DNA of 64,000 bases, taken from contig MFQC01000003.1 of NCBI GenBank assembly GCA_001784285.1, positions 144,159-208,158 of the forward strand. The letters run 5' to 3'. Source of the DNA: Candidatus Magasanikbacteria bacterium RIFCSPHIGHO2_02_FULL_48_18. GTDB taxonomy: Bacteria > Patescibacteriota > Patescibacteriia > Magasanikbacterales > UBA922. Under the pieces are notes generated by a model. It did no database searches, was not told where the DNA came from, and saw only the letters and a list, made by a program, of their open reading frames with translations. The translations under genes were made by a program, and so were the position numbers. Positions 1 through 64,000 of the stretch are shown here, one piece after another; positions within the stretch are counted from its first letter, which is position 1; every line of letters begins with the position of its first letter.

Positions 1-477
1 CATGTTGCCAATAGGATCGCGCACGGGCATCCGAGAACCAATTGCGGCAGCCATAGGCTGTTGTACTAAAAATACTTCTCGCGCTCGAGCCGCAATAGTG
101 GCATCTTCCACCGCTTTCATTTCCACTTCGGTCACTTCCAACGGAACAGAAATAACCACCCGCGGCCGTGACATCAAAGAAAAGCCGCCCTCATAGGCTT
201 TGTCAATAAAATACTTCAGCATTTTTTCCGTTACTTCATAGTCGGACACAATGCCATTGGTGAGCGGACGGGTGACCACAATATGCGACGGCGTTTTGCC
301 AAGCATTTGTTTGGCTTCATGGCCAACCGCAAGAATATGCCCTGTTTTTGCATTGATGGCGACAACCGACGGTTCATTGATAATAATGCCTTTTTCTCGA
401 ACATACACCAATGTGTTCGAGGTGCCAAGATCAATGCCAATGTCATGACGAAATTTTCCAAAGACTGATTTCATCAT
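1..477 (-). CDS. mreB: Rod-shape protein MreB (actin-like ATPase), N-terminal part; the gene runs off the left edge of the window.
   Basis: Manual minus-strand translation from an ATG at 477 gives MMKSVFGKFRHDIGIDLGTSNTLVYVREKGIIINEPSVVAINAKTG..., a typical MreB N-terminus. It is missing from the ORF track because no stop lies in the window. It overlaps the proS stop by 4 nt (ATGA). Confidence 0.8.
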   Translation of the reverse strand, partial: MMKSVFGKFRHDIGIDLGTSNTLVYVREKGIIINEPSVVAINAKTGHILAVGHEAKQMLGKTPSHIVVTRPLTNGIVSDYEVTEKMLKYFIDKAYEGGFSLMSRPRVVISVPLEVTEVEMKAVEDATIAARAREVFLVQQPMAAAIGSRMPVRDPIGNM

Positions 478-1700
478 ATGGCGGAAAGCGACACATACTC
501 CGGTTCTCCTCCGCTTCTCTGCCGGACTTCAACTGTATTATTTGCAAGTGTCTTTGGACTCACAATAACGCGTTTGGGAATACCGATAAGGTCACTGTCG
601 GCGAATTTTTCCCCTGCTCTCAACCCGGCACGATCGTCATAGAGCACGTCTTTTCCTTGCGCAACAAGACGATGATACAGCTCGTCAGCGGCCTCCACAT
701 CGGCACGTTCTGTACACAACGAAACAAGATGTGCCGCATACGGCGCAATGCTTTCCGGCCATATAATTCCTTTTTCATCGTGGTGCACCTCGACAATAGC
801 GCCGAGCGTGCGCGTTATGCCGAGGCCATAGCAACCCATGATGACGGGATGTTTTTTTCCTTCTTGATCGGTATAGGTAAAAGAAAACGCATTCGTAAAT
901 CGGTCCGCCAGTTTAAAAATGTTGGCAATTTCAATTGCTTTTTTTTCTTCAAGCGCACGACTGCCGCATTCCGGACATTGCCCGTTGACATCCGCCATAA
1001 TTTCTTTATTTATAGCCACCCGGCAGGATTCGCAAAGATAAATAGTGTCCTCTCCCGAAGAAGTTATGGTTTGAAATTCATGAGAATACTTTGAGAATGT
1101 TCCCCCGGAGGCATAGGTTTTTATGGTGGCTTCCCCGAGCGCGAGACGGTCAAAAATTTTCCTGTATGCATCTTCAACCAGCGCATAATACCGATCCGCA
1201 TCACTTTGTGTTTCATGAAAAGAATACATATCTTTCATGCGAAATTCTCTTCCTCGCATAATCCCCGATTTTGCGCGCAATTCGTTTCGAAATTTTGTCT
1301 GAAACTGAAAAACCGATTTCGGAAGATCTTTATAGGATTGGACGTATTTTTGCAACAGCGGTGTCACCACTTCTTCATGGCTTTGGCCAAGCACCAGCCG
1401 TTTTCCGTCGTGCATTTCTGTAAAAAACAAAACATCAATCCCGTCACGACCTGTTTTTTGATAGTTCTCAACCGGGTGAAGAGCGGGAAGAAAGACCTCT
1501 TGCGCATCAATGCGGCAAAGTTCTTCTCGGACAATGTGTTCGATATGAGACAAGACCTTTACGCCAAGAGGAAGAATGCTGTAGACTCCGGCAAACAATT
1601 TATCCACAAACCCGCCGCGAATGAGAAATTGCGCATTTTTGCTCACCTCATCTTTTGGCGCTTCTTTCAGTGTTTTGGTGAAAAGAATTGACTGACGCAT
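474..1700 (-). CDS. proS: Prolyl-tRNA synthetase of the bacterial type, short form (408 aa) with no INS editing domain.
   Basis: N-terminus MRQSILFTKTLKEAPKDEVSKNAQFLIRGGF. Class II motif 2 FRMKDMYSFH. C-terminal anticodon-binding region present. A CxxC-x15-CxxC element sits where INS normally is. Confidence 0.85.
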   Translation of the reverse strand: MRQSILFTKTLKEAPKDEVSKNAQFLIRGGFVDKLFAGVYSILPLGVKVLSHIEHIVREELCRIDAQEVFLPALHPVENYQKTGRDGIDVLFFTEMHDGKRLVLGQSHEEVVTPLLQKYVQSYKDLPKSVFQFQTKFRNELRAKSGIMRGREFRMKDMYSFHETQSDADRYYALVEDAYRKIFDRLALGEATIKTYASGGTFSKYSHEFQTITSSGEDTIYLCESCRVAINKEIMADVNGQCPECGSRALEEKKAIEIANIFKLADRFTNAFSFTYTDQEGKKHPVIMGCYGLGITRTLGAIVEVHHDEKGIIWPESIAPYAAHLVSLCTERADVEAADELYHRLVAQGKDVLYDDRAGLRAGEKFADSDLIGIPKRVIVSPKTLANNTVEVRQRSGGEPEYVSLSAI

Positions 1701-1706
1701 AGAATA

Positions 1707-2117
1707 CTACTTCAATACGGGATGACCCACAGAGGATCGCGATCCATTGGTTGAAATGGAAAAAAGGAAAATAAGGACAAGAACAACAAAAAAAATACTC
1801 AAGTTCCATATATGCAAGAGAGCGTGCTCTTGAAGATATAAAAGAAAGATGATCATGCCGGCGAGAGCAACACCGTTTCGAAAGCTTTTTTTGACATACC
1901 GGTACATAGGCAATACCGCAGAAGTGGAATAGCGGTAGACGCCAAACGAAATAAGAGAAATAGTCCCGAGCAAGGCAAAAAAAAGACTGAGGTAAAAAAG
2001 AGAAAAACCAACCGTATTTTCTTGAAACGGATCAACCGTAAAAAGAACAAAAAACCACGACACCCAGCACAATATGGTTGCAATAAGCATGCTATAAACG
2101 TACTGGTGAAGGGTCAT
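1707..2117 (-). CDS. Hypothetical small integral membrane protein with about four predicted TM helices.
   Basis: 136-aa ORF, strongly hydrophobic segments, tightly packed between proS and proA. No recognisable motif. Confidence 0.4.
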   Translation of the reverse strand: MTLHQYVYSMLIATILCWVSWFFVLFTVDPFQENTVGFSLFYLSLFFALLGTISLISFGVYRYSTSAVLPMYRYVKKSFRNGVALAGMIIFLLYLQEHALLHIWNLSIFFVVLVLIFLFSISTNGSRSSVGHPVLK

Positions 2118-2180
2118 ACAAAGAGAGTGTATCTTTTTTCTTCTGTCTTGACAAGTCGCGCACGGCCTTCAAAAAAATGC

Positions 2181-3455
2181 TTATGGCCGGATATGGCCAT
2201 TCCCGCGGATAAGCCATTTATACGTGGTGAGCTCAAAAAGAGCCATAGGACCTCTCGCATGGAGCTTTTGGGTGCTTATGCCAATTTCTGCTCCCAAGCC
2301 AAACTGTGCTCCATCGGTAAAGGCTGTGGAGGCGTTGACATACACTGCCGCCGCATCAACCAGACGAAGGAAGGACTCTTGAACGATCTTGTCTTCAGCA
2401 ATCACCGCTTCACTGTGACGAGAACTATAAATTTGAATATGATCCAGCGCTTCTTTGAGAGAGGCAACCGTTTTTATGGAAAGGGCGAGGGAAAGAAATT
2501 CCGTCCCAAAGTGTTTTGGCTTTGCGCGATGCAAGAGAGAGCGAGGATATGTTTGTTTTATAATACGATAACTTTTTTGATCCGCAAAAATTCTGACTTT
2601 TTTTGCGGCAAGAGGCGCGAGTATTTGAGAGAAATGAGGCAGGACGGTTTGATGAACCAAAAGCGTGTCAAGCGCATTGCATACGCTCGGCCGCCGAGTT
2701 TTTTCATTTTCAATAATAGCGGCCGCTTTTGCTATTTCCGCGCTTTTATCAATGTATGTATGCACAATGCCAGCACCGGTTTCAATGACCGGAACTGTCG
2801 CGTTTTTTTTGACAAATGAAATAAGAGACTGCCCGCCCCGAGGAATGACGAGGTCCACGCACGTTTCCGCCTGCAATACCGTACGAAGAACAGAGCGATC
2901 CGGAGAAAGTAAATAGATGACAAACGGATCAATGCCATGATTTTTCAGAATGGCATGAATCAAGCGAACCAGGGCCGTATTCGTATGATAGGCTTCGCTT
3001 CCGCCTTTTAAAACGCACGCGTTTCGCGATTTAAAACAAAGCGAAAAGACATCAACGGTCACGTTTGGGCGCGCTTCGTAGACAATCGCAATGACGCCAA
3101 ACGGTACGATTTTTTTTTCAAGATGAAGGCCGTTTGGAAGATCTCTTTTTTCAACGATTCTGCCGGCCGGAGACGATAATCCGCCAACCGTATCAAGATC
3201 GCGCGCGATGTCGTCAATTCGTTCTTTCGTCAGAAGCAAACGGTCATACATTGGATTTTCAACGCTCATTGAGCGGCAGTCGCGACGATTGGCGCGAAGA
3301 ATACTCTCATTGTTTTTCTTTAATGCAGACGCAAGATCTTTCAACACCGCATTGACTGTTTTTTCGGGGATATCCTGAAGCGACATGCTCGCGTCTTTGA
3401 CGCGCGCAAGCGTTCGAATTGTTGCCTTTAATTTGGGTGATATTTTATGAATCAT
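2181..3455 (-). CDS. proA: Gamma-glutamyl phosphate reductase (glutamate-5-semialdehyde dehydrogenase).
   Basis: 424 aa. Aldehyde-dehydrogenase-like motifs VIPRGG and CNALDTLLVH. Sits in an operon with proB and proC. Confidence 0.85.
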   Translation of the reverse strand: MIHKISPKLKATIRTLARVKDASMSLQDIPEKTVNAVLKDLASALKKNNESILRANRRDCRSMSVENPMYDRLLLTKERIDDIARDLDTVGGLSSPAGRIVEKRDLPNGLHLEKKIVPFGVIAIVYEARPNVTVDVFSLCFKSRNACVLKGGSEAYHTNTALVRLIHAILKNHGIDPFVIYLLSPDRSVLRTVLQAETCVDLVIPRGGQSLISFVKKNATVPVIETGAGIVHTYIDKSAEIAKAAAIIENEKTRRPSVCNALDTLLVHQTVLPHFSQILAPLAAKKVRIFADQKSYRIIKQTYPRSLLHRAKPKHFGTEFLSLALSIKTVASLKEALDHIQIYSSRHSEAVIAEDKIVQESFLRLVDAAAVYVNASTAFTDGAQFGLGAEIGISTQKLHARGPMALFELTTYKWLIRGNGHIRP

Positions 3456-3464
3456 AATAGTGCA

Positions 3465-4268
3465 TTATGTTCCTAATTCTTCGGTTCGACGAACCGCCGA
3501 CTGAAACGCGCGAAAAAAACGTTCGCCCACTGCTTCTGTTTTTAACACACGCAACGCTTCTTCCGTGACGCCGCCTTTTGACGCAACACGGGCAATCCAC
3601 TCTTCTCCCGACACATGATCTTTTTCAAACAATGACGCGCTCCCAATATAGGTCATTCGCGCCGCGCGCCCGGCGTCTTTGCGAGAAAGACCGCATTGTT
3701 TTGCGTATTGCTCCAAAAGATTGGTAAGATAAAAAAAATATGCCGGCCCGCACCCGGATATCGCGCCTAAGCTGTTGATCTCAGATTCTTTTTTAAGTTC
3801 AATGCTCTCACCCATTGTAGAAAATAACATCTGAACATATTTTTTTTCTTTTTTTGAAACGAGAGAACCTGAAACCCAGCCGATAACCCCTTGTCTTGTC
3901 TGAACGCCCAAATTAGGCATGGACCGAATACAACGCTTTGACCCTGTTTTTTTTTGCAATGCAGGCAAAGAAATCCCTGCCATTATAGAAATAACGAGTT
4001 TATCTGAAAGCATGCCACCCATATCCTTCATGGACGCGTCAAAGGATTGCGGCTTCATTGCGAGAATAACAGCGGCCACGTGCGGCAACATGGCCGAAAC
4101 ATTGGAAAACGTACGGACCTTTTTCAGCCGATTTCTTTTTTCTGCGTGGGGATCAACGCCAAAGACCGATCCTTTCGGAAGAACCTCGGACAACACCTGT
4201 GCCATGGCGCCTCCCATGTGCCCCAAACCAATAATACCTATATGTCGCGACATCGTGTTCGAAGCCAT
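3465..4268 (-). CDS. proC: Pyrroline-5-carboxylate reductase.
   Basis: N-terminal Rossmann motif IGIIGLGHMGGAM. Length about 265 aa. Sits between proB and proA. Confidence 0.8.
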   Translation of the reverse strand: MASNTMSRHIGIIGLGHMGGAMAQVLSEVLPKGSVFGVDPHAEKRNRLKKVRTFSNVSAMLPHVAAVILAMKPQSFDASMKDMGGMLSDKLVISIMAGISLPALQKKTGSKRCIRSMPNLGVQTRQGVIGWVSGSLVSKKEKKYVQMLFSTMGESIELKKESEINSLGAISGCGPAYFFYLTNLLEQYAKQCGLSRKDAGRAARMTYIGSASLFEKDHVSGEEWIARVASKGGVTEEALRVLKTEAVGERFFRAFQSAVRRTEELGT

Positions 4269-4269
4269 A

Positions 4270-5352
4270 TTATGTTGATTCTTTATAAAGAAAATTGTAG
4301 TGAATTAATGGTTTCTTTCCTTTTTTGCCGCAAGAGACTTTTGCCGTCTCCGCGCCGTATTGCGCCACTCCCAAACCCAAACGCTCGCCTTTCTCATCGA
4401 GTATTTCCAAAATGTCGCCTTTTTCAAATGACCCGTCAATCCGCACGATGCCAACCGGCAAGATGCTCCGCGCGGCTTCCGTCTGAAAAATGGCTTCTTT
4501 GGCCCCGTTATTAACGACAATCGAACCGCGGACATCCCGTTCGCTGGTCGCAATCCATTTTTTTATCATGGATATTCGTTCTTCTTCAAGAAAAACCGTG
4601 CCCGGATTTTTTCCATGAATAATATCCAAAAGAATATGAGGCGTCTGCCCGTTTGCAATGTGCGTTTGAATACCCAAATGGCTCACACGCTTCGCGATGC
4701 GGCATTTGCTCGCCATTCCTCCTCGCCCTCGTTGTGAAATATCGGATCGAATGCATTGCTTCCAGGATTGGTCATCCGCGGCAATCACCTTGATAAGAGA
4801 ATTTTTTTCGCCTTCGCGCGCATAAATGCCGTCAACCGCGGACAAAAAAATCAGCATATCAACATTCATCATGGACGCAACAAGGCCGGCCAACTCATCG
4901 TTGTCGCTAAACATTTTTTCTGTCACCGCGACAACATCGTTTTCGTTCAAAACAGGCACAATATGATGCTTGACGAGCGCTTCGAGACACCGGCGGATAT
5001 TGATATAATGAGTTCGATCGCGAAAATCTTCCCGCGTCAAAAGCACTTGTGCTGTCACCATTTCATGAGCGGTAAATAATTCTTGATAGGTTTCTACCAA
5101 TGAAATTTGTCCAATGGCGGCCAATACCTGCCGTTTTTCCACAGGATCAGTTGGAATTTTGGTTGTCACGCGACGCTTGCCGGCCGCTACCGCGCCTGAA
5201 GAAACCAAAATTGTATCAATGCCCTTTTGCCGTAATGCCGCGATATCGGAAACAAGCCGCCGCATCATGGCAGTATCCAATGTTCCATCTTGTTTAGTCA
5301 CCAAATGCGTGCCAACTTTAACGACAATGCGTCGAATATTTTTTTCTGCCAT
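4270..5352 (-). CDS. proB: Glutamate 5-kinase with a C-terminal PUA domain.
   Basis: N-terminus RIVVKVGTHLVT...VSSGAVAAGK, typical of the amino-acid kinase family. 360 aa, consistent with a PUA-containing ProB. Confidence 0.85.
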   Translation of the reverse strand: MAEKNIRRIVVKVGTHLVTKQDGTLDTAMMRRLVSDIAALRQKGIDTILVSSGAVAAGKRRVTTKIPTDPVEKRQVLAAIGQISLVETYQELFTAHEMVTAQVLLTREDFRDRTHYINIRRCLEALVKHHIVPVLNENDVVAVTEKMFSDNDELAGLVASMMNVDMLIFLSAVDGIYAREGEKNSLIKVIAADDQSWKQCIRSDISQRGRGGMASKCRIAKRVSHLGIQTHIANGQTPHILLDIIHGKNPGTVFLEEERISMIKKWIATSERDVRGSIVVNNGAKEAIFQTEAARSILPVGIVRIDGSFEKGDILEILDEKGERLGLGVAQYGAETAKVSCGKKGKKPLIHYNFLYKEST

Positions 5353-5355
5353 ACG

Positions 5356-5829
5356 TCAGGCAAGATATCGGATCCGATCCACTTCTGGCTTTCCAAGCTT
5401 TTCGTTGATTTTTTCAACAATTTCCGCCTGTCGAAGCCGAATCTCCTGCGCCATTACCGAACTGGTGCAGGAAACCGTGAGGGTTCTGTTTTTGAGAAAC
5501 AAGGGATTTGCGTGCCGCGCCAAATCAGCAGGAAAAAGTTCCTGAAAAATGGTCACTGCCGCGTCCACCGCCTGGGACGCCTCCACCTGTTTTTTTAATG
5601 GAGAATGGGAGGATACTTTTTTGTTCAAGGCGTCGCCAAGAGGAGTAAAAGGCATACAAAACAAAAAATCGGTATACGTTTCTTTAAAAGAAGCATACCA
5701 CTGAAGGAGATAAAAATCAAGGAGAAAAGATATACAAAAAAATATTGCCCTCTCTTTTCGCGGGCTCCCTATTTGGAAATGAAAATGCATAGGAGACGAC
5801 GCGAGCGCCCGGCTTGAGTTCTGCATCAA
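5356..5829 (-). CDS. DUF721/DciA-like small protein. The true start is probably an internal Met near 5655, giving about 100 aa.
   Basis: The C-terminal half NPLFLKNRTLTVSCTSSVMAQEIRLRQAEIVEKINEKLG resembles DUF721. The N-terminal part of the long ORF overlaps the next gene, so I favour the internal start. Confidence 0.4.
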   Translation of the reverse strand: MMQNSSRALASSPMHFHFQIGSPRKERAIFFCISFLLDFYLLQWYASFKETYTDFLFCMPFTPLGDALNKKVSSHSPLKKQVEASQAVDAAVTIFQELFPADLARHANPLFLKNRTLTVSCTSSVMAQEIRLRQAEIVEKINEKLGKPEVDRIRYLA

Positions 5830-6244
5830 ATTTTTTAAGGAGTTTTCCCATTTTTGGATGAATAAAAAAAAGGCTTATCACATCGACGGATGAAAGGTCA
5901 ACGTCCCATAAATTTTTGCGAATAATTTGAACATTGTTCAACCGCTTCACGCGCGTGCGAATGCGACTCCACCAATACAACAACGGGTTTATCTCTATGC
6001 CAATGCATTGCCGCACGTTTGGGGCGGCGGCAAAAAGAATGCGGCCATCTCCAGAACCCAAATCCATCAATACATCAGTCTGACGAAGATCCGCCAATGC
6101 AAGCATTTTTTTGACATTTTTTTTCGCAGTGGGGACAAACGGCGCTCCTTTGACAAATGCATAGAGGGTATAAAGAAAAAAAATAATAACACCGGCGTAA
6201 CACACAAAAAGAGCAGCATACAAAGACAAAATAAAAAATGTCAT
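5717..6244 (-). CDS. Small class I SAM-dependent methyltransferase with an N-terminal TM helix.
   Basis: Motif I LMDLGSGDGRIL. 175 aa. N-terminal hydrophobic stretch. Confidence 0.55.
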   Translation of the reverse strand: MTFFILSLYAALFVCYAGVIIFFLYTLYAFVKGAPFVPTAKKNVKKMLALADLRQTDVLMDLGSGDGRILFAAAPNVRQCIGIEINPLLYWWSRIRTRVKRLNNVQIIRKNLWDVDLSSVDVISLFFIHPKMGKLLKKFDAELKPGARVVSYAFSFPNREPAKREGNIFLYIFSP

Positions 6245-9200
6245 ACGCGAAAATCACAAATATCCCGAAAATCGCAGTGAGCGCAAATATGCGCATTTGG
6301 CACGGCCTGAAAATTGCCTCCATGAATGGCGTCCGCGGTTTTGACCAATGTTTCTTCCAACCCTCGCAATTCTTTTGAACTTCCCACAAACGACGCTTTG
6401 GACGTATTTTCCACATAATAAAAGGTGAGCTTCGCCAATCTTCCCATGTGCGAATACTCCGGCAGGCGTTCGGCCGCGATTTGGTAGAGCAATAATTGCT
6501 CCTTGTCTTCTCCCGCCAGCCGCTCTTTTGGGGCGCCGGTCTTATAGTCAATAATTTCAAGCGTTCCATCCGGCAAGCGATCCACACGATCCATGCGTCC
6601 ATTGACTGCGTACGGCCCAATTTTAATTTGAAACCATGACTCCAGCGCCGCGGGAATGGTCCACTGATTTTCTTCAGATGCGTAAAACGCTTCAAGAATA
6701 TCTTTCCCTTTTTGTTTATACGCTTCTCGCTGGCGCTTGGACTGGTACCAATCATCAATCCAGCAGGTTTCATACAACTTTAAAAGTTCCCCAAACGGCG
6801 GGACGCTGATATTTGAGCTTATGGAAGGTGCTTCCGGGAGACCAAAAAGAGAATCTTGCTTGAGTCCGTTCAATTCTTGAATACGAGCGTAAAATTTTTG
6901 GAGCGTATTATGAATGGTTGATCCAAAACTAAAATGCGCATTTCCTTTGATCGGAATTTTTAATATATATGCAAGCTTATATTGATACGGGCACTTTTGA
7001 TACGAACGAATTTGAGAAAAAGAAAATGATTTTGGCGGCTCGTACACAAATGCCGTCCGTTCTGAAGGTTGCTCCTGCTTTTTTTTATGTCTTGCCGTAG
7101 ACGCAAGCGCGTTCGTTGATTTTGATTCCTTTTCTTTCTGTATCTTTATATCCCAGCCCAACTCAGCAAGAAACCGGCTTAGTTTCTTTTTTCGCACTCC
7201 GCCATAATCATCGGCAGAGCTGATATACAATCCTTCCTTTGCGCGGGTTATTCCGACATAAAAAAGCCGCCGTTCTTCCTGCATGTGGTAATCGCCTTCC
7301 GGGAGGCGTTCTTTGACAAGCTCTTGGGGTATCTCAATGCTATCTCCCCTCGGGCGGGTTGGAAATCGTTCCTCCACCACATTCACCAAAAAAACAAACC
7401 GAAATTCCAACCCCTTGGCCGCGTGAACGGTCATAATATTCACCGAATCCGGAGTATCCTCAAGCTGAAATAATTTTCCGTCATCGCCTGATTCCAGCAA
7501 TGAAGAAAAATAATCAAGAAATGAAGAGAGGGACGCATCCGGCGTGATTTCTTCATACGCGCGGATAAAATCAAAAAATTGCTTGAGAAAATGAATGTCA
7601 CGAATGATATGCCGGGATGCGGCCAATTCTCCATGAGTAAGGTGCGAGAGATACCCGGATTCTTCAAGAAATTCATACAGCACAACGGTCGGTTTTTCAT
7701 ATCGCGTGCGCTTCATACCGGCATGAATCCAATCAATAAGCGAAGAGCATACGCGCGCGCCTTCTGCGGAAAGGTGAAACTCCAACGCACGTTTGGCGGC
7801 TTCATAATACGAGATGCTTTTTTTTCGCGCGGCCTCAGTAATTTTCTGCATGTCGCTTTCTTTGAACTGTAAAAACGGCAACCGAAGCAAACGATACATG
7901 GCTGTTGACTCGTGGTACTGGTCAATAATTTTCAAAAAATTAAAGCAATTCAGGACAATGTCTTGTCGGAACAGCCCGGAAGAAGATAAAAATTCATAGG
8001 GGATGCCCGCGACCTCAAGCGCGCGAATAAACGGATCGGCATGATTATTGGCGCGCACCAAAATAGCGATATCATCCCACGCAACATCCGAGTGTGTTTC
8101 TTTGAGAGAACAGATATGGTTCACCACAAGATGCACTTCGTCGTCAAGCGTTTGCCCGTGCAAATGCTCAATGGCGACCGGTTGCTTTTTTGCCGCGGCA
8201 ACCAATTGTTTGTTAATCTGAAGTTTTTGTTCCAATCGATCGGGGTTATTGTGCTGAATGGATGCATAGGCCAAGTCCAAAATGGCCTGGGGGGATCGAT
8301 AATTTTGGGTGAGCACGACATCTTTTGCTTCTGGAAAATCATCTTTAAAACGCAAAATATTTGACACGCTCGCGCCGCGAAACGCATAAATGCTTTGGTC
8401 GTCATCGCCCACCACCGTCAATTGCGGAGGCCTTGCGGAAGAAACAGACGATGTAATCAGGCGAATCAGTTCATATTGCGCGTAATTGACATCTTGAAAT
8501 TCGTCAACCAGCACATAGCGATATCGCTCTTGCAGTTGTTGCAAAATACGCTTTCGCTCTGTGAAGAGCCGGACCGAATAAAAAATAAGGTCGCCAAAAT
8601 CAAGCGCGCCCGCCTGTAAAAGAAGTTGGTTATATTGATGATAGCTTTCCGCAATTTCGGTTAAACGGCTCCGTTCTTCTTTTTGGATTGCGTCGCCGTC
8701 AAGCGCCCGCCCTTCGGCATATGCCATGTAAGCGGCCGGATCAATCAATTCATCCTTGCATTTGGAAAAATGGCGCAAAAGAGCATGAATATGCCGCGCA
8801 GGATTCCCTAAAGGACGGTAATAATCGAGCCGAAAATCATAAATGTGCTGTTTGACCAAAAGCCAGGCATCCGTGTCGGTCAAAAGTTTCCACTGGTTTG
8901 GAATGCCAATAGCAAGGCCAAACTGTTCCAAAAGCCTCTGACAAAATGCGTGAAATGTGGAAATGGATAAATCCACATATCCAATATCCAAGAGATCATC
9001 CACGCGCGTTTTCATTTCTTCTGCCGCTTTTTCAGTAAATGTCAGCGCCAAAATTTCTTCCGGTTTGGCGAATCCGTTTTCAATAAGATGTAAAATTTTT
9101 TGCGTGATCACCGTGGTTTTCCCGGTTCCGGCTCCTGCCACAATTAAAAGCGGACCGTCGGCATATGCAACAGCTTCTTTTTGGGCGGCATTGAGTTTTG

Positions 9201-9267
9201 GGTGGGCCATAATATGATGTGACTCATGCCACGTCAACTCGATTCTGAACCAATTCTTCAACCACAC
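6241..9267 (-). CDS. UvrD/PcrA-family SF1 helicase fused to a C-terminal Cas4/AddB-like PD-(D/E)XK Fe-S nuclease domain. The likely start is the internal Met at about 9210.
   Basis: Walker A AGAGTGKT. Motif II DEFQD. C-terminal nuclease region has one upstream Cys (QKCPYQYKL) and a terminal cluster [10 protein letters not shown], the 4-Cys pattern of Cas4/AddB Fe-S nucleases. Confidence 0.8.
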
Positions 9268-11179
9268 TCGGGTCAGCCAGCGTGCTCACATCTCCAATAT
9301 GATCCGCTTCATTCTCCGCAATCTTCCGCAAAATCCGACGCATAATTTTTCCGGATCGCGTTTTTGGCAACGCAGGCGCCCACTGAATCGCATCGGGTTT
9401 TGCAATCGGTCCAATGCGATCTCGCACCGTATCAATCAATTCCTGTTTGAGACTTTCGGTTGGATGAATGTCGCGTTTGAGCGTGACAAAGGCATAAATT
9501 CCTTGGCCTTTGATATCGTGCGAAAATCCAACCACAGCGGCTTCGGCAACCGCAAAATGGGACACCAAAGCGCTTTCGACTTCGGCCGTGCCAAGACGAT
9601 GGCCGGACACATTCATCACATCATCCACGCGGCCCAAAAGCCAATAATCGCCATCTTCATCTTTGCGGCACCCATCCCCGGTAAAATACATGCCGTCAAA
9701 CGTCCGAAAATAGGTATTGACAAAACGCTCGTGATTGCCCCACGTTGTTCGCATCATGCCGGGCCATGGAGCGCGAATACATAATTTCCCGCTCTCCCCT
9801 GCCCTGCATTCCGATCCATCGTCATGGACAATCACCGGTTCAATGCCAAAAAAAGGACGTGATGCACTCCCGGGTTTTAATGTATGCACACCGGGAAGCG
9901 GCGTAATCATAATGCCGCCGGTTTCCGTTTGCCACCAGGTATCTACAATAGGACACCGTTCTTTGCCAATGTGTTTCCAATACCAAAGCCACACATCGGG
10001 ATTGATCGGTTCTCCCACTGTCCCAAGCACGCGCAAACTGGAAAGATCATATTTTTTAATTGGGTCTTCCCCCTCTCGCATGAGCGCTCGAATGGCGGTT
10101 GGCGCGGTATAAAATTGGTTCACGCGGTACGTGTCCACAATATCCCAAAAACGTCCGGCGTCCGGATAGGTCGGAATTCCCTCAAACATAATCGTTGTCG
10201 CTCCGTTGCACAGCGGACCATAGACAACGTAGGAATGGCCGGTAATCCATCCGACATCGGCCGTGCACCAATAGACATCTCCTCGGTGATAATCAAAAAC
10301 ATATTTGTGCGTTGTGGCGGCATAGACCATATACCCCCCGGTCGTATGAAGCACTCCTTTCGGTTTTCCGGTTGATCCAGAGGTATATAACACAAATAAG
10401 GGATCCTCTGCATCCATCTGTTCCGGCTCACACAAAGGCAAAGCGCCAGCCATGCGTTCGTGCCAATAAAAATCGCGGTGAGGGGTCATAGAAATCGGAC
10501 TCCCCGTTCGTTCTACAACAATGATGGATGCAATGGTTGGACATTCAAGCACTGCCTCATCGGCCTTCGCTTTCATTGGTATATCGTTTTTTTCTCCTCG
10601 AAAAGCGGCATCCTGAGTAATGAGAATGCGACATCCGAGATCTTGAATACGATCACGAAGTGATTGGCTGCTAAACCCGCCAAACACCACCGAATGAATG
10701 GCCCCTATTCGCGCGCATGCGAGCATGGCGATCGCGGCTTCCGGAATCATTTGCAAAAAAATACACACCCGGTCGCCTTTTTTGACCCCCAATGATTTGA
10801 GCATGTTGGCGCACTTGCATACCTCTCGATGCAATTCGCGATAGGTCAATGTTTTGCACTCTCCCGGCGTGTTTCCTTCCCAAATGATAGCCGTTTGATC
10901 TGCCTGTGTTTCCAAATGACGATCAAGCGCATTGACGGTTATATTTGTTTTGCCACTCGTAAACCACCGGATAAACACATCTTTTCCAAAGTCAAAATCG
11001 CGGACGCGGTCCCACCGCTTATACCAAAAAAAATTATTTGCCATATCCGCCCAAAATGTGTCCGGATCGGTAATGGATTTATGGTACATTTCTTCGTATT
11101 GCGCCACCGAAGAAAGATGTGCGTGTTTTACAAAATCAGAAAACGGCGGAATACGAGAAATCTCATTCTTTTGGCTCAT
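9224..11179 (-). CDS. acs: Acetyl-CoA synthetase (AMP-forming).
   Basis: 651 aa. N-terminus ...[11 protein letters not shown].... AMP-binding signature [12 protein letters not shown]. Acs-type C-terminus. Confidence 0.9.
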
Positions 11180-11214
11180 ACATAGACTTAATAATTATTG
11201 CGTTAAATACATTT

Positions 11215-12048
11215 TTATATTGCTCTATCGCCCATAACCCGAGAAATTCCTGCAATATGATCGTTTTCATTCAAGCTATCCAGCCGTTCCATGTCGTCGT
11301 CAACAAGAGAAAAATCAAAAATAGTGATATTTTCTTTCATCCTTTCTTTGCTTGTGGTCTTTGGAAGACATACCGCGCCATGCTGAATTCCCCACCGCAA
11401 AAGAATCTGTGCTGGCGTCTTTTCATACCGTTTGGCGATGGATGCCACGCGTGGGTCGGCGATCCGTTTGCCATGAGTGAGCGGCGTGTGGGCTTCGAGC
11501 ACAATGCCCTTTGATTGACAGTATGCCAACAGTGCTTTCCTGTACAAAAAAGGATGGAATTCCACCTGATTCACTGCGGGAACGCTCCCATGATTTTCAA
11601 CAAGCGATTCAATGTCATGAACAGAAAAATTACTTACCCCGATAGCTTTAGCATATCCCTTTTTCTGTATTCTTTCAAATATGTTCCAAACAGTCTTTGT
11701 CCTCATAAAGGGCCAGTGAATGAGATACAAATCCACATAGTCCGTACCCAGCTTTTTGAGACTCTGAAAAAACGCACGTTCAATACTCAACAATCGGAAC
11801 GGATGCAATTTTGTCGTGATAAAAAATTCTTCCCGAGGGATTCCACTCTTTCGTATCGCTTTCCCCAGCGACTGTTCATTGCCATAAAACGCCGCTGTAT
11901 CAAAGAGACGATACCCAACCTCAAGAGCCTCTCTCACCACTTTTTCCGCTTTAATGCCGTTTGGTATTTTATATAAGCCAAAACCAAGAACCGGCATACT
12001 ATCGCCCGTACGGAGTGTTTTTACTTTTGAAAAAACCAAAGAAACCAT
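11215..12048 (-). CDS. Aldo/keto reductase family oxidoreductase.
   Basis: MPVLGFGLYKIP...FDTAAFYGNE...LIHWP are AKR signature segments. 277 aa. Confidence 0.75.
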   Translation of the reverse strand: MVSLVFSKVKTLRTGDSMPVLGFGLYKIPNGIKAEKVVREALEVGYRLFDTAAFYGNEQSLGKAIRKSGIPREEFFITTKLHPFRLLSIERAFFQSLKKLGTDYVDLYLIHWPFMRTKTVWNIFERIQKKGYAKAIGVSNFSVHDIESLVENHGSVPAVNQVEFHPFLYRKALLAYCQSKGIVLEAHTPLTHGKRIADPRVASIAKRYEKTPAQILLRWGIQHGAVCLPKTTSKERMKENITIFDFSLVDDDMERLDSLNENDHIAGISRVMGDRAI

Positions 12049-12112
12049 ATCGTCAAACCCCTTCTTTTTCTATCATATCAAAATAGTCCGAATGGTCAAA
12101 TCACGCATATTA

Positions 12113-12144
12113 AAAACGCGCCAAAACGATAATTGGCGCGTTTT
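12113..12144 (-). terminator. Rho-independent terminator hairpin with U-runs on both strands; it probably terminates tRNA-Ser.
   Basis: aaaacgcgcc-aaaacgataatt-ggcgcgtttt. Stem of about 10 bp flanked by T-runs on both sides. Confidence 0.5.
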
Positions 12145-12237
12145 ATTGAGAGTTTGTCCTTTTATAGACTAATCACTGGACCACACGGCTGAAAAAAAAT
12201 GATGATTGTAGAACTTTTTGGCATATCCCGATGAGAG

Positions 12238-12322
12238 CGGAGAGGACAGGATTCGAACCTGCGGTACCTTTCGATACACACGCTTTCCAAGCGTGCTCCT
12301 TAAACCACTCGGACACCTCTCC
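12238..12322 (-). tRNA. tRNA-Ser, anticodon GGA.
   Basis: Reverse complement GGAGAGGTGTCCGAG...CACGC-TTGGAAA-GCGTG...long variable arm GTATC-GAAA-GGTAC...GCAGG-TTCGAAT-CCTGT-CCTCTCC-G. Full cloverleaf with a Ser-type long variable arm. CCA is not encoded. Confidence 0.8.
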
Positions 12323-12340
12323 GCTCCTACCGGGAACATG

Positions 12341-12673
12341 TTATCTGTTTTGCCGCGCGGCAAATCCAAACTGCGTAAAATACGCATCCAGCCGCTCCGG
12401 CGTATCATACGGATGCTCATCATAAAACAACGAACAAAAAGATTCTCTCGCTCTGGTCAATTCCTGTCTTCTCACGCCATGCCAGCGGCTGTCGCCAATC
12501 GTTAAGTCTAAAAGTTCCAAGGCCCGATCCAACGAAGAAGCAAATCGTTTCATATCGTTTTTTTTAAAAAAAAGAATCGCACGATGGACTTCGCTTCCCA
12601 CATTTCCAAGCTGTTCAGAAAGAGAAAATTCCTGCCATCTGCCCCCGGCGAGTGATTGGTGTATCGGCAACAT
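12341..12673 (-). CDS. Hypothetical 110-aa protein of unknown function.
   Basis: ORF with no recognisable motif, separated by 10 nt from the next small gene. Possibly a two-gene module with it. Confidence 0.4.
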   Translation of the reverse strand: MLPIHQSLAGGRWQEFSLSEQLGNVGSEVHRAILFFKKNDMKRFASSLDRALELLDLTIGDSRWHGVRRQELTRARESFCSLFYDEHPYDTPERLDAYFTQFGFAARQNR

Positions 12674-12682
12674 ACATTCTCA

Positions 12683-13033
12683 TTATGGAATCAATTGTTT
12701 TACTATGGAAAGAATTTTGTCTCGTATTTCAGCATCTTCCACATTCCGCGAACGGTTCCCCTGCCGCGGCCGTATGTTGATCATTGAATCAAATTCCACT
12801 GACTGTTCGCGAGCAGGATCAATATAAATGTTGATCCCCCACAAATGTTCTTGTTTTGCGCCTTTTTCCAAAAGCGCCGCTTCTTCATCAGCATGAAGTT
12901 CTCCCCCCAATGCCATAACCGCGCCTTCAATGTCCACCACCGCTTTTACCATGTCACCAAACCGCTCCTCGGCAAGGGTTTGAAGAAATTCTTTCGTGAT
13001 TGGCCTGTCTATAATATAAATCATAGGCGACAA
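12683..13033 (-). CDS. Conserved hypothetical small protein, DUF5674-like (common in Patescibacteria).
   Basis: MSPMIYIIDRPITKEFLQTLAEERFGDMVKAVVDIEGAVMALGGELHADEEAALLEKGAKQEHLWGINIYID...FDSMINIRPRQGNRSRNVEDAEIRDKIL matches my recollection of this family. Family assignment is from memory. Confidence 0.45.
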   Translation of the reverse strand: MSPMIYIIDRPITKEFLQTLAEERFGDMVKAVVDIEGAVMALGGELHADEEAALLEKGAKQEHLWGINIYIDPAREQSVEFDSMINIRPRQGNRSRNVEDAEIRDKILSIVKQLIP

Positions 13034-13064
13034 TTGATGTTGACAGCCGAGAATAGGCTATTGG

Positions 13065-13844
13065 TCAATTGTTAATGGTTAGTTGTTGGTTTGTTTTTTT
13101 AAAAAACACACGCAAACCAACGGCCGCCATGAGAATAGCAAAATATTGCGCCGGCGTCAAACCGGCATACCGCGCGTCGGCGCCAATAATGTCCGTCGCC
13201 CTGAAAAAATCCAAAATAAAACGCAACACACCATAATACATAAACAAAATGCCCAAAAACCAGCCATCCGGTTTATGTTTTTTTCTGGAAAAGAAAAAGA
13301 GAAATGCAAGCGGAAGAAGCCCAAGGATTTCCAAGAAGGCCATGTCAAGCCGCGGCTGGTCCGGTCCGCCAATCGCCAAAAAAAAATTGCATGGCCTGCC
13401 CAAGTGATCATGAATCATAAAACAGCCAATTCTTCCCACGATCCATCCAAAAACACTGGCAAACGCCAAGAGGTCGCCAATACAAGGCCACAAGGTCTCT
13501 CTGATGTTTTTTCTTTTTAAAAACCAGAAAAACGCAAACGCCGCGCCAAAAAAACCGCCGAATGAAGAAAGCCCCCCCTCCCAGATAAAAAAAACCCGCG
13601 CCGGATCGTCTGCGTATGACGAAAACTCATAAAACAAAACATGAAAGAGCCTCGCGCCGATCATGCCAAACACCAGCATCCAAAACACAAGATCAGCCAT
13701 GTCTTCTTTTTTTTGATGAAATGAGCTGGCGTATTTCCAAATCAATCTCATGCTCAACAGCATGCCGAGCGCAACAAAAAACCCCCACACCCTGAGAGGC
13801 ACCGGGCCAAGATACACGGTCGTCCATTGGAACCAAGGGATCAT
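13065..13844 (-). CDS. lgt: Prolipoprotein diacylglyceryl transferase.
   Basis: Polytopic protein with the Lgt signature GARLFHVLFYE...FIWEGGLSSFGG...GRIGCFM. 259 aa. Confidence 0.85.
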   Translation of the reverse strand: MIPWFQWTTVYLGPVPLRVWGFFVALGMLLSMRLIWKYASSFHQKKEDMADLVFWMLVFGMIGARLFHVLFYEFSSYADDPARVFFIWEGGLSSFGGFFGAAFAFFWFLKRKNIRETLWPCIGDLLAFASVFGWIVGRIGCFMIHDHLGRPCNFFLAIGGPDQPRLDMAFLEILGLLPLAFLFFFSRKKHKPDGWFLGILFMYYGVLRFILDFFRATDIIGADARYAGLTPAQYFAILMAAVGLRVFFKKTNQQLTINN

Positions 13845-13857
13845 ATACAGAATGCCG

Positions 13858-15216
13858 CTATGTAATCACCTCGTAATCCTCAAGCACGCGAACCAAATTG
13901 GTTTCATGATCCACAATTTGATACAATTCGTCGTCTTCCGACTCAATGGTTTCAAAGTTGTGCACAAATATCTTTTTAACGTATGCGTGGAGCGGCTTCC
14001 AAAAGGAGTGATCCAAAAGCAAAATGGGGATTTTTTCCATTTTTTTTGTTTGGATCAACGTTAAAATTTCAAATAGCTGATGCATGGTTCCCAAACCCCC
14101 GGGGAAAATAAGAAAGGCTTTTGTCGGCGAGGTGACAATAAGCTTCCTTGTAAACGGAAAAGAAAACAGGATGGATTTGTTTAAATACGGATTCATGTCC
14201 GTTTTTTGCCCGACGCGCATGCCAATGCCAACCGACAGTCCACCGTGTTCAAACGCTCCCTTGTTTGCCGCCTCGGCAATTCCTTTTTTTCCTCCCGTAA
14301 TCACCGGATATCCTTTTTGCGCAAACGCGGCGCCCGCGTCGTACGCGGCCATATAGTACGGATTCGCCGCTTCGATGCTTTTTGTCCCCAAAACCGTGAC
14401 GCCCCCGACAATGCCCGTAATAAACTCCAAACCCTCGACGAGTTCGGCCATAATACGAAACAGTTTCCAGTCGATATTGCCTTCACAATGAAAACTGTTG
14501 GGGGAAATATCGCACACTGGCATTTCCTGATGAACATCTTTCAAAAAAACAAACGCTTCTTCTGCCGTGTCAACCACATGCCAAGACGCAATCATATCAT
14601 TTTCGACAGATCCAATAACGACGCACGACGCTCGAAGAAAATCAATCAAAGGCTGCCAAAAATCTTTGCCCACCAAAACCACGGGCGAGCGCGGCATCAT
14701 GCCGAGTTCCATAAGGTCAACCACTTCAAAAAATTCGTCCATGGTGCCAAATCCGCCCGGGAAAAAAACAAATGCGTTTGCCGGGGAGGTCAACATCACT
14801 TTGCGGGTAAAGAAATAGTTGAACGACGCGGACTTTTGGACATACGGGTTTACAACTTGTTCAAAGGGCAACTGGATATTCAACCCAACCGACTGGCCGC
14901 CGGCCTCTGCCGCGCCTTTGTTTGCCGCCTCCATAATACCGGGGCCCCCGCCGGTAATAACCGTAAAACCATTTTTTGCAAGTAATTTTCCCAATTGCTC
15001 AGCGACGTGATAGTGCGGATCGCTTGACTTTAGCCGCGCAGACCCAAAAATCGTCACTTCACTCTCAAATTGCGTTAAAAATTGGTATCCTTCAACCAAT
15101 TCCGCCATGATGCGGAAAATTCTCCACGGCTCCCGATAATCCCCAAGCTCTTTTGCGGCGGAGCCAAAGCTCTGCTTTGCCTGTTCCTGCATTTTTTGTA
15201 TATGTTCCAGTCTCAT
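13858..15216 (-). CDS. Protein with two tandem LOG-family (TIGR00730 / lysine-decarboxylase-like) domains. The likely start is the internal Met (MRLEHIQK) at about 15216.
   Basis: Domain 1 has TGGGPGIMEAANKGA and PGGFGTMDEFFE. Domain 2 has TGGKKGIAEAANKGA and PGGLGTMHQLFE. Each domain carries a complete LOG motif set. Confidence 0.7.
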   Translation of the reverse strand: MRLEHIQKMQEQAKQSFGSAAKELGDYREPWRIFRIMAELVEGYQFLTQFESEVTIFGSARLKSSDPHYHVAEQLGKLLAKNGFTVITGGGPGIMEAANKGAAEAGGQSVGLNIQLPFEQVVNPYVQKSASFNYFFTRKVMLTSPANAFVFFPGGFGTMDEFFEVVDLMELGMMPRSPVVLVGKDFWQPLIDFLRASCVVIGSVENDMIASWHVVDTAEEAFVFLKDVHQEMPVCDISPNSFHCEGNIDWKLFRIMAELVEGLEFITGIVGGVTVLGTKSIEAANPYYMAAYDAGAAFAQKGYPVITGGKKGIAEAANKGAFEHGGLSVGIGMRVGQKTDMNPYLNKSILFSFPFTRKLIVTSPTKAFLIFPGGLGTMHQLFEILTLIQTKKMEKIPILLLDHSFWKPLHAYVKKIFVHNFETIESEDDELYQIVDHETNLVRVLEDYEVIT

Positions 15217-15235
15217 AGAGAAAATAAAGAAATGG

Positions 15236-15733
15236 CTAACGATTTCTGTGTCTTCCTTCCGCGTGGCGCCGTTTTTTGTCGTCCCGCTCTCGCTGAATTT
15301 CTTGTCGCCAGGCATCAATCATTTCTGCTTTTCGTTTTTCAAGAATACCGCGCAAATATGCTGTTTCCGCATTGTGTTTTTGTTCCATCACGGTTTGCAA
15401 AAATGCAAAAACCCTCTTTTTTGTTTCACTATATGTTGCACCAAGCGTCTCCGCTATATCATGGATAATGTCGTCATACGGCGTTCCTCCCGCTCGAACG
15501 CGTGCGGCATCTGCCTCATGCCGAAGGGACCCGAGCATGGCGCTGTATTCTTCGCGCAGACGAGCTAATAAAAACGGCACGGCATAATTTTGTTCCTGGT
15601 CGGCAATTTCGTTGGCGCGCGCAAAAACGCGCTCATGGATCGCCTCGCGCGACAGTCCGGTTGCTTTTGTCATTTCATCAATAATGCCATCAAATGGAGT
15701 CACACCTCTTCCTTTGTGGGGGTCTCGCGGCAT
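15236..15733 (-). CDS. Hypothetical protein with an internal roughly 60-aa duplication of a possibly HTH-like motif.
   Basis: Repeats GVTPFDGIIDEMTKATGLSREAIHERVFA and GGTPYDDIIHDIAETLGATYSETKKRVFA. Basic C-terminal tail. Confidence 0.4.
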   Translation of the reverse strand: MPRDPHKGRGVTPFDGIIDEMTKATGLSREAIHERVFARANEIADQEQNYAVPFLLARLREEYSAMLGSLRHEADAARVRAGGTPYDDIIHDIAETLGATYSETKKRVFAFLQTVMEQKHNAETAYLRGILEKRKAEMIDAWRQEIQRERDDKKRRHAEGRHRNR

Positions 15734-15741
15734 ACGCCAAT

Positions 15742-17175
15742 TTACGTCAAGGACAAATGGTGTGCAAAATGAAATACTGTTGACTCGTCAAGCCGTTTGC
15801 CGATAATTTGCATGCCCACCGGCAATCCGCCTTTCGTATTTCCCACAGGAACAGAAAGCCCTGGGAGGCCGGCAAGCGAGGCCGGTGCGGCAAAAATATC
15901 GGCAAGATACATGGCTAAGACATCATGTGTTTTTTCACCAACGCCAAAAGCGGGAAATGGAGATGTCGGAGTGACCAAAAGATCCACGTCATGAAACACG
16001 CGATCAAAATCTTGGCACAAAAGCGTCCGCACTTTTTGCGCTTTTCGATAATACGCGTCGTAGTACCCGGCAGAGAGCGCATACGTGCCAATCATAATCC
16101 GTCTTTTCACTTCTTCCGGAAAGCCAGCCGCTCTTGATTCTGCATACGTATCAAAAAGTGTTTCTCCCTGTTTTTGAACGCCATACCGGATGCCATCCAA
16201 ACGGCCAAGATTTGAGCTGTCTTCGCTTGGCACAAGAATATAATAGACAGGGATGGCATATTTTGTATACGGAAGAGACACGCGAGTTAGGGTGTGTCCG
16301 TGCGATTGTATATCGTCAATAGCGCGCAATACGATAGTCCTTGTCTCTTCATCCATGCCTTCGGTTTCAAAATATTCATCTGGAATTCCAACCCGCAAGG
16401 GTGTAAACGGCGCATCGAGATTTTTCACATAGGCGGGGACAGTATCATTCACCGTGGTTGCGTCTTTTGGGTCATGCCCGGCCATCACTTCCATGAGGAG
16501 CGCAATATCTGCAACACTCCGCGCCATGGGTCCGACCGTATCAAGAGAACTCGCCATAGGCATAACGCCATAGCGTGAATTGCGGCCATAACTAGGACGG
16601 AGTCCGTAGATACCGCAAAAACTGGCTGGCTGGCGGATAGAACCGCCGGTATCTTCGGCGATGGAAAAAAGAGACATGCCCGTTGCGACCGAAACGGCAG
16701 AGCCGCCTGACGACCCGCCCGACACTTTGGTTTCGTCATACGGATTGCGAACCGGACCATACATGGAATTTTCATTGCTTGCCCCATGGCCAAACGCGTC
16801 ACAATTTGTCTTTCCAACCAAAACGGCTCCGGCAGAACGAATTTTTTGTACGACGGTTGCGTCAAATGGAGGCACATACGTATCAAGAATTTTCGCAGAG
16901 CCGGTTGATCGTATCCCTCGCGTGCAAATGGCATCTTTGACAGAAAAAGGAATACCGGTAAGCCGTGCGTGTCTTCCTTTCGCAATAAGGTCGTCTGCGG
17001 CTTGCGCTTCTCCCATGGCGCTTTCTTCACACACCGTCATAAACGCGTTGAGTGATGCGTTTTTCTTTTTCAGAATATCAAAACAATGGTGCGTCAACTC
17101 AACGGAAGAAAACACTTTTTTTTGAAGGCCTGCGCTTGCCTCTTGTATCGTCAGCTCGCGGGGTATCATACGCAT
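15742..17175 (-). CDS. gatA: Glu-tRNA(Gln)/Asp-tRNA(Asn) amidotransferase subunit A.
   Basis: Amidase signature GGSSGGSAVSVATG. 477 aa. Immediately downstream of gatC. Confidence 0.9.
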   Translation of the reverse strand: MRMIPRELTIQEASAGLQKKVFSSVELTHHCFDILKKKNASLNAFMTVCEESAMGEAQAADDLIAKGRHARLTGIPFSVKDAICTRGIRSTGSAKILDTYVPPFDATVVQKIRSAGAVLVGKTNCDAFGHGASNENSMYGPVRNPYDETKVSGGSSGGSAVSVATGMSLFSIAEDTGGSIRQPASFCGIYGLRPSYGRNSRYGVMPMASSLDTVGPMARSVADIALLMEVMAGHDPKDATTVNDTVPAYVKNLDAPFTPLRVGIPDEYFETEGMDEETRTIVLRAIDDIQSHGHTLTRVSLPYTKYAIPVYYILVPSEDSSNLGRLDGIRYGVQKQGETLFDTYAESRAAGFPEEVKRRIMIGTYALSAGYYDAYYRKAQKVRTLLCQDFDRVFHDVDLLVTPTSPFPAFGVGEKTHDVLAMYLADIFAAPASLAGLPGLSVPVGNTKGGLPVGMQIIGKRLDESTVFHFAHHLSLT

Positions 17176-17177
17176 TA

Positions 17178-17489
17178 TTATTCTTTAAATCGATCATCCT
17201 GAAACACGGCTTTTACCTGAAGAAGATGCCCAATTTTTGATGGAAATTGATTCAGGAGCGCCTGTCTCACGGTGTCATCGCATGCCGCGGCGACATCTTC
17301 CCGAACCGTGTTTTTAAGGCCAGTCACCTGGGTGGTTTCGGGTATTCCTTCAGTATCGACTTCGTTGAGCATCGCAATATACTCCAAAACAACCGACAGT
17401 TCTGTCGCGTATCGCTCTTTTTCTTGGTCCGTGAGCTCCAAGCGAGCCAGCCGGGCAATTTGTTCAATTTCACGAGAAGTAAGTTGCAT
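17178..17489 (-). CDS. gatC: Glu-tRNA(Gln) amidotransferase subunit C.
   Basis: 103 aa. MQLTSREIEQIARLARLELTDQEKE is a typical GatC N-terminus. Tightly coupled to gatA. Confidence 0.8.
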   Translation of the reverse strand: MQLTSREIEQIARLARLELTDQEKERYATELSVVLEYIAMLNEVDTEGIPETTQVTGLKNTVREDVAAACDDTVRQALLNQFPSKIGHLLQVKAVFQDDRFKE

Positions 17490-17578
17490 ACATGTTCATT
17501 ATTGGTTATTCATCCGCGAGACTCTCGCCAGAGAATACCAAAAAAGGAGAAGCCTGACAAGTAAAAAAGAAATCAAAA

Positions 17579-19612
17579 TCAACGAAATAGGCGCAAAAAT
17601 TCTTCTTCTGAAAGCACCCGGATACCCAGCGCTTTTGCTTTATCGAATTTACTCCCCGGATGTTCTCCGACAACAACATAGTCCGTCTTTGCGCTCACCG
17701 ACCCGGAAGCCAGGCCGCCAAGAGAACGGATTTTTTCTTTTGCCTCGTCACGAGATATGGAGGACAATGTTCCCGTTAAAACAAACGTTTTCCCGGAAAA
17801 TGGAAGCGCCTGACGTTGTTTTTTTTCCAATTCAATGGTGACTCCATTTTTTTGAAGGGTTGTAATAAAAATTTTTTGTTTTGGATCATGAAAAAACGCA
17901 AAAAGCGCCTCGGCGACACGCGGACCAACATCCGGAACTTCTTCGAGCGATGCCACATCCGAAGCCATGAGCGCATTGAGCGATCCAAAATGCTGTGCCA
18001 GCCGGAACGCGGTTTCTTCGCCAACATGGGCAATACCGAGTCCAAAAATAAATCGGGGCAATGAAATGACCTTGGCTTCTTGTATGGCCTCAATAAGATT
18101 CGCCGCCGATTTTTCCGCGAACCGCTCCAACGGTTCAAGATCGCCCTGCCGCAAGGTAAAAATATCCGCAGCATTTTTTATCAGCCCTTCATCAATCAGT
18201 TGTTCAACAATTTTTTCTCCCAAACCATCTATATCAAACGCTTTTTTCGAAACAAAATGAATGATTTTCTCCTTTTCCTGCGCATAACAGGTTCGATTGG
18301 CGCAAAATAACGCGGCAGACTTTCCTTGTTTTTTGTCGAGAATATCCCGCTGTGCCACGGAAGACGAACAAATGGGGCACCGAGTAGGGCGAGAAATTTT
18401 TTTTTCTTTCCCGGTTCTCATTTTTGGCAATACGCGAACCACTTTTGGAATAATATCTCCGGCTTTTTCCACCACGACCGTGTCGCCAACCCGCACGTCA
18501 AGACGCGCTATTTCATCAAAATTATGAAGGGTTGCGTGCGTTACCGTCGTCCCCGCAAGACGAACCGGCTCCATAAGCGCAACAGGCGTCAAAGCGCCGG
18601 TCCGCCCCACCTGGACATACACATCCGTAATTGTCGTTGTTCCTTGTTCTGCGGGAAATTTCAACGCAATGGCCCAGCGAGGAGCTTTGCCGGTATACCC
18701 CAATATATCTTGGTATTTTTTTTGATTCACTTTGACGACGACGCCATCAATCCAAAATGGCTGACTGTGTTTTTTCTTCTGCCACTCCTGCCAAAATGCA
18801 ATAATATCTCCTATCGTTTTTGCTTCTTTCCAGTGGGTATCCGTGGAAAAACCTAGCCGGCGTAGGATAGTTAATTCTTCTCTCTGGGAAGCAATATGCC
18901 CGCCCCATGAAATATCATACACGGTCAAAGACAGTTTTCGCCCTGCGACAATTTTTGGATCGAGCTGGCGGATGGTTCCTGCCGCCGCGTTTCGCGGATT
19001 CGCAAATAATGCTTCCCCCGCTTTTTTCCGAGACTGGTTCAACGCGTCAAGCATGGAAGCGCTCATCCACACTTCTCCTTCCACAACCAAATCCAAAGAT
19101 TCTGCCAAACGAAGCGGGACACTTTGAATAGTTTTGATATTTACCGTAACGTTTTCGCCGATCACGCCGTCTCCCCTTGTCGCCGCCGTCTCTAACAATC
19201 CTTTTGCATAGGTCAATACGATATGAAGCCCGTCAATTTTCAATTCCACCACATACGAAAGATCGGACGGCCTGTGTCCAAGCCGCTTGTGCAGGAGTTT
19301 CATAATCCGCTCTTCCCAGTCAATAAGATCGGCTTTGTCAAACGCATCCTGAAACGACCACTGTGGCACCGCATGGCGCACTTTTTCAAATTTTTCAAGC
19401 GGCGTCCCTGCTATGCGCTGTGTGGGTGAATCCGGAGTCAAAAATTCCGGGTGTTGCGTTTCAATTTTTCGAAGTTCATCCATGAGCCCGTCATACATCG
19501 CATCCGTAATTTCCGGATCATTGAGCACATGATACCGGTAACGCAGTTCGTCAATTTGTTTTCGAAGACGAGCCGCGCGTGTCTTCATTATTTTTGTATG
19601 TTCCTTCGTCAT
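17579..19612 (-). CDS. ligA: NAD-dependent DNA ligase. The long ORF runs to 19732, but the probable start is the internal Met at 19612.
   Basis: Adenylation, OB, Zn-finger (CPICSS...C), HhH and C-terminal BRCT regions are all recognisable. KxDG adenylation motif (ELKIDG). Confidence 0.9.
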   Translation of the reverse strand: MTKEHTKIMKTRAARLRKQIDELRYRYHVLNDPEITDAMYDGLMDELRKIETQHPEFLTPDSPTQRIAGTPLEKFEKVRHAVPQWSFQDAFDKADLIDWEERIMKLLHKRLGHRPSDLSYVVELKIDGLHIVLTYAKGLLETAATRGDGVIGENVTVNIKTIQSVPLRLAESLDLVVEGEVWMSASMLDALNQSRKKAGEALFANPRNAAAGTIRQLDPKIVAGRKLSLTVYDISWGGHIASQREELTILRRLGFSTDTHWKEAKTIGDIIAFWQEWQKKKHSQPFWIDGVVVKVNQKKYQDILGYTGKAPRWAIALKFPAEQGTTTITDVYVQVGRTGALTPVALMEPVRLAGTTVTHATLHNFDEIARLDVRVGDTVVVEKAGDIIPKVVRVLPKMRTGKEKKISRPTRCPICSSSVAQRDILDKKQGKSAALFCANRTCYAQEKEKIIHFVSKKAFDIDGLGEKIVEQLIDEGLIKNAADIFTLRQGDLEPLERFAEKSAANLIEAIQEAKVISLPRFIFGLGIAHVGEETAFRLAQHFGSLNALMASDVASLEEVPDVGPRVAEALFAFFHDPKQKIFITTLQKNGVTIELEKKQRQALPFSGKTFVLTGTLSSISRDEAKEKIRSLGGLASGSVSAKTDYVVVGEHPGSKFDKAKALGIRVLSEEEFLRLFR

Positions 19613-19637
19613 ACATGAAAAGAAAATCCATATGTTT

Positions 19638-20453
19638 TCATGGTTTTGATATAAAAGAAAAAATAAACCATTGGGTAAACGATGACTGAAAGAAAAAAAC
19701 AACGATCGTCCCCAAAACAAGAAATGGGGCAAAAGGAAGAGTGCCCTGAAGTGTTTTTCTTTTCAAGATAACCAAACACAAGGCACAAAGGCCTCCCACA
19801 ATGTACGAAAGCAAAAGAGCAAAAAGAATCCCCGGCCAGCCAAGAACAACCCCCATAAGAATTCCAAGCCCGATATCTCCACCCCCTACCCATTGACCAT
19901 GGGAAAAAAGATATTGCGCCAAAAACCATCCCCCGCCGACAAGAATGCCAAGGATGAGCGATTCCCACGGAAACCAACCGCGCCAAAGAGAAATACCAAA
20001 GAGCAAACCCGCGGGGACAAACGTGGACCAATAAAAAATTTCTCCATACCATGCGTCGTAAAGAGCAATAAAAAGAAGAAGTAGAAGGAGACAAAATTCA
20101 TACCAAACAATATCCCAACGATATGCAACAGGGAATAACAAACTAACCATAATGCCGACAAATGCAAATGCGACAAGGATTTCGACGATGGGATGAATTT
20201 CAGGGATGGGTGCCTGGCAGAAACGACACTTTCCACGTAAAAGAAAAAAACTGAAAATGGGGATGTTGTCTCTCCAGAGAATGGCTTTCCGGCATGTGCC
20301 GCACGAAGATCTCCCTATACACGGGCTCCTTTTTTCATGAAGACGCACCATGACCACAGCCAAAAAACTGCCAAATGCTCCCCCGACCCAAAATACAAGA
20401 AAAAAAAGAAAAAACCATGCCATACTGTTTCTGACAAACTCCATGAATACCAC
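19638..20453 (-). CDS. pilD: Prepilin peptidase (A24 family leader peptidase / N-methyltransferase).
   Basis: N-terminal CxxC...CxxC Zn motif (CGTCRK...CRFCQ). Polytopic. Conserved GGGD/GLGIL region of A24 peptidases. Confidence 0.75.
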   Translation of the reverse strand: MVFMEFVRNSMAWFFLFFLVFWVGGAFGSFLAVVMVRLHEKRSPCIGRSSCGTCRKAILWRDNIPIFSFFLLRGKCRFCQAPIPEIHPIVEILVAFAFVGIMVSLLFPVAYRWDIVWYEFCLLLLLLFIALYDAWYGEIFYWSTFVPAGLLFGISLWRGWFPWESLILGILVGGGWFLAQYLFSHGQWVGGGDIGLGILMGVVLGWPGILFALLLSYIVGGLCALCLVILKRKTLQGTLPFAPFLVLGTIVVFFFQSSFTQWFIFSFISKP

Positions 20454-20480
20454 AAGTATAGCAAAAAGAAGAAAAATTAT

Positions 20481-20927
20481 TTATTTTGCGTTGGCAATAC
20501 CGGAAGGGGTAACGACAATAGAGCCTGCTGAAAGACCACCGCTATCGCTCTCGAGTGTTGCCCGTATCATGTAGGAAGAAAGATCAGTATCGGAAGGCGT
20601 CGTATACATATAGGAATGGGCGGAGGGGTCTTTTGGCACTTTTGCCATATACGGTTTGTCGCAACGGGCGGCGAAACCTTGATCGCCCAGACACTGGGCA
20701 TTTCCATCTCCCAAGAGAAGCGGTTCAGAAGAAGCGGGATAGCTGTTGTGATCCGTAAAATATAATTCAAGAAAGGTTTGAACCTGTTCGAGATCGGTAA
20801 TACGCGTTGCATCGCGAAAGCGCGTCCGCTGGGTATTTCGCGCAATGACCGCAAGAGTAATCAGCAACCCAATAATTGCAACCACAACCAGCAATTCAAT
20901 AAGGGTAAAGCCGTTCTTCTTTCGCAT
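20481..20927 (-). CDS. Type IV pilin with a class III signal peptide.
   Basis: N-terminus MRKKNGFTLIELLVVVAIIGLL is the prepilin cleavage/methylation motif (G/FTLIE). 148 aa. Confidence 0.75.
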   Translation of the reverse strand: MRKKNGFTLIELLVVVAIIGLLITLAVIARNTQRTRFRDATRITDLEQVQTFLELYFTDHNSYPASSEPLLLGDGNAQCLGDQGFAARCDKPYMAKVPKDPSAHSYMYTTPSDTDLSSYMIRATLESDSGGLSAGSIVVTPSGIANAK

Positions 20928-20957
20928 AAAACAAAAAAATAAAGATTTAAAAAAAGA

Positions 20958-21344
20958 TTAAATATGAAGGATTTCTTTGACTTTATTGACCGTCTCGGAG
21001 GGTTTAAAATGAGCTTTAATAAGATAGTCGGCCGCCCCCAATGCTAATCCTTTCTCCACATCATCTCTTTGGCCCAGGTTGGTCAATAAAATAACCGGGA
21101 TGTGCGCAAACTGTTTGCTTTCTTTCAGTTCCTTGAGCACGGTAAACCCATCTTTTTTAGGCAATAAAATATCCAAAAGAACCACGTCCGGCTTTTTCTT
21201 TTTTATGTCGTTCATTGCAATATCTCCGTCTTCCGACAGAGTGACAGAAAAACCTTCCATTTCAAATTTTGTCTTATAAATATTTGCAAGAAAGGTATCA
21301 TCTTCTACCAGAAGAACGTTTATTTTCTTTTTTTCATTCGGCAT
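20958..21344 (-). CDS. Stand-alone response-regulator receiver domain (CheY/PilH-like).
   Basis: VLLVEDD...DVVLLDILLP...K receiver motifs. 128 aa. No output domain. Confidence 0.8.
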   Translation of the reverse strand: MPNEKKKINVLLVEDDTFLANIYKTKFEMEGFSVTLSEDGDIAMNDIKKKKPDVVLLDILLPKKDGFTVLKELKESKQFAHIPVILLTNLGQRDDVEKGLALGAADYLIKAHFKPSETVNKVKEILHI

Positions 21345-21440
21345 ATCAAATCACAAAACATGCTTCATGCTGGGAAGTATACTCGTGTAAAAGTCTTTTG
21401 TAAACTGAGTGTGGATAAACATTTCTCGATTTTAGGCCGA

Positions 21441-22604
21441 TCACAGCAAAATATTTCTCAATGCCAGACCGATGCTCACCGACATCCGCGGGCCGATGAT
21501 ATTTAAAATCGGTTTCAGGCTCTGCTGGCAGACAATTCTCGCCCATGGGTCGCCCACAAACACTTTCATGGGAAAGTGATCGCGTATTTGGTTGGCAATA
21601 ACCGGAAAAACGGCCGCGCCGCCGGTAAGGATAATTTTTTCCGGACGCTTTTCTTTATTCCACGTCTGATGGAGAAACACATCAAATCCATATTCAATTT
21701 CTTTGACGATGGAATCAACCATATCGGTATAGAGCAAAGGATCAAAGGCGGCAGGCGGCAGGCGGCCGATGTCTTTCTTTATTTGGTCAATATACGCAGA
21801 ATCAACATGCAAACGTTCGATAAATAACGCGTCAAGCGAACTGCCCCCTATCTGGATGCTACGGTGTGTTAAGGGAAGTCCATTATCAATAATAAAAAAA
21901 TTCGTTCTCTCCGCGCCAATATCCACCACCATGACTGTTGCGGGGTCCTGCCCCACCAGAGAACGTTCCAATGCAAACGCTTCGGTTTCCAAATCTTGCA
22001 AATGCAGACCGGCGCGTTGGAAGATGGCGGTATAAAATGCGACGAGCTCTTTGGGAGCCGCGGTGACCAGCACGTGCATATATTTTTCTTGGTCTCCGCT
22101 CAAAGACTGTTTGATTTTTTGAAAGGCAATTTGCATTTCTTCAACCGGACGAGAAAGAAATTTTTTTACCTCCGAATGAACAATCGCGGGGAGTTCTTTT
22201 TCCGGAACGAGTGGAAACGTAAAGACGGTATGAAAAATATGAGAAACCGGAAGGCTGGCGGTGGCGACACGGCTTTGAACCCGCGATTTTTTGAGCGCCG
22301 CTGACAAGAGCGAACTGAAATAGGTCACTTCTTTTTTATTTTCTGGAGTGAGCCACTCGTGTGTTTCCGGTTTCTTTTTTTTCTGTTTTGAAAGACTGTC
22401 TCCAAAAGCATCCGCCCCGTTCGTTTCCTGGTGCGCGGAGACGCGAGCGGAAAATGGCTCCACGTGGATATTGAGCGGCTGGTCCACAATGGCATACGTC
22501 CACAGCTGGGGACGGCCTTTCTGTTTTTTTAATTCAACCAATTTTATGCCGTGTGCTCCAATGTCAACACCCAGATATGAATCATTTTTTTTGAATAAAG
22601 ACAT
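21441..22604 (-). CDS. pilM: Type IV pilus assembly protein PilM (actin-like ATPase). The start was chosen at the internal Met; the long ORF extends to 22682.
   Basis: N-terminus SYLGVDIGAHGIKLVELKK and C-terminal ...SIGLALR are typical of PilM. Confidence 0.75.
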   Translation of the reverse strand: MSLFKKNDSYLGVDIGAHGIKLVELKKQKGRPQLWTYAIVDQPLNIHVEPFSARVSAHQETNGADAFGDSLSKQKKKKPETHEWLTPENKKEVTYFSSLLSAALKKSRVQSRVATASLPVSHIFHTVFTFPLVPEKELPAIVHSEVKKFLSRPVEEMQIAFQKIKQSLSGDQEKYMHVLVTAAPKELVAFYTAIFQRAGLHLQDLETEAFALERSLVGQDPATVMVVDIGAERTNFFIIDNGLPLTHRSIQIGGSSLDALFIERLHVDSAYIDQIKKDIGRLPPAAFDPLLYTDMVDSIVKEIEYGFDVFLHQTWNKEKRPEKIILTGGAAVFPVIANQIRDHFPMKVFVGDPWARIVCQQSLKPILNIIGPRMSVSIGLALRNILL

Positions 22605-22750
22605 ACGCCGCAACTGACATTTCAAAACAAATTTTGAGTTGGTGAGAGTATACCATAAAAAGAAGCAAAAGAAAAAAATCAAACCTTTACACCGGCCCGT
22701 GCAGAGACTATACTACACCACTATACCCCCTGATTTTTCTTCTGTTTTGT

Positions 22751-24112
22751 ATGATTCGTCTATACAACACGCTCACACGAAGCATTGAGCCATTCAAACC
22801 TCAGCACGATACAACGGTTCGAATGTATACCTGCGGACCAACCGTGTATAACTATGCGCATATCGGCAATCTGCGCACGTATGTCTTTGAGGACATTCTC
22901 CGCCGGACGCTCAAATACCATGGGTATGCGGTCACTCATGTTATGAATATAACCGACGTGGGACATCTCACCGATGATGCTGACTTTGGCGAAGATAAAA
23001 TGGAAAAAGGGTCCCGACGCGAAGGAAAAACGGCTTGGGAGATTGCGGCAGTATACACGGAGGCCTTTCAAAATGATCTTAAAAATTTAAACATTCTTGA
23101 ACCGACAATATGGGCAAAGGCCACCGACCATATTGACGATCAAATTCAGCTCGTTACTACTTTGAGAGACAAAGGATATACATACGAGACAGATGATGGA
23201 ATTTATTTTGATACCACAAAAATTTCGGACTATGGCAAACTGGCGCAACTTGACCGGCAAACACTCAAAGCCGGCATGCGCGTGGAAATGGGCCAAAAAA
23301 AAAATCCTCACGATTTTGCTCTCTGGAAATTCAGCAAAGCCGGTGAATCCCGACAAATGGAATGGGACGCATTCGGCAAAAAAGGATTCCCCGGCTGGCA
23401 TATCGAATGTTCTGCCATGAGCATGCGCTATTTAGGCGAACAATTTGATATCCATTGCGGGGGTGTGGACCATATTTCGGTCCACCACACCAACGAAATC
23501 GCCCAATCCGAAGCCGCAACCGGAAAAAAACCATGGGTATTTTGGTGGCTTCATGGAGAATTTCTTCTTCTCGATGAAGGAAAAATGGCAAAATCCGGTT
23601 CACATGCCATCACGCTCCAAACCATCACAGAAAAACACATTCCGCCGCTTGCGTACCGATATTTTCTCCTGCAATCGCACTACCGGAAACAAATCGGATT
23701 TCGATGGCAAGCGCTTGAGGCGGCCCACCAAGGACTGCTCCGACTCCGGCGCCATGTGGTAGCAATTCCAGAAACCACGGTGGACGACCTGCATATTATG
23801 CATGAATTTCAAGAGGCAATGGATACCGATCTCAATACTGCGGAAGCGCTTTCCGTGCTGTGGCGTGCTCTCAAGGAAAACAAAATTACCCAAAAAACCG
23901 TCACCAGATGCGATAAAATTCTTGGTCTTGATCTCAATACGCACAATGAAGAAACCGTGCCGCCTGAGATCGCTGAACTTTTGGCAGAAAGAGAAAAAGC
24001 AAGAGCGGAAAAGCGATGGGGGGAAAGCGATGTCCTCCGAAAAACAATAGAAAACAGCGGCTATACCGTCGAAGACACCCCGGCTGGACAGACAATCCGA
24101 AAAAATTATTAA
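22751..24112 (+). CDS. cysS: Cysteinyl-tRNA synthetase.
   Basis: HIGH-region CGPTVYNYAHIGNLR, a KMSKS variant KMAKS, and Zn-binding Cys residues. 453 aa. Confidence 0.9.
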   Translation: MIRLYNTLTRSIEPFKPQHDTTVRMYTCGPTVYNYAHIGNLRTYVFEDILRRTLKYHGYAVTHVMNITDVGHLTDDADFGEDKMEKGSRREGKTAWEIAAVYTEAFQNDLKNLNILEPTIWAKATDHIDDQIQLVTTLRDKGYTYETDDGIYFDTTKISDYGKLAQLDRQTLKAGMRVEMGQKKNPHDFALWKFSKAGESRQMEWDAFGKKGFPGWHIECSAMSMRYLGEQFDIHCGGVDHISVHHTNEIAQSEAATGKKPWVFWWLHGEFLLLDEGKMAKSGSHAITLQTITEKHIPPLAYRYFLLQSHYRKQIGFRWQALEAAHQGLLRLRRHVVAIPETTVDDLHIMHEFQEAMDTDLNTAEALSVLWRALKENKITQKTVTRCDKILGLDLNTHNEETVPPEIAELLAEREKARAEKRWGESDVLRKTIENSGYTVEDTPAGQTIRKNY

Positions 24113-24143
24113 AATCTATCTCAAAAATCTCTTTCAAACCTAT

Positions 24144-25787
24144 CTATAAGACTGTCCTCTTCAATGCCGCGCGAATAAATTCACGAAATAACGGATGCGG
24201 CCGCATGGGACGAGAATGAAACTCGGGATGAAACTGCGTTCCCACAAAAAAAGGATGGCCATCAAGCTCAACAATCTCGACGAGATCGGATTCGGGATTC
24301 ACCCCAACCACGCGAAGACCGGCGTCATCAATTCGTTTTCGATATGCATTATTAAACTCATATCGGTGCCGATGCCGTTCCGAAATAGCAGGTTTTCCAT
24401 ATGCTTTGCATACCACACTGCCTTTCTTCAGTGCCGCCGTATATGCCCCAAGCCGCATGGTGGCGCCATAGCGGTTTTCCCGTATATTTTTTTCCTGGAA
24501 AGGATTCACATGAATAATCGGTTCTCTTGACGCGGGATCCATTTCAACGGTATTGGCCTCTTCGATCCCCAGGACATGCCTCGCAAATTCAACGGTGGCA
24601 AGCTGCATTCCGTAACAAAGGCCAAGATAAGGAATTTTTTGTTCTCGCACAAATTGGATGGCGCGTATAATGCCTTCAACTCCGCGCGTGCCAAACCCGC
24701 CGGGGACAATAACGCCATGATATGCGTTCAGTGTTTTCAACCGTTGAGGATTCTGTTCAAAATCTTCGGAATCAATCCAGTCCAAAACAGGCTTTGCGCT
24801 GTGGTACCAACTTGCGTGCCGTATGGCTTCAATAACCGAAATATAGGAATCGGCAAGCGTGAAGTCCCCGGTGCCAAAATATTTTCCGACAACGCCAATG
24901 CGAACTTCCCGTTTGGTATGTTTAATTTGATGCACAAACGCATCCCATTGCTTCAAAAAACTCCTTCGCCCCGGCAAATGAAGAATCTTCAGCAATTTAT
25001 TTCCAATGTCTTGATCTTCCATCTTGAGGGGAATTTCATAAATGGATTCGACATCGGGCGCTGAAATGGAATATTCTTTGTGGATGCCGCACAAGAGAGA
25101 GAGCTTTTGTCTGCGTATCATATCAAGCTCCATAGGGCCCCGTGCGACAATCAAATCGGCGTGAAGGCCCACGCTATTGAGCGATCGCTGGGCGTTTTGC
25201 GTTGGTTTGGTTTTCATCTCCCCAATATGCGATGGAACCGGCAAATAACTCACAAGCACAAGAGCAATATCATCCGGATATTTAAGCTTCATTTCCCGCA
25301 CGGCTTCGAGAAAAAGAATATTTTGATATTCGCCGACAGTCCCCCCAATTTCAATAATGGTAATATCGGCTTCATGAACTTTTTGCGCTTCCTTGATGCG
25401 GCGTAAAATTTCTTCCGGAATATGCGGCACAACCTCGACACACCTGCCCTTATATTTCATGGATCGTTCATTGTCGATAACCGTTTGATAAATACGGCCC
25501 GTGGTCATGTAATTGGTACGCGTCAAATCAACGTCTAAAAATCGTTCATAATTGCCCATGTCTTGATCGGTTTCATCGCCGTCATCCGTTACAAATACTT
25601 CTCCATGTTCTGTCGGGTTCATGGTCCCCGCATCAACATTGATATATGGATCCGCCTTGAGTGCGGTTACTTTGAAATGTTTGGAACGAAAGATGGCGCC
25701 AAGCGATGCGCTTGTTACTCCTTTTCCAACACCGCTCAGCACGCCACCAACGACAAAAATATACTTTGGCCGCCTTTTTTTTCCCAT
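24144..25787 (-). CDS. pyrG: CTP synthase.
   Basis: 547 aa. N-terminus KYIFVVGGVLSGVGKG. C-terminal glutamine amidotransferase domain. Confidence 0.9.
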   Translation of the reverse strand: MGKKRRPKYIFVVGGVLSGVGKGVTSASLGAIFRSKHFKVTALKADPYINVDAGTMNPTEHGEVFVTDDGDETDQDMGNYERFLDVDLTRTNYMTTGRIYQTVIDNERSMKYKGRCVEVVPHIPEEILRRIKEAQKVHEADITIIEIGGTVGEYQNILFLEAVREMKLKYPDDIALVLVSYLPVPSHIGEMKTKPTQNAQRSLNSVGLHADLIVARGPMELDMIRRQKLSLLCGIHKEYSISAPDVESIYEIPLKMEDQDIGNKLLKILHLPGRRSFLKQWDAFVHQIKHTKREVRIGVVGKYFGTGDFTLADSYISVIEAIRHASWYHSAKPVLDWIDSEDFEQNPQRLKTLNAYHGVIVPGGFGTRGVEGIIRAIQFVREQKIPYLGLCYGMQLATVEFARHVLGIEEANTVEMDPASREPIIHVNPFQEKNIRENRYGATMRLGAYTAALKKGSVVCKAYGKPAISERHRHRYEFNNAYRKRIDDAGLRVVGVNPESDLVEIVELDGHPFFVGTQFHPEFHSRPMRPHPLFREFIRAALKRTVL

Positions 25788-25868
25788 ACAATAATAAAAA
25801 AATAATTGAATACAGAATGGACAGACAAAGCAGAAAGCGCAATTAAAAAATCTCCGGCGATGGAGATA

Positions 25869-26315
25869 TTATTTTGCGGAGATGGTGACACGCAATTCGG
25901 CTTCTAATCCATGGCCAAACCCGACGCGAATCTGATGATCTCCGACGTCCTTAATGGGGGCTTCAATAAAAATTTGATTCGGCGCGATTTTGACATGGAA
26001 TATTCTCTGTATTTCTGCCGCAATCCGCTGTTTGCCGAGGGCGGCGTACAGCCGGCCGTCAATGTTGGCTTTTTCTTGAATTTCGATTTCTCCCCCGTCG
26101 AGCGCGGCCGCCATTGATTGAAAACTTTTCAACTCTTCCGTCATCTTTTTTTTCTGTTTTTCTTCTTGCATGTGCAATTGACGAACAGCCGCTTCTGTGG
26201 CTGGTTTTGCCAATGCATGCTTGAACAAAAAATTTCGAGCGTACCCGGGTGCGACGTCTTTTACGTCTCCTGTCCTTCCGGTGCCTTTGATATCTTGAAG
26301 AAGAATAACGTGCAT
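25869..26315 (-). CDS. rplI: 50S ribosomal protein L9.
   Basis: MHVILLQDIKGTGRTGDVKDVAPGYARNFLF is the canonical L9 N-terminus. 148 aa. Confidence 0.85.
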   Translation of the reverse strand: MHVILLQDIKGTGRTGDVKDVAPGYARNFLFKHALAKPATEAAVRQLHMQEEKQKKKMTEELKSFQSMAAALDGGEIEIQEKANIDGRLYAALGKQRIAAEIQRIFHVKIAPNQIFIEAPIKDVGDHQIRVGFGHGLEAELRVTISAK

Positions 26316-26455
26316 ACCGCTTGCGTAAGAGAACTATTTGATGTACCGTATGGGTACTTTGGAATAAGTATCAATAATAATATCACACCAGGCAAAACCA
26401 CGCAACGTGCTTTTTTGAGGACGCCGTGGGAGCGGCAATAGCCGATTGTTATTTT

Positions 26456-27304
26456 ATGAGATCAGGATTCGCCGTATTGGTAGGACGGTCAAACGTCGGA
26501 AAATCAACACTTCTCAATACGGTCGTCGGGACTAAAATCGCCGCAACTAGTTTTCGCGCCCAAATGACCCGCCAGACCATCCACGGCGTCTTGAATACCC
26601 CTGAGGGCCAAGCGATTTTTGTGGATACACCCGGCGTATTGAAGGAAAAACGAAGTTTGCTCACATCAAAATTGATTAAAAAAATTCATGAGGCCTTGAA
26701 TGGCATTGATGTCATTGTGTATGTTGTTGACCCGACGCGCGAGATAGGGCCGGAAGAGCGGCTCGTCTATGGCATGATTCGCCATCTTTCCACCCCAAAA
26801 ATTTTGGTCCTCAACAAGACAGACCTTCCCAAAAAAGAACGACCGCATGAAGAAGATTATCTGCAGTGGTCCAACGACTTTGAGGCTGTATTTTCTCTGT
26901 CAGCGCTCAAAGCGCGCCATATTGAGCCTTTAAAGGCAAAGGTGATTGCGCTCCTCCCTGAAGGAGAGCCCCTGTACCCGGAAGAACAACTTACCAACAT
27001 TGACAAAGAATTTTGGATCGCAGAAATTATACGGGAAAAGGTATTTTCCGTCCTTGATAAGGAAATCCCATATGCCATCACCGTTCAGGTCTCTTCCGTT
27101 GAAGAAAAACAAGATTGTACTGTTATTACGGCACACATTTTGACCAACCAACTGCGGTACAAACGAGTCATTATCGGCAAGGGAGGATCAAAAATTAAAG
27201 AAATCGGACAGATGGCCAGAAAAGAGCTGGAACAAGCAATCAACCAAAAAATATTCTTGGAACTTGACGTTGCGGTTGATACGCATTGGGTAGACCGCAT
27301 ATAA
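26456..27304 (+). CDS. era: GTPase Era. The long ORF starts at 26426.
   Basis: G1 GRSNVGKST. G3 DTPG. G4 NKTD. C-terminal KH domain (VIIGKGGSKIKEIG). Confidence 0.85.
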   Translation: MRSGFAVLVGRSNVGKSTLLNTVVGTKIAATSFRAQMTRQTIHGVLNTPEGQAIFVDTPGVLKEKRSLLTSKLIKKIHEALNGIDVIVYVVDPTREIGPEERLVYGMIRHLSTPKILVLNKTDLPKKERPHEEDYLQWSNDFEAVFSLSALKARHIEPLKAKVIALLPEGEPLYPEEQLTNIDKEFWIAEIIREKVFSVLDKEIPYAITVQVSSVEEKQDCTVITAHILTNQLRYKRVIIGKGGSKIKEIGQMARKELEQAINQKIFLELDVAVDTHWVDRI

Positions 27305-27343
27305 ATCCATTCCTTAAAAGCGTCCACAGATACTGGCACGAAA

Positions 27344-27365
27344 ATAGTCGCAAGACTATTTTTTT
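27344..27365 (+). terminator. Rho-independent terminator after era.
   Basis: atagtc-gcaa-gactat followed by a 7-T run. Confidence 0.5.
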
Positions 27366-27389
27366 GGTATACTGTGCTCATTCCTCTTT

Positions 27390-27992
27390 TTGTATGGTAT
27401 GGATGAGCAACTTAAAAAACAACCTTTTGATTCTCAGGAAGAAACGCCCCTCGAAAAATCCCCCAACCCAGAACAGGCGCCAAGGCACGGCGACAGGGCG
27501 GCGTCTCCAGAATTTTCTCCTGTGCCAGAACAGCCGGTGACTCCGCCGCGTTTCGAACAGGGAGAAAAAGCAGGAGAATTAACCAAAGAATCCGCAGAAA
27601 TGGAAACGCGAGAAGAGGGATTTCTTGATGACGCGATTCAGGGACTGAAACAAAAATTACTGAAAAAAAAGCCAAAACCAGTCATTCGACCCCAACACAA
27701 AGACGATCTCACCATCCAAATTGAACATATCATGGAAGAAGGATTGGAAGATGCATATAAAGAACTCACCCCGGTCCAGCGGCAAGAATTTAAAATGAAA
27801 GGAGAAGAAACCGCCACAAAAATCCGTCAGCTTCTTCGGGCCACTCACATCAAGGTGCAAAAAATCTTCCAGCTTCTCTTGCAATGGCTCAAGATGCTTC
27901 CGGGTATTAGCCGATATTTTCTCGAGCAAGAAGCAAAAATAAAACTTGATAAGATGCTTTCGTTCCATGAATATAAAAAACCGAAACAGTAA
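27390..27992 (+). CDS. Hypothetical protein with an acidic, Pro-rich, probably disordered N-terminal half and a helical C-terminal half. It sits immediately upstream of the T4CP-like ATPase.
   Basis: 200-aa ORF. Low-complexity PEQ-rich N-terminus. No known motif. Confidence 0.4.
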   Translation: MYGMDEQLKKQPFDSQEETPLEKSPNPEQAPRHGDRAASPEFSPVPEQPVTPPRFEQGEKAGELTKESAEMETREEGFLDDAIQGLKQKLLKKKPKPVIRPQHKDDLTIQIEHIMEEGLEDAYKELTPVQRQEFKMKGEETATKIRQLLRATHIKVQKIFQLLLQWLKMLPGISRYFLEQEAKIKLDKMLSFHEYKKPKQ

Positions 27993-28024
27993 AGCCGCCG
28001 CTTCTTTCTCCGCCAAACACCCGT

Positions 28025-30544
28025 ATGTTGGATAATTCCTTCTTTTTTGGCGCAATTGTCATTGTTTTAATCAGTGCCATGGTTGTAAGCACCATTTTTT
28101 TATTTCGCGCCTCCACCCGTTTCTTTTCTCGGTCTTCCAAAGCATTCCATCGGACGGTGCTTCTTATTTCTGTGCCAAAAGAACGAAAATCGGAAGGCCA
28201 AGGCAACACGCAAGGAATGCAGGACGATCGCCTGGAATATGTCAAAGAGGAAATCGGCATTACCGAAACATTCTTTTCTGCGATTGGCGGACTCAAAGCC
28301 CAGCGAGGAATAAAAAAATGGTTTCAGGGGAGAGACGACCATTTTTCGTATGAAATCGTTGCCCATGATGGTCTAATTTATTTTTACATTGACACGCCAA
28401 AAAAAATGCGACAGCTCATTGAACAGCAAATCCACGCGCAATACCCATACGCCCAAATTGACGAAATGATTGATTATAACATTTTTTCAGAAAAAAGTTC
28501 GATTGTCGGGGCGTATTTGGTCGCAGTCAAAAAATCATTTTTTCCATTCAAAACATATAAAAAAATGGAGTCCGACCCGCTGTCCGCCATATTGAATGTC
28601 TTGGCGCGCATTCGCGAAGGCAACAGCTCTGCCGCGGTTCAATGCATTGTGCGGAGCGCAAACAAAAAATGGCGCCGCAGGGGCATCCGCGTCGTGCGAG
28701 AAGTAAAAAAAGGAAAAAAATTTGAAAACATCGCAAATCAATCAACTTTCTCTCAGGTATTCCATGCGGCATGGAAAGGCATAGCAGACACCGCAAAAAA
28801 ACCGGAAGAAAGAAAAAGAGATGAGGCATACACGCTCTCTGCCATGGAAGAAGACATGCTGAAAGGCATTGAGGAAAAACTCAGCAAAGCCGGCCTTGAT
28901 ATGGTTATTCGAATCGTCAGCATTTCAGACGAAGAGCAGACCGCAAAAATGAATTTGGATAATCTGCTCAGTGCGTTCAGCCAATACAATCTGTACCGAT
29001 ATGGCAACACATTCAATGCCATGGTACCGAGGCGCCAAACCACGCTGATCCAAGATTTTATTTATCGCAGTTTCACCGAAAACAAGTCATTCGTCGTCAA
29101 TACCGAAGAAATGGCTTCCTTCTGGCACCTGCCGCTCCATTCCACAGAAGCCCCAAATATCAAATGGCTGACCGGGCGAAAAGCGCCGCCGCCGCCCAAC
29201 CTCCCCAAGGAAGGACTCCTCTTGGGATGTATCAACTACCGAGGAACAAAAACGGACGTGCGGCTGAAATTGAACGATCGGCGGCGGCATCTGTATATTA
29301 TTGGAAAATCCGGAAGCGGCAAATCCGTGACCATTGCCAACCTCGCCATTCAAGACATCCACGCCGGACATGGCGTTTGTATCGTGGATCCGCACGGCGA
29401 TCTCGTGGAAGAAACATTGCGCCATATTCCAAAACATCGCGCTGATGACGTTATTGTGTTCAACCCCTCAGACATGGAGCGCCCGATTGGACTGAATATG
29501 CTTGAAGCCAGAAATGAAGACGAGAAGGATTTTGCGGTGCAAGAAATGATTTCAATTTTTTATAAATTGTTTCCCCCGGAAATGATCGGGCCGATGTTTG
29601 AGCACAACATGCGCAACGTGATGCTGACCCTCATGTCCGATATTCATGACCCCGGAACCGTCATTGATATTCCCCGGATGTTTACCGACGATCAGTATGT
29701 AAAAGTCTATCTCAAAAAATTAAAAGACCCGATCGTGCGCGCGTTTTGGGAAAAGGAAATGGCGCAGACCAGCGATTTTCACAAATCGGAAATGCTCGGT
29801 TATCTCATTTCAAAAGTGGGACGATTTGTCGAAAATGAAATGATGCGAAACATCATGGGGCAACAGCGGTCAGGATTCAACTTTCGCGACATCATGGACA
29901 CGCAAAAAATTCTCCTTGTCAATCTGGCCAAAGGAAGGGTGGGAGAAATGAACGCAAAACTCTTAGGACTGATTGTGGTTGCAAAATTGCAAATGGCGGC
30001 CATGGGCCGGGCAGAGCTCTTGGAAGAAGAACGAAAAGATTTTTTTCTGTATATTGATGAGTTCCAAAATTTCATTACCGATTCTATTTCCATTATCCTC
30101 TCCGAGGCCAGAAAGTATAAATTGGATTTGATTATCGCGCATCAATATATGGGCCAGTTGACGGATGACAAAGGCAAAGCAACGGTTCGCGATTCGGTAT
30201 TGGGAAACGTGGGAACCATGATGATCGGGCGAATCGGTCCGGAAGACGCTGATATACTGGCCAAAGAATTTGCGCCAACGTTCGGCTCGTATGATCTCCT
30301 CAATACCCCGCAATATTCCTTTTATACAAAAATGCTGATAGACAATGAAGCATCCAGGCCGTTTCTTATGGGCGCATACCCCCCCAAACAAGGAAACCAA
30401 CCCCTGGCAAACGCTATCAAACAATTGTCCCGTCTCAAATATGGGCGGGATCGCACCATTGTGGAAGCGGAAATTTTGGAGCGAACCAAACTCGGGTCCG
30501 CCTCAAGCGCAAGCAAAACCGATATGATTGAAGCATCGCTGTAG
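28025..30544 (+). CDS. Membrane-anchored P-loop ATPase of the FtsK/HerA/VirD4-TraD (T4SS coupling-protein-like, DUF87-like) superfamily, carrying a ~370-aa N-terminal domain of unknown function.
   Basis: N-terminal TM. Walker A YIIGKSGSGKS followed by VCIVDPHGDL (the DPxGD/E motif typical of TraD/TrwB/FtsK-type ATPases). Walker B FFLYIDEFQNF. 839 aa. Confidence 0.7.
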   Translation: MLDNSFFFGAIVIVLISAMVVSTIFLFRASTRFFSRSSKAFHRTVLLISVPKERKSEGQGNTQGMQDDRLEYVKEEIGITETFFSAIGGLKAQRGIKKWFQGRDDHFSYEIVAHDGLIYFYIDTPKKMRQLIEQQIHAQYPYAQIDEMIDYNIFSEKSSIVGAYLVAVKKSFFPFKTYKKMESDPLSAILNVLARIREGNSSAAVQCIVRSANKKWRRRGIRVVREVKKGKKFENIANQSTFSQVFHAAWKGIADTAKKPEERKRDEAYTLSAMEEDMLKGIEEKLSKAGLDMVIRIVSISDEEQTAKMNLDNLLSAFSQYNLYRYGNTFNAMVPRRQTTLIQDFIYRSFTENKSFVVNTEEMASFWHLPLHSTEAPNIKWLTGRKAPPPPNLPKEGLLLGCINYRGTKTDVRLKLNDRRRHLYIIGKSGSGKSVTIANLAIQDIHAGHGVCIVDPHGDLVEETLRHIPKHRADDVIVFNPSDMERPIGLNMLEARNEDEKDFAVQEMISIFYKLFPPEMIGPMFEHNMRNVMLTLMSDIHDPGTVIDIPRMFTDDQYVKVYLKKLKDPIVRAFWEKEMAQTSDFHKSEMLGYLISKVGRFVENEMMRNIMGQQRSGFNFRDIMDTQKILLVNLAKGRVGEMNAKLLGLIVVAKLQMAAMGRAELLEEERKDFFLYIDEFQNFITDSISIILSEARKYKLDLIIAHQYMGQLTDDKGKATVRDSVLGNVGTMMIGRIGPEDADILAKEFAPTFGSYDLLNTPQYSFYTKMLIDNEASRPFLMGAYPPKQGNQPLANAIKQLSRLKYGRDRTIVEAEILERTKLGSASSASKTDMIEASL

Positions 30545-30665
30545 CACGAAAAAATTCTGTGGATGCACATCTTTTACCCACTTTATCCCCCGTCCGGCCC
30601 TCTCCAGCACTGTTGAATCTGATACACTATGAAGATCATCCAATCGTTTTTGCTGTTTCATCTTT

Positions 30666-31346
30666 ATGGATCAACTTGCAAATATTTTATCCGAAAAAAT
30701 AACGGAATTTGATATACCCGACCGATTCGTTCTCAGCCCTGTCAAAAACCCCCAAATCACCGCGTATCCACCCCGCAATGAATCATTGCCCGCAGGTGAA
30801 CTCCCATCACAAAAAATTCCTGAGACACCAGAATCACACCATATTCATCAGCTCAAAAAAACCATTGACGCGCTCAAGACAGAGCTCGATGCTTTGTTGC
30901 ATATTTTTCAGCATGAATTCCACGTTCCTCTTTCGCGAAACAATCTTGGTCCGGTCCCTCTTGCCGCTCCAGGGACGGTTCTTGAGGGGGTGTTCAACGG
31001 GTACCAGATGATTGCCGCAAACGGCGCATGCTACCCCATCCCCCCAAACTACGCCAGCAAATCAAAATTGGTCGAAGGCGACCTCATGAAGCTGACCATC
31101 ACGAGAAATGGAGGGCTCATGTACAAACAAATTCAACCCATTGAACGCACGCGAATCAGCGGCATTTTGACAAAAGATTCATCCACAAACGACTGGATGG
31201 TCGGGGCCGAACAAAAAATATACCGCGTCCTCACCGCTTCAGTCACATTTTACAAAGGACAAACGGGCGACACAGCCGGTATTTTGGTTCCTCTTGATGG
31301 ACAAAGTGATTGGGCGGCAGTCGACTATATTGTCCATAGCGAATAG
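30666..31346 (+). CDS. Hypothetical 226-aa protein.
   Basis: ORF in an operon-like position after the ATPase. No recognisable motif. Confidence 0.4.
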   Translation: MDQLANILSEKITEFDIPDRFVLSPVKNPQITAYPPRNESLPAGELPSQKIPETPESHHIHQLKKTIDALKTELDALLHIFQHEFHVPLSRNNLGPVPLAAPGTVLEGVFNGYQMIAANGACYPIPPNYASKSKLVEGDLMKLTITRNGGLMYKQIQPIERTRISGILTKDSSTNDWMVGAEQKIYRVLTASVTFYKGQTGDTAGILVPLDGQSDWAAVDYIVHSE

Positions 31347-31359
31347 CCACATACTCCGC

Positions 31360-32988
31360 ATGAAAAAACAACCCTCAAAGCGGTTTTATTTTTTTATCGC
31401 TCTTCTGATTTTTATCGTCGCAGTGGGTATTTTTTCTTTTTGGAACTCCACAATTATTGGGTTCATTGGCGGAGACGACGCATATTATCATGCCACGCAT
31501 AGCGCGCTTATCGCACAATACGACCAACCAAGCTATGTTGGCGCATGGGCGCCGTACCATTTTCTGACCTACGCGCCGGTCAATCCGTATTTTCTTCATC
31601 ATTACCTGAGCTCTTTTGTTATTGACATATTTGGAAAAACAAACGGCATGAAAATAGTCGGCATTATCCAAGCCGCGCTGATTTTTCCTCTTTTTTTTCT
31701 TGTTATCAAAAAAAAGTCCTCCTCCATAGGCCTTCCGCTCATGCTAACTGTCCTGTTTTTCTTTGCGTCGCCGGTCTTATTGGCTCGGCTTTTGCTCCTG
31801 CGCCCTTTTGTATTATCGATGAGTCTCGCCATCCTCTCGTATGTGCTCATGGAAAAAAAACGCTGGGGCCTCCTTTTTTTCTTATCCGCGGCGTATATTC
31901 TTATTTATAATCTCGCGCCCCTCACGATCGGCATTGCGCTGTTGTTTGTCTTGGAAGATTGGCTGAAAAAACGGCCGGTCAGCCTGGCGCCCCTTATTGC
32001 AACAATGGGCGGAATGACACTCGGCCTTCTGCTTCATCCGCAGACACTCAACTATATCAACCTCATCTATACGCACTTCGTCCAAATCTTTTTTCTCAAA
32101 CTCTCCGGCGTTGTTCTGCCGAGCGGGAGAGAAATTCAGCCGCAACGCATCTCGGCGTTTTTCTTCCTCAACATCATACAAATCTGCGCGAGTATTCTCA
32201 CGACGGCATTATACCTCGCATTTCGAAAAAATCTGAAAACAAAAGAGCACCATACCGCCCTTTTTATTCTGGTGATCGGATGGTTTGTCGTTTCTTTTTT
32301 TATTCCGCGAGCGGTCGAATATTGGGTGCCGTTTGTCTGGCTCCTTATCGCCCTTCTTCTCAACGACGCATCCATTCACCGCGAAATACGCGAAATGAAA
32401 CGCGTGCTCTCTCTCAAGCTTTTCCTCCCGATTGTTGAAGGTGCGCTCGCGATCGGGTTGGTCTTTCTGGGAACGGCAAATATGTTCCTTATAAAGGATG
32501 TCATAGACCAACACAATCAAAGCGAGGACACGGCGTCGTATGCGGAAGCGGCCGCATATTTGCAAAGCCACACCCCGGAAGGATCCATCCTTTTTTATCC
32601 CATTTGGTCCATGTTTCCAAAATTATTTTTTTTCAATACCCACAATCGGTACGTCACGGCATTTGACCCCGTTTTTTTATATAAGTACCAGCCCGACCTG
32701 TATTGGATTTGGTACAACATGGTCTATTTCGGGCGCTATTGCGACCAAAAAGACCCATGCACCACGCTTGGAGGAAGACAAAATATTCACGCGATCCATC
32801 TTGCATTCCAATACCTCTTCCATACGGATACGATCGTCGTGCCCAAACACGTGGATGGAAAATCGTTTGCGGATCGGACGCTCTTGGGAAAAATTCTCGA
32901 GGTGCAAAAAGACCAGTATACCAACGTGTACGAAAATGCCGACCTCATTATCTATTCGGTTAATCCCCAAAACAAAAACCGCCCCTAG
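31360..32988 (+). CDS. Polytopic membrane protein, GT-C-fold glycosyltransferase-like (ArnT/PMT-like). The long ORF starts at 31294.
   Basis: At least 12 hydrophobic helices. Conserved acidic motif GGDDAYYHA in the first loop, as in GT39/GT83 enzymes. Large C-terminal soluble domain. Confidence 0.5.
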   Translation: MKKQPSKRFYFFIALLIFIVAVGIFSFWNSTIIGFIGGDDAYYHATHSALIAQYDQPSYVGAWAPYHFLTYAPVNPYFLHHYLSSFVIDIFGKTNGMKIVGIIQAALIFPLFFLVIKKKSSSIGLPLMLTVLFFFASPVLLARLLLLRPFVLSMSLAILSYVLMEKKRWGLLFFLSAAYILIYNLAPLTIGIALLFVLEDWLKKRPVSLAPLIATMGGMTLGLLLHPQTLNYINLIYTHFVQIFFLKLSGVVLPSGREIQPQRISAFFFLNIIQICASILTTALYLAFRKNLKTKEHHTALFILVIGWFVVSFFIPRAVEYWVPFVWLLIALLLNDASIHREIREMKRVLSLKLFLPIVEGALAIGLVFLGTANMFLIKDVIDQHNQSEDTASYAEAAAYLQSHTPEGSILFYPIWSMFPKLFFFNTHNRYVTAFDPVFLYKYQPDLYWIWYNMVYFGRYCDQKDPCTTLGGRQNIHAIHLAFQYLFHTDTIVVPKHVDGKSFADRTLLGKILEVQKDQYTNVYENADLIIYSVNPQNKNRP

Positions 32989-33014
32989 AGGCGGTCCGTG
33001 TTTGGCTGGCTTGT

Positions 33015-33272
33015 TTAGCTCATGTGCGCCGAAACCAATTTGGTCATTTCAAACATGGTGACTTCTTTTTTCCCCCCAAAAAGAGGAAGAAGTTTTTCAT
33101 CAGCGAGAATGTTTCGTTTGTTGCTTGGATTTTGAAGATCGTTCGTCTTGATATAATCCCACAACTTTTTTACCACCTGGCCACGGGGCAGTGGACCTGG
33201 TCCAACAACGGCCTCAAGCTCTGCTGAGAGCGTCAAGGGCTTCAGCAACGCTGGGTTCGCTTTTCTTGGCAT
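33015..33272 (-). CDS. Stand-alone SWIB/MDM2-domain protein.
   Basis: LKPLTLSAELEAVVGPGPLPRGQVVKKLWDYIKTNDLQNPSNKRNILADEKLLPLFG matches the SWIB domain consensus. Confidence 0.7.
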   Translation of the reverse strand: MPRKANPALLKPLTLSAELEAVVGPGPLPRGQVVKKLWDYIKTNDLQNPSNKRNILADEKLLPLFGGKKEVTMFEMTKLVSAHMS

Positions 33273-33424
33273 AAGAGACAAGATTAAAAATGATTTTTGA
33301 TACACGCAATAAGTTATCCACAGTATAGCAGACAAGAGACAAAAAGGCAAGAAGCCAGAAAGGGCACTCTTTACGCAATCCCCTTTTGTCCGTTATACTA
33401 GAGGCCAATTCATTTTCCTCTTCT

Positions 33425-34966
33425 ATGGCATTGTATCATACCTACAGACCGCAGTGTTTTTCCGACATGTCCGGACAGGACCATATTGTCCAGACATTGA
33501 CCAGTCAAATTGGAAGAAAACAGACGGCCCACGCGTATCTGTTTTCGGGTCCTCGCGGCGTTGGGAAAACCACAGCCGCACGCCTTCTTGCAAAAGCGCT
33601 CAACTGCGAAAACAGGCCGGGGGGCGCGAGCGAACCGTGCAATACATGCGCATCGTGCAAAGACATCCGGCACGGCCGGTCCATTGACGTTGTGGAAATC
33701 GACGCGGCGAGCCATACCGGCGTTGATATGGTTCGACAAAATATCATTGAAACCGCGCAGTTCAAACCGGCGAGAGATGCGTATAAAATATTTATTATTG
33801 ACGAAGTCCACATGCTTTCAACGAGCGCGTTCAACGCACTTTTAAAAATTATGGAAGAGCCGCCCACGCATGTGGTTTTTGTCCTCGCCACAACCGAAGC
33901 ATACAAAATTCCGGAAACCGTGCTGTCTCGATGCCAGCGATTTCATTTTTCCAAAATTCCATATGTCGACATGGAAAAAACGCTAAAAAATATCTTGAAA
34001 AAAGAAAACAGAACGATTGACAAAGATGTATTGAACACCATCATACAAAAAAGCGAAGGCTGTCTGCGAGACGCGCTCAGTTTGCTTGATCAATTGCTCT
34101 CAACCGGAGACCAGGCGCTCACCAAAGAGAATACTTCCCTTTTTTTGCCGGCATTTCATGATGAAACCATCCAATCTCTTATCTGTTCTTTTGTCACATG
34201 TGACAGAAAAGCCGGTCTTGACGCGATTGCAACGCTCTCAGGAGAAGACATGGATATGGTTGACGCGTCGGATAGCCTCCTCGCGCATTTTCGATATATG
34301 CTCATGGCATTGATTGACCCCAAACTCAAACAGGCGGACATCCACCTCGATGACCATACGAAGATGGTATTACAATCACTCGCAGAACAAATAACGCAAA
34401 AAGAACTCGTCCAGTTGATGGATCTTATCATACGCCGAAAAAAAGAAATCCGTTCATCCCCAACACCCCAATTACAGCTTGAGCTTGCCCTTGTGGAGTG
34501 GTGCGAACATCATAGCGCCATCCTCCCATCCACCGTATTGCCCCAAAATGAAACGGCTCCCCTTCCTCATCCAACCAAAATGACACAGAATATTTCATCG
34601 GATGATACCCCGCATTCCCGGACAGAAAAAAAAATCCTCTCCCGCGATGTGGTTGAAGGAGAGTGGGGCGCTATTCTCGACACCATGGAAAAAATGAGCC
34701 CATCTCTCGTGTTTATTTTAAAAATGGCGCATCTGAAAGAGATAGACGGTAATACCATTGTGTGCACGGTTGAATATTCGTTTCATAAAGACAAGTTAAT
34801 GGAAACCTCTTCAAAAAAAATGATAGAACATTTTTTTTCTGAAGCGCTCCATGTCCCCGTTCTTATAAATATCCAACTTGCAGAACAAAAACAACCAGAG
34901 GAAAACAATACGCTTCCTCAAGAATTGCAAGGATTGGTTTCGGCATTGGGAGGAGAGATACTGTAG
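33425..34966 (+). CDS. dnaX: DNA polymerase III subunit gamma/tau.
   Basis: YRPQCFSDMSGQDHIV.... Walker A GPRGVGKTT. Zn module CNTCASC. DEVHML. SRC motif. Confidence 0.85.
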   Translation: MALYHTYRPQCFSDMSGQDHIVQTLTSQIGRKQTAHAYLFSGPRGVGKTTAARLLAKALNCENRPGGASEPCNTCASCKDIRHGRSIDVVEIDAASHTGVDMVRQNIIETAQFKPARDAYKIFIIDEVHMLSTSAFNALLKIMEEPPTHVVFVLATTEAYKIPETVLSRCQRFHFSKIPYVDMEKTLKNILKKENRTIDKDVLNTIIQKSEGCLRDALSLLDQLLSTGDQALTKENTSLFLPAFHDETIQSLICSFVTCDRKAGLDAIATLSGEDMDMVDASDSLLAHFRYMLMALIDPKLKQADIHLDDHTKMVLQSLAEQITQKELVQLMDLIIRRKKEIRSSPTPQLQLELALVEWCEHHSAILPSTVLPQNETAPLPHPTKMTQNISSDDTPHSRTEKKILSRDVVEGEWGAILDTMEKMSPSLVFILKMAHLKEIDGNTIVCTVEYSFHKDKLMETSSKKMIEHFFSEALHVPVLINIQLAEQKQPEENNTLPQELQGLVSALGGEIL

Positions 34967-35104
34967 AAAAAAATGTTTTTCGGGATTGACAAAATCTGTC
35001 TTTTTGTCTATCCTTTTTTCAAAAGATCGATCATATCTGCCACGGAACAAGTTATGGCTTGAACATATCTTGTCCCGTGATGGGCTTGAGTCGATTTTAC
35101 GCAA

Positions 35105-35176
35105 TCGGGGATCGTCTAATGGTAGGACAACAGGTTCTGGACCTGTTTATCTTGGTTCGAATCCAGGTCCCCGAGC
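35105..35176 (+). tRNA. tRNA-Gln, anticodon CTG.
   Basis: Acceptor TCGGGGA/TCCCCGA. Anticodon arm ACAGG-TTCTGGA-CCTGT. T-arm CTTGG-TTCGAAT-CCAGG. Ends are +/-1-2 nt. Confidence 0.75.
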
Positions 35177-35209
35177 AATGTGGCATTTATTGATCTCATA
35201 CACCACCCC

Positions 35210-36091
35210 ATGCCAGCACAACGCATTGATGGAAAATTGATTGCCCAAACCATCGAAAAAACCATAGCAACAAAAGTCAAAAGATTGCGGCGCAGAGGAA
35301 TCACACCATCTCTCGCAGTTCTTTTGGTTGGAAAACACAAGGCGTCCGAAACGTACGTGCGAAAAAAAGCTCAGGCGGCAAAACGGGTCGGCATTGATTT
35401 TACCCTCCATCGCCTGCCCGGCAATACATCGAGAAAAAAAATCATTGAGACACTGCGCACCATCCAGAAAGATCCCCGTCTCTCCGGGCTCATCGTTCAG
35501 CTTCCCCTTCCCGAACCGTTATACACCCGGGATGTGCTCAATAGCATTGATCCCACCGTGGATGTTGACTGTCTGAGCGACGAAAATTTTGGCAAATTGG
35601 TCGCAGGGTATCCGCGCGTCACGCCGCCCACGCCCGGCGCGATTTTTGCAATCTTGAAGCATTTGCAGATTTCTTTGAGAGGAAAACAAGTCACCATCGT
35701 CGGTACCGGCCTTTTGGTCGGCCGGCCGCTTGCAACCATGCTTATGAACGCGGAAGCCACAGTGACCACGTGCAATATATATACAAAAAACCTCGCGGAC
35801 GTATCCAAAAAAGCGGACATTCTCATATCCGCTGTTGGAAAAAAAGGATTGATTACCGGCTCAATGGTAAAAAAAGGAGCCATCGTCATTGACGCCGGCG
35901 TTGATTTTGTCAACAATGACCTCTTTGGCGACGTGGATCAAAAAACAGTGATACAAAAAGCATCGTTTCTCACGCCAACGCCGGGAGGGGTCGGCCCGCT
36001 GACGGTTTCTCATCTCTTGTCGAATGTGGTCCTGTGCGCCGAAAGACGATTCTTGCCCACGGCAAAAACATCAAGGAAAAACCTCTATTGA
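35210..36091 (+). CDS. folD: Bifunctional methylenetetrahydrofolate dehydrogenase/cyclohydrolase.
   Basis: IDGKLIA...LAVLLVGKHKASETYVRKK...GLIVQLPLP...VTPPTPGAI...TIVGTGLLVGRPLA...TPGGVGPLT are FolD hallmarks. Confidence 0.85.
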   Translation: MPAQRIDGKLIAQTIEKTIATKVKRLRRRGITPSLAVLLVGKHKASETYVRKKAQAAKRVGIDFTLHRLPGNTSRKKIIETLRTIQKDPRLSGLIVQLPLPEPLYTRDVLNSIDPTVDVDCLSDENFGKLVAGYPRVTPPTPGAIFAILKHLQISLRGKQVTIVGTGLLVGRPLATMLMNAEATVTTCNIYTKNLADVSKKADILISAVGKKGLITGSMVKKGAIVIDAGVDFVNNDLFGDVDQKTVIQKASFLTPTPGGVGPLTVSHLLSNVVLCAERRFLPTAKTSRKNLY

Positions 36092-37056
36092 AGCGGAGCC
36101 ACACGCTCCAACACGGACTCCAACTCAGAAAAATTGTTTACCTGCATGAGACAAGCCCGTATCTCTTTAATGTGCGGGATCTCGCATCCGAGACGCGACG
36201 CCTTAAAATACCACGCAAGGTGTTTCCGAAATGTTATGAGATTTCCTCTTCCGTAGTGTACAAGATGCAGGCGCGCATGTTCACGAATAATCCGCATTTT
36301 CTCCTTGAGATCAACCTGTTGGGCAAGCGGATGTGCCAGAGAAAAAAACCATGGATTCCCGAGCGCGCCCCGGGCAATCAATACTCCATCCGCATGCGTC
36401 TGGTCAAGCGCCTCCCACACCTCGGATGGCTCATGAATATCGCCATTTGCCAACAACGGAACCGTGGCAATTTTTTTTGCTTCTTGAATACGATCCCAAT
36501 CACTCACGCCTGCGTATCCCTGGACTTTGGTTCTGCCATGGAGAGTAATAAGATCCGCGCCCGCCTCTTCAATAATCGGAATGAACGTTCGAAACTCGTC
36601 CGGATCCGACCAGCCGAGACGAATTTTTACCGAAAGAGGTGTCGCCCCGATTGCTCGCTTCACTTCTCGAATAATGCCAGCGGCTCGGCTCGGCTCTTTC
36701 ATAAGAGCACAGCCATTAAAATTGCTGGTAATTTTATATACCGGACATCCCATGTTGATATCAATGCCCTCCGGCCCCGCATGCCGCATCACAATTTCTG
36801 CCGCGTTTGCCATGGTAAGAGGATCAGCGCCGAATAGTTGCTGGACAATGGGCCGCTCGCTCTCGACAAAATCGGTCATCCCCATGGTTTTTGCATTTTC
36901 GCGCACGATGGCTTCACTCGAGACCATTTCTCGAAAGACCACATCTGCCCCGCCAATCATGCGGACAATTTGACAAAACGGCGAATCGGTCATATCCGCC
37001 ATGGGAGAAAGCGCAAAAATAGTTTTTTTCTTGGCAAGAATATCCTGTATCCACAT
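36085..37056 (-). CDS. dus: tRNA-dihydrouridine synthase.
   Basis: LSPMADMTDSPFCQIVR...DINMGCP. TIM-barrel Dus family. 323 aa. Confidence 0.8.
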   Translation of the reverse strand: MWIQDILAKKKTIFALSPMADMTDSPFCQIVRMIGGADVVFREMVSSEAIVRENAKTMGMTDFVESERPIVQQLFGADPLTMANAAEIVMRHAGPEGIDINMGCPVYKITSNFNGCALMKEPSRAAGIIREVKRAIGATPLSVKIRLGWSDPDEFRTFIPIIEEAGADLITLHGRTKVQGYAGVSDWDRIQEAKKIATVPLLANGDIHEPSEVWEALDQTHADGVLIARGALGNPWFFSLAHPLAQQVDLKEKMRIIREHARLHLVHYGRGNLITFRKHLAWYFKASRLGCEIPHIKEIRACLMQVNNFSELESVLERVAPLQ

Positions 37057-37131
37057 AGAAGAATGACTCTATCAAAAACCGAATAAAAAAACAAGACACG
37101 CGGGTGTCTTTTTACGAAAACTCACGCACTA

Positions 37132-38601
37132 TCATCCCAAGTTGGCATCATCAACATACCGCACATCGCCCGAATCGGTCACATATTTTTTCTTCCCTTT
37201 CTCGTCCGGCGTGTTCGGGGATTCGCTTTCCGGCATGGCCGGTTGTGGCGGGGCAGATGTTCCCGGCACTACTGAAGATATATCCAAAGGCAATCCCGCC
37301 GGCGGCTCGACATGCTTGCCCTCTGCTTTTTGGAGAAGCGGTGTTTTGACATGGGACATTGGAAAATGCCAAATAGTTGCAAGTTCTTCAATGTTCAAGA
37401 CAAACGGTTCCTTTCCCCTTTCAATCGCCCGCTCCTGGTACGCATGCATCAAGACAGAGCGGCGATAATTTTTTCGCGCTTCCGCAAACATATACTCGAC
37501 CGACGTCATATATTTTGGCAGAAGCATATTGCAATAGGGCACATTGAATTGATTGAGCGCCCCTGTGATTGAATTGATCGCCTTATTTGGTTTGTAGGCC
37601 TCTTTTTTTGCCACATAAATCATTCGAATTTTTGTTCGAAATCCAATTTTGCTGATCTTGTCTTCCATTGCTTCAACAATTTTTCTCTCTCCCGGCGTGA
37701 GATAGAGAATTTGATTTTTTGGTTCATGCGAATCTTTTGACGCACCGGCATCTTCTCCCGGCCCGGCGCCTCCGCTCAGCTGGGCGTTGATTTCAGCGAA
37801 GCCTTTGCTGATTTCTCTTGTGAGAGTATTATCAAATATCCAAGTTAAAAAACTCTTTCCTGATTCTTTTTTTTCTCCAACCATTTCCTTAATTTTTTCT
37901 ATAGCCTCATCTTTCCAAAGTTTTTCCGCGATCGGCGCAATAATAATCTGAAACCAGACTTGTTCCCCAGGCCCGATACGCGTAAAACTTTCGAGGAGCG
38001 TCCCCATTGGATCCTTCAACACCGTATCTTTGGAAATGCTATGTTCAAAATCGCGGTAGAGCCGCAATGGAAATGCCCAGTGCTTTGTTAAAACATAATC
38101 CGCGGCCCAAATATCGTGCGTATCGTTTGGATATTTGGTTGGAATTCCGGAGACATAATCTTCAACCTCGATAATCTCCGCTTCAGGATATTGGGCGTAC
38201 ACGGCCGCCTCAAGCACATCGCGATATTTTACCCGGACACGAACTAAAAATTGAATGTAGCCTTCAATGCTAATGATTTCAAAGCTATAGAATTCTTCAT
38301 TATACCCCCTTCGAAACATGGTCGTAATGCTCGGCGGCTCCCAAATGCTGAAAATATGCGAAAATAGCTGTTCCACCGCTTTTGGCGTCTGGATATTCAA
38401 GGCAGGAATATCAATCGCCAAAAGGACCCATTCCCAGGTGGAGGTATATTTTTCTCGTTTGTATATTTTTTCAATTTCCAATCCCGCATAAATCAGCAGA
38501 TATGCAACAACCGTCCATCCCCCCAGCATAAGCAAATCCAAAATAACCCGATACAAGGGCTGTAAAAACAGGTTGGATAAAAAAAGGATGGCCGCATCCA
38601 T
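37132..38601 (-). CDS. Membrane protein paralogous to the N-terminal ~370-aa domain of the 28025-30544 ATPase, but with no ATPase domain. It has a low-complexity C-terminal tail.
   Basis: Alignable blocks: QYPEAEIIEVEDY vs QYPYAQIDEMIDY; LTPGERKIVEAMEDKISKIGFRTKIRMIYV vs LSAMEEDMLKGIEEKLSKAGLDMVIRIVSI; EELATIWHFPMSHVKTP...PPAGLP vs EEMASFWHLPLHSTEAP...PPPNLP. Confidence 0.6.
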   Translation of the reverse strand: MDAAILFLSNLFLQPLYRVILDLLMLGGWTVVAYLLIYAGLEIEKIYKREKYTSTWEWVLLAIDIPALNIQTPKAVEQLFSHIFSIWEPPSITTMFRRGYNEEFYSFEIISIEGYIQFLVRVRVKYRDVLEAAVYAQYPEAEIIEVEDYVSGIPTKYPNDTHDIWAADYVLTKHWAFPLRLYRDFEHSISKDTVLKDPMGTLLESFTRIGPGEQVWFQIIIAPIAEKLWKDEAIEKIKEMVGEKKESGKSFLTWIFDNTLTREISKGFAEINAQLSGGAGPGEDAGASKDSHEPKNQILYLTPGERKIVEAMEDKISKIGFRTKIRMIYVAKKEAYKPNKAINSITGALNQFNVPYCNMLLPKYMTSVEYMFAEARKNYRRSVLMHAYQERAIERGKEPFVLNIEELATIWHFPMSHVKTPLLQKAEGKHVEPPAGLPLDISSVVPGTSAPPQPAMPESESPNTPDEKGKKKYVTDSGDVRYVDDANLG

Positions 38602-38603
38602 AC

Positions 38604-38840
38604 CTACACCTCAAGTAACACGTAGATAATGATATAGATAATGATGACGGAAAATCCGGTCCACCACCATCCGCTTCCGGCAGATGCATACCCGACCCAA
38701 TAAGCAAGAAAGGTCACGAGCATGCCGAGAAAAGAAATAAAGTGCCGAACAAATTTTTCATTCATAGAGAGGATCCTTAAGAACTCCGAAAACCAGTATA
38801 TCATGGAACAAAAAAACCCGGAATAGCCGGGTTTTTGCAT
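38604..38840 (-). CDS. Small (53-78 aa) two-TM membrane protein, translationally coupled to the downstream paralog gene.
   Basis: Hydrophobic ...FLGMLVTFLAYWVGYASAGSGWWWTGFSVIIIYIIIYVLL. Its stop overlaps the start of the 37132-38601 gene and it lies 8 nt after the secF stop. Confidence 0.4.
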   Translation of the reverse strand: MQKPGYSGFFCSMIYWFSEFLRILSMNEKFVRHFISFLGMLVTFLAYWVGYASAGSGWWWTGFSVIIIYIIIYVLLEV

Positions 38841-38848
38841 GAATCATA

Positions 38849-39919
38849 TTATATGCTCGGCTGTTTGCGTTTCCGACGGCGTTCTTCTTCCCAGGATACC
38901 AAAATCGGACTGGCAATAAAGATGGAAGAATACGTTCCAAAAAAAATACCAATAATCAACGCAAGCGAAAAATAACGAATGGATTCGCCGCCAAAAAAAT
39001 ACATTGCAACAAGCACCAAGAGCGTGGTAAACGATGTATTGATCGAACGCAGGATGGTTTGGTTCACTCCGCGATTGACCACATCAAGAAAATTACTGCC
39101 GCCGCTTTTTATAAGGTTCTCTCGCACGCGGTCAAACACCACAATCGTGTCATTGACAGAATATCCAAGAATGGTCAACAGTGCAACGATAAAGGGGATA
39201 TCCACCTCAACGCCATACCATTTGCCCAAAAGGGCAAACACACCCATGGTGATAAGCACATCATGCGCGAGCGCAATAACGGCCGCGACGCCGTATTTCC
39301 ATGATTCGACCGGTTTGGATACCCGACGAAATGAATAGGCAATAAACAGCACAATAAGGAGCAGAACGCCAATGCCCGCTTTCCAAGATCGAGAAATCAA
39401 TTCCTGGCTGATCGATGGCCCAATCGTCTCCACCCGCTCCTCGAGCACGCGCTCTACAGGAGCCGTTTGCGCGGTTTCATCCTGTCCTTCTTGAGATACT
39501 GCGCCTTCTTCTCCCGAGAGGGATTCTGCCTCGACAAGAACAGGCTCGCCGTTTTCTCCGGTTGCCTCGAGCAAGAATGACCCGTTCTCAGCATCCTGCG
39601 CGGCCGCTGTTTCAAATGAACTCCGCAACCGAGCCAGAATTTGCTGATGTTCTTCTTCATTGATAAAGCGAGTTCGAAGAATATATCCATCTTCATTGGT
39701 GGGTTGGACCACGACTGACCCAAGACTCAAGTCGGCAAGAGCGGTCTCTACCTTGTCAGGAGACGGCCTTTGTCCGGTAAAACGAACTTCCAGCAATGAC
39801 CCGCCGGTAAAATCAATCCCGGGTTTGAGTCCAAACAGAACAAGAGACACAATACTCCCTAAAACGAGCAGGCCAGATATCATGAAAGAAACATTTCTTT
39901 TTTGAATGATAGAAATCAT
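38849..39919 (-). CDS. secF: Protein-export membrane protein SecF. The start was chosen at the ATG that overlaps the secD stop by 4 nt (ATGA).
   Basis: ISGLLVLGSIVSLVLFGLKPGIDFTGGSLLEVRF... and C-terminal SecD/F TM bundle ...NDTIVVFDRVREN.... Confidence 0.85.
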   Translation of the reverse strand: MISIIQKRNVSFMISGLLVLGSIVSLVLFGLKPGIDFTGGSLLEVRFTGQRPSPDKVETALADLSLGSVVVQPTNEDGYILRTRFINEEEHQQILARLRSSFETAAAQDAENGSFLLEATGENGEPVLVEAESLSGEEGAVSQEGQDETAQTAPVERVLEERVETIGPSISQELISRSWKAGIGVLLLIVLFIAYSFRRVSKPVESWKYGVAAVIALAHDVLITMGVFALLGKWYGVEVDIPFIVALLTILGYSVNDTIVVFDRVRENLIKSGGSNFLDVVNRGVNQTILRSINTSFTTLLVLVAMYFFGGESIRYFSLALIIGIFFGTYSSIFIASPILVSWEEERRRKRKQPSI

Positions 39920-42006
39920 ATGTCTTTGTTCTTTGCTCCGAGAAAAAACCATGTGCCCGCGCGAAACCATGGCGCCACAAAACGCAACATCACGCGGGTG
40001 ACGGTAATTGCGGAAAACATGCTCGTGAGAATGCCAATAAAGAGCGTAATGGCAAACCCTTGAACAAATCCGGAGCCAAACCACATCAAAACAAGACACG
40101 TGATAAGCGTTGAAAGATTTCCATCCCGAATGGACGGCCATGCTCGCAAAAACCCTTCTTCAATAGCCGCCTTGAGACTTTTTCCATCTTGGAGTTCTTC
40201 TTTGAGCCGTTCAAAAATCAAAACATTTGCGTCAACCGCCATGCCAATTGATAGAATAAAGCCGCCAATGCCGGCCAAGGTCAGCGTGACCCCCACAAAT
40301 TTAAAGAGCGCCAAGGTAAAAAATACATACACGCACAGTGCAATAACAGACAACAATCCCGGAAATCGATAATAGAGCACCATAAACAGCATCACCAAAA
40401 GAACGCCAATAATTCCTGCCATAAGACTCTTTTGGAGCGATTCAGCGCCAAGGGTCGCCCCAACCGATTGTTGCGAAATGAGCTCTACCGGCACGGGCAA
40501 GGCGCCCGCATTCAGCCGCTGAGAGAGCACACGCGCGTCTTCCAGGGTAAAATTACCGGTGATCACGGCCTGGCCGCTCGTGATGGATTGTTGCACCCGA
40601 GGAATGCTGATGGGTTCCCCATCGAGAAAAATCGCCACCGGCTTTCCCACATTTCTTTTTGTGATGTCTGCAAAGAGTGTTGTTCCCTCCTCGTCAAATT
40701 GGAGCGATACTTGAATTTGTCCGGTTTGCTGGTCGGAAACAATTTCCGCTCGATCCAATTGTTTGCCCGATAATCCTGTGTTCATCCAAGGATCGGGCGG
40801 CGGAAGAATGTTTTCCGGGGCAAGAGTCCGAATCAAAATGCGGGACAACTCATATTCTTTGGTTGGGGCCTCATTTGTTTTATAAATAATATGATACCCA
40901 AATTCGGTCAAAATGGGTCCTATAATTTCTCCGACTTTTGCCTGAAACGCGGCATCCTCAAACGCCGGCGTAAAAAGTCCTTTTCCAAAAACGCCAAGCG
41001 CGCCCCCAGTCTCTTCAGCGCCGGGTTCTGTGGAAAATTCTTTTGCCAAATCTGAAAAATTATCCGCGTTTGCCTGTTCAAACAGTTCTTTCGCTTTTTG
41101 TTCGGCTTCTTCTTTGGTGTATTTGGGATCGGCGCATTTTTCAGCGCCGAGAAAACAAATCAAAACATGACTGGCCTCCACTTTTGTTTCTCCATCACGC
41201 GTTTTTCCCAGCCTGACGATATTGTATCCTTCGGGTGATTCCACCACTGTCTTAGGAATCTCGCCTTCTTGCAATTTGGCGAGAACCTCGACAATACCTT
41301 CGTACTGCGGAGTATCCCCGATAAATCCCACATATCCATTGTTGTTTTTTGATTGCTGATCTTCGGAAGATTCCTTGGCAAGCGCGTCAAATGATTCACC
41401 GGATTGTATTTTGAACAAAAGATCGGACGCGCGTTTTTTGGCGTCGCTGTTATATTCGATAATTTGCTGTTGTTCTTCTCCGGTCAATTCACGCGGAGGT
41501 ACTGTGTTTTCTTCTTTAAATTCCAAAATAGGCGTTTCTCCAATCATGGCAATCGCGGCCTGTACATCGGTAACCCCCGGCAGTTCCACCACCAAGCGAT
41601 GCTCGTCGCCAACTTTGGTGGTTTGAACATTAGATTCGCCAATGCCAAATGCATTCACGCGGCGTTCAATAACATCACGAACGCCTTCCAGCGCGTCTCC
41701 GCGGTCCTCATCGGCAAATTGATTGACATCCGCTTTGTAAATGAGATGCGCTCCCCCTTGAAGATCTAGCCCCAAAGAAAATGGCTTTCCTGAAATCGAC
41801 GGAATGGCAAGGGGTAACATACGATTAGCCGCTTGAATTTGTGTATTCACGAATTCCGGAAAATCAAAAGAAAACGCGACGCCGAGCAACGCAAAAATGC
41901 CAAGAATTCCCCATCGAATTTTCGTCCGTACGTGTGATTGTCCGCTGTGCTTGGTCATACCGATGAATAACGGCAGTAGTGTAGCGTTTTGGGTCAATCG
42001 CGTCAA
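39916..42006 (-). CDS. secD: Protein-export membrane protein SecD carrying a ~210-aa insertion with two tandem parvulin (PpiC-type) PPIase-like domains.
   Basis: SecD motifs LGLDLQGGAHLIY..., ...GALPVPVELI... and the C-terminal TM bundle ...VDANVLIFERLKEE.... Inserted parvulin 2 ASHVLICF...GGALGVFGKGLFTPAFEDAAF...FGYHIIYK. Parvulin 1 lacks the His pair (IIEY / GYNIVRL). Confidence 0.85.
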   Translation of the reverse strand: MTRLTQNATLLPLFIGMTKHSGQSHVRTKIRWGILGIFALLGVAFSFDFPEFVNTQIQAANRMLPLAIPSISGKPFSLGLDLQGGAHLIYKADVNQFADEDRGDALEGVRDVIERRVNAFGIGESNVQTTKVGDEHRLVVELPGVTDVQAAIAMIGETPILEFKEENTVPPRELTGEEQQQIIEYNSDAKKRASDLLFKIQSGESFDALAKESSEDQQSKNNNGYVGFIGDTPQYEGIVEVLAKLQEGEIPKTVVESPEGYNIVRLGKTRDGETKVEASHVLICFLGAEKCADPKYTKEEAEQKAKELFEQANADNFSDLAKEFSTEPGAEETGGALGVFGKGLFTPAFEDAAFQAKVGEIIGPILTEFGYHIIYKTNEAPTKEYELSRILIRTLAPENILPPPDPWMNTGLSGKQLDRAEIVSDQQTGQIQVSLQFDEEGTTLFADITKRNVGKPVAIFLDGEPISIPRVQQSITSGQAVITGNFTLEDARVLSQRLNAGALPVPVELISQQSVGATLGAESLQKSLMAGIIGVLLVMLFMVLYYRFPGLLSVIALCVYVFFTLALFKFVGVTLTLAGIGGFILSIGMAVDANVLIFERLKEELQDGKSLKAAIEEGFLRAWPSIRDGNLSTLITCLVLMWFGSGFVQGFAITLFIGILTSMFSAITVTRVMLRFVAPWFRAGTWFFLGAKNKDI

Positions 42007-42032
42007 CCCGCCTTATACACATCAAAAAGAAA

Positions 42033-44861
42033 TTACGCGCCGTGGCAACGTTTGTATTTGCGGCCGGATCCACAGGGACATGGATCGTTGCGACCGATTT
42101 TTTTTCCTTCCTCATCTCGCGGCTTATGGTCTATCCGGACTGATTCTGGCGCCTCAGATTTTTTTGCGCCTTGAAGCGTCATCTTATCGGTCGCCATAAT
42201 AGTAGGGGCGAGCTGAATCCCTGCCCCAATTTTGAAAAATGAATATACCACTTCTTTTTGGATATTTGCCAGCAATTCGTGAAACAGATGATAGGACTCT
42301 TTTTTGTATTCGACCAAAGGGTCCCGCTGGCCATAGCCGCGCAAACCGATACCCGTCCGAAGATAATCGATGGAAATAAGATGCTCAACCCAAAGCGTAT
42401 CAATCGCGCGCAACAGAATATTTTTTTCAATCGCCCGCATGTGTTCTTGTGCGTGGACAGTGTCTTCCACAGAACGGAAAACAGCCTCTTCCACCTTTTC
42501 ATACTCTTGCCGCGCTTTTTGAAACAAATAGTCCACCATCGCGTCACGCGCTTTCACATTATCAAATTTTTCTCCGCGCTCAGCCTTGATATCGTGAATC
42601 GCGCGTTCGTCTTCCGGTTCAAGCGGAAAAATTGTTTTCATGGTTTCAATGATTTCTTGGATGTTCCACCCGTTTTTTTCTGACACGTCGCTTGCCGATG
42701 TTTCTGATACATTCACTTCATTGGTATGAAAACTGACCACAAATTCAATCTCTTCTTCAATCATGTCTAGAATCATGTCTTTTAAATGAGCGTACGCCTT
42801 TTGGTCGTCTTCCACCGATCCGGCACCCGCAGGCGCACTCACAGAGGCACCGTCTTGAGACCCCTGTTCTTTGAGGGCAACCTCTAAAATTTGTCTCCGC
42901 TTGCCATAAATAACCGCGCGGTGGCGATTGAGAACATCATCATATTGGAGGACGTGTTTTCGCGAATCAAAATGAAATCCCTCCACTTTTTTTTGTGCGC
43001 TTTCAAGCATGCGGCTGATCATTTTTTGTTCAATGGGGACATCTTCCGGAAGCTGAAACCGATTCATAACTGCCTGAAGCCGATCGCCGGCAAAAATGCG
43101 CATCAGATCGTCTTGAGTCGACACAAAAAATTGTGTTTCCCCGGGATCTCCCTGGCGCGCCGACCGGCCGCGAAGCTGATTGTCAATACGGCGAGACTCG
43201 TGTCTCTCCGTTCCAAGCACGAATAAGCCCCCGGCGGCAAGAACCTCAGCCTCTTCCGCTTGATCAACCGGATTGCCCCCAAGCTTGATATCCACTCCGC
43301 GTCCTGCCATGTTGGTTGCAAGGGTGACACTGCCCGGCCGCCCCGCTTGAGCGATAATTTCTCCTTCTCGTTCATGATTTTTTGCATTGAGCACCTGATG
43401 CACAATCCCCTCTCCGGTCAAAAATAAGCTCAGCTCTTCGTTTTTTTCCACCGAAATCGTTCCAACCAAGACCGGCTGTCCCTTTGCCTGACACTCACGA
43501 ATTTTTTCGGCCACGGCTCGATATTTTGCTTTATTATGTTTATAAATACGATCGGAATGGTCAATACGATGATCAAGCTTGTTGGTCGGAATAACAAATA
43601 CCTCCAACCCATAAATTTTGAAAAACTCTTCTTCTTCTGTCTTTGCCGTACCCGTCATGCCGGAAAGTTTTCGATACATGCGGAATAAGTTCTGAAAGGT
43701 GATCGTCGCAAGGGTCTGGCTTTCTCGTTGAATCGCGACGCCTTCCTTGGCCTCAATGGCTTGGTGGAGTCCTTCGGAATATCGTCTCCCGGGCATTTTT
43801 CTTCCGGTAAATTCGTCAATAATAATGACCTCGTCATTGTCAACGACGTATTCTTTATCCCGCTTAAATAGATATTCGGCCTTAAGCGCCTGTTCAATAT
43901 GATGGAGCATGCGGATGCCGCCCTCGACATAGAGATTCTCTACTCCCAGCCACTGTTCAAACTGAACAACACCATGATCGGTCAGAGTCGCGGATCGCAT
44001 TTTTTCGTCAATATTGTAATCTTCATTTTCTTTCAGCTGTTTGACCAGCTGAGCAAAGCGATAATACTGCTCGGTTGCTTCTTCGGCCGGCGAGGAAATA
44101 ATGAGCGGCGTTCGCGCTTCATCAACGAGAATAGAGTCAATTTCATCAATAATCGCATAATGCATCTCGCTCCCCGGACGCATCACCATTTGGGAAAAAT
44201 CCTGAACCATGTTGTCGCGCAAATAATCAAACCCAAATTCATTGTTGGTCCCGTAAGTAATATCCGCGCGATAGGCTTCTTGACGCGTACACGGACGCAA
44301 ATACTCATCTTCAATCTTGAAACTTTCTTTTTGGTCGGGAGCAAGCGGGCCGACGTCTGATGTCTTGTCATAGAGATATGTCACCCGCTGATTTTGAATA
44401 ATCCCGACGCTCATCCCTAAAAAATCATAAATTTTCCCCATCCATACCGCATCTCGTTTTGCGAGGTAGTCATTGACCGTCACGACGTGCACTCCTTTTC
44501 CTTCAAGCGCATTCAAATACACCGGCAACGTCGCAACCAATGTTTTTCCTTCGCCGGTTCTCATCTCGGCAATTTTTCCTTGATGCAATGCTACGCCTCC
44601 GACGAGTTGAACGTCAAAATGGCGCATTCCGGTGGTGCGTTTTGACGCTTCGCGAACGGCCGCAAACGCCTCCGGGAGAATGTGGTCGAGTGTCTCCCCT
44701 TTGGCCACTCTTTCTTTGAATTCCCCTGTTTTTGCGCGAAGCTGGTCGTCGGTCAACGCGGCAAATGGTGATTCAAACCCATTAATCATTTCAACCATCG
44801 GCTGTAATTTTTTCAACATTTTTTTATTGGGATCTCCGGTAAAAATGTAGTGCCAATTCAT
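42033..44861 (-). CDS. secA: Preprotein translocase ATPase SecA.
   Basis: 942 aa. ...MRHFDVQLVGG...GEGKTLVATLP... C-terminal Zn finger CPCGSGRKYKRCHG. Confidence 0.9.
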   Translation of the reverse strand: MNWHYIFTGDPNKKMLKKLQPMVEMINGFESPFAALTDDQLRAKTGEFKERVAKGETLDHILPEAFAAVREASKRTTGMRHFDVQLVGGVALHQGKIAEMRTGEGKTLVATLPVYLNALEGKGVHVVTVNDYLAKRDAVWMGKIYDFLGMSVGIIQNQRVTYLYDKTSDVGPLAPDQKESFKIEDEYLRPCTRQEAYRADITYGTNNEFGFDYLRDNMVQDFSQMVMRPGSEMHYAIIDEIDSILVDEARTPLIISSPAEEATEQYYRFAQLVKQLKENEDYNIDEKMRSATLTDHGVVQFEQWLGVENLYVEGGIRMLHHIEQALKAEYLFKRDKEYVVDNDEVIIIDEFTGRKMPGRRYSEGLHQAIEAKEGVAIQRESQTLATITFQNLFRMYRKLSGMTGTAKTEEEEFFKIYGLEVFVIPTNKLDHRIDHSDRIYKHNKAKYRAVAEKIRECQAKGQPVLVGTISVEKNEELSLFLTGEGIVHQVLNAKNHEREGEIIAQAGRPGSVTLATNMAGRGVDIKLGGNPVDQAEEAEVLAAGGLFVLGTERHESRRIDNQLRGRSARQGDPGETQFFVSTQDDLMRIFAGDRLQAVMNRFQLPEDVPIEQKMISRMLESAQKKVEGFHFDSRKHVLQYDDVLNRHRAVIYGKRRQILEVALKEQGSQDGASVSAPAGAGSVEDDQKAYAHLKDMILDMIEEEIEFVVSFHTNEVNVSETSASDVSEKNGWNIQEIIETMKTIFPLEPEDERAIHDIKAERGEKFDNVKARDAMVDYLFQKARQEYEKVEEAVFRSVEDTVHAQEHMRAIEKNILLRAIDTLWVEHLISIDYLRTGIGLRGYGQRDPLVEYKKESYHLFHELLANIQKEVVYSFFKIGAGIQLAPTIMATDKMTLQGAKKSEAPESVRIDHKPRDEEGKKIGRNDPCPCGSGRKYKRCHGA

Positions 44862-44946
44862 AAAAAATTCCTTATTCAGACAAAAAAGAACAAGGCGAAG
44901 TATAGCACCCTGTCCCTTGTTTGTCTATATCTGCGATAGAAGGGTT

Positions 44947-45291
44947 TTATTGCTGGTATTCCTTATTTCCTCGAAGAGTCTTTTTGTCCCTTTCTCTCAT
45001 TTTACCCTTCATGCGTTCCAGCTCTACTTTGAGGTGATCTTTCACTTTATCAATGGCTTTGTACAAATCTTCCGCGTCTTTTACCACCCGAAGCACTTTT
45101 CCGGGGACATGAAGATTGACTTCCGCATAATACACTTTCCCTTTTTGATGATGATTGCCGCGTGTTCCGACGTCTATCTGCGCTTTTTGGATATTATCAA
45201 AATATTTTATAAGACTCTCACATTTTTCCGTGGCATATGCCTTGATAGGGTCTGTCATATCAATACCGGTTCCATGGATTGTGATAACCAT
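44947..45291 (-). CDS. hpf: Ribosome hibernation promoting factor / ribosome-associated inhibitor (RaiA/HPF), short form.
   Basis: MVITIHGTGIDMTDPIKAYATEKCESLIKYFDNIQKAQIDV...YAEVNLHVPGKVLRV is canonical. Confidence 0.8.
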   Translation of the reverse strand: MVITIHGTGIDMTDPIKAYATEKCESLIKYFDNIQKAQIDVGTRGNHHQKGKVYYAEVNLHVPGKVLRVVKDAEDLYKAIDKVKDHLKVELERMKGKMRERDKKTLRGNKEYQQ

Positions 45292-45329
45292 AAAGAAATA
45301 CTTATATCAAAAATATCTTTTATCTCATT

Positions 45330-46316
45330 TCATTCAATTCGCTGGATCTCTTCCTCAAGCGTAATTCCATATTGAGTATAGACGGTTTCTTGTATCATTT
45401 CAATAAGAGAAAAAACATCTGTTGCGCTGGCGCCTCCGGTATTCACAATAAAATTACCATGTTTTTCACTCACCTTTGCGCCGCCAATCTGCGCCCCTTT
45501 GAGACCTGCCTGTTCCACGAGCCAGCCGGCAGGGATAACTTTTTTTTCTTGAAACACGACGGGAATTTCGATGTTCTTTACGGAAAGAAGTGATGGATCG
45601 TCGAGAAGAACATTTTTAAAAATGCATCCGCTCGATGACCACCCTTGCGGCTGTGTCTTGTTTCGATACGCCAAATGATTGAGCACCTCTTTCATTCCCT
45701 GCGCATCTGCCGCGGGTGTGAGCTGAAGTGTCGCTTCCAAAATACAATCATGATTGCGCTTAAAAATACTGTCGCGATACCCAAACACGCATGCCGCGTT
45801 TGACAGGTTCATAACGCCCCCGTCACGCAAAACCTCAATCGAGACAACCACATCTTTCATTTCTCCTCCCATTGCTCCCGCGTTTCCTCGAACCGCGCCT
45901 CCAATGGTTCCCGGGACTCCAACGCCCCAGGCAAAACCGGTGAGCCCGGCTTTGGCGCTCGCATGCGCGATCTCTACCGTGGCGCATCCGGCGGCGGCGC
46001 GAATGGTAACGCCATCAACATGATACGCCGTGTCGCGCATCTGTATGATAACGCCTCGAAATCCATCGTCAGAGGCCACAACATTTGTGCCTTGACCGAG
46101 GAGCATATAATCAATCCCCTCTTCTTCGAGGAAACGGACCGCTTGAATGAATGACTCCTTCGTATCAATGATGGCAAAAAAATCAGCCGGGCCGCCGAGT
46201 TTAAAACTGGTATGTTTGGACAATGGCTCGTTGTATTTGACGTGGCCAAATTGTTTGAGTTTGGAATACAGTTCTGTCATGAGGGTAGTATAGTTTTCAA
46301 ACGCGGTGTCTGTCAA
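45330..46316 (-). CDS. murB: UDP-N-acetylenolpyruvoylglucosamine reductase.
   Basis: ...HTSFKLGGPADFF...LGQGTNVV... FAD-binding PCMH domain plus the MurB C-terminal domain. Confidence 0.85.
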   Translation of the reverse strand: MTDTAFENYTTLMTELYSKLKQFGHVKYNEPLSKHTSFKLGGPADFFAIIDTKESFIQAVRFLEEEGIDYMLLGQGTNVVASDDGFRGVIIQMRDTAYHVDGVTIRAAAGCATVEIAHASAKAGLTGFAWGVGVPGTIGGAVRGNAGAMGGEMKDVVVSIEVLRDGGVMNLSNAACVFGYRDSIFKRNHDCILEATLQLTPAADAQGMKEVLNHLAYRNKTQPQGWSSSGCIFKNVLLDDPSLLSVKNIEIPVVFQEKKVIPAGWLVEQAGLKGAQIGGAKVSEKHGNFIVNTGGASATDVFSLIEMIQETVYTQYGITLEEEIQRIE

Positions 46317-46322
46317 AACCCG

Positions 46323-47690
46323 TCATGATAATAAAAAAGAACGCCCCCGCCGTATTTTTTGATGAGCAATGGCAAAACGATGCGCTTCATCCCGTACATG
46401 GATCAATACTTTTTTATTTCGATACACCCACCGCACAAACGCGGAATTTTTCTCGCCAAGAACAAACTCGTTCTTTTTTCTGTCCGGTCCTTTGGCAATG
46501 CCAACAACGGGAATATCAATTTGTTTCTCCGCAAAAATTTTTTTCACGCAATTCACTTGCGGCTTTCCGCCGTCAACCAAAAAGACATTCGGCAAAGGCC
46601 ACTCTTGACTTTTGACAGTTGACTTTTGACAGTTGACTTTTGACGCCATTGACTCTGAGGTCTGACAACTGGTGAGCACATGCTTCAGCCGCCGCTCTAT
46701 CACTTCGGCCAGACAATCCACATCGCTCTGCCCTTTGACCGTTCGTATCGTAAAATGGCGGTATTCTTTTTTGTCGGGCATTCCATTTATAAAAACAACC
46801 ATCGATCCAACTTTGCCGGCCGATCCAAAATTGGAAATATCGTATCCTTCAATGCGCCCGTACTCAGCGGCTGTCCCATGCGTCAGAGGATCATGGACAA
46901 ACGACGCATTGAGCAAGGCAATATCTTGAATGCGTTGCAATGACGCAATCTGATCGTGCAAACGAGCCGCTTCTTCAAAGTCATGATTCTTGGACGCTTC
47001 ACGCATGTGTGTTCCCAATGTTTTGATCAATCGCTTTTTTCCTCCTCTTAAAAACGTACGAAGCGGCTGGATCACTTTTTCTGTATATTCTTTTGAGGAA
47101 ATTTTTCCGGTGCAAACGCCGAGACACTCGCCAATTTGATAATAAAAACAAGGCTTTTTTTTTGACAATTGACTTTTTTGTTGTTTTTGACACGTTGAAA
47201 AGAAAAATAATCGGCGAAGGAGCGTCATCGTTGCTTTGGTATTAAGTCCAGGATATGGACCAAACATAAACGCAAACTGCTTTTTTCGTAATTTCGTACG
47301 ATTCGTAATTTCGTACATGCTCTTCAATTCATGCGCCCGTATCGGAATTACCTGGGGAAATTCCTCTTTTGTCATGACAATATAATTCCAACTTTTGTCG
47401 TCCTTCCCATCCACGTTATATTTGGGCTGATATTTTTTGATAGCATTGGCTTCTAAAATAATTGCTTCCAAAACTGAATCGGTTTGTCTCCAATCAATAC
47501 AGCCAACCTCATGAATCATGTGTTCAATCGGACGCGGGGTTCGCGCGCCGGCAAAATACGAACGCACGCGATTGCGAAGCGATGTGGCCTTTCCGACATA
47601 GATCAATTCTTTTTTGCGGCTATAAAAAAGATAGATGCCCGGCGCATCGGGCAGGTCGGAAAGCGCTGTCTCAATGTTTTTTTGCGTCAT
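46323..47690 (-). CDS. uvrC: Excinuclease ABC subunit C, truncated form lacking the C-terminal (HhH)2 domain.
   Basis: GIY-YIG N-terminus (GIYLFYSRKKELIYVGKATSLRNR). UvrB-interaction helix HDFEEAARLHDQIASLQ. RNase H-like endonuclease domain ending ...HVRDEAHRFAIAHQK. The ORF stops about 150 aa short of canonical UvrC. Confidence 0.8.
   Translation of the reverse strand: MTQKNIETALSDLPDAPGIYLFYSRKKELIYVGKATSLRNRVRSYFAGARTPRPIEHMIHEVGCIDWRQTDSVLEAIILEANAIKKYQPKYNVDGKDDKSWNYIVMTKEEFPQVIPIRAHELKSMYEITNRTKLRKKQFAFMFGPYPGLNTKATMTLLRRLFFFSTCQKQQKSQLSKKKPCFYYQIGECLGVCTGKISSKEYTEKVIQPLRTFLRGGKKRLIKTLGTHMREASKNHDFEEAARLHDQIASLQRIQDIALLNASFVHDPLTHGTAAEYGRIEGYDISNFGSAGKVGSMVVFINGMPDKKEYRHFTIRTVKGQSDVDCLAEVIERRLKHVLTSCQTSESMASKVNCQKSTVKSQEWPLPNVFLVDGGKPQVNCVKKIFAEKQIDIPVVGIAKGPDRKKNEFVLGEKNSAFVRWVYRNKKVLIHVRDEAHRFAIAHQKIRRGRSFLLS
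46605..46646. repeat. Three tandem 14-nt repeats (ttgacttttgacag x3) lying inside uvrC and kept in frame.
   Basis: Three direct copies; the third ends ...gacgc. Total length 42 nt, so the reading frame is kept. Encodes KVNCQKSTVKSQ in the UvrC linker. Confidence 0.6.
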
Positions 47691-47813
47691 ATTAAAACGT
47701 CATTGGCACTTTTTTCATCTTCGCATAATGGACCGACACAACAGTAACCACTATAAGCAAAAGCAAAACGGATTAAGAGATTATACGTGAAGAAAAAAAT
47801 ATCCACAATATAT

Positions 47814-47841
47814 TTGACGAAATTTTCAAAAAGGGTATACT
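47814..47841 (+). promoter_or_regulatory. Sigma70-like promoter (TTGACG-16-TATACT) pointing rightward into the uvrC/foreign-gene intergenic region.
   Basis: -35 TTGACG at 47814-47819. 16-nt spacer. -10 TATACT at 47836-47841. Confidence 0.3.
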
Positions 47842-47947
47842 TCTTCTGTTATGATTTTTAAATCGCGACAATCCGTTCAAGCCGCATATTATTACAACAG
47901 CTCCGCGCTAGGGTTGTTGTAATTCTTGACATTTTTTGTCAGTATAG

Positions 47948-47975
47948 CCGCCCTAGCCGGGCGGTTTTTTTTATT
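47948..47975 (+). terminator. Rho-independent terminator.
   Basis: ccgccc-tagcc-gggcgg followed by a 9-T run. Confidence 0.55.
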
Positions 47976-48040
47976 CGAAAATGCACTTGGCGCCTGAATG
48001 TTTCAGGAGCCGACCACATTTCCGAAACCAAAACCATAAC

Positions 48041-48148
48041 AGCACTTTCGCGTTTGATTGCCTTCGAGCGGGTTCTGTCTCCGCAACGGAGACAGCCCTG
48101 AGCCGATACAGGCGAAGAAAGCGAGAAGGCTATCAACGCGAAAGTGCT
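48041..48148 (+). promoter_or_regulatory. Structured ~110-nt leader or MITE-like element bounded by a perfect 14-bp inverted repeat, immediately upstream of the RBS of the GC-rich gene.
   Basis: agcactttcgcgtt (48041-48054) and aacgcgaaagtgct (48135-48148) are perfectly complementary. Internal 9-bp hairpin ctgtctccg-caa-cggagacag (48075-48095). GGAGG RBS at 48154-48158. Confidence 0.4.
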
Positions 48149-48164
48149 ACAGAGGAGGAAAAAA

Positions 48165-49436
48165 ATGTGGAAAAATTTTGCGGCTCTCGAAGATCATCGC
48201 GCCCACGCGGACTCGCCGCTAGGCCACATCCCGATCCCTGGTCGGGAGTGGTACGGTATGCGCGGTCTCATGACCAATGCCCCCCTCATGATCGCGCCCG
48301 GCGGCATTGAGTGGGAACTCATCGAGGCCCTTCGAGGCCGGGGAATCGGCCCCCGCGAGGTCGTCGAGGTGGATGACCTAGTCCTCGACTGCGCGCGGGG
48401 CCCTGTCGCTGACAAAATCCGCCGCTGTGACGGAATCCGGCCGTTCTGGTTCGGCCGGACCGAAGAGGAGCTCTTCAATGAGCTCGGCATGCCGGCCGCG
48501 ATCACAGCCAACCAGATGAGGGATCTCAACTGCAAGGCGATCTTTCGGATGATCGCGAAGCAACAGGGCTTCGGTCATCTGGTACCCCTGAATGGGGTCG
48601 GTACGACCGAGGCACACGCGCTTGAGACGTTCGAGCGCATCCGGGCCATGCTCGGCCACGACGGCCACCCGATTCCCGACGCGGCCATCCTCAAACAAAC
48701 TGGACTCCTGTCCGGCGCCGGGATGGAGGTCCACACAACGACGGATGGTGTCAAGGGCTACTGCCGGCGCCAGCTCGACGGCAAGCCCATGATCATCGAG
48801 GCGGCCTACCTGCGGCACATGGCCGCCTCGGCACACTGGAATCTGTCCGCCAGTGGCTGGAGCAGGGCAGGCACAACAGTCAACTTCATCTCCGGCGGGG
48901 TATGCCACGAGGGCAACCTGTACGCCTCGCATGCACAGCCAATCCCCGGACTCTTGCTCAAGGACATGGCCACCATGTACTGGATCGGGGAGCACTGGAT
49001 TCGGGAATGGTGGAAGATGGGTTTCCGTGAGATGGCCGTGGGTATTGACTTCATCAAGGTCCGCGGCTTGTGCGGCAGGGTTCGGTGGTACGCCATTGAA
49101 CCGAACATCTTCCGCCCGCCGGCGCCACGGTACGGATTCGCGCTCGGCGAGCAGATCGCACCACGGCTCGGTGGACGCTGGGCCATTGCCCAGTCGAACG
49201 TCTACCCGGCTCCGGGAGCCGCGGACAACTTCCGCGAACTGGCGCGGCTCCTCAGGGGGCTCCTGTTCGACGGCAAGAGCGGCGCCGTCCCCACGCTCGT
49301 CGAGCTCTTGCCCCATGGCAAGTTCCAGGCGTTCTGTGTCGCCGAGAACGGCTGGAAGGCAATGCGGCTCCTCACTCGGGTCAAGGAGCGCGTCGGGGAC
49401 ACAAAGTCGGTCGCGATCCCTGATCTCGACCGCTAG
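48165..49436 (+). CDS. Compositionally foreign (GC-rich) gene encoding a ~424-aa protein with ATP-grasp-like C-terminal motifs. Function unknown.
   Basis: Strong G/C third-position codon bias, unlike every other gene in the window. GGAGG-6nt-ATG start. Motifs GTTVNFISGG and AVGIDFIKVRGLCGRVRWYAIEPNIFRPP resemble the ATP-grasp R-x-N...GG and GxD...E-x-N motifs. The antisense 373-aa ORF is a GC-rich shadow. Confidence 0.6.
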   Translation: MWKNFAALEDHRAHADSPLGHIPIPGREWYGMRGLMTNAPLMIAPGGIEWELIEALRGRGIGPREVVEVDDLVLDCARGPVADKIRRCDGIRPFWFGRTEEELFNELGMPAAITANQMRDLNCKAIFRMIAKQQGFGHLVPLNGVGTTEAHALETFERIRAMLGHDGHPIPDAAILKQTGLLSGAGMEVHTTTDGVKGYCRRQLDGKPMIIEAAYLRHMAASAHWNLSASGWSRAGTTVNFISGGVCHEGNLYASHAQPIPGLLLKDMATMYWIGEHWIREWWKMGFREMAVGIDFIKVRGLCGRVRWYAIEPNIFRPPAPRYGFALGEQIAPRLGGRWAIAQSNVYPAPGAADNFRELARLLRGLLFDGKSGAVPTLVELLPHGKFQAFCVAENGWKAMRLLTRVKERVGDTKSVAIPDLDR

Positions 49437-49456
49437 GAGGATAAAAGGAGGAAAAC

Positions 49457-49495
49457 GCGGAGCGCTCACCATGAGCCGCTCCGCCATCCTTTTTT
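49457..49495 (+). terminator. Rho-independent terminator. It may also serve the convergent uvrA.
   Basis: gcggagcg-ctcaccatgagc-cgctccgc followed by catcctttttt. Confidence 0.6.
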
Positions 49496-49539
49496 GCATG
49501 TGTTTGAGACGCGCGCAAAAAAGGATGAAAAAACAACTT

Positions 49540-52143
49540 TTAAGAAAAATAAGTTTTCAAATATGCGCCCGTGTGACTCACCGTTCGTTTTCTGACTATT
49601 TCTTCCGGTGTCCCTTCCGCAACCAGTTCTCCGCCTTTGTTGCCGCCCTCAGGTCCCAAATCAATAATCCAATCCGCGCATTTAATCACATCCAAATTGT
49701 GTTCAATCACCATGACCGTGTTTCCTTTTGACACGAGGCTTTGCAATACATCAATCAATTTTCGCACATCATCATAATGCAACCCGGTGGTTGGTTCATC
49801 CAATAAATACAGCGTTTTGGTGGTGTTTCGTTTTGCCAATTCGCGGCTCAATTTTATACGCTGTGCTTCTCCGCCGGACAATGTTGTAGCGGACTGGCCA
49901 AGCGTCAAATAATCCAAACCCACATTATTTAATACGGACAATTTATCATAAATCTGCGGAATGTCTTTGAAAAATTCTTCCGCCTCTTCAATGGTCATCT
50001 CAAGCACTTCGGCAATATTTTTATGATTGTATTCCACGGCAAGCGTTTCTTCGGCAAACCGTTTTCCTTTGCACGCATCGCACACAATGTGGACGCTCGG
50101 CAAAAAATGCATTTCAATTTCAAGCACGCCGCGTCCTTCGCACTGTTCGCATCGTCCGCCCGGACGATTAAAGCTGAACCGCCCTTTTTTGTATCCTCGA
50201 ATTCTTGCTTCAGCTGTTGCGGCAAACAAATCACGAATATGGTCGTAGGCTTTGGTGTAGGTTGCCGGATTGCTCCGGGGAGTGCGTCCAATAGGGCTTT
50301 GATCAATTTCAATAATTTTATCAATATATTCCAAACCGACAATCGCTTTATGCCCGCCCACGGCTTTATTGACATGATTTAGCCGGTTGGCCGCGGACCG
50401 ATATAAAATATCATGCATAAGAGTGGACTTTCCTGATCCTGAAACACCGGTAAGACACACAAAGCGCCGCAGGGGAATATCCACATTCATATTTTTTAAA
50501 TTATGATGCGTGGCCCCTTTTATCTTTATTTTAGGCGTATACTGATCCACTTTTCGTCTTTTTTCCGGCATGGACACACTCTTTTCTCTACGCAAATACT
50601 GCCCGGTGATGGAATCTTTTGAGCTCCCATACCGTTGGCACCGGATGTCTGTACGATCATTTTTCCTATTCAACAGCTCATCCTTGGTCCCTGAATACAC
50701 CACATGCCCGCCATGCTTTCCTGCCCCGGGGCCAATATCCACAATCCAATCGCTTGCCATAATGGTGTCTTCATCGTGTTCAACGACAATAATGGTATTT
50801 CCAATATCACACAAATTTCGAAGCGTCCGCACAAGCTGTGCGTTGTCCCGTTGATGCAACCCAATGGTTGGTTCGTCCAAAATATACATGGCACCCACCA
50901 ATTTTTGACCGACTTGAGACGCAAGACGAATGCGCTGGGCTTCTCCGCCGGATAATGTGCCCGCTTTCCGATTGAGCGAGAGATATTCGAGACCAACATC
51001 GAGCATAAACGAAAGCCGATTTTGGATTTCCCGCAATGCGGCGCCTGAAATTTCTTTTTCTTTCGGCGGCAATGTATCATCCAATGATAAAAAAAACTCG
51101 GCCGCTTCTTCAATCGTCATGGCGCTCACTTCCCAGATATTTTTTTCTTCAATTTTTACGGATAACGCGTTGGTATTGAGACGTTTGCCTTCACAGGATG
51201 GGCAGATCTCTTCGCTGAATAATTCTCTGGTTCCCAGCCCTGTACACGCGGCACAATAGCCGTATGGGCTATTAAAACTAAACAATCTTGGTTCGATTTC
51301 CGGAAAACTATAGCCGTCCTTGGGACAGGAATATTCGGTAGAAAAAACGTCTTCTTCTCCATTTTCAAAAACCACAATGCAGAGCCCGTTGGAAAGTTCC
51401 ACAGCCGTTTCAACGGCTTCGGTGAGTCGTTGCTTTTGTTCTGTCGTTTCTTCTTTCTTTTTTCTTTCCCGGCCAAAGGTGTCTGTTTGACCAAACGTAT
51501 CAACCACAACGTCAATCACGTGTTTCTTATTCTTGGACAAAACCATTCTCTCTTTGAGCGATCGCATCTTCCCATCGACACGGACATTCAAAAACCCGGA
51601 ATTGTAGAGATCATAAAGCATTTGATAATATTCGCCTTTTCTTCCGCGGACAACCGGAGAAAGAATTGTTCCTCCATCTTTTTGCCGACTCATTTTTTGC
51701 ATGATTCTTTCCACCATCTGATCAACGCTTATTTTTTCAATTTTTGTTCCGCACAAGGGACAATAGGGTTTTCCAACGCGGGCGTACAACACACGGAGAT
51801 AGTCATATATTTCTGTAATCGTGGCAACCGTAGAACGCGGGTTGGCGCTATGCGCTTTTTGGTCAATGGAAATCGCCGGAGAAAGCCCCTCAATTTCATC
51901 AACATCCGGCTTTTGCATACCGCCTAAAAATTGCCTGGCATAGGCCGAAAGACTTTCAATATATCGGCGCTGGCCTTCGGCAAAAATAGTATCAAAGGCA
52001 AGGGAGGACTTTCCCGAACCGGAAAGACCGGTAAACACAATCATCCGGTTCCGCGGGAGTTCCAGATTGATATTTTTGAGATTGTGTTCGCGCGCTCCTT
52101 TGATGATAATGGTGTCCTGCATACATGGAGCCCCGATGGCCAT
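49540..52143 (-). CDS. uvrA: Excinuclease ABC subunit A. The long ORF extends to 52257; the start is probably the internal Met.
   Basis: Two ABC ATPase modules ([14 protein letters not shown]..., [10 protein letters not shown]...). Zn fingers CxxC. LSGGEAQR signature twice. Confidence 0.9.
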
Positions 52144-52318
52144 CGGGGTGACATCCCGAAACGACAAAAAAGCCCTCAAAAAGGGCCCTCCTGAAAAGTG
52201 TTCCAAAGAACATGCGTAAGAATAAGCCCAGTATACCCGTCTCAAAAGAAAAGTCAATTGTATAAAAAAAAGTTTTTGAGTATACTATTTTATTAACCTA
52301 TTTGATCTGTATCATTCT

Positions 52319-52783
52319 ATGAAACATTATCCTCTCGGCCTTTTCGCTGTTGCCGCTATGGTCATTTTTCTTGGCGCGGGATGCATTGGCGAAAATGCCG
52401 CACAAAACACGAACCAGCCGTCGCCAGCCACATCGACCACCAAAGACGAAAAAACCACATCGATGCCGGAAGAGCCGTCGAAAAATATACCCTCCCTGGC
52501 TGAAGGCATTGTGCTCAACGGAACAGTGAAGGGAAACAGAACCATAGAGCTTGAATGGGTGGTTGCTCCGGAACTTGCGGAGCAGGCGGATAAATACTAT
52601 TTTACTCTTGACAGCGAACCAAACCCAACAGCGCCGGGACGCTATTGGTATTGGCGCGGACCCACCTACCGAGAGCTCACCTGGACCAATCTTCCTATTG
52701 GTCAGCAACACATCCGCGTCTGTGTCATGGCAGGTGAAACATGTATCGCGTACAGCAACGATCTTGCGGTCGAAATTAAATAA
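52319..52783 (+). CDS. Hypothetical secreted lipoprotein.
   Basis: Signal peptide with lipobox FLGAGC, followed by a Thr/Ser/Pro-rich linker and a ~100-aa domain. Confidence 0.55.
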   Translation: MKHYPLGLFAVAAMVIFLGAGCIGENAAQNTNQPSPATSTTKDEKTTSMPEEPSKNIPSLAEGIVLNGTVKGNRTIELEWVVAPELAEQADKYYFTLDSEPNPTAPGRYWYWRGPTYRELTWTNLPIGQQHIRVCVMAGETCIAYSNDLAVEIK

Positions 52784-52798
52784 TGTGAACCTGAGACT

Positions 52799-54901
52799 CT
52801 ATTGTTCCATTTTTTTCTGTTTCAACAACTGTATTTCATCTCTCAAAATTGCGGCAAGTTCAAATTCCAAATTCTTTGCCGCTTCCCGCATTTTTTGTTC
52901 TTTCTCTTTTACAATTTCTTTCAAACTTCTTTGATCGCCGAGAGTATCCAATTCTAATATTTTTTTTACAGTTCGTACTTTCGTACCTTTCGTATTTCGC
53001 ACATCTATGCCGAATTCTTCCAAGATATTTCGGATATTTTTTTCAATCGTCTTTGGCGTAATGCCATGTTTTTTGTTATATGCCAACTGCACCATGCGGC
53101 GGCGATTTGTTTCTTGAATCGCGCGTTCAATCGAGCCGGTCATGGCATCGGCATACAAAACGACCTGCCCATGTATGTTTCGCGCGGCGCGGCCGATCGT
53201 TTGGATCAAACTGGTTTCACTGCGTAAAAATCCTTCTTTATCCGCATCCAATATCGCAACCAGGGACACCTCCGGCAAATCCAGCCCCTCGCGCAATAAA
53301 TTGACCCCAACAATGACATCGACTTTCCCGCTTCTCAAATCATTAATAATTTGGATTCGTTCAAGAGTTTTAATATCGCTATGAAGATACGTTACCCGTA
53401 TCTTTTGTTTTTGTAAATACTCGGTCAAATCTTCTGCCATTTTTTTGGTTAATACCGTCACCAGTGTCCGCTCGTGCTTCTGTACCCGCTCTGCAATTCG
53501 GATGATAACATCTTCAACTTGTGAATGCTGAACGCTTTGAAACTTTTCTTTTTTTGTTTTCCGAATCTTGAAATGTGCCTCTTGAAACGTTCCCGTCACC
53601 GGACAAAGAATAACTTCCGGATCTATCAACCCTGTGGGGCGCACAATCTGTTCCACCACCCGATCGCTTTCTTGTATTTCAAATTCCGCAGGTGTCGCGG
53701 ATACGTAGATGGTTTGCCGGACGCGCGCGGAAAATTCATCAAATGTGAGCGGACGATTGTCCCTCGCGCTTGGTAAACGAAATCCATGCTCCACCAAGGT
53801 ATCTTTACGCGCCCGGTCGCCATGGTACATGCCGCGGATTTGTGGCACGGTGACGTGAGATTCATCAATCACGGTGAGGAATTGGCGTTTGTCATTCTTT
53901 TTTTCAGATGATTGCGCGCCGTGAACAAAATAATCCAGCAACGTAAACGGCGGTTCCCCTGCCGCCCGGCCTTCAAAATGCCGCGAATAATTTTCTATCC
54001 CATTGCAATAACCAATATGGTTGATCATTTCCAAATCGTATTTCACACGGCGTTTGAGCCGTTCATATTCCAATACCTTTCCTTTTTTTTCAAAAAATGC
54101 AAGCTGGGTTTTGAGTTCCTCGCGAATGCCAGCGAACGCGCGGACGCGCGCCTCTTCACTGACAATATAATGCTTGGCAGGAAAGAGCCATAAATCCTCC
54201 TGACTGCGGCGGACCTTCCTCGTCACCGGATCAATTTGCTGAATTCCTTGAATCGCGTTGCCTATTTCAAACCGATACACCATTTCTTCATTGACCGGCA
54301 TCACATCAAACACCTGCCCGCGCATGCGGAATGTTCCTCGCTTTAGGTCGCTGTTCGTGCGGTCAAACTGCATATCAATCAATTGTTTCATCATGCCGCG
54401 GCGATCGAGCTTTTGTCCAACCGACAAATGAAGAACAATTGTTTCATATTCCTTGGGCGACCCCAGGCCATAAATCGCGGAAACCGAGGCCACAATAATG
54501 ACGTCGCTTCTAGTGAGCAATGCCTGAGTGCACGCGTGGCGAAGCCGATCAATTTCTTCATTGATCTGCGCTTCTTTTTCAATGTACGTATCAGAACTCG
54601 GCATGTAGGCCTCTGGCTGATAGTAATCGTAATAACTGACAAAATATTCCACCGCGTTTTTGGGGAAAAATTCTCGAAATTCGTTGCACAGTTGCGCGGC
54701 CAACGTTTTGTTATGCGCCAAAACCAAGGTCGGCATGCGCACCTGCTCAATGACATTGGCGATGGTAAATGTTTTTCCTGAACCGGTTACCCCAAGAAGC
54801 GTCTGCCGCGCGTATCCTTTGCGTAATTCGGAAACAAGCCCCTCAATGGCTTTTGGTTGGTCTCCCGCTGGCTTGTAGGCAGAATGCAATTGAAATTGCA
54901 T
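52799..54901 (-). CDS. uvrB: Excinuclease ABC subunit B.
   Basis: FQLHSAYKPAGDQPKAI...GVTGSGKTFT.... Helicase motifs. C-terminal UVR domain (ELEFELAAILRDEIQ). Confidence 0.9.
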   Translation of the reverse strand: MQFQLHSAYKPAGDQPKAIEGLVSELRKGYARQTLLGVTGSGKTFTIANVIEQVRMPTLVLAHNKTLAAQLCNEFREFFPKNAVEYFVSYYDYYQPEAYMPSSDTYIEKEAQINEEIDRLRHACTQALLTRSDVIIVASVSAIYGLGSPKEYETIVLHLSVGQKLDRRGMMKQLIDMQFDRTNSDLKRGTFRMRGQVFDVMPVNEEMVYRFEIGNAIQGIQQIDPVTRKVRRSQEDLWLFPAKHYIVSEEARVRAFAGIREELKTQLAFFEKKGKVLEYERLKRRVKYDLEMINHIGYCNGIENYSRHFEGRAAGEPPFTLLDYFVHGAQSSEKKNDKRQFLTVIDESHVTVPQIRGMYHGDRARKDTLVEHGFRLPSARDNRPLTFDEFSARVRQTIYVSATPAEFEIQESDRVVEQIVRPTGLIDPEVILCPVTGTFQEAHFKIRKTKKEKFQSVQHSQVEDVIIRIAERVQKHERTLVTVLTKKMAEDLTEYLQKQKIRVTYLHSDIKTLERIQIINDLRSGKVDVIVGVNLLREGLDLPEVSLVAILDADKEGFLRSETSLIQTIGRAARNIHGQVVLYADAMTGSIERAIQETNRRRMVQLAYNKKHGITPKTIEKNIRNILEEFGIDVRNTKGTKVRTVKKILELDTLGDQRSLKEIVKEKEQKMREAAKNLEFELAAILRDEIQLLKQKKMEQ

Positions 54902-54912
54902 ATGTTCCACAA

Positions 54913-56265
54913 TTACACCTCCACGACTTCGCCGTACTCCGGCACAAATGATGCAATGCCAAAGCGGTCACGAATGCGATGCGCCAATTCCGTTGCCGCA
55001 TGCGCCTCGCCATGAACACAATACACTTTTTTGGGACCGGGCTTCGCCGCGCCAATCCATGAGAGCAATTTTTTTTGGTCGCCATGCGCGGACAGGGCGC
55101 CAACCGCTCGCACGGTGCATTGGACCGAAATCTCATCGCCGAATATGCTCACCTTTTCAGCTCCTTCATAGAGCTTTCTTCCCAGCGTCCCCTGTGCCTG
55201 GTATCCGACAATGATCAACATAGAATGAGGGTCGGACAAATACCGATGCGCGTGATGCAAAATGCGCCCCCCATTCATCATGCCGGCTCCGGCAATCACC
55301 ATTTTTGGCCCGCGAACATGGTTGATCGTCTTGGATTCTTCGCGGGTATAGGTAAGACGAAGTTGGGGAAATTGCAGAAAATCATCGCCATGCATATATC
55401 GCTCCGCGGCCTCGGTATCATAGTATTCCGGATACTTTTTGTAGACTTTCATTGCGTCAATCGCGAGCGGACTGTCTAAAAAAATAGGGATATCCGGAAT
55501 CGAATGGTCATCTTCACTCATCGTATTGAGTTCATATAAAAATTCTTGCGTCCGCTCAAGAGAAAAAGCGGGAATCATAATGGTCCCTCCGCGGCCCCAT
55601 CCTTCTTTCATAAGGTCAAATATCTGTTTTTTTCTTTCTCCCAGATGCTCATGAACGCGATCGCCGTATGTGGATTCGCACAACAGCACATCCACAGCAT
55701 CCAATGGATGCGTATCTTTTAAAATAGGCACATGTTCGTTGCCAAGATCGCCGGAAAATCCCAATGTTTTCCCTTCGCCCGAAAGTTCAATAAACGCGGA
55801 ACCAAAAATATGTCCCGCGTCTCGAAATATAGCCCTCACGCCGTCCCCAAGGTCAACCGATTCATTATAACGAACCCCATGACACGCCCGAGACGCGGCC
55901 GCGATATCGTTTTCTGAGAAAAAAACAGGAGATTGAAATTTTTTGTTATTGTACTGCATCACGTCGAGCGCGTCGGCCCAAATAAGTTTGGCAAATTCAC
56001 ATGTGGCTTCTGTCATAAAAATTGTGCCTACAAACCCTTCGCGGCACAATTTTGGAATGCGGCCGGTATGATCCAAATGGGCGTGAGAAACCAAAACCGC
56101 GTCAATCTCTTTTGGATCAAACGGAAAATCATCCGCATTTTTCCCCTCATTAAAATCATCGCCCTGAAACATGCCGCAGTCGAAAAGAATTTTTTTTGAT
56201 CCAATCTCTACCAAATGACACGATCCCGTTACTTCATGGGCTGCGCCAAAAAAGGAAATACGCAT
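54913..56265 (-). CDS. MBL-fold metallo-hydrolase with a beta-CASP domain (RNase J / CPSF-like RNA-metabolising enzyme).
   Basis: HAHLDHTG metal motif, then beta-CASP/RMMBL regions. About 450 aa. Translationally adjacent to uvrB. Confidence 0.75.
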   Translation of the reverse strand: MRISFFGAAHEVTGSCHLVEIGSKKILFDCGMFQGDDFNEGKNADDFPFDPKEIDAVLVSHAHLDHTGRIPKLCREGFVGTIFMTEATCEFAKLIWADALDVMQYNNKKFQSPVFFSENDIAAASRACHGVRYNESVDLGDGVRAIFRDAGHIFGSAFIELSGEGKTLGFSGDLGNEHVPILKDTHPLDAVDVLLCESTYGDRVHEHLGERKKQIFDLMKEGWGRGGTIMIPAFSLERTQEFLYELNTMSEDDHSIPDIPIFLDSPLAIDAMKVYKKYPEYYDTEAAERYMHGDDFLQFPQLRLTYTREESKTINHVRGPKMVIAGAGMMNGGRILHHAHRYLSDPHSMLIIVGYQAQGTLGRKLYEGAEKVSIFGDEISVQCTVRAVGALSAHGDQKKLLSWIGAAKPGPKKVYCVHGEAHAATELAHRIRDRFGIASFVPEYGEVVEV

Positions 56266-56382
56266 AAAAAAAATCAATATTTCAATTAACCTCAACCATA
56301 TAATTTTGGAATAATACTATACCACAGCCGGGAGCAGAGCTCCAACCGCTCCCCATACAATGATGTACATTTTCTTTTTTTC

Positions 56383-57075
56383 TTGATATACTACGCCAAG
56401 AAGAAATCTATGCGTGTTGAACAATCACAAGTCGAGATTCAAGAACCGCCACTGCAAGAAATGAAGAAAAAACGGTCATGTCTCAGACGCAGTTGTGTCA
56501 CCGGCCTCGGATGTATTTTCCTTTTTATACTCGTGTCTCTTGGCATCCTTTGGTTTACTGTCGTGCCGCGGCCGAAAGAACTCAAACAAACACCCGATTC
56601 GTTCCCCACAGCCATTCCATTATACGATAGAGACTCCATAAGCAGAATAACGTTTATTTCCGGAAAAGAAAAAAGCCGAACCATCCAAATTGCCGCGTTT
56701 ATCCCACGACTCATTTTATCGCCCATTATCGCCACGCTCGACAAAACCGTTCCCTTGTCAGAAGATGGAAACAATGCCGGCCTGGATGTGTCTTCGTGGA
56801 GAAATATTTTATCTCTCCTCGACGAGTCTGCGCTTGACGGAAGAGATATTATCAAAGTTGAGTGGAAAGACGTGAACGCCCAACCGGAATTCATGAACCA
56901 CTATTTTGAAACAGGTCTGAAAGGTTCCGGATTCACGGTTTCCAAACCTCGTGAAGACGTCCCATTTTCATTTGATTTTACCAACCGAACGATTGACGGA
57001 ACCTTTTTTATCCAAGACGACGGAGCGACCATTGGCACGGACTACTTTTCTTTAACAGTGAATGTCCCACATTGA
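56383..57075 (+). CDS. Hypothetical membrane-anchored protein.
   Basis: N-terminal basic region plus one TM (GLGCIFLFILVSLGILWFTVV), then a ~170-aa soluble domain with no known motif. Confidence 0.4.
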   Translation: MIYYAKKKSMRVEQSQVEIQEPPLQEMKKKRSCLRRSCVTGLGCIFLFILVSLGILWFTVVPRPKELKQTPDSFPTAIPLYDRDSISRITFISGKEKSRTIQIAAFIPRLILSPIIATLDKTVPLSEDGNNAGLDVSSWRNILSLLDESALDGRDIIKVEWKDVNAQPEFMNHYFETGLKGSGFTVSKPREDVPFSFDFTNRTIDGTFFIQDDGATIGTDYFSLTVNVPH

Positions 57076-57115
57076 GAGTTCAGAGGATTTCTAAGAATTA
57101 TGAACTCCAAAATCT

Positions 57116-58036
57116 ATGGCCATAAAAATTATTGAACAAAAAAATCTTCGATGGATCAATGTTGACACGGTAGATGCGGAATCTTTGCAATATCTCAAAG
57201 AAAATTTCAACTTCCATCATTTGGATTTGGAAGATATCCAGGGAGAGAGCCAGACGCCAAAAATTGATGTATACAAGAACTATCTGTTTATCGTTCTTCA
57301 GTTTCCGCATTGGAGCGGGGAAACGCAAACGGTCATCCATTACGAGATGGATATATTTATTGGAGAAAATTTTCTCGTCACCATCCAACACATCAAATCC
57401 AAAGAAATAAAGAAGTTTTTTTACCGATGCATGAAAAACAAAAGCATCAAGCGTGATTGGATGAGCAAAGAATCGGGGTACCTTTTATACCGAATTATTG
57501 AATCATTATTCCGCCAAACACAGCCAATCTTGAATAATATAGGCAAACAAATTTCCGATATTGAAAATGAAATATTCAATAAAAGCCAAGACAACAGCAT
57601 GGTTCATGAATTGGCCAGACACCGGCGGAATATCCTCAACTTTCGGCGTATTATCGACCCCCAGCGCTATTTGGTGGCCAATTTATCTCATACGCGCAAA
57701 TCATTTTTAAACGAAGAAATGAGCCTCTATTTTGATAATGTCAACGACTACTTGAGCAAATTATGGTCCATTGTGGAAGCATATAAAGATACCTTGAATG
57801 GCCTCCACGTCACCGTGGAATCGTTGGTCAACCAGCGAACCAACAAACTTATTAGCTCTCTTACGGTCATCTCGGTTTCTCTCTTGCCACTCACGCTCTT
57901 GTCCGGCATTTATGGAATGAATATAGACAGATTGCCATTTGCGCACCAGCCCATCTTTGTGTGGGGCATATTTGTGGCGCTTGGTCTCTTTATCCTTCTG
58001 CTCATCACGATTATGAGAAGACAGCGGCGAATCTAA
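57116..58036 (+). CDS. corA: Magnesium/cobalt transporter CorA.
   Basis: C-terminal two TM helices with the GIYGMNI (YGMN-like) signature. 306 aa. Confidence 0.8.
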   Translation: MAIKIIEQKNLRWINVDTVDAESLQYLKENFNFHHLDLEDIQGESQTPKIDVYKNYLFIVLQFPHWSGETQTVIHYEMDIFIGENFLVTIQHIKSKEIKKFFYRCMKNKSIKRDWMSKESGYLLYRIIESLFRQTQPILNNIGKQISDIENEIFNKSQDNSMVHELARHRRNILNFRRIIDPQRYLVANLSHTRKSFLNEEMSLYFDNVNDYLSKLWSIVEAYKDTLNGLHVTVESLVNQRTNKLISSLTVISVSLLPLTLLSGIYGMNIDRLPFAHQPIFVWGIFVALGLFILLLITIMRRQRRI

Positions 58037-58053
58037 GCACCCGAGAGAAGCGC

Positions 58054-59664
58054 ATGATACAAAAAATTTTCTCTTCGCAATCACAGACGATCACCGGAGC
58101 GGCAATCATCCTTGGCGCCGCTTCTCTTTTTAGCCGTCTCATCGGCATTATTCGTGACCGCATTTTTGCGCATTATTTTGGCGCGAGCGACCTTTTGGAC
58201 GCATATTACGCGGCGTTTCGCATTCCGGATTTCGTGTTTTATCTTCTTATTGTTGGCGCGCTTTCCGCCGGATTTATCCCCGTCTTTACCTCATTGTGGC
58301 AAAAGGACAAAGAAGAAGCGTGGAAAATAACAAACGCCATGATGCATATTCTGGGCCTCTGCCTCCTCGTCCTGTGCGGCAGTTTATTTTTTTTGGCGCC
58401 AGTCCTCATGAGATATCTCGTCCCTGGTTTTTCCGAAGAAAATATCCATTTGGCAAGCAGGCTGACCCGTATTATGCTGTTGAGTCCTTTCTTTTTGGGC
58501 ATAAGCAGTGTGGCAAGCGGAGCTCTTCAATCGCTCAAACACTTTTTTATATATTCTCTCACGCCCGTCATGTACAACCTTGGCATTATCCTTGGCGCCA
58601 TTTTTCTTTACCCGATTTTCGGCCCATCCGGTCTTGCATTTGGCGTGGTCATCGGCGCCCTCCTACACCTCATAATCCAGGTGCCGGTCTTATACCAGCA
58701 AGGATTTCGATACCGCGCGCTCTTTTTGTGGAATAATCCATCGGTAAAAAAAATTGGGAAACTTATGATTCCGCGCACGCTCGGTCTTGCGGCGAACCAA
58801 ATCAATCTGGTCATCATTGTCATGCTTGCGTCCACGCTTGGCGAAGGGAGCATTGCCATATATCAGTTCGCCGACAATTTGCAAGCCGCGCCCATTGGCG
58901 TCATTGGCATTTCCTTTGCGCTTGCCGCGTTTCCTCTCCTCTCGGAATTTTCCGCAAAGAATGAAAAAGAAAAAATGATTCATTATCTTTCCGAAACCAT
59001 ACGGCAAATTCTCTTTTTCATTATCCCTATTACTGTTCTCTTTCTTCTCTTGCGCGCCCAAATTGTGCGCGTCGTTTTGGGAACTGGTCAATTTGACTGG
59101 ACTGCCACGGTAACCACCGCCGACGCATTGGCATTTTTTGCGCTCTCCCTGTTTGCCCAATGTCTTATCCCCCTTTTGGCCAGAGGATTTTATGCGCTCC
59201 ACAACACATGGATTCCATTCACTGTCGGAATGACGACGACCGTTGTGAGTATCGTGATGAGTGTATTTTTTAAAGCGCTGTTCGGGCTCCCCGGACTGGC
59301 GCTTGCGTATTCTCTTGCCATGATGGTTCAGCTCGTGCTTTTATGGGTGAGTTTGCATTTTGTCCTTGGCAATCTTGATGAAGTTCGGATGATGCGGACC
59401 CTTTCCAAATTGTCCGTTGCCGCGATTGGCATGGCGGTAGTCGTGCAATTTCTCAAAGCGCCGCTTGCGGCCATGGTTGATATGACGCGATTTTGGGGCA
59501 TATTTGTCCAGGGGTTTGTCGCCGGCGCGGCAGGGCTGTGCCTGTATGGATTCATCTGTTATGCCCTTCGATTGGAAGAAATGGAACGATTCCACAAAAG
59601 TCTGAAAAGGCGCTGGCTCAAAATGCGGAGCATCCAGCCGGATATTGCGGAAACAGGACGTTGA
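58054..59664 (+). CDS. murJ: Lipid II flippase MurJ (MviN). The long ORF starts at 57961.
   Basis: 14-TM MOP-superfamily protein. N-terminus ...ILGAASLFSRLIGIIRDRIFAHYFGASDLLDAYYAAFRIPD is the canonical MurJ opening. Confidence 0.8.
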   Translation: MIQKIFSSQSQTITGAAIILGAASLFSRLIGIIRDRIFAHYFGASDLLDAYYAAFRIPDFVFYLLIVGALSAGFIPVFTSLWQKDKEEAWKITNAMMHILGLCLLVLCGSLFFLAPVLMRYLVPGFSEENIHLASRLTRIMLLSPFFLGISSVASGALQSLKHFFIYSLTPVMYNLGIILGAIFLYPIFGPSGLAFGVVIGALLHLIIQVPVLYQQGFRYRALFLWNNPSVKKIGKLMIPRTLGLAANQINLVIIVMLASTLGEGSIAIYQFADNLQAAPIGVIGISFALAAFPLLSEFSAKNEKEKMIHYLSETIRQILFFIIPITVLFLLLRAQIVRVVLGTGQFDWTATVTTADALAFFALSLFAQCLIPLLARGFYALHNTWIPFTVGMTTTVVSIVMSVFFKALFGLPGLALAYSLAMMVQLVLLWVSLHFVLGNLDEVRMMRTLSKLSVAAIGMAVVVQFLKAPLAAMVDMTRFWGIFVQGFVAGAAGLCLYGFICYALRLEEMERFHKSLKRRWLKMRSIQPDIAETGR

Positions 59665-59667
59665 TCT

Positions 59668-60345
59668 ATGAAATCCTACCGTATTGACCTCGGTTGCGGC
59701 GAAGGAAACCGCCTCGCGCGATATCAAAAACAAAATCGTCTTCTCGGCATCGATATTGATCCGGAAAATATTGGCATCTGTCAAAAAAACTATCCGGAAG
59801 GCGTCTGGATCGCAGGAAATGCGGAAACGGTCTCACTCACGAATTACACGCCGGTTGATACTATCCAGTGCATTGAAGTTATTGAACACGTGGATGATTG
59901 GAAAAAAGTAATACGCACCCTAAGCCAGGTGCCATCCGGCGCCACCCTCTTCCTCACGACACCGTATAAAGCGGCAGAAGAAAAACTGCTCAGGATTCGC
60001 CCGAATTATTGGAAAGAAATCGGCCATCAACATTTTTTTGTTGGAAAAGAAATTCATCACGAACTTCAGAAAAACGGCTGGACCGCCATTACAATCAAAC
60101 GCCGAAATGCCGCTTTATTTTTTGAACTCACGGCATTATTCAAAAAAAATGCGCCGTGCGTCCGCAATACATATTATCAAAACATACTTCCCCTCCCACT
60201 TCGGCTGTTTTTTCAGCTCTTTCGAACCGATTTATTTGACACACGGCTGAAATATATTCCCATCTGGATTTTCACACTCCCCATTGGCAGATTGCTCGAT
60301 ATTTTTTTTGGCGCAACACTCGTGGTAAAAGCAAAAAAATCGTAA
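59668..60345 (+). CDS. Class I SAM-dependent methyltransferase.
   Basis: Motif I RIDLGCGEGNRL. Motif II/post-I region LGIDID. 225 aa. Confidence 0.6.
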   Translation: MKSYRIDLGCGEGNRLARYQKQNRLLGIDIDPENIGICQKNYPEGVWIAGNAETVSLTNYTPVDTIQCIEVIEHVDDWKKVIRTLSQVPSGATLFLTTPYKAAEEKLLRIRPNYWKEIGHQHFFVGKEIHHELQKNGWTAITIKRRNAALFFELTALFKKNAPCVRNTYYQNILPLPLRLFFQLFRTDLFDTRLKYIPIWIFTLPIGRLLDIFFGATLVVKAKKS

Positions 60346-60353
60346 TTTTACCC

Positions 60354-60382
60354 TTGCTTTAGGGATGCTCGCGTGATACAAT
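60354..60382 (+). promoter_or_regulatory. Sigma70-type promoter upstream of lepA (TTGCTT-17-TACAAT). A GGAGG RBS follows at 60394-60398.
   Basis: -35 TTGCTT at 60354-60359. 17-nt spacer. -10 TACAAT at 60377-60382. ATG at 60409. Confidence 0.45.
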
Positions 60383-60408
60383 AGCCTCAAAATGGAGGTG
60401 TTTTTATT

Positions 60409-62196
60409 ATGCGACCAATCCGAAATTTTTGCATCATTGCCCACATTGACCATGGAAAATCGACCCTCGCGGATCGATTTCTTGAAATTACCGGCACCAT
60501 AGAACAGCGGAAAATGAAAGCGCAGATTCTTGACCAAATGGATATTGAACGCGAACGAGGCATAACGATCAAGCTCCAGCCGGTTCGAATGGCATATAAA
60601 GAACACATCCTCAACCTCATTGACACCCCCGGCCACGTGGACTTTACGTACGAAGTCTCCCGATCGCTTGCCGCGGTTGAAGGCGCCGTTCTTCTCGTGG
60701 ACGCGTCGCAGGGGGTCCAGGCCCAAACTATTGCGAATTTGTACCTCGCGATTGAACAAAATCTTGCCATTATCCCTGTTCTGAATAAAATTGATCTTCC
60801 GAACGCGAACATTGAAAAAACAAGCGCGGAAATTATCCATCTGTTGGGATGTGCAAAAGAAGACATACTCCATGCGTCCGGAAAAACGGGCGTCGGTGTT
60901 CCGGAAATTCTGAACGCCGTTATCGCCCGCATTCCCCCGCCCCAGCCCATGGTCGGCAAACCGGCGCGCGCTTTGATTTTTGATTCATTTTACGACGACT
61001 ATCGCGGCGTGGTCGCGTCGGTGAGAATGGTGGATGGGGAGATCCAGCAGGGCGATAAAATTTATTTTATGGGAACAGGCGCCACGGCAGACACGCTCGA
61101 CGTGGGCCATTACACGCCGCCGCTTGCTTCCGACCCCTTGCTCGAAAATGGGCAAATCGGCTATGTGGTCACCGGTCTCAAAGAACTGAATCAAGTCCGT
61201 GTTGGCGACACGATTACTCATGAAAAAAACCGTGCCGCGGAGCAACTGCCAGGGTATAAAGAAGTCAAGCCCATGGTGTACGCGGGTATTTTCCCTGCCG
61301 AAGGCGACAACTATTCGGAACTCAGAAATGCCATGGACAAACTGAAACTCAATGATTCGGCGCTCTTTTATGAACCGGAACATTCGCAAGTGCTTGGATT
61401 TGGATTTCGGTGCGGTTTTTTAGGCATGCTCCACCTTGAAATTTTTCAAGAGCGGCTTCGACGAGAATTTGATATTGATATTATCGCAACCGTTCCCAGT
61501 GTGGCGTATCATGTGACCAAAACCAATGGAGCCAATCTTGAAGTCAAAAGCCCTCAAGACTTGCCCCCGCCTCAGCATCTGGAACGCATTGAAGAGCCAT
61601 GGATGTTGGTGGACATTATTTCTCCCGAGGCATTTATTGGAAACATCATGGGGCTAACCGCCGAACGAAAAGGCATATATCTCAATACCGAATATCTGAG
61701 TACTGGAAATGAAAAAAGGGCGATGTTGCATTACGAAATGCCGCTCGCATCCCTCATCACGGATTTTTACGACAAACTCAAAACAGCCACAAGCGGGTAC
61801 GCGTCTTTAAACTACGAATACAAAGACTATCGCAGGGCTGACGTGGTTAAAATGGACATCCTTATCGCCGAAGAACCGGTGGAAGCGTTGTCCACACTGG
61901 TATGGCGGGATGATGCCGCTGACATTGGCAAAAAAATTGTGAACTCACTCAAAGAGACTTTGCCAAAGCAACAATACGTGGTCAAAATTCAAGCCGCGAT
62001 CGGCGGAAAAATTATTGCCGGAGAACGCTTAAGCGCGTTGCGCAAAGATGTGACGGCCAAGCTCTATGGCGGAGACGTGACCCGAAAACGAAAACTCTTG
62101 GAAAAGCAGAAAAAAGGGAAGAAAAAAATGATGGCAATGGGAAAAGGAAAGGTGCAGATTCCGACCGAGGCCTATTTGGCGGTATTGAAGCGGTAG
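60409..62196 (+). CDS. lepA: Elongation factor 4 (LepA).
   Basis: IRNFCIIAHIDHGKSTLADR...DTPGHVDF...NKIDL. 595 aa. LepA-specific C-terminal domain. Confidence 0.9.
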   Translation: MRPIRNFCIIAHIDHGKSTLADRFLEITGTIEQRKMKAQILDQMDIERERGITIKLQPVRMAYKEHILNLIDTPGHVDFTYEVSRSLAAVEGAVLLVDASQGVQAQTIANLYLAIEQNLAIIPVLNKIDLPNANIEKTSAEIIHLLGCAKEDILHASGKTGVGVPEILNAVIARIPPPQPMVGKPARALIFDSFYDDYRGVVASVRMVDGEIQQGDKIYFMGTGATADTLDVGHYTPPLASDPLLENGQIGYVVTGLKELNQVRVGDTITHEKNRAAEQLPGYKEVKPMVYAGIFPAEGDNYSELRNAMDKLKLNDSALFYEPEHSQVLGFGFRCGFLGMLHLEIFQERLRREFDIDIIATVPSVAYHVTKTNGANLEVKSPQDLPPPQHLERIEEPWMLVDIISPEAFIGNIMGLTAERKGIYLNTEYLSTGNEKRAMLHYEMPLASLITDFYDKLKTATSGYASLNYEYKDYRRADVVKMDILIAEEPVEALSTLVWRDDAADIGKKIVNSLKETLPKQQYVVKIQAAIGGKIIAGERLSALRKDVTAKLYGGDVTRKRKLLEKQKKGKKKMMAMGKGKVQIPTEAYLAVLKR

Positions 62197-62236
62197 AGGC
62201 AGATGTAAAAAAATTATTTTATTAAAACTGACAACG

Positions 62237-62335
62237 TATGAAAAAGAAAAAATTTACTCATGTCCTCTGGATCATTATTAGCATAATCGCGGTCTTCGCC
62301 ATGGTCTTTTTCACCATCGCGCCGATGTTTTATTG
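62237..62335 (+). CDS. Possible 32-aa single-TM micropeptide (MKKKKFTHVLWIIISIIAVFAMVFFTIAPMFY).
   Basis: Short ORF between lepA and recJ with a Lys-rich N-terminus and one hydrophobic helix. Too short for the ORF track. No clear RBS. Confidence 0.25.
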
Positions 62336-62363
62336 ACCAAAGAAACAATTGCCGCATTCTGTT

Positions 62364-64000
62364 ATGAAAAACCATATTGAACCTTTGTGGAGCGTTCTTC
62401 CTCCGCCGCCAGATTCATTTTTTGATGAGTACCCGGAACTTCCCAAAACTGTCGCGCATTTGCTGTATCACCGAAACATTCGAACGCAAAAAAAAATTGA
62501 TGAATTTCTCAATCCGGATTATCCCGAAGATATTCATGATCCTTTTTTGTTTCAAGACATGAAAAAGGCCACAGACCGGCTCTTTCGCGCAATGGAACAA
62601 AACGAAAAAATAACCATTCATGGCGACTACGACGCAGACGGCGTATCCGCATCCGTGATTCTCACCTCTCTGTTCCGCGCGTTTCAATTTGATAATTTCA
62701 ATGTCTTTCTCCCGCATCGTGAAACCGACGGCTATGGGTTGAACAAAAAAACAATCGGCCTTCTCGCTGACGAAGGGACAAACGTCATTATTACCTGTGA
62801 CTGCGGCATCAGCAACCGCGAAGAAGTCGCTCTTGCCAATGAAAAAGGTATTGATGTCATTATTACCGACCATCACACCCTGCCGGAAATTATTCCGGAT
62901 GCCTATGCCATTATCCACCCCAAACGAGAAGGCGAGACCTATCCGGACAAAACGCTCGCCGGAGGCGGCGTGGCCTTCAAATTGGTTGAAGGCATGCTGA
63001 AAAAGCATAAAACGACGCACACCCTTCTTCCAAACGGAGAAACGCATGAAGCGCTTGAAAAATGGCTTCTCGACATGGTGGCGATCGCGAGCGTGGCCGA
63101 CATGGTTCCCCTTTTGGGAGAATCGCGAACGCTTACCAAATATGGACTTATTGTACTCAACAAAACCCGCCGTATCGGCCTCCAAAAACTCCTGCTCGAA
63201 GCGCGGCTTATGCAAGAAGACGGCACAAAAAAACGCGAAATCAGCGCCGACACGATTGGCTTTCAAATTGCTCCAAGAATTAATGCCGCCGGCCGCATGA
63301 ACCACGCCAATGTGGCATATAATCTCCTCGTAACCGAAAGCCCGACAGACGCGATTGATCTTGCATTTGAACTCAATCACAATAATCAAGAGCGCCAAGA
63401 GCTCGTGGACGTACTTATCAAAGAAGCAGTCGCCCAAGTGGAACACAACACATCGGATCAGCCCTTTGTTTTTGTGATTGGGGACGACTGGCCAACCGGC
63501 GTGATTGGTCTTATTGCAAGCCGCCTCAAAGAACGGTATTACAAACCCGTCCTGGCCATGTCTCAGCAGACAAATGAAGTGGTTGGGTCTGGACGAAGCA
63601 TCAAAGGCTTTGATATGATTGCCACGCTCCAAGAAATACCCCATTTTTTTTCCAAATTCGGCGGCCACCCCATGGCGTGCGGATTGACACTCACAAGCCC
63701 GGATGTTCTTTCTGAGTTTCAAGAGACAGTAACCACGTTGTTTTTGGAAAAAACAACCGATGAAGACCGCCGTCCCATTTTGGAAATCGACGCGGAAATA
63801 ATGCTCGACGACGTTCAGTGGGAGTTGTACGATATTTTGGAAAAATTCAAACCGTTTGGTCAAGCCAACCCGAAACCAAAATACGTGGCAAAAGGCGTCA
63901 CCGTCGTCGGCATAGAACCGGTCGGAAAAACCAAACAGCATCTGCGCCTCATGGTGCAACAGCATTCCCCAAAAATTCGAAAAACCATCGGCTGGGGGCT
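62364..64000 (+). CDS. recJ: Single-stranded-DNA-specific exonuclease RecJ, partial; the gene runs off the right edge of the window.
   Basis: Manual translation: ...ITIHGDYDADGVSASVIL... (DHH motif I), ...IITCDCG..., ...VIITDHHT... (DHH), then the DHHA1 region. No stop in the window, so it is absent from the ORF track. Confidence 0.8.
   Translation, partial: MKNHIEPLWSVLPPPPDSFFDEYPELPKTVAHLLYHRNIRTQKKIDEFLNPDYPEDIHDPFLFQDMKKATDRLFRAMEQNEKITIHGDYDADGVSASVILTSLFRAFQFDNFNVFLPHRETDGYGLNKKTIGLLADEGTNVIITCDCGISNREEVALANEKGIDVIITDHHTLPEIIPDAYAIIHPKREGETYPDKTLAGGGVAFKLVEGMLKKHKTTHTLLPNGETHEALEKWLLDMVAIASVADMVPLLGESRTLTKYGLIVLNKTRRIGLQKLLLEARLMQEDGTKKREISADTIGFQIAPRINAAGRMNHANVAYNLLVTESPTDAIDLAFELNHNNQERQELVDVLIKEAVAQVEHNTSDQPFVFVIGDDWPTGVIGLIASRLKERYYKPVLAMSQQTNEVVGSGRSIKGFDMIATLQEIPHFFSKFGGHPMACGLTLTSPDVLSEFQETVTTLFLEKTTDEDRRPILEIDAEIMLDDVQWELYDILEKFKPFGQANPKPKYVAKGVTVVGIEPVGKTKQHLRLMVQQHSPKIRKTIGWG

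Follow-up and report, generated by a model that had tools for sequence, protein, structure and literature searches.

A Patescibacteria ATPase that joins a T4CP-type motor to a domain with a predicted VirB4-like fold

The 839-aa protein encoded at 28025..30544 on the plus strand of the window, the 64-kb stretch of Candidatus Magasanikbacteria DNA analyzed here, consists of a single N-terminal TM anchor, a DUF8128 domain whose model folds like the N-terminal domain of VirB4, and a T4CP-type ATPase. It is probably a membrane-anchored ATPase of the T4SS lineage, a hybrid of a VirD4/TrwB-type motor and a VirB4-like platform, and a T4SS encoded elsewhere in the genome would be its likeliest channel. 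The DUF8128-ATPase gene is a chromosomal, vertically inherited core gene in Patescibacteria.

Results

The C-terminal half of the protein (29216..30394, plus strand; aa ~398-790) is a P-loop ATPase of the FtsK/HerA superfamily and of the T4CP type. TrwB_AAD_bind matches aa 413-759 with 44.2 bits (Pfam curated threshold, 20.5), and the Pfam models DUF87/HerA (39.3 versus a cut-off of 23.2) and TraG-D_C (26.6 versus 22) also match this half. A search of PDB sequences returned TrwB, HerA and DotL as the solved structures matched by the protein. The TrwB-type nucleotide-binding domain is complete with its Walker A motif (GKSGSGKS, aa 427-434; 29303-29326, plus strand), a DPHGD motif (aa 455-459), its Walker B motif (LYIDE, aa 675-679; 30047-30061, plus strand) and the TraG-D_C region. 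Between the two Walker motifs lies an all-α insertion (aa ~498-625) that contains only helices in the structure model, at a pLDDT of ~48-70. All 281 full-length homologues retain Walker A and 278 of the 281 retain Walker B, so the catalytic motifs are intact and the protein is predicted to be an active enzyme. The motifs and Pfam scores bear out the first-pass annotation, which had read this ORF as a VirD4/TraD/FtsK-HerA-superfamily ATPase. The protein differs from the FtsK translocases themselves and may differ from HerA: Pfam and hydropathy searches found no FtsK_SpoIIIE motor, multi-TM FtsK N-domain or γ domain, and the HerA N-terminal barrel had no Pfam match. The NCBIfam match to CedD, an archaeal DNA-translocating ATPase, is weak (E 5.8e-9) and far below the cut-off, and phrog_5156 matches aa 103-821 with E=1.5e-86.

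Exactly one hydrophobic segment is present in the 839-aa protein (28046..28102, plus strand; aa 8-26; hydropathy 2.67), and it is modelled inside a long helix spanning aa 5-41. This sole segment has no K/R before it and four K/R just after it, which predicts an N-out/C-in orientation with the rest of the protein in the cytoplasm. Anchoring by a single TM helix followed by a long soluble domain had been proposed earlier and agrees with this topology. In canonical T4CPs two TM helices lead almost straight into the ATPase, whereas here one TM helix is followed by a folded domain of ~350 aa; a domain of this length ahead of the ATPase is, as first claimed, absent from TrwB, TraD and VirD4.

This domain (28151..29209, plus strand; aa ~43-395) ends in a conserved EExAxxWHxP motif and a PPPxxLP linker. 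The database's precomputed annotation assigns the N-terminal half to Pfam PF26449 (DUF8128); PF26449.1 is annotated on the 100% identical protein P0001, on 120/120 orthologues and on 119/120 members of the paralogue family. An hmmscan against NCBIfam and a Pfam set that lacks the PF26449 model gave no match to this half. The domain had been thought uncatalogued, but DUF8128 comprises ~2,000 representative clusters at 50% identity. A literature search on the names DUF8128 and PF26449 found no paper.

The VirB4 N-terminal domain is a platform through which the ATPase docks onto another copy of VirB4 and onto small membrane partners, namely VirB3 and the tails of VirB8. The structure model of the DUF8128 domain (pLDDT 89.4) was compared with known structures using Foldseek, and ranks 1-12 are all chains of TrwK, the VirB4 of R388, with probabilities of 0.99-1.00 and modest TM-scores of 0.31-0.39. 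On this model, DUF8128 folds like the VirB4 N-terminal domain. Alignment of the DUF8128-ATPase family profile with one Bacillus VirB4 by hhalign covered only the P-loop (probability 2%), a Pfam search of 47 N-domains at E<=10 gave no VirB4 model and only scattered chance matches, and the profile of these 47 sequences did not retrieve TrwK from PDB sequences. These three sequence-level searches were negative, so the link to VirB4 is a structural one. The CagE_TrbE_VirB and AAA_10 models and the NCBIfam VirB4/TraC models likewise gave no family-level match to the 839-aa protein, and its only VirB4-type NCBIfam match is VirB4_plasma (E 3e-4; 18.6 bits versus a cut-off of 590). The domain that the first-pass annotation described as of unknown fold thus maps to the VirB4 N-terminal domain in fold and not in sequence.

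The same domain recurs, as had been noticed at the outset, in an ATPase-less protein of 489 aa encoded at 37132..38601 on the minus strand, with a TM region at aa ~19-41. BLASTP aligns aa 80-394 of the 839-aa protein with aa 76-438 of this paralogue (25% identity, E=1e-26), and 21 columns are invariant in both protein families. The paralogue family (1,905 hits) carries PF26449 only; Walker A is absent from 116/118 members, and WHxP is kept in 118/118. A 53-aa protein with two TM helices and a conserved GWWW motif is encoded at 38604..38765 on the minus strand and ends 2 nt ahead of the paralogue's start codon; L081, L083 and L084 have the same ORF at this place. The order SecA-SecD-SecF-53aa-DUF8128-Dus recurs in 3/3 Magasanikbacteria-type genomes examined, namely that of the window, L081/L082, and L083, partly seen in L084. 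A second DUF8128-ATPase adjoins SecDF, near giant unannotated proteins, in three Berkelbacteria-type genomes.

The genes flanking the ATPase gene were compared across 80 related species-level loci of ±8 kb, with the neighbours from the window as queries in place of a full annotation. The gene order acid200-ATPase-(unk226)-DnaX is kept across these loci. Acid200 (27399..27992, plus strand) lies immediately upstream in 80/80 and has an acidic low-complexity N-terminal half and a conserved helical C-terminal module, EFKxKGEETA...WLKxLPGVNRFFLEQEAKIKTDKI. Residues F134, G138, W166, P171 and K183-I184-K185 are invariant in the acid200 alignment and the conserved start is Met4; judged from the sequences, translation most likely begins at ATG 27399 rather than at TTG 27390. 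Unk226 (30666..31346, plus strand) lies downstream in 47/80 ABY1-type loci and directly downstream of the ATPase orthologue in 2/3 Berkelbacteria-type loci, with 47-49% identity. Its N-terminal half is variable, and its β-rich C-terminal ~125 aa are conserved, with 22 invariant columns and the segment EGVFDG...VPPNYASKSKLVEGD...YKVLTASVTY...WAAVENI. Neither protein matched Pfam, NCBIfam, PHROGs or PADLOC, and profile searches of PDB sequences gave nothing credible for either and identified no DNA-binding domain in them. DnaX is downstream of the ATPase gene in 66/80 loci. In the window, PilM and the prepilin peptidase are encoded 6-8 kb upstream; 15/80 loci have PilM upstream as well. Berkelbacteria-type genomes have different neighbours around the DUF8128-ATPase than the ABY1-type genomes. 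The block of neighbours first listed therefore holds for the acidic protein and often for the 226-aa protein; the GT-C-like membrane protein is a conserved neighbour in 0/80 loci and was ruled out as a member of the system. A promoter and terminator scan of 26.3-33.5 kb is uninformative on operon structure because its counts equal the shuffled expectation.

The DUF8128-ATPase gene is carried by at least 576 GTDB species. Mean identity across 42 genomes is 62.6% for the ATPase half, 49.9% for CysRS and 37.9% for DnaX. By Pfam scan the 64-kb window is housekeeping chromosome, and the GC content of the 839-aa gene equals that of its surroundings. With the window's neighbours as queries, no T4SS, relaxase or channel gene was found within ±8 kb in any of the 80 loci, where the immediate flanks are the non-T4SS genes acid200, unk226, DnaX and CysRS, and no VirB3-, VirB6- or VirB8-type channel gene adjoins the ATPase gene in the window or in these loci. 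VirB4, VirB6, VirB8, integrase and relaxase were all absent among the window ORFs of >=150 aa scanned against Pfam. The initial remark that the window holds no other T4SS component agrees with these data, and the conserved neighbours are not conjugative T4SS genes.

The architecture had been viewed as a speciality of CPR bacteria, which its distribution contradicts. On a conjugative plasmid of Bacillus, a protein with the same two domains takes the coupling-protein position, and its gene directly precedes a Replic_Relax gene, TcpC and an AAA_10 VirB4. Haloarchaeal plasmids encode DUF8128 and the ATPase as two ORFs, with genes for a pilin and another TraM-recognition ATPase alongside. Bacillus phages also carry the architecture, and gp156 of phage G adjoins the VirB4-like gp155. 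Outside Patescibacteria, the DUF8128-ATPase architecture appears to work inside conjugation-type clusters.

Discussion

The 839-aa protein shares features with both signature T4SS ATPases. With VirB4 (TrwK of R388; PDB 7O42, 7O43, 8RTD) it has in common the plan of a ~350-400-aa non-ATPase N-domain followed by an FtsK/HerA-type ATPase. It differs in scoring as a T4CP (TrwB_AAD_bind, TraG-D_C) while leaving VirB4 sequence models unmatched, in having its own fused TM helix where VirB4 relies on a separate VirB3, and in being encoded in Patescibacteria without adjoining VirB3, VirB6 or VirB8. With the VirD4/TrwB/TraD T4CPs it shares an N-terminal membrane anchor and a nucleotide-binding domain whose Walker motifs are separated by a helical insertion. 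Linkage to a relaxase or T4SS is absent in Patescibacteria, whereas the distant Bacillus plasmid homologue has a relaxase-like gene beside it. A likeness to EccE of mycobacterial ESX (type VII) systems is much weaker and partial, with no sequence similarity, and does not establish homology.

We favor the view that the protein is a T4SS-lineage hybrid ATPase and infer the following mechanism. The ATPase, probably hexameric, would be tethered by its fused N-terminal TM helix so that the DUF8128 platform sits at the inner membrane face. ATP hydrolysis in the ring would drive a polymer, either DNA or unfolded protein, to or through a channel in the membrane, most likely the Patescibacteria T4SS encoded elsewhere. 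The platform would recruit membrane and adaptor partners, for which the acidic upstream protein, the β-rich downstream protein and the ATPase-less DUF8128 paralogue are candidates. The paralogue could pair with the 839-aa ATPase as outer VirB4 subunits or TrsD do.

The passages of Quinonero-Coronel et al. (2025, PMC12102498) considered here report VirD4-type T4CP homologues 5,713 times in 2,918/3,035 Patescibacteria genomes, about two per genome, with only 148 of the 5,713 near virB4, and their authors suggest that these orphans may have been exapted. Two homologues per genome would fit the two DUF8128 paralogues, although the proteins counted may not be DUF8128 proteins. The same passages give VirB4 in 2,417 genomes (80%, versus 96% for T4CP homologues) and state that the T4CP homologue of Southlakia is non-essential while other T4SS genes are essential. 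These figures, 2,918 genomes versus 2,417 and a dispensable Southlakia T4CP, argue against an obligatory role in the T4SS. The passages also describe TrsD of pGO1 as a stand-alone protein, abundant in Patescibacteria, that has a remote relationship to the N-terminal part of VirB4. Set side by side by description, the ATPase-less DUF8128 paralogue is likewise stand-alone with a predicted VirB4-NTD-like fold; TrsD homologues are mostly beside virB4 in that account (PMC12102498), whereas the DUF8128-only paralogue is beside SecA/SecDF. An N-terminal domain, a VirB4-like fold, conserved partners and an ATPase-less paralogue do not appear in those passages.

A stand-alone membrane DNA translocase that acts independently of a T4SS, alone or with type IV pilus or competence proteins, is a rather unlikely alternative; it is close to the stand-alone translocation module put forward in the first-pass annotation. 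Such an enzyme could take up foreign DNA as a nucleotide source or handle the chromosome and other DNA at the membrane. The 80/80 loci that lack T4SS genes, DnaX downstream in 66/80, an ATPase half more conserved than CysRS, the PilM and prepilin peptidase genes upstream, the weak CedD match and the excess of T4CP homologues over VirB4 in PMC12102498 all point in this direction. The DnaX/CysRS synteny may nevertheless be mere vertical inheritance in class ABY1, the Berkelbacteria-type neighbours differ, and the partners have no identified DNA-binding domain. A Saccharibacterium without ComEC loses natural competence and stays viable (PMC12857230), which makes DNA uptake through ComEC dispensable in that organism, and ftsK is annotated at least in TM7x (PMC10768705), leaving no evident need for an FtsK substitute. 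We consider unlikely the broader proposal that the two DUF8128 paralogues constitute a Patescibacteria-wide, T4SS-independent membrane translocation motor, a VirB4/VirD4 hybrid that survives from an intermediate between VirB4 and the coupling proteins. Here one paralogue may have shrunk to a subunit that lacks the ATPase and belongs to the SecA-SecDF operon, and the acidic adaptor, the β-rich protein and the 53-aa GWWW membrane protein may be further components. If true, this would be a minimal machine for carrying DNA or proteins of host origin across a single membrane, as indispensable to episymbionts as aminoacyl-tRNA synthetases.

A motor for protein export or envelope assembly linked to the Sec pathway is improbable. 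DUF8128 proteins would work beside SecA/SecDF, and the ATPase would unfold or hand over pilins, adhesins or effectors. The positions of the ATPase-less paralogue in the SecA-SecD-SecF-53aa-DUF8128 operon and of the second Berkelbacteria-type DUF8128-ATPase next to SecDF are consistent with this reading, as is the movement of proteins by the T4CPs of effector-translocating T4SSs (PMC12857230). The linkage comes from a sample of only six genomes, however, and could be inherited synteny that has no functional meaning. In none of the 80 loci does the gene of the 839-aa protein itself adjoin sec genes, and in the Berkelbacteria-type loci SecDF and the DUF8128-ATPase gene converge rather than share an orientation. 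The nearest relatives outside CPR bacteria are on plasmids and phages, and the phrog_5156 match is strong (E=1.5e-86), as would be expected of an ordinary mobile-element coupling protein left behind, or carried as cargo, by an integrated conjugative element or a prophage. That origin is effectively refuted by synteny and conservation: the same housekeeping genes flank it in 80 species-level genomes, with acid200 always upstream, usually unk226 or DnaX downstream and never a T4SS or relaxase gene, and purifying selection is stronger than on CysRS. Composition also argues against it, as the GC content matches the surroundings, and the Pfam scan of the window ORFs of >=150 aa found neither an integrase nor a relaxase nor any further T4SS gene. 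The hybrid ATPase of T4SS lineage is thus the reading that we prefer.

Much of bacterial diversity belongs to the Patescibacteria, which seem to live at the expense of host cells. To our knowledge, how macromolecules move across their envelope is largely unknown. That orphan T4CP homologues are near-universal in Patescibacteria is already published, as the passages of PMC12102498 cited above show. The present analysis adds that at least this large T4CP-type family carries a VirB4-type docking domain, as predicted from its fold, and that the family combines stronger constraint than a tRNA synthetase with fixed small partners and an ATPase-less sibling beside Sec genes. The domain, the constraint, the partners and the sibling provide concrete, testable hypotheses on the partners and on the architecture of the complex. 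The hybrid architecture also bears on the relation between VirB4 and VirD4, and its presence in the T4CP slot of a conjugative plasmid from Bacillus, on archaeal plasmids and in phages is part of that question.

A membrane-tethered protein with a coupling protein-type motor

The ORF at 28025-30544(+) encodes an 839-aa protein, as the first-pass annotation had it, and a 100% identical protein is on record from a Candidatus Magasanikbacteria MAG. The protein has one hydrophobic segment (aa 8-26) with no basic residues before it and four after it, which predicts an N terminus outside the cell and a cytoplasmic location for the remainder, including the long region that precedes the ATPase. Walker A (GKSGSGKS), the DPHGD motif and Walker B (LYIDE) are found at residues 427-434, 455-459 and 675-679, respectively.

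The C-terminal half scored above the curated Pfam cut-offs of TrwB_AAD_bind (44.2 bits versus 20.5, aa 413-759), the DUF87/HerA central domain (39.3 versus 23.2) and TraG-D_C (26.6 versus 22). The NCBIfam matches (TraD, the VirD4-like CD1115 family, CedD and HerA) were all sub-threshold, and PDB sequence matches of this half were TrwB, HerA and DotL. The earlier ATPase assignment is right. In the full-length predicted model (pLDDT 79.8), the ATPase half superimposed about equally well on several structures, with superposition figures of 23.6 for TrwB, 22.6 for the VirB4 C-terminal domain (4ag5), 22.4 for HerA, 21.8 for DptH, 21.5 for DotL, 21.1 for Cag-beta, 16.9 for TcpA and 16.4 for FtsK. 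Coupling proteins have an all-helical stretch between the Walker motifs, and the model has the same feature at aa ~498-625. Among the full-length homologues retrieved, Walker A is intact in 281/281 and Walker B in 278/281, and judging from these retained motifs the full-length DUF8128-ATPases are very probably active enzymes.

The N-terminal domain is DUF8128 and resembles VirB4

Precomputed database annotation places PF26449.1, named DUF8128, on the identical protein, on all orthologues and on nearly all paralogues. An exhaustive HMMER search with residues 1-400 against representatives of 50%-identity clusters matched 1,977 representatives at E ≤ 1e-3, of which 1,043 were at ≤ 1e-10. Most are 800-1,270 aa long and bear the ATPase; the extra length of the longer proteins consists merely of disordered C-terminal tails. 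A scan of one genome per species found a family member in at least 576 GTDB species, including Magasanik-, Uhr-, Komeili-, Kuenen- and Buchananbacteria.

An AlphaFold2 model of residues 1-405, built from 88 orthologues and paralogues, was confident (mean pLDDT 89.4, pTM 0.86). Foldseek ranks 1-12 with this model were all TrwK chains, with a probability of 0.99-1.00 and modest TM-scores of 0.31-0.39; one of these chains is 457 residues long (8rtd_h). The query lacked the P-loop domain and no other P-loop ATPase appeared among the structure matches; we therefore infer, from output that does not display aligned ranges, that the modeled domain matches the non-ATPase N-terminal domain of VirB4 rather than its ATPase domain. 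Sequence methods did not detect this relationship. The region had been described as an unknown fold, a claim that a mapping to the VirB4 N-terminal domain was said to refute; the domain is a catalogued DUF, and that mapping is what the AlphaFold2 model and Foldseek returned. The 839-aa protein is a VirB4-type N-domain joined to a motor that scores as a type IV coupling protein (T4CP) by sequence.

The architecture extends beyond Patescibacteria

A tblastn search with the 839-aa protein matched 261 plasmid and 37 phage records. At ≥80% query coverage, which includes the N-domain, 22 plasmid and 9 phage matches were found at ~18-25% identity, with E-values reaching 2e-37 and 1e-49, respectively. 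On a 27.5-kb Bacillus subtilis plasmid, the gene for an 885-aa homologue is followed directly by Replic_Relax, TcpC and AAA_10 VirB4 genes, the place that a coupling protein takes in a Gram-positive conjugation operon. On Halorussus limi plasmid NZ_CP096663 (locus L087, 8866-13009), two adjacent ORFs that overlap encode the N-domain (376 aa) and ATPase (1,007 aa) separately, and this pair adjoins a second TraM-recognition ATPase (1,092 aa) and a pilin gene. In Bacillus phage G, gp156 lies beside the VirB4-like gp155, and phrog_5156 matches aa 103-821 (E = 1.5e-86). Residues E110, Q206, E362, P370 and P394 are invariant even when distant members from outside Patescibacteria are aligned. The architecture, which the first-pass annotation had suggested was a CPR-type module, is thus also that of Bacillus and haloarchaeal plasmids and Bacillus phages.

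The ATPase gene is a constrained chromosomal gene

The window is ordinary chromosome. It encodes a class II aminoacyl-tRNA synthetase, proline biosynthesis genes, an AddA-like helicase, Acs, GatA, LigA, prepilin peptidase, PilM, CysRS, CTP synthase, L9, Era, DnaX, FolD, Dus, SecA, SecD, SecF, MurB, UvrABC, MurJ and LepA. Pfam scanning of its ORFs of at least 150 aa found no VirB4, VirB6, VirB8, relaxase or integrase, in line with the absence of other T4SS genes noted earlier. GC content around the ATPase gene equals background.

The window's own neighbours were searched by tblastn against 80 related genomes. An acidic ~200-aa protein (acid200) lies immediately upstream in 80/80 loci and the 226-aa protein unk226 downstream in 47/80; the GT-C-like membrane protein, the third proposed neighbour, was found in 0/80. 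DnaX is downstream in 66/80, with CysRS upstream in 59/80 and PilM in 15/80. Over the 42 genomes with all genes, identity to the window proteins averaged 62.6% for the ATPase half, 46.5% for the DUF8128 half, 49.9% for CysRS and 37.9% for DnaX. The ATPase gene is vertically inherited and strongly constrained.

Acid200 has a conserved helical C-terminal module. Its mechanical ORF, 27390-27992(+), opens at TTG 27390; at least 90% of orthologues share Met4, which makes ATG 27399 the probable true start. The conserved part of unk226 is its beta-rich C-terminal ~125 aa. Neither protein matched a family or solved structure by sequence.

Other features of the region were recorded. A type IV prepilin peptidase, 19638-20453(-), and PilM, 21441-22682(-), are encoded 6-8 kb upstream of the gene for the 839-aa protein; the association is weak and could reflect inherited synteny. 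A SWIB/MDM2-domain protein (E 7e-29), 33015-33350(-), separates the ATPase block from DnaX and keeps that position in 12/80 loci. Within the segment at 48-50 kb, between UvrC and UvrA, an island of 57% GC (versus about 46% elsewhere) contains a 430-aa ORF, 48144-49436(+). This ORF lacks tandem repeats, matched nothing in Pfam, NCBIfam, PADLOC or Rfam, and may have been acquired horizontally.

An ATPase-less paralogue lies in the Sec operon

The 489-aa product of 37132-38601(-) can be aligned with residues 80-394 of the 839-aa protein (25% identity, E = 1e-26), and 21 columns are invariant across both DUF8128 families, including the terminal EExAxxWHxP motif and proline-rich linker. The predicted separate ATPase-less copy is therefore real. 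In the paralogue family, Walker A is absent in 116/118 and WHxP is retained in 118/118. The order SecA-SecD-SecF-53aa-DUF8128-Dus is shared by the window and two other Magasanikbacteria-type genomes, as is a SecD-rotamase fusion; in SecD, 39916-42006(-), a PpiC-type peptidyl-prolyl isomerase domain is inserted at aa 261-377. The 53-aa protein, 38604-38765(-), has two TM segments and a GWWW motif, and 2 nt separate its stop codon from the paralogue start codon. It occupies the same position in Magasanikbacteria-type loci L081, L083 and L084. Speculatively, its role could be that of a small, VirB3-like partner in the membrane.

A second clade (Berkelbacteria and others) gave 7,716 matches, and Berkelbacteria-type loci encode two DUF8128-ATPases a few kb apart. 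The first copy (~840 aa) is the orthologue of the 839-aa protein (43-44% identity) and is followed by an unk226 orthologue in 2/3 loci (47-49% identity). The second (1,030-1,140 aa) adjoins SecD/SecF in convergent orientation. The 489-aa paralogue is nearer the second copy (E ~1e-40) than the first (1e-25 to 1e-31), so, on the evidence of six genomes, it is probably the second ATPase after loss of its motor domain, still in its ancestral place next to the sec genes. The Berkelbacteria-type clusters (L089 1-17423, L090 1-17087, L091 1-17105) also encode giant unannotated proteins (880 to about 1,200 aa), DUF5663 (2/3 loci), an acidic disordered protein and a sigma70_r4/HARE-HTH protein alongside the two DUF8128-ATPases, with SecDF convergent to the cluster.

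Proposed function

The 839-aa protein joins an intact T4CP-type motor to a cytoplasmic VirB4-like platform that a TM helix anchors, and its gene has core-gene status and fixed small neighbours. The TrwK structures matched by the N-domain are the R388 entries of Macé et al. 2022, in which the tails of VirB3 and VirB8 reportedly bind to the VirB4 N-domain, and this domain pairs one VirB4 with another at the membrane. The 839-aa protein would assemble into a ring at the membrane, which DUF8128 would dock onto membrane or adaptor partners. Candidate partners are acid200, the beta-rich unk226, and the ATPase-less paralogue together with the adjoining 53-aa protein. ATP would power the passage of a polymer into a channel, the likeliest being a Patescibacteria T4SS encoded elsewhere.

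A DNA translocase that works independently of any T4SS is an improbable alternative, though the strongest of those weighed, and a Sec-linked role in protein export is less probable still. Carriage as mobile-element cargo is effectively refuted by vertical inheritance and strong constraint, seen in the 80-genome synteny and the 42-genome identities.

Quinonero-Coronel et al. 2025 (PMC12102498) surveyed 3,035 Patescibacteria genomes, with VirB4 in 2,417 and 5,713 VirD4-type T4CP homologues in 2,918, only 148 of them near virB4. The Southlakia t4cp is described there as non-essential and other T4SS genes as essential, and the authors state that exaptation of T4CP homologues cannot be excluded. 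TrsD homologues are abundant and are called remotely related to the VirB4 N-terminal part; the sections consulted contain no description of the DUF8128 N-domain or its fold. About two T4CP homologues per genome fits two DUF8128 paralogues, a candidate equivalence.

The interest of this DUF8128-ATPase lies in its hybrid VirB4/VirD4 design, its near-housekeeping conservation remote from any T4SS genes, its conserved partners, and an ATPase-less sibling within the Sec operon.

What the first reader, a model, noticed from the sequence alone, without database searches (positions are those of the whole stretch)
37132..38840. ATPase-less paralog of the T4CP N-terminal domain plus a small two-TM partner, co-transcribed at the end of the secA-secD-secF operon
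The 489-aa protein shares several alignable blocks with residues about 100-400 of the 839-aa ATPase but ends in a low-complexity Pro/Ser/Glu tail instead of a P-loop. It is translationally coupled: stop/start overlap with a small two-TM protein, which itself begins 8 nt after the secF stop. This suggests a three-part membrane unit (small TM protein, domain paralog, and the ATPase acting in trans) functionally tied to Sec translocation. I know of no described system with this arrangement.
Basis: seen in the sequence. Interest (0 to 1): 0.7.

Follow-up and report, generated by a model that had tools for sequence, protein, structure and literature searches.

The report
Membrane half of a split secretion-type ATPase
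The 489-residue protein is the membrane-anchored, motor-less half of a two-gene ATPase that is widespread in Patescibacteria and folds like the front end of the type IV secretion ATPase VirB4; together with a 53-residue membrane partner it forms its own small operon beside, not inside, the Sec operon.

Summary
The paralogy is real. The 489-aa protein aligns with residues 80-394 of the 839-aa ATPase (BLASTP 1e-26; HHalign 7e-29), has no Walker A motif, and ends in a disordered tail. Both carry Pfam DUF8128.

Several details of the finding are wrong:
- The small gene encodes 53 aa (start 38765), not 78.
- It starts 83 nt after the secF stop. That gap holds an intrinsic terminator and an extended -10 promoter, both conserved in related genomes.
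- There is no stop/start overlap (TAG, 2 nt, ATG).

Outside Magasanikbacteria, standalone DUF8128 genes are followed directly by a second, anchorless T4CP-like ATPase ("ATPase2") in 51 of 58 loci. The pair is therefore a split copy of the fused 839-aa protein. In Magasanikbacteria ATPase2 is encoded elsewhere, and the small protein is specific to this lineage.

Linkage to secDF is frequent (21 of 32 loci) but looser than linkage to ATPase2, and nothing supports co-transcription with sec.

The likely partner is ATPase2, not the 839-aa ATPase. The substrate is unknown; DNA is my best guess. This is a new variant of a known kind.

The parts
38810..38836 (-). Intrinsic terminator ending the secD-secF transcript (AAAAACCCGG-CUAUU-CCGGGUUUUUUU)
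   Evidence: Sequence read. RNA fold -13 kcal/mol, z -3.5, 0 of 200 shuffles fold as well. An equivalent hairpin plus T-run is found after secF in at least 49 of 68 related loci.
38795..38803 (-). Extended -10 promoter element TGATATACT for the small-gene/DUF8128 unit
   Evidence: The motif TGnTA[TC]A[AC]T lies within 130 nt upstream of the small-gene ATG in 58 of 71 distinct loci, against 29 of 1420 random windows.
38604..38765 (-). Gene for a 53-aa protein with two hydrophobic (TM) segments (MNEKFVRHF...GWWW...LLEV). True start is ATG 38765, with Shine-Dalgarno AAGGA at 38778-38774
   Evidence: 71 distinct orthologues of 53-60 aa share M[ST][DE]xF[IL]RH...GY..G..GWW...Y...KL. Hydrophobic segments at residues 9-27 and 32-53. 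No relative within +-10 kb in four non-Magasanikbacteria loci.
37132..38601 (-). Gene for the 489-aa DUF8128 protein (one TM helix, VirB4-NTD-like domain, disordered tail)
   Evidence: Precomputed Pfam PF26449 on the identical gene in L083. 1905 homologues. 2511 clusters at 50% identity.
38479..38550 (-). Single N-terminal TM helix (aa 18-41), followed by a K/R-rich stretch (cytoplasmic side)
   Evidence: Hydropathy scan and flanking charges. Long helix 16-53 in the AF2 model.
37357..38439 (-). DUF8128 alpha/beta domain (aa ~55-415), structurally like the VirB4/TrwK N-terminal domain
37288..37308 (-). EPPAGLP motif (aa 432-438) at the end of the domain; equivalent to PPPPNLP (388-394) of the fused ATPase, at the junction with its ATPase domain
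   Evidence: E432, P433, P434 and L437 are invariant in 43 sequences. P390 is invariant and P389/P394 nearly invariant in the joint alignment. Aligned to each other.
37135..37287 (-). Disordered P/S/D/E-rich tail ending in a conserved C-terminal motif (Y.TDSG...Y..D..[FL]G)
   Evidence: pLDDT <50. Composition. D476 invariant, G478 and G489 nearly invariant.
37087..37110 (-). Terminator-like hairpin plus T-run after the DUF8128 gene, before dus
   Evidence: Terminator scan and sequence.
28025..30544 (+). Fused paralogue: TM + DUF8128 + T4CP-type ATPase (839 aa)
38849..41958 (-). secF (38849-39883) and secD (39916-41958, with a parvulin PPIase insert): conserved upstream neighbours, not part of the unit
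   Evidence: Pfam. Gene calls on the identical contig. Synteny.

Best explanation
The small gene and the 489-aa gene form an independent bicistronic operon.

The 489-aa protein is the membrane-anchored, ATPase-less subunit of a split VirB4-NTD/T4CP-type ATPase. It has one TM helix, then a cytoplasmic domain with the fold of the VirB4 N-terminal domain (Pfam DUF8128), then a flexible tail ending in a short conserved motif.

Its cognate motor is most likely ATPase2. This is a soluble paralogue of the ATPase half of the 839-aa protein and has neither an anchor nor a DUF8128 domain. In most related Patescibacteria ATPase2 is encoded directly downstream of standalone DUF8128. In Magasanikbacteria it has been moved elsewhere (next to dnaG-rpoD in the examples seen).

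Inferred mechanism, by analogy with VirB4: the DUF8128 subunit recruits an ATPase2 hexamer to the membrane and organises it there. VirB4 N-terminal domains embed in the membrane, join protomers and bind the small 2-TM protein VirB3. The 53-aa 2-TM protein sits in the VirB3 position and probably packs against the TM helix.

The 839-aa protein is the fused version of the same machine. Both versions coexist in these genomes.

Shown here: homology, fold, gene fission/fusion, transcription signals and synteny. Inferred: the physical interaction and the substrate. My best guess for the substrate is DNA, handled in a housekeeping process unrelated to conjugation.
For: - Paralogy: BLASTP 1e-26; HHalign 7e-29.
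- Rosetta-stone evidence: DUF8128 followed by ATPase2 in 8 of 8 non-Magasanikbacteria contexts, with gaps of 1-9 nt in 7 and 68 nt in one, and in 51 of 58 loci anchored on ATPase2.
- ATPase2 starts exactly where the ATPase domain of the fused protein starts and is 44-46% identical to it.
- ATPase2 is present in Magasanikbacteria: L011, L018, L056, L058 and L091-L093. L093 lies on a 506,046-bp contig, the same length as the longest contig listed for P0012 (standalone DUF8128) and P0189 (fused ATPase).
- Own promoter and flanking terminators.
- Purifying selection: 43 sequences, mean column identity 56%, many invariant columns.
- DNA hint: ATPase2 carries a CxxC...CxxC zinc finger (zf_Tbcl_2) in a Lys-rich tail. 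A Sigma70_r4/HARE-HTH DNA-binding protein is encoded directly upstream in 36 of 43 loci. The closest solved relatives by sequence are TrwB, HerA and DotL.
- Precedents: VirB3/VirB4 contacts and TraI/TraJ (PMC12857230); the CedB/CedD DNA importers with TM + VirB4-like NTD + ATPase (bioRxiv 10.1101/2024.09.27.615246).
Against: - ATPase2 is not in the 64-kb window. Its presence in this particular genome is unverified.
- No interaction evidence exists; no complex prediction was possible with these tools.
- In exactly the lineage where ATPase2 is unlinked, a new small partner appears and the C-terminal motif changes from PPxNLP[IFV] to Y.TDSG...FG. The partner or role may therefore have shifted in Magasanikbacteria.
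- Foldseek TM-scores are low (about 0.33) and sequence identity to TrwK is 7-9%. No VirB4 sequence model matches.
- The DNA-substrate idea rests only on domain flavour and neighbours.
Confidence: 0.65

Rival explanations
1. One reading: the small protein, the 489-aa paralogue and the 839-aa ATPase form one three-part unit, with the 839-aa protein supplying ATPase activity in trans. For example, mixed N-terminal-domain dimers could form, as in the VirB4 hexamer of dimers, or the paralogues could cooperate like CedB/CedD.
For: - The paralogy is real.
- VirB4 protomers pair through their N-terminal domains (PMC12857230).
- The paralogous CedB and CedD are both required for DNA import (bioRxiv 10.1101/2024.09.27.615246).
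- The two genes lie 6.6 kb apart in the window. The fused ATPase, or its neighbour p226 at a locus edge, lies within 10 kb of standalone DUF8128 in six other Magasanikbacteria loci: L025, L028, L035, L066, L069, L080.
- Both versions coexist in every genome where this could be checked.
Against: - The 839-aa protein already has its own TM helix and DUF8128 domain.
- It has its own conserved flanking genes, p200 and p226.
- The standalone DUF8128 gene is instead glued to ATPase2 in 51 of 58 loci.
- The two genes are on opposite strands with housekeeping genes between them.
Confidence: 0.15
2. The pair works with SecDF: it acts as an accessory of the Sec holotranslocon, or as a membrane-protein or pilin extraction device that uses a VirB4-like dislocase activity. 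This would explain the conserved position downstream of secD-secF.
For: - secF lies within 350 nt upstream of the small gene in about 62 of 69 Magasanikbacteria loci.
- secF lies upstream of DUF8128 in 21 of 32 other Patescibacteria loci.
- This linkage outlasts the secA-secD linkage.
Against: - A terminator and a separate promoter lie between secF and the pair.
- In other lineages an unrelated DNA-binding-type gene sits in between (36 of 43 loci).
- The linkage is lost in 11 of 32 loci and in L004, L011, L029, L031 and L088.
- Wider synteny is also conserved in the region (mnmA-type tRNA methyltransferase, alaS), so inherited gene order is a sufficient explanation.
Confidence: 0.1
3. The 489-aa protein acts without any ATPase, as a stand-alone membrane scaffold (TrsD-like or EccE-like), or it is a decaying remnant of a gene duplication.
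For: - No ATPase gene is adjacent in Magasanikbacteria.
- N-terminal-domain-only proteins of unknown role exist (TrsD, PMC12102498).
- The second-best fold match is EccE, a scaffold subunit of ESX systems.
Against: - Decay is excluded: the ORF is intact in more than 100 genomes with many invariant residues.
- Adjacency to ATPase2 elsewhere argues for an ATPase partner.
Confidence: 0.1

Closest known systems
VirB3-VirB4 of type IV secretion systems (e.g. TrwM-TrwK of plasmid R388)
   Same: The DUF8128 domain has the fold of the VirB4 N-terminal domain. A small 2-TM protein is encoded immediately upstream, as virB3 is relative to virB4. VirB4 N-terminal domains are membrane-embedded and bind VirB3 (PMC12857230).
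   Different: - No ATPase domain in the same polypeptide.
- No match to VirB4 or VirB3 sequence models.
- The associated ATPases are T4CP-like by sequence.
- No VirB6, VirB8 or pilin genes nearby.
- The small protein (53 aa) is half the size of VirB3 and lacks its C-terminal helix.
TrsD (pGO1, MPF-FATA): a protein homologous only to the N-terminal part of VirB4
   Same: An N-terminal-domain-only protein existing beside a full ATPase; its function is also unknown (PMC12102498).
   Different: TrsD homologues in Patescibacteria are mostly encoded next to virB4 (PMC12102498). This gene sits in a housekeeping region next to secDF. A TrsD profile was not available to test.
Canonical T4CPs (TrwB/VirD4), and split T4CPs such as pIP501 TraJ anchored by the small 2-TM protein TraI
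   Same: - The ATPase halves (fused protein and ATPase2) match TrwB_AAD_bind and TraG-D_C.
- They have a helical insert like the all-alpha domain.
- A TM-less T4CP tethered by a separate membrane protein has a precedent (PMC12857230).
   Different: Canonical T4CPs have a bare 2-TM anchor and no VirB4-like N-terminal domain. No relaxase or mating-pair genes are present here. Patescibacterial T4CP homologues are mostly far from virB4, and exaptation has been suggested (PMC12102498).
Archaeal Ced DNA-import ATPases CedB/CedD
   Same: - The architecture is TM + VirB4-NTD-like domain + HerA/VirB4-type ATPase.
- Two paralogues coexist and cooperate.
- The genes are chromosomal and non-conjugative (bioRxiv 10.1101/2024.09.27.615246).
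- The NCBIfam CedD model touches the window ATPase (5.8e-9, far below its cut-off).
   Different: Only a short P-loop stretch matches by sequence. No CedA/VirB6-like channel gene was seen. No split N-terminal-domain-only subunit is described for Ced.
Bacillus phage proteins of PHROG 5156 (phage G gp156, SP-10 BS_SP10_203)
   Same: Full-length relatives of the fused 839-aa protein: phrog_5156 E 1.5e-86; phage G gp156 aligned over residues 81-787, E 1e-49. The standalone protein also matches the N-terminal part of the profile at 3.6e-13.
   Different: These are phage-encoded, fused only, and of unknown function. In phage G the gene follows a VirB4-like ATPase gene.

Membership tests
Pfam DUF8128 (PF26449) | Match to the family HMM | tested here: met
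   Precomputed PF26449 hit on the identical 489-aa gene product in L083 and on 99%-identical P0001. The local Pfam-A copy returned no hit, apparently because it lacks this model.
VirB4 (T4SS ATPase) | N-terminal domain fold | tested here: met
VirB4 (T4SS ATPase) | C-terminal Walker A/B ATPase domain in the same protein | tested here: not met
   No Walker A motif. The protein ends in a disordered tail.
VirB4 (T4SS ATPase) | Match to VirB4 sequence models (CagE_TrbE_VirB, AAA_10) or to solved VirB4 sequences | tested here: not met
   No Pfam or NCBIfam family at E<=0.1. The profile search of PDB sequences found nothing at E<=10.
VirB4 (T4SS ATPase) | Encoded in a T4SS cluster with VirB3/VirB6/VirB8 | tested here: not met
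   All annotated neighbours in the 64-kb window are housekeeping genes.
Type IV coupling protein (VirD4/TrwB): claim for the 489-aa protein | Nucleotide-binding domain plus all-alpha domain | tested here: not met
Type IV coupling protein (VirD4/TrwB): claim that DUF8128 is 'the T4CP N-terminal domain' | N-terminal region is a 2-TM membrane anchor only | tested here: not met
   Both proteins have one predicted TM helix followed by a folded domain of about 360 residues. The description of canonical T4CPs rests on established knowledge and PMC12857230.
TrsD-like N-terminal-domain-only proteins | Homology to the VirB4 N-terminal part without an ATPase domain | tested here: met
   Structural match only.
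TrsD-like N-terminal-domain-only proteins | Match to the TrsD profile; location next to virB4 | tested here: inconclusive
   The TrsD profile is not in the available libraries (not tested). Location next to virB4 is not met in the window.
VirB3 (claim for the 53-aa protein) | Small protein with two TM helices encoded directly upstream of the VirB4(-like) gene | tested here: met
   Two hydrophobic segments. The gene ends 2 nt before the DUF8128 start. Adjacent in every locus in which it was detected (76 loci including the window).
VirB3 (claim for the 53-aa protein) | VirB3 sequence model; 10-15 kDa size with a C-terminal helix | tested here: not met
   No Pfam hit. The protein is 53 aa (about 6 kDa) and ends 4 residues after the second TM segment.
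secA-secD-secF operon | Co-transcription with secF | tested here: not met
   A terminator and an extended -10 promoter lie between secF and the small gene, conserved across loci. This is sequence prediction only; no RNA data were available.

The most novel reading that the evidence does not exclude
Many Patescibacteria carry a conserved, chromosomal machine that is independent of their type IV secretion system. It is built from VirB4-N-terminal-domain/T4CP hybrid ATPases present in two coexisting forms. One form is fused: the 839-aa type, with its p200 and p226 neighbours. The other is split: a DUF8128 anchor plus ATPase2, usually with a Sigma70_r4/HARE-HTH protein.

On this reading the machine is a previously unrecognised housekeeping membrane translocase, for example for DNA uptake, export or segregation in these reduced cells. 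It would account for the roughly two 'orphan T4CPs' per genome reported for the phylum. Magasanikbacteria would have remodelled the split form, with the anchor unlinked from the motor and paired with a new 53-aa membrane protein beside SecDF.
Probability: 0.3. Interest if true: 0.75.

Novelty: new variant of a known kind. Interest (0 to 1): 0.55.

Why it matters
Patescibacteria genomes hold about two VirD4-like 'coupling proteins' each (5,713 in 2,918 genomes). Nearly all are far from virB4, and their role is an open question (PMC12102498).

This locus shows that, at least in Magasanikbacteria and the related lineages sampled here, these ATPases are not ordinary coupling proteins. They carry, or are partnered with, a VirB4-type N-terminal domain. 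They exist as a fused and a split paralogue. They sit in core-genome neighbourhoods rather than in mobile elements.

That gives DUF8128 a structural identity. It also predicts a specific protein-protein interaction (DUF8128 anchor with ATPase2) and a concrete set of genes to test in the few culturable members of the phylum.

Tried and rejected
- Pfam-A (local copy), NCBIfam and PADLOC gave no family for the 489-aa or the small protein.
- A profile search of PDB sequences found nothing at E<=10.
- tblastn of the 489-aa protein against PLSDB plasmids and INPHARED phages found nothing. A scan of IMG/VR viral contigs found no relative. There is no sign that the standalone gene is carried on a mobile element.
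- Literature searches for DUF8128/PF26449 returned nothing. Searches on FtsK in Patescibacteria and on SecD-parvulin fusions gave nothing useful.
- The afdb50 fold library was unavailable.
- An HMM of the small protein found no relative near DUF8128 in four other lineages.
- HHalign of the DUF8128 profile against the single SP-10 phage protein was weak (probability 9%). The PHROG profile match (3.6e-13) is the better evidence there.
- Rejected: the 78-aa reading of the small ORF; a stop/start overlap; a compositional artefact; a pseudogene.
- Not done: confirming ATPase2 in this exact genome, because only 64 kb are visible.
Full report
**Source and layout**

The window comes from a Candidatus Magasanikbacteria (Patescibacteria/CPR) genome. 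The 839-aa ATPase is 100% identical to a MAG protein of that group, and the region lies on a 290-kb groundwater metagenome contig.

On the minus strand the gene order is: hpf, secA (42033-44861), secD (39916-41958), secF (38849-39883), a small ORF, the 489-aa ORF (37132-38601), then dus (36085-37056). The 839-aa ATPase lies at 28025-30544 on the plus strand. Between it and dus sit a 226-aa protein without any Pfam match, a membrane protein, a SWIB protein, dnaX and folD. Nothing in the 64 kb looks like a type IV secretion cluster.

**Checking the observation**

The paralogy is real.
- BLASTP of the 489-aa protein against the ATPase gives 25% identity over 363 columns (76-438 vs 80-394), E=1e-26.
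- Profile-profile comparison gives 99.8% probability, E=7e-29.
- Precomputed Pfam labels put PF26449 (DUF8128) on both proteins. All 120 listed ATPase homologues carry DUF8128 followed by TrwB_AAD_bind, usually with DUF87, T4SS-DNA_transf and/or TraG-D_C.
- The 489-aa protein has no Walker A motif; the ATPase has GKSGSGKS at residue 427.

The small protein is real but shorter than reported. 71 distinct orthologues are 53-60 aa long and begin at the position of the internal ATG at 38765.

Three details of the finding fail.
- The small gene begins 83 nt, not 8 nt, after the secF stop.
- There is no stop/start overlap: TAG, 2 nt, then ATG.
- The 83-nt gap contains a strong terminator hairpin with a U-run (-13 kcal/mol, z -3.5), followed by the extended -10 element TGATATACT.

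Both signals are conserved. A hairpin plus T-run follows secF in at least 49 of 68 related loci. The promoter motif precedes the small gene in 58 of 71 loci, against 2% of random windows. A second terminator follows the 489-aa gene. The pair is therefore its own bicistronic unit.

**What the domain is**

An AlphaFold2 model of the 489-aa protein (mean pLDDT 76.7; the core mostly 85-97) shows an N-terminal TM helix, an alpha/beta domain and a disordered tail.
- In Foldseek the top 13 hits are all TrwK chains, including a 457-residue chain.

By sequence, the ATPase half is closest to coupling proteins (TrwB, DotL) and to HerA. It has a helical insert at residues 498-625 resembling the T4CP all-alpha domain. 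The 839-aa protein is thus a hybrid: one TM helix, a VirB4-type N-terminal domain, and a T4CP-type motor. Each of the two large proteins has one predicted TM helix followed by basic residues, which places DUF8128 in the cytoplasm.

**The missing motor**

Outside Magasanikbacteria (Uhrbacteria and other Patescibacteria, 29-38% identity), the standalone DUF8128 gene is followed by a 569-778-aa gene. The gap is 1-9 nt in seven of the eight contexts examined and 68 nt in the eighth (L087).
- That gene carries TrwB_AAD_bind, often DUF87 and TraG-D_C, and in seven of the eight cases a C-terminal zinc finger (zf_Tbcl_2).
- It has no TM helix and no DUF8128 domain.
- This 'ATPase2' begins exactly where the ATPase domain of the fused protein begins and is 44-46% identical to it.

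A metagenome scan anchored on ATPase2 confirms the pattern. DUF8128 is directly upstream in 51 of 58 loci with enough sequence. Standalone DUF8128 plus ATPase2 is therefore a split copy of the fused protein, which is a classical Rosetta-stone argument for interaction.

ATPase2 also exists in Magasanikbacteria, but unlinked.
- It lies 8-10 kb away in L011, L018, L056 and L058.
- It lies behind dnaG-rpoD in L092 and L093. A third Magasanikbacteria-type locus, L091, shows no recognised neighbour.
- L093 is on a 506,046-bp contig, the same length as the longest contig listed for a standalone DUF8128 (P0012) and a fused ATPase (P0189). This is consistent with one genome holding all three genes.
- ATPase2 is not within this 64-kb window.

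The 53-aa protein was found only in Magasanikbacteria. In the other lineages the gene upstream of DUF8128 is usually a Sigma70_r4/HARE-HTH protein (36 of 43 loci).

**The Sec link**

In Magasanikbacteria, secF lies within about 350 nt of the small gene in roughly 62 of 69 loci. Elsewhere, secD-secF lies upstream of DUF8128 in 21 of 32 loci and in 7 of the 8 inspected contexts.

This linkage is real and outlasts the secA-secD linkage. It is nevertheless weaker than the DUF8128-ATPase2 linkage. It is interrupted by terminators, promoters and, in other lineages, an unrelated gene. It also sits in a region of generally conserved gene order. It does not show a functional tie.

**Mechanism**

In the R388 system, VirB4 N-terminal domains embed in the membrane, join protomers into dimers and contact the small 2-TM protein VirB3. 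In pIP501 a small 2-TM protein is thought to anchor a TM-less coupling protein (PMC12857230). In Sulfolobales, CedB and CedD (TM + VirB4-like N-terminal domain + ATPase) are paralogues that are both needed for DNA import (bioRxiv 10.1101/2024.09.27.615246).

By analogy, I propose that the 489-aa protein anchors and organises an ATPase2 hexamer at the membrane, with the 53-aa protein packing against its TM helix in the VirB3 position.

Several short motifs are candidates for docking:
- WHFP...PPxxLP at the end of DUF8128, conserved in both paralogues;
- the C-terminal motifs after the disordered tails: PPxNLP[IFV] in other lineages and Y.TDSG...FG in Magasanikbacteria.

The substrate is unknown. 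The zinc finger on ATPase2, the HARE-HTH neighbour and the T4CP/HerA kinship point weakly to DNA.

**Comparison with what is known, and novelty**

DUF8128 is already a Pfam family, so the domain and its two architectures are on record. I found no publication on it. A 2025 survey counted about two VirD4-like proteins per Patescibacteria genome, mostly far from virB4, and left their role open (PMC12102498). The structural assignment to the VirB4 N-terminal domain, the fused/split pair and the Magasanikbacteria remodelling appear to be undescribed.

The 489-aa protein fails membership of VirB4, T4CP and VirB3 on defining features, but it plausibly works like a VirB4 N-terminal domain with a VirB3-like partner. 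I rate it a new variant of a known kind, of moderate interest.

**Side result**

The fused architecture also occurs in Bacillus phages.
- PHROG 5156 matches the 839-aa protein at 1.5e-86 and the 489-aa protein at 3.6e-13.
- Phage G gp156 aligns over residues 81-787 of the 839-aa protein (E 1e-49).
- gp156 follows a VirB4-like ATPase gene, gp155.

Noticed in passing
window 39916-41958 (-); also L001, L084-L087, L089, L090: SecD carries one or two parvulin-type PPIase (Rotamase) domains inserted before the P1 head. The insert is conserved in every related Patescibacteria locus inspected. It looks like a PrsA-like foldase fused to SecD. A literature search found no description.
   Followed up: partly
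L085 8794-9897, L086, L087, L088, L089, L090; 36 of 43 loci among L091-L170: A protein of about 370 aa with Sigma70_r4 and HARE-HTH domains is encoded directly upstream of standalone DUF8128 in non-Magasanikbacteria lineages. It may be a DNA-binding component or a regulator of the DUF8128-ATPase2 pair.
   Followed up: partly
L172 (Bacillus phage G) 3240-7382; L171 (phage SP-10) 5857-8388: Full-length relatives of the fused DUF8128-ATPase occur in Bacillus phages (PHROG 5156). In phage G the gene (gp156) directly follows a VirB4-like ATPase gene (gp155). In SP-10 it sits among replication and recombination genes.
   Followed up: partly
window 27390-27992 (+) and 30666-31346 (+): The fused ATPase is flanked by two proteins with no Pfam match (200 aa, with an acidic disordered N-terminus; and 226 aa). 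The trio is conserved in L025, L066 and L069, and a 209-aa gene follows the fused ATPase in L085.
   Followed up: no
L084 11453-13789, L085 11518-13266, L086 11594-13375, L058 18705-20492; representatives P0303-P0350: After long low-complexity tails, short motifs are conserved at the extreme C-termini...PG[DEQ][IV][IV][KR][FL] in ATPase2 (PDQIVRFG in L058), and PPxNLP[IFV] in non-Magasanikbacteria DUF8128 proteins. The latter repeats the PPxxLP motif at the domain end. ATPase2 from L084-L086 also has a CxxC...CxxC zinc finger.
   Followed up: no
window 48144-49499: A stretch of 57% G+C lies in a genome of about 46% G+C, between uvrC and uvrA. It has long ORFs on both strands (430 aa on +, 373 aa on -). 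Neither has a Pfam match and there is no Rfam match. The + strand product looks protein-like. It may be acquired DNA.
   Followed up: partly
window 19638-22682 (-): A type IV pilus gene set (prepilin peptidase, a pilin with N_methyl/T2SSG domains, a response regulator, PilM) lies about 5 kb upstream of the fused ATPase.
   Followed up: no
window 38795-38803 and homologous positions in L003-L082: Promoters of the TGnTATAMT extended -10 type, with no obvious -35 element, appear to be the rule upstream of this operon in Magasanikbacteria. A weaker match to the same pattern (TGATAGAGT) precedes dus.
   Followed up: partly

Follow-up and report, generated by a model that had tools for sequence, protein, structure and literature searches.

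The microcin C operon mccA-mccB carries a ribosome-controlled terminator (Zukher et al. 2014, PMC4231749). The locus described here, which lies in a window of 64,000 nucleotides (the whole stretch of DNA that was analysed), resembles this operon in that just after a tiny ORF comes an intrinsic terminator that, judged by its anatomy, would depend on upstream sequence and ribosome occupancy, and in that the modifying enzyme would be transcribed by read-through only. It differs in that MccB is an adenylating E1-like enzyme whereas the window enzyme is of the ATP-grasp type, and in that MccA has 7 aa and an RBS whereas the small ORF (sORF) of the window would start at or beside the transcription start. 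The locus also resembles the trp/phe/his leader-peptide attenuators in having a short ORF with tandem Tyr-Tyr(-Tyr), a terminator and an alternative pairing partner in the 3' end of the ORF. Unlike in those attenuators, the gene downstream cannot be recognised as one of Tyr biosynthesis and the lowest-energy full-length fold is terminator-like; a search of the region with Rfam identified no family of structured RNA, the match to Phe_leader being below threshold (23.9 bits versus a gathering score of 55). With respect to the enzyme, the nearest solved structures are from Streptomyces, and the pheganomycin peptide ligase PGM1 (PDB 3wvq), the Streptomyces ATP-grasp peptide ligase 8ynd and BesA (8yi6) share only 15-17% identity with the window ligase. 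Compared with PGM1, the window locus contains neither genes for a non-proteinogenic acyl donor nor a protease, the host is a small-genome CPR bacterium, and the peptide, of 17-23 aa and Tyr-rich, would be translated leaderless. The ATP-grasp ligases of graspetides (omega-ester peptides) include CPR branches (Makarova et al. 2022, PMC8939145), and they share with our locus the pairing, in CPR bacteria, of an ATP-grasp enzyme with an adjacent gene for a small peptide. The graspetide combination of an MdnB/MdnC-type ATP-grasp enzyme and a precursor with Ser/Thr/Lys and Asp/Glu core motifs is not seen in the window locus. Finally, the ligase gene has the atypical GC content and codon usage, patchy distribution and variable inter-gene slot of acquired genes under the amelioration model. 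It departs from that model since its composition is undecayed despite saturated synonymous turnover, its GC-rich tract ends at the edges of the coding sequence (CDS), and donor and mobility genes were not found. The features of the locus are listed in Table 1.

Table 1. Features of the ligase locus, in positions of the window
Feature	Position	Strand	Description
uvrC, one slot wall	46323..47690	-	
Sigma-70-like promoter of the cassette	47814..47841	+	TTGACG, 16 nt, TATACT; 10/12 matches
Putative leaderless sORF, 23 aa	47851..47922	+	MIFKSRQSVQAAYYYNSSALGLL; conserved Tyr cluster
sORF 3' end	47906..47918	+	CGCTAGGGTTGTT; complementary to 5' arm and loop of the next terminator
Terminator/attenuator in the sORF-ligase gap	47946..47974	+	AGCCGCCC-TAGCC-GGGCGGTT plus T8; hairpin 47946-47966
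Structured 5' leader of the ligase	47975..48164	+	14-bp perfect stem (48041-48054 / 48135-48148), inverted repeat I2
Ligase CDS	48165..49436	+	GC-rich; 423-aa PGM1-like ATP-grasp ligase
Bidirectional terminator of ligase (+) and convergent uvrA (-)	49457..49495	.	GCGGAGCG, 12 nt, CGCTCCGC; repeat I4
uvrA, other slot wall	49540..52257	-	

The first-pass annotation of this DNA had described a single GC-rich gene with sharp edges among genes of low-GC style, and recalculation of windowed GC and GC3 confirmed this. The CDS has a GC content of 0.641 (GC1/2/3 = 0.65/0.47/0.80), versus 0.466 for the whole window; windows of 1272 nt have a mean of 0.466 (sd 0.028), and the runner-up window reaches 0.513. 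All three codon positions are shifted to higher GC. Among the 50 further ORFs of the window with 100 aa or more, GC3 is 0.479 +/- 0.042 and nowhere exceeds 0.594, which places the ligase about 7.6 sd beyond them, and the steps up and down occur at the start and stop codons, each inside one 45-nt bin. The codon style (C3>G3, CTC>>CTG, GTC>GTG, AAG and GAG; TAC for 8/8 Tyr codons) inverts the preferences of the host. Three possible causes of this composition were discarded. An overlapping antisense gene is rejected because the 373-aa antisense ORF (48378-49499) is broken in the orthologues L007, L012 and L014. Codon optimisation for high expression does not fit, as AAG/GAG are favoured over AAA/GAA, a style that differs from what translational selection usually produces and is seen in no other gene of the window. 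Avoidance of a toxin motif such as ACA was rejected as well, since no k-mer was consistently depleted beyond composition and ACA was slightly enriched.

Five orthologue clusters (L007, L010, L011, L012 and L014), with 36-49% identity, were found in other low-GC Patescibacteria. Like the window gene, they are GC-rich only inside the CDS: orthologue GC3 is 0.65-0.80, versus 0.38-0.50 for neighbouring genes in L007, L010 and L014, and every contig of the clade has low-GC flanks, including the short contigs of L011 and L012, which carry no flanking genes and whose flanking DNA has a GC content of ~0.45. L007 and L014 occupy the same uvrC/uvrA slot, and the L010 copy adjoins uvrC. Between carriers the flanking UvrA is 76-78% identical, versus the 36-49% of the ligase. 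The fraction of identical codons between orthologues is about that expected by chance, indicating that synonymous sites are saturated, and whether such a site is G/C or A/T in one orthologue does not depend on its state in another (ratio 0.89-1.15). Neutral amelioration of the closest pair would require an ancestral GC3 of at least 0.97-1.0. The clade is monophyletic; its sister group includes the low-GC patescibacterial ligase P0009 (GC3 0.42) and P0013, the latter examined at the protein level. Nearer high-GC relatives, as nesting in a donor clade of matching composition would require, were not found. GC enrichment is therefore a stationary property of this gene lineage that is confined to the CDS: since high GC3 was kept through synonymous turnover in distant lineages, it is not the mark of recent transfer that it resembles, and the GC-rich CDS is no leftover of a recent import that has yet to ameliorate in this genome.

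The gene upstream of the ligase is conserved as well. Counterparts of the sORF were found 5' of every orthologue with enough flanking sequence (L007, MNRGTTSQFGNVYYYNHSLRMK; L014, MNTKLNTAMYAYYKSLVRM; L010, MKRVLWQSGMYYGNPSY; L011, MKQVSWQSDMYYGNSSC). Its ATG lies only 7-11 nt past the -10 hexamer in the window and in L007, L014, L010, L016, L020 and L022, and because of this spacing we consider the sORF to be leaderless. Its codons (TAT TAT TAC) are host-like, unlike those of the GC-rich ligase in the same transcript. The peptides gave no match in Pfam or NCBIfam, and the product of the sORF could be a precursor or, equally, a regulatory leader. The ligase had been described as bracketed by two terminators; the downstream one is present, but the upstream one ends a separate small ORF. 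Given this intrinsic terminator between sORF and ligase, the latter would be transcribed by read-through. The equivalent terminator of L014 stops ~10 nt ahead of the ligase RBS. Pairing between the sORF end and the terminator (RNAduplex) has a dG of -15.9, versus -8.3 +/- 2.6 for shuffles (p 0.008), and for the region from -26 to +5 of the sORF stop p was at most 0.008 in 6/9 loci of the family. The pairing varies in a compensatory manner between loci (GCTAGGG/CCCTAGC, GCTCAGG/CCTGAGC and GTCAGGATG/CATCCTGAC).

A short ORF, an intrinsic terminator and a competing pairing inside the ORF together make up the anatomy of an attenuator, and the arrangement would match that of mccA-mccB or of a leader-peptide attenuator. 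Transcription would start at the sORF, whose 3' end may pair with the 5' arm and loop of the terminator, so that ribosomes occupying the sORF would set the share of transcripts stopping before the ligase. When the full length is folded, the partner of the sORF end is the loop plus 3' arm of the terminator; as this fold is predicted still to terminate, true antitermination is only putative. The leader of the ligase is highly structured: the fold of 47973-48180 has an MFE of -86.3 kcal/mol (z -8.2, 200 shuffles), and CCACAUUU (48015-48022) pairs with AAAUGUGG, which spans the ligase AUG. Long hairpins of differing sequence precede the RBS in L007, L011 and L012, and none is present in L014. In agreement with the native look that had been attributed to the RBS and the downstream terminator, GGAGG (48154-48158) is located 6 nt 5' of the ATG, and the terminator hairpin (49457-49484) is followed by CATCCTTTTTT on the plus strand and GTTTTCCTCCTTTT on the minus strand. 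The L007 orthologue is trailed by the same hairpin, GCGGAGC...GCTCCGCCAT.

The call of an ATP-grasp carboxylate-amine or peptide ligase is supported by the sequence of the product, whose length is 423 aa and not, as first given, 424 aa. On its own, the window protein gave zero matches in searches of Pfam, NCBIfam, PADLOC and PDB sequences. The profile of its family matches PGM1 (E 2.4e-17) and 8ynd (E 6.9e-15), which are nearer than other ATP-grasp clades, and 11/30 family members reach Pfam ATP-grasp_3 at E<=0.01. The protein has the ATP-grasp fold with its N, central and C domains; confidence in the AF2 model is moderate (pLDDT 69.9). The stretch VGIDF...YAIEPNxFRPP corresponds to the Mg/ATP-binding D...ExNxR region, YAIEPNiFRP aligning with the profile segment lfllEaNaRvt and with PGM1. 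Among 30 family members conservation is complete at K124, K177, D295, N314 and R317 and at least 90% at E212 and E312; a catalytic role for each would follow from the ATP-grasp consensus. The ligase is under purifying selection (dN 0.10, dS 0.61-1.13, dN/dS 0.07-0.16 for L010 versus L011). We define here this previously undescribed family of PGM1-like ATP-grasp proteins, which comprises ~180 representatives at 50% identity; those with a named source are patescibacterial MAGs. Placement of the protein in a family characteristic of low-GC CPR genomes and lacking an ATP-grasp fold had been named in advance as an outcome that would weaken the call; the family is of such origin, but the fold is ATP-grasp. 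The neighbours of the ligase are housekeeping genes (secA, hpf, murB, uvrABC), and genes for synthesis of an acyl (amino-acid-like) donor are absent from its vicinity; more distant relatives in the family instead have a GATase/Peptidase_C26 gene. The enzyme would form an acyl-phosphate from a carboxylate and ligate it to an amine, its partner being, most likely, the adjacent Tyr-rich peptide.

The gene order is secA, hpf, murB, uvrC, ligase, uvrA, orf154, uvrB and an RNase J-like gene. As had been stated before, no integrase or transposase lies nearby (within ~6 kb); a tRNA/att site and flanking repeats are likewise missing, the two tRNAs of the window being more than 12 kb away. The ligase was not found in plasmids, phages or IMG/VR. 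A scan of genome_contigs, a species-representative set that appears not to contain the window's own species, gave no hit, and a scan of metagenome_contigs gave a single, already known contig. In a comparison between genomes, as proposed earlier for siblings, orthologues are present in the L007, L010 and L014 loci, and the cassette is absent from 80/80 related species-representative loci, including close sisters of two carriers, so that loss or gain has occurred. In the UvrA tree the carriers are not monophyletic, and L007 and L014 group with L028 (100% bootstrap) and L024 (98%), respectively, both without cassette. This patchy distribution over non-monophyletic carriers makes lateral spread possible. 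The uvrA-uvrC slot is hypervariable, ranging from 9 nt to 4.5 kb with differing cargo. Some of this cargo is AT-rich (L023, L028, L052 and a lysA-like gene in L036), and a slot-wide mutational or gene-conversion effect was rejected on this ground. These genomes contain further GC3-rich orphan genes that are unrelated, several of them inside the slot. No ligase was found at ~15 high-GC patescibacterial uvrA loci.

The explanation that we consider probable is that of a functional PGM1-like ligase in a long-standing cassette, whose CDS-limited GC is maintained and does not reflect recent import. This cassette would consist of a sigma-70 promoter, a leaderless Tyr-cluster sORF of 17-23 codons, an intrinsic terminator, a structured leader and the ligase, and would reside in the variable uvrA-uvrC spacer of a few Magasanikbacteria-like lineages. 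An assembly chimera or contaminating DNA, proposed before as one option, has practically no probability left. Composition itself is the sole point in its favour; six independent assemblies (SRR1658344, SRR2090155, SRR3990169, ANAN16-1, GCA_003485625.1 and GCA_001783105.1), which come from separate runs and from more than one assembler, agree with the window at every base over both junctions, with up to 13.3 kb identical, so that the locus is not a chimera, and orthologues from other samples have a matching architecture. The other option put forward before, that this genome recently acquired the gene in a single event from a donor of high GC, for instance an actinobacterial host, would account for the extreme GC3, the inverted codon preferences, the absence from most related genomes and the Streptomyces origin of the closest solved structures. 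We regard it as very unlikely, given the low identity to those structures, the patescibacterial source of all close family members with a source name, a minority of the members, the orthologues with saturated synonymous divergence in the same slot of other lineages, and the low-GC patescibacterial outgroup. Moreover, the RBS, leader, sORF and terminator look native and are common to the orthologues, and the CTC>>CTG of the ligase runs opposite to Actinobacteria, which usually prefer CTG. GC-biased gene conversion, in which frequent strain exchange via the conserved flanks and mismatch repair of heteroduplexes would raise GC where alleles differ, that is in the CDS, is improbable too, though somewhat less so. 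It agrees with the highly conserved genes flanking the slot, with the far faster evolution of the ligase than of its neighbours and with the upward shift at all three codon positions. But the GC3 excess is 23-37 points, whereas reported recombination-associated increases in bacteria amount to a few points, AT-rich cargo occurs in the same slot, and the six assemblies show zero polymorphism.

The strongest competitor, unlikely in our opinion but deserving serious consideration, is repeated lateral import or allelic replacement of the ligase CDS, or of the cassette as a whole, from unsampled high-GC Patescibacteria, by separate recent entries into the slot of several low-GC Magasanikbacteria lineages; donor composition would still be present because the entries are recent. 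The codon style of the ligase equals the native style of high-GC Patescibacteria, and this and the GC3-rich orphan genes of the same genomes and slot both fit import from high-GC relatives, as do the patchy, non-monophyletic distribution, the hypervariability of the slot and family member L017, which comes from an organism with 59% GC. Against this, flanks are low in GC on every clade-member contig, and homology between carriers extends to the AT-rich sORF, the attenuator and the downstream terminator, with the change in GC beginning at the ligase ATG, so that the CDS alone would need to be swapped each time. In addition, L010 and L011, whose cassette is of common descent, have not lost GC3 over a dS of 0.6-1.1, the sister group, to the extent that it was checked, is not of high GC, the high-GC uvrA loci are without ligase, and mobility genes and flanking repeats are absent. 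Under the preferred reading, maintenance within a long-standing cassette, GC3 would be held against AT-ward mutation pressure of the host by a force that targets nucleotide composition within the CDS. Selection on the stability or structure of the ligase mRNA is, in our judgement, the most likely such force and the one that we favour. Relative to synonymous shuffles the CDS has MFE z scores of -3.5, -4.2 and -5.3 in 3/5 orthologues, and of -1.7 and +0.1 in the others. Twelve host-gene controls (mean -0.9, sd 1.4, minimum -3.2) overlap with this signal, which is suggestive and not significant against them.

Atypical GC content and codon usage are routinely taken as evidence of recent horizontal transfer. 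Either such composition-based calls can err badly for certain genes, or CPR bacteria of low GC content repeatedly draw on high-GC relatives at a defined hot spot, and both possibilities are testable with existing metagenomes. A more far-reaching version of in situ maintenance, which we put forward tentatively, is that a high-GC3 regime delimited by the CDS, due to selection on mRNA composition or structure or to an undescribed process, applies to this ligase and perhaps, more widely, to ~1% of the accessory genes of low-GC Patescibacteria, and that ligase and sORF form a minimal PGM1-type peptide modification system under a ribosome-sensing terminator. If true, the odd composition would mark a special expression class and not foreign origin. 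Given its conserved layout of leaderless sORF and terminator, the ligase family is a candidate minimal module for peptide modification or for the sensing of amino acids, in organisms of very limited biosynthetic capacity.

The ligase open reading frame, between uvrC and uvrA, has a GC content of 64.1% (0.65, 0.47 and 0.80 at codon positions one, two and three), in a window of 46.6% GC in which every other 1272-nt stretch stays at or below 51.3%. The 50 other ORFs that are 100 aa or longer have a GC3 of 0.479 ± 0.042, and none exceeds 0.594. The sharp, single-gene jump reported in the first-pass annotation is real, and its limits are those of the open reading frame. Codon preference is inverted with respect to that of the host (ligase/host: TTC 0.88/0.19, TAC 1.00/0.27, AAG 0.80/0.21, GAG 0.77/0.25, ATC 0.78/0.24, CTC 0.62/0.22, GTC 0.76/0.27). 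The RBS (GGAGG, 6 nt, ATG) and both terminators were found where that annotation had placed them, but the ligase has 423 aa, one fewer than the 424 given there. No mobility gene lies within 6 kb on either side. Nineteen contigs on record encode an identical ligase protein. Six of these, which derive from different runs and assemblers and include two GenBank MAGs named Candidatus Magasanikbacteria, were fetched and showed zero or one difference from the window over spans of up to 13.3 kb covering both junctions, and the possibility of an assembly chimera is accordingly rejected.

Single-sequence searches of Pfam, NCBIfam and PDB with the ligase protein gave no relative, and only five matches came from 5.8 billion protein clusters. 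Among 1.84 billion representatives, a profile search yielded 179 family members, the named ones being patescibacterial MAG proteins. An AlphaFold model based on the five-sequence alignment reached a pLDDT of 69.9. Independently of the model, a 30-member family profile matched PGM1 (E 2.4e-17) and 8ynd (E 6.9e-15). The ATP-grasp catalytic set (K124, K177, E212, D295, E312, N314, R317) is invariant or almost so, and the two closest orthologues differ by a dN of 0.10 and a dS of 0.61-1.13. Together, profile match, model, catalytic set and dN/dS indicate that the gene encodes an ATP-grasp ligase that belongs to the PGM1-like branch, is under selection and is predicted to be active, which bears out and refines the fold and E-x-N motif proposed earlier.

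The five orthologue clusters, 36-49% identical to the window ligase, have a GC content of 0.57-0.65 and a GC3 of 0.65-0.80; the flanking DNA has 0.34-0.45 GC, the neighbouring genes have a GC3 of 0.38-0.50, and in every orthologue the composition switches at the start and stop codons. The carriers of the ligase are deeply diverged, with identities of 76-78% for UvrA and 59-65% for UvrC (uvrA dS is not computable). At identical amino acids, codons agree just as often as codon usage would predict by chance, and the G/C versus A/T states of synonymous third positions are independent between orthologues (observed/independent ratio 0.89-1.15), the exception being the pair L010-L011 (0.62). Synonymous states have thus been randomised between GC-rich orthologues, which makes high GC3 a stationary feature of the ligase lineage and not a relic in decay. 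L010 and L011 inherited the cassette from a common ancestor; for this pair, a neutral two-state model set to the host equilibrium would require the ancestor to have had a GC3 of ~0.97 or, by a second calculation, above 1.0. The small ORF (sORF) ~240 nt upstream is host-like in composition though it lies on the same promoter; it uses TAT for Tyr, whereas the ligase uses TAC in 8 of 8 cases. The GC-rich clade is monophyletic in the family tree, and its sister group includes P0009, a patescibacterial MAG protein with a GC3 of 0.42; the GC3 of farther members in other Patescibacteria is only 0.03-0.12 above that of their neighbours. No ligase copies were found in plasmids, phages or IMG/VR. Given the stationary GC3, this sister and the lack of a donor copy, the recent transfer from an actinobacterial donor once suggested for this gene is rejected.

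Positions of the ligase, its cassette and related features
Feature	Locus	Position	Remark
sigma-70-like promoter	window	47814-47841	strong
sORF	window	47851-47922	
Inverted repeat	window	47846-47858 / 48030-48042	13 nt, 12/13 complementary
Intrinsic terminator	orthologues with enough flank		3′ of sORF
Ligase gene	window	48165-49436 (+)	
Neighbours within 6 kb	window		one side: secA, hpf, murB, uvrC; other side: uvrA, 154-aa orphan, uvrB, RNase J-like gene
154-aa ORF	window	52319-52783 (+)	between uvrA and uvrB, opposite strand to both
Orthologues	L007, L014		between uvrC and uvrA
Orthologue	L010		beside uvrC fragment
Orthologues	L011, L012		short contigs
Distant member	L016	253-3798	
Distant member	L018	3450-6251	
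Distant member	L020	5001-6976	
Distant member	L022	5001-7045	
GC3-rich orphan	L037	8595-9270	187 aa, GC3 0.80
GC3-rich orphan	L100	1241-1945	192 aa, GC3 0.88
GC3-rich ORF	L024	3494-3889	
GC3-rich ORF	L025	579-830	
GC3-rich ORF	L029	10600-10914	
GC3-rich ORFs	L035	5245-5571, 4695-5075	
GC3-rich ORFs	L036	7815-8063, 9718-10539	

Directly adjacent uvrA and uvrC genes, in this order and on the same strand, occur in 58 of 80 fetched Patescibacteria loci (L023-L102), an arrangement conserved widely in this group. Their spacer measures between 9 nt and 4.5 kb and its cargo is unrelated and lineage-specific, so this slot has the behaviour of a hot spot for integration or turnover, though no mobility genes can be recognised in it. 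The ligase is present in none of the 80 species-representative loci (UvrA 58-74% identical), and a bootstrapped UvrA tree mixes carriers among non-carriers, with 0% support for carrier monophyly, 100% for pairing carrier L007 with L028 and 98% for pairing carrier L014 with L024. The cassette has therefore undergone several losses, or lateral spread to the same slot. The 154-aa ORF of the window has no match in Pfam or PADLOC; L007 and L014 have ORFs of 129-155 aa in its place, on the same strand.

The same series of promoter, sORF and terminator precedes every orthologue with enough flank. The sORF has 17-23 codons with a kept Tyr cluster (YYYN, YAYYK or YYGN), and its ATG lies 7-11 nt past the -10 hexamer, which implies that it would be translated leaderless. 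The 5′ arm and loop of the terminator are complementary to the final 5-25 nt of the sORF. In the window this pairing has a dG of -15.9 versus -8.3 ± 2.6 in shuffles; p is at most 0.008 in six of nine family loci, among them the distant members L015, L016 and L020, and the paired sequences vary compensatorily from locus to locus. The lowest-energy full-length fold, in which loop and 3′ arm pair with the sORF end, is predicted still to terminate, so antitermination as such stays a candidate only. In L014 the terminator directly abuts the ligase RBS, so ligase expression must come from read-through. The window has an extra 190-nt leader 5′ of the ligase, which has a folding energy of -86.3 kcal/mol (z -8.2) and is predicted to pair with the ligase AUG. 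The arrangement parallels the ribosome-controlled terminator of mccA-mccB (PMC4231749) and classical leader-peptide attenuators. The Tyr-rich peptide may either serve as substrate of the ligase, in line with the PGM1 precedent, or act as a sensor of Tyr codons.

An inverted repeat in the window joins the 5′ end of the sORF transcript, ATG included, to a segment of the ligase leader, and could occlude sORF translation in read-through transcripts. The distant members in L016, L018, L020 and L022 are followed by a class-I glutamine amidotransferase/Peptidase_C26 gene or are themselves present as tandem paralogues. Promoter, leaderless sORF and terminator are kept in L015, L016, L020 and L022, with different sORF peptides (e.g. 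..LFITR..).

High GC3 also occurs in other genes of low-GC patescibacterial loci. The orphan proteins of L037 and L100 have no detectable similarity (BLASTP E 4.8). From the stop codon onward both genes carry an ~85-nt element, ACTCGGAC.CTCGGCRCTTCGGYGTCG...GTCCGGTCCTCRGTCACTTAGACCCTC with a terminator, whose two copies are about 85-90% identical and differ in the UUCG-loop stem by a compensatory A:U to G:C change. The element has no Rfam match and occurs in neither the window nor the other loci. It could mark a cassette end, serve as a recombination site, or act as a structured 3′ RNA common to unrelated GC-rich cargo. Loci of 36-47% GC hold further ORFs with a GC3 of 0.67-0.89, and several of these ORFs lie within the uvrA-uvrC spacer. 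A gene of the AA_kinase family (Pfam 2e-29), next to an AT-rich lysA-like gene, belongs to this set. About 1% of the genes in these genomes, most of them orphans, thus seem to be marked by high GC3.

As causes of the ligase composition, a conserved antisense gene, a slot-wide mutational effect and motif avoidance were each tested and rejected, and ordinary translational optimisation seems unlikely. GC-biased conversion would raise the GC content only with an effect that, to our knowledge, is far above any in bacteria. The main rival is repeated import of the ligase from unsampled high-GC relatives: its codon style (C3>G3, CTC>>CTG, GTC>GTG) is the native one of high-GC Patescibacteria, and unrelated GC3-rich orphans also occur in these low-GC genomes, several within the same slot. 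However, every known carrier is flanked by low-GC DNA, the AT-rich sORF is homologous among carriers, as are the terminator and the downstream terminator, and the composition boundary lies at the ligase ATG.

Our best estimate is that the GC content of the ligase gene would be maintained by selection acting on its mRNA, either on the nucleotide composition or on the structure. In three of five orthologues the mRNA fold is stabler than in synonymous shuffles (z -3.5, -4.2 and -5.3; the other two, -1.7 and +0.1), a signal that is suggestive only, with z down to -3.2 among 12 host genes used as controls. Whatever the cause, a persistent GC regime delimited by a coding sequence is newly described here, as is a cassette of predicted leaderless sORF, terminator and ligase in the hypervariable uvrA-uvrC slot.

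Follow-up and report, generated by a model that had tools for sequence, protein, structure and literature searches.

Stem-loops that stabilise an mRNA from its 5' UTR are known from the E. coli ompA 5' hairpin and from the B. subtilis aprE and ermC leader stem-loops, and the known examples act at, or within a few nucleotides of, the 5' end. In ribosome-mediated leader-peptide attenuators, such as the trp, pheA and his leaders, a short open reading frame (ORF) with in-frame regulatory codons precedes mutually exclusive antiterminator and terminator helices, the stop codon of this ORF lets a terminating ribosome mask the antiterminator, and a U-tract terminator stands before the gene. Drug-sensing leader attenuators have been described for bmrCD and mef/mel (PMC4191407 and PMC4335068).

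The locus analysed here lies in a 64,000-nt stretch of DNA, hereafter the window, from Candidatus Magasanikbacteria bacterium RIFCSPHIGHO2_02_FULL_48_18 (GCA_001784285.1 MFQC01000003.1:144159-208158), and parts of it resemble both kinds of system. It contains a 108-nt branched stem-loop directly upstream of a GC-rich gene, for which the first-pass annotation had offered a riboswitch or RNA thermometer, a MITE-like insertion or a remnant of gene acquisition. We favour, at roughly even confidence, a reading in which this element belongs to one lineage only and folds autonomously as a 5'-UTR stem-loop within a rapidly evolving spacer, located below what appears to be the conserved leader-peptide attenuator of a ligase gene. 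The features of the locus, in order along the plus strand, are as follows:

47814-47841, plus strand: predicted sigma-70-like promoter for the leader and the ATP-grasp gene (TTGACG-16-TATACT; 10/12 positions in a consensus scan)
47851-47922, plus strand: candidate leaderless leader-peptide ORF (MIFKSRQSVQAAYYYNSSALGLL, then stop); its Tyr codons occupy 47887-47895, its stop codon 47920-22
47891-47923, plus strand: hairpin P1 (ATTACAACA / TGTTGTAAT), a perfect 9-bp repeat called by the repeat finder
47926-47942, plus strand: small middle hairpin TTGACA...TGTCAG, predicted by folding, inside the antiterminator helix
47946-47974, plus strand: intrinsic terminator called by a terminator scan, with an 8-bp stem (47946-47966; 6 GC pairs), the loop TAGCC and a T8 tract (47967-74)
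47967-48033, plus strand: hairpin A, an imperfect stem-loop with 32-nt arms (repeat finder and fold)
48020-48040, plus strand: A/C-rich, G-poor linker (TTCCGAAACCAAAACCATAAC), from sequence reading
48041-48148, plus strand: the flagged 108-nt branched stem-loop (fold and repeat finder)
48154-48167, plus strand: Shine-Dalgarno (SD) sequence GGAGG (48154-58) of the ATP-grasp gene, followed by its ATG start codon (48165-67); both read from the sequence, with an N-terminus that aligns with the orthologues
48165-49436, plus strand: GC-rich gene for a predicted ATP-grasp ligase of 423 aa (AF2 model and Foldseek)
49485-49527, no strand assigned: perfect inverted repeat of 13 bp, CATCCTTTTTTGC...GCAAAAAAGGATG, in the gap where the ATP-grasp and uvrA genes converge (repeat search), probably a terminator for both directions that ends the unit

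The sequence and the repeat finder agree on the perfect 14-bp terminal inverted repeat that the first-pass annotation had pointed out, in which AGCACTTTCGCGTT (48041-48054) pairs with AACGCGAAAGTGCT (48135-48148). This helix extends inward through GAT/ATC and then GCCTTC/GAAGGC (48054-65 with 48125-36, 92% complementary), and the resulting outer helix of 14+3+6 bp encloses a 5-bp helix carrying a 9-bp hairpin, together with a 3-bp hairpin. The 9-bp hairpin with its CAA loop (CTGTCTCCG-CAA-CGGAGACAG at 48075-83 / 48087-95) is likewise perfect, and the closing helix does end 5 nt before GGAGG, both as previously described. With its branched interior and off-centre perfect hairpin, the element is not a simple end-to-end palindrome, and in the RNA fold a purine-rich segment, GAAGAAAG, stays unpaired in the multiloop. 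The expectation of a fold more stable than chance was borne out: the 136-nt region 48035-48170 folds at -63.1 kcal/mol, compared with -35.1 +/- 3.4 kcal/mol for dinucleotide shuffles (z = -8.3; 0/200 as good). The terminal repeat is the only perfect inverted repeat of at least 14 bp within 150 nt in the 64-kb window, and none occurs in 30 block-shuffled windows. As both the 14-bp and the 9-bp helices are perfect, the element must either be of very recent origin or be under selection for pairing, which implies that a purely neutral element is not the sole possible reading.

The same element fold was obtained in constructs of 316 nt and 393 nt and in 5'-truncated constructs, and, whichever construct was folded, neither the SD nor the AUG pairs with the element in the MFE or the centroid structure. 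In these models the element folds autonomously and leaves the SD, 5 nt downstream, single-stranded. We also considered the element as a shield of the SD against the GC-rich coding region. SD accessibility is 0.42 with the element and 0.65 after its deletion in silico; since deletion does not lower accessibility, insulation of the SD is unsupported.

Upstream of the element, the hairpin CCTGAA/TTCAGG that the first-pass annotation had placed beside it is present at 47993-48007, with a 3-nt TGT loop rather than the 4-nt loop proposed, and forms the tip of the longer hairpin A (arms 72% complementary; -26 kcal/mol, z = -4.7). Stretches similar to the A/C-rich linker lie 5' of the SD in the orthologous loci L001, L004, L005 and L006. 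An AC dinucleotide stands at both flanks of the element, a coincidence with a random chance of 1 in 16, and excision of 48041-48148 would join ...CCATAAC directly to ACAGAGGAGG, a junction resembling the ...CAATAACAAACAGGAGG of L004.

The conservation of the element was examined by comparing the window locus with seven distinct orthologous loci (L001, L004, L005, L006, L138, L139 and L140), which together represent eight lineages. The 108-nt element is missing from all seven orthologous loci. In L138, L139 and L140, the T-tract is followed by the SD after ~10-35 nt, with no hairpin, and by the start codon after about 22-50 nt. Spacers of about 91-105 nt with one shorter hairpin are found in L001, L004, L005 and L006 (hairpin z = -4.6, -1.25, -1.9 and -1.3, respectively). 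The window spacer measures 192 nt and holds two hairpins, hairpin A and the 108-nt element, making it longer than that of any orthologue by about 90-180 nt, which is roughly the size of the element. Judged from these comparisons, the spacer between terminator and SD is a fast-changing part of the locus.

Local alignment by Smith-Waterman with shuffles detected no significant similarity between the element and the spacers of L001, L004, L005 and L006 (P = 0.05-0.67), and so the conservation or covariation in homologous loci by which a regulatory RNA might have been recognised was not found. The borderline cases, at P of about 0.05, are AAGAAAGCG in L004 and CTATCAAcGcGAAA versus CTATCAAaGgGAAA in L006. 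On sequence reading, a TTGAT...ATCAA helix base and a CTATC motif are common to the window locus, L004, L005 and L006; together with the borderline similarities, the shared helix base hints that some spacer hairpin may be functional and partly homologous among these lineages. Eight retrieved contigs that encode the identical protein show 100% identity over both the intergenic region and the gene, and these strain copies therefore offer no fine-scale covariation.

In contrast to the element, the region upstream of it (47814-47974) recurs across the orthologues. In all six loci that reach it (the window locus, L001, L006 and L138-L140), the -10 box lies 9-10 nt 5' of a conserved ATG, with a -35-like TTGAC upstream of it in each. 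Because the ATG follows the -10 box by only 9-10 nt, the transcript would be nearly leaderless and without an SD. A conserved UAUGA opens an ORF of 17-23 codons in 7/7 loci, always with two to three Tyr codons in frame; the predicted peptides include MIFKSRQSVQAAYYYNSSALGLL in the window locus, MNRGTTSQFGNVYYYNHSLRMK in L001, MNTKLNTAMYAYYKSLVRM in L138, MNTKVCTTMYAYYSPYFRM in L139, MKQVSWQSDMYYGNSSC in L004 and MKRVLWQSGMYYGNPSY in L006. The distances from the ATG to the first Tyr codon (36, 36, 27 and 30 nt) are all multiples of 3, as are the indels within the ORF, and two of the Tyr codons show synonymous differences between L138 and L139. The probability of the ORF being open in four lineages was estimated by joint shuffling at about 0.006. 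Its stop codon invariably falls in, or directly after, the antiterminator strand.

Within this leader, the Tyr/Asn codons base-pair with the stop-codon region to form hairpin P1, whose loop carries an antiterminator box, GCTAGGG (47907-47913). Equivalents of P1 were found in L138-L140 by folding and in L001 by sequence reading, a hairpin occupies the position of the middle hairpin in all loci, and an equivalent intrinsic terminator is present in 8/8 lineages. The repeat finder showed the 5' half and loop of the terminator to be complementary to the box. Pairings were documented locus by locus with RNAduplex, because MAFFT misaligned the stems of the terminators in the L138 group. The box segment of the window locus pairs with the terminator at -30.3 kcal/mol (0/500 shuffles as good), and the corresponding Tyr-to-stop segments do so at -18 to -34 kcal/mol in seven loci. 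The number of shuffles as good, of 500, was 0 for the window locus, L001, L138 and L140, 2 for L139, 19 for L004 and 22 for L006.

Box and target also change together. The pair is GCUAGGG/CCCUAGC in the window locus and L005, GCUCAGG/CCUGAGC in L001 (a paired insertion) and GUCAGGAUG/CAUCCUGAC in L138 and L140; between L004 (GCUAGG/CCUAGC) and L006 (UACUAGG/CCUGGUA), the box goes from G to A and its target correspondingly from C to U. The MFE fold is the long antiterminator in the window locus, L001, L004 and L006, and P1 plus terminator in L138-L140. At the level of sequence and predicted pairing, then, the leader shows alternative antiterminator and terminator helices with box-target covariation; translation of the small ORF and sensing by the ribosome are what we infer.

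We read 47814-47974 as a putative ribosome-sensing, leader-peptide transcription attenuator. A ribosome that reaches the leader stop codon would cover the antiterminator box, and the terminator would form. Were the ribosome instead to stall at the Tyr codons, or under a drug, it would open P1 and free the box, which would then pair with the 5' half of the terminator and permit readthrough by RNA polymerase. What is sensed may be how much charged tRNA-Tyr is available, or else stalling induced by a drug, as in the bmrCD or mef/mel leaders. The hallmarks of leader-peptide attenuators named at the outset have predicted counterparts here: a candidate short ORF with in-frame regulatory codons, the exclusive helices, the stop codon placed so that a terminating ribosome would mask the antiterminator, and the U-tract terminator before the gene. 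Unlike the trp, pheA and his type, the leader has Tyr as its regulatory codons, only two to three of them, on an apparently near-leaderless mRNA without an SD, and it would regulate an ATP-grasp peptide-ligase-like gene in a CPR bacterium rather than an amino-acid biosynthesis operon. The idea of a regulatory RNA at this site would thus apply to the leader, upstream of the positions first flagged, and not to the 108-nt element itself. No Rfam family covers the leader, the best match, Phe_leader, reaching 23.9 bits where the gathering score is 55, and a loose search of genome contigs with the leader pattern CAATYCGN{3,13}TAYTATKRCAAC gave no neighbouring ligase homologue among the matches listed. 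For CPR bacteria, the leader would represent a conserved attenuator outside Rfam, with a leaderless Tyr-codon micro-ORF and good comparative support.

Of the explanations that compete for the element itself, the one closest to its outward form is a MITE-like or small palindromic mobile unit of 108 bp, inserted between the A/C-rich linker and the SD and carried as a transcribed passenger. Like Correia, RUP, BOX and REP-like elements and MITEs, it is about 100 bp long, has a perfect terminal repeat around a short non-coding unit (14 bp and 108 bp, respectively), lies intergenically in a transcribed leader, has strong hairpin potential and is lineage-specific. The uniqueness of its repeat in the 64-kb window, its presence in one lineage only, the excess length of the window spacer, the L004-like junction left by excision between AC flanks and the lack of significant likeness to the orthologues' spacers would all suit an insertion. 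This part of the first-pass proposal, a 108-bp unit bounded by terminal inverted repeats, stands; the further copies that a mobile unit would be expected to leave did not appear. Searches with the repeat arm allowing 2 mismatches and with blastn-short recovered only the element itself in the window; neither a further 10 kb or so of its contig nor any fetched locus contains a full or partial copy, and none was detected in IMG/VR (paired-arm pattern), PLSDB plasmids or GenBank phages (distant mode). Again unlike those families, the element has no convincing target-site duplication, only AC at both ends, a 2-bp 'duplication' that arises at random once in 16 cases, and no related IS element was found; nor is its branched interior that of a simple palindrome. 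We consider such a unit unlikely, while giving it some weight, and local origin, through insertion of a palindrome or growth by template switching, is most likely.

A functional RNA site in the 5' UTR, targeted by the double-strand-specific RNase III or by an RNA-binding protein (possibly the ligase itself), would make the hairpins of the relatives its diverged counterparts, and the element would separate leader and mRNA or exert feedback on expression. Such a site would agree with the stem-loop found in the same spacer in 5/8 lineages, with the helix base, CTATC motif and borderline similarity (P of about 0.05) shared with the relatives, and with perfect helices compatible with selection for pairing around the unpaired GAAGAAAG. 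However, three lineages lack any spacer hairpin, the folds of L004, L005 and L006 are no better than those of shuffles (z = -1.3 to -1.9), and the L004/L006 similarity is not significant after allowing for multiple tests, all of which leaves this explanation rather unlikely. Extremely improbable, in our judgement, is a riboswitch or RNA thermometer gating downstream translation. The very stable, branched fold 5 nt from the SD in the 5' UTR naturally invites this idea, but the SD and AUG lie outside the structure, no fold competes with the -63 kcal/mol helix, and the separate conserved attenuator would already explain regulation. The element is missing from every orthologue, and therefore has no conserved ligand pocket and no covariation. 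The first-pass annotation had not recognised any known riboswitch class, and rightly so: an Rfam scan of the whole window at gathering scores yielded no match to the element, and a scan of 47700-48250 at E<=10 returned only weak chance matches to sRNA, miRNA and leader families, well short of the respective cut-offs and none of them relevant. On the minus strand, the element might serve as a hairpin barrier or terminator for uvrA leak transcripts that run toward uvrC, antisense to the ATP-grasp gene. Amid minus-strand uvrB, uvrA, uvrC, murB and secA, this gene is alone on the plus strand, and RNA of the minus strand folds just as well (-62.4 kcal/mol, z = -6.3) and is followed by a U-rich tail, GUUAUGGUUUUGGUUU; as both strands fold equally well, the fold says nothing on the strand used. 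Against such a barrier, the U-tract is interrupted and the terminator scan made no call, what is likely a good bidirectional terminator (49485-49527) already separates uvrA from the ATP-grasp gene, and orthologues of the same gene order do without the element, making it very improbable.

Three classes of structured element were considered and rejected. A retron msr-msd RNA does not fit a downstream protein that has no RVT match and instead an ATP-grasp fold. The GTT/AAC cores are oriented opposite to those of an integron attC site. A type III toxin-antitoxin system would have tandem repeats, of which there are none, and the downstream protein is a predicted ATP-grasp enzyme.

The reading that we prefer, of an autonomous stem-loop confined to one lineage, takes the element as a structure that is unique in the window and absent from the orthologues, and probably as a passive or stabilising add-on. 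Not being conserved, and with the SD outside its fold, it is neither a conserved sensor nor a switch at the RBS; the proposed gating of translation is thereby contradicted, the SD and AUG never being paired and 7/7 orthologous loci lacking the element. As it lies 3' of the terminator, it can occur only in readthrough transcripts, which would carry both hairpin A and the 108-nt element. There it would act at most as a structural module, through mRNA protection or RBS insulation, with an effect at most on mRNA stability or processing. A stabilising role, which we infer, would accord with its likeness to the ompA, aprE and ermC stabilisers as a stable, independent hairpin just 5' of an accessible SD; in contrast to them, it is much larger (108 nt) and branched. 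It also lies about 190 nt from the putative transcription start, and so a stabiliser role would need prior processing. Restricted to one lineage and giving no hint of sensing anything, the flagged 5'-UTR hairpin is by itself of little consequence.

The product of the downstream gene has no match in Pfam, NCBIfam, PADLOC or PHROGs, and a PDB sequence-profile search with the 423-aa protein returned noise only. A full HMMER search found 179 relatives, and some of the more distant ones match ATP-grasp_3 (PF02655, E = 4e-6). The AF2 model (pLDDT 70) finds its best structural matches in 3wvq/3wvr, which we take to be structures of PGM1, and in the Streptomyces peptide ligases 8ynd/8ynq; the best Foldseek match has E = 1.7e-15 and probability 1.0 over nearly the full length, at about 16% identity. 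Foldseek E-values are 1e-15 to 1e-13 for 3wvq/3wvr and 8ynd, and 1e-15 to 1e-10 for a wider set including 8yi6, PurK and PurT. On the strength of this model, the protein has an ATP-grasp fold and is a predicted PGM1-like ATP-grasp ligase. It is 100% identical to an NCBI MAG protein. A protein-profile search of genome contigs from species representatives recovered no locus, and a protein-profile scan of metagenomes recovered none beyond one contig already in the set.

PGM1 is reportedly the ATP-grasp peptide ligase of pheganomycin, said to have been described by Noike et al. in 2015. It joins an unusual amino acid, or amino-acid-like carboxylate, to a ribosomally made peptide (PMC8939145). The predicted ligase has its best structural match in PGM1, and here a small ORF stands directly upstream of the gene; on the side of differences, the 423-aa protein shows no family membership at the sequence level and no accompanying biosynthetic genes, and a leader peptide is the better explanation of the small ORF. 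A more speculative view, which we regard as improbable, holds that the locus is an undescribed CPR/Patescibacteria module in which the micro-ORF peptide would be not just a sensor but a substrate of the ligase as well (a minimal RiPP-like system) and the GC-rich coding sequence and large 5' stem-loops, the 108-nt element among them, would be under selection to shield the mRNA from AU-directed RNases. If this were true, the near-leaderless Tyr-rich micro-ORF, attenuator, variable hairpin spacer and ligase, GC-rich in several lineages, would form one unit between uvrC and uvrA.

In the window, the gene order is secA, murB and uvrC (minus strand), the element and the ATP-grasp gene (plus strand), and uvrA and uvrB (minus strand). 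Orthologues of the ATP-grasp gene occur in seven further lineages, at 34-47% protein identity to the window copy. In all four loci whose contigs reach both neighbours (the window locus, L001, L138 and L139), the gene lies between uvrC and uvrA; in L001, L138 and L139 it is likewise opposite in orientation to these neighbours, and the proteins are 34-39% identical to the window copy. A GIY-YIG gene lies upstream of the ligase gene in L006. Among the CPR bacteria, the PGM1-like ATP-grasp ligases form a family that few genomes carry, and the gene stands between uvrC and uvrA in each case where both flanking genes can be seen.

The first-pass annotation had taken the gene for foreign and the element possibly for a remnant of its acquisition. 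Indeed, the window copy is 64% GC with a GC3 of 80%, compared with about 45% for its neighbours. A GC3 of 63-80% is, however, found for the gene in every locus, versus 35-49% for flanking genes, and the position between uvrC and uvrA is kept; recent import is ruled against by both, so the gene is a resident one and an acquisition remnant is unsupported. With this GC3 range extending across orthologues that are only 34-47% identical, high GC here is no mark of recent horizontal transfer and would instead mean that GC-richness has been maintained in each lineage. The conserved GC3 anomaly advises caution in scans that equate GC islands with foreign DNA.

Upstream of the ATP-grasp ligase gene (48165-49436, plus strand, between uvrC and uvrA), we find a leader with counterparts at six loci that carry orthologues of this gene.

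Leader positions
Window, 47814-47974: leader
L001, 905-1068: counterpart
L004, 1-118: counterpart
L006, 1050-1207: counterpart
L138, 5896-6046: counterpart
L139, 1380-1530: counterpart
L140, 395-552: counterpart

The leader comprises a promoter and a near-leaderless ORF of 17-23 codons with Tyr codons in frame (window and six loci), together with alternative antiterminator and terminator structures that show compensatory changes between loci. Conserved as it is, the leader is absent from Rfam. In CPR bacteria, it is a candidate attenuator that would act on an ATP-grasp ligase and sense Tyr or stalling.

Within the window, CTTCTTCTGT (47840-47849), located downstream of the -10 box and ahead of the leader ATG, is complementary over its full length, two G-U pairs included, to ACAGAGGAGG (48149-48158), a segment that includes the Shine-Dalgarno sequence of the ligase gene. 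As most of CTTCTTCTGT would fall upstream of the predicted transcription start, this complementarity is probably due to chance. In the spacer between the leader terminator and the Shine-Dalgarno sequence at the L001 locus, a hairpin (L001 1083-1140) encloses two direct copies of ATATGTATATAT, another sign of palindromic or repetitive sequence repeatedly arising in the spacer.

In each of the eight lineages (the window, L001, L004, L005, L006, L138, L139 and L140), the GC3 of the ligase gene is 63-80%, while the genes around it have a GC3 of 35-49%, and its orthologues share only 34-47% identity with the window copy. The gene is a GC-rich island that the lineages have maintained, and not a recent transfer. 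Antisense to almost the entire gene runs a 373-codon ORF (48378-49499, minus strand), which probably results from the high GC3.

Between the convergent ligase and uvrA genes lies a perfect 13-bp inverted repeat, CATCCTTTTTTGC...GCAAAAAAGGATG (49485-49527), one arm carrying a T-run and the other an A-run, which looks like a bidirectional terminator; the window contains just one other perfect inverted repeat of at least 13 bp.

A typical UvrC is about 600 aa long and has a C-terminal helix-hairpin-helix domain. The UvrC of the window is shorter, as are those of L138 and L139 (433 aa each).

Window UvrC
46323-47690, minus strand: UvrC, only 455 aa

Because GIY-YIG, UVR and RNase H-like domains occupy this protein through residue 441, the helix-hairpin-helix domain seems to be missing.

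At two further loci, the ligase has more distant relatives, with 25-29% identity.

Distant ligase relatives
L008, 2415-5315: ligase relative
L009, 187-2796: ligase relative

Neither locus has the leader, and both relatives belong to a different operon. Downstream of them come a GATase/peptidase_C26 gene and a gene of ~180 aa that matches no family. At L008, the relative is preceded by an overlapping acidic ORF of 86 aa. This gene setting may point to gamma-glutamyl or peptide chemistry in the ligase family.
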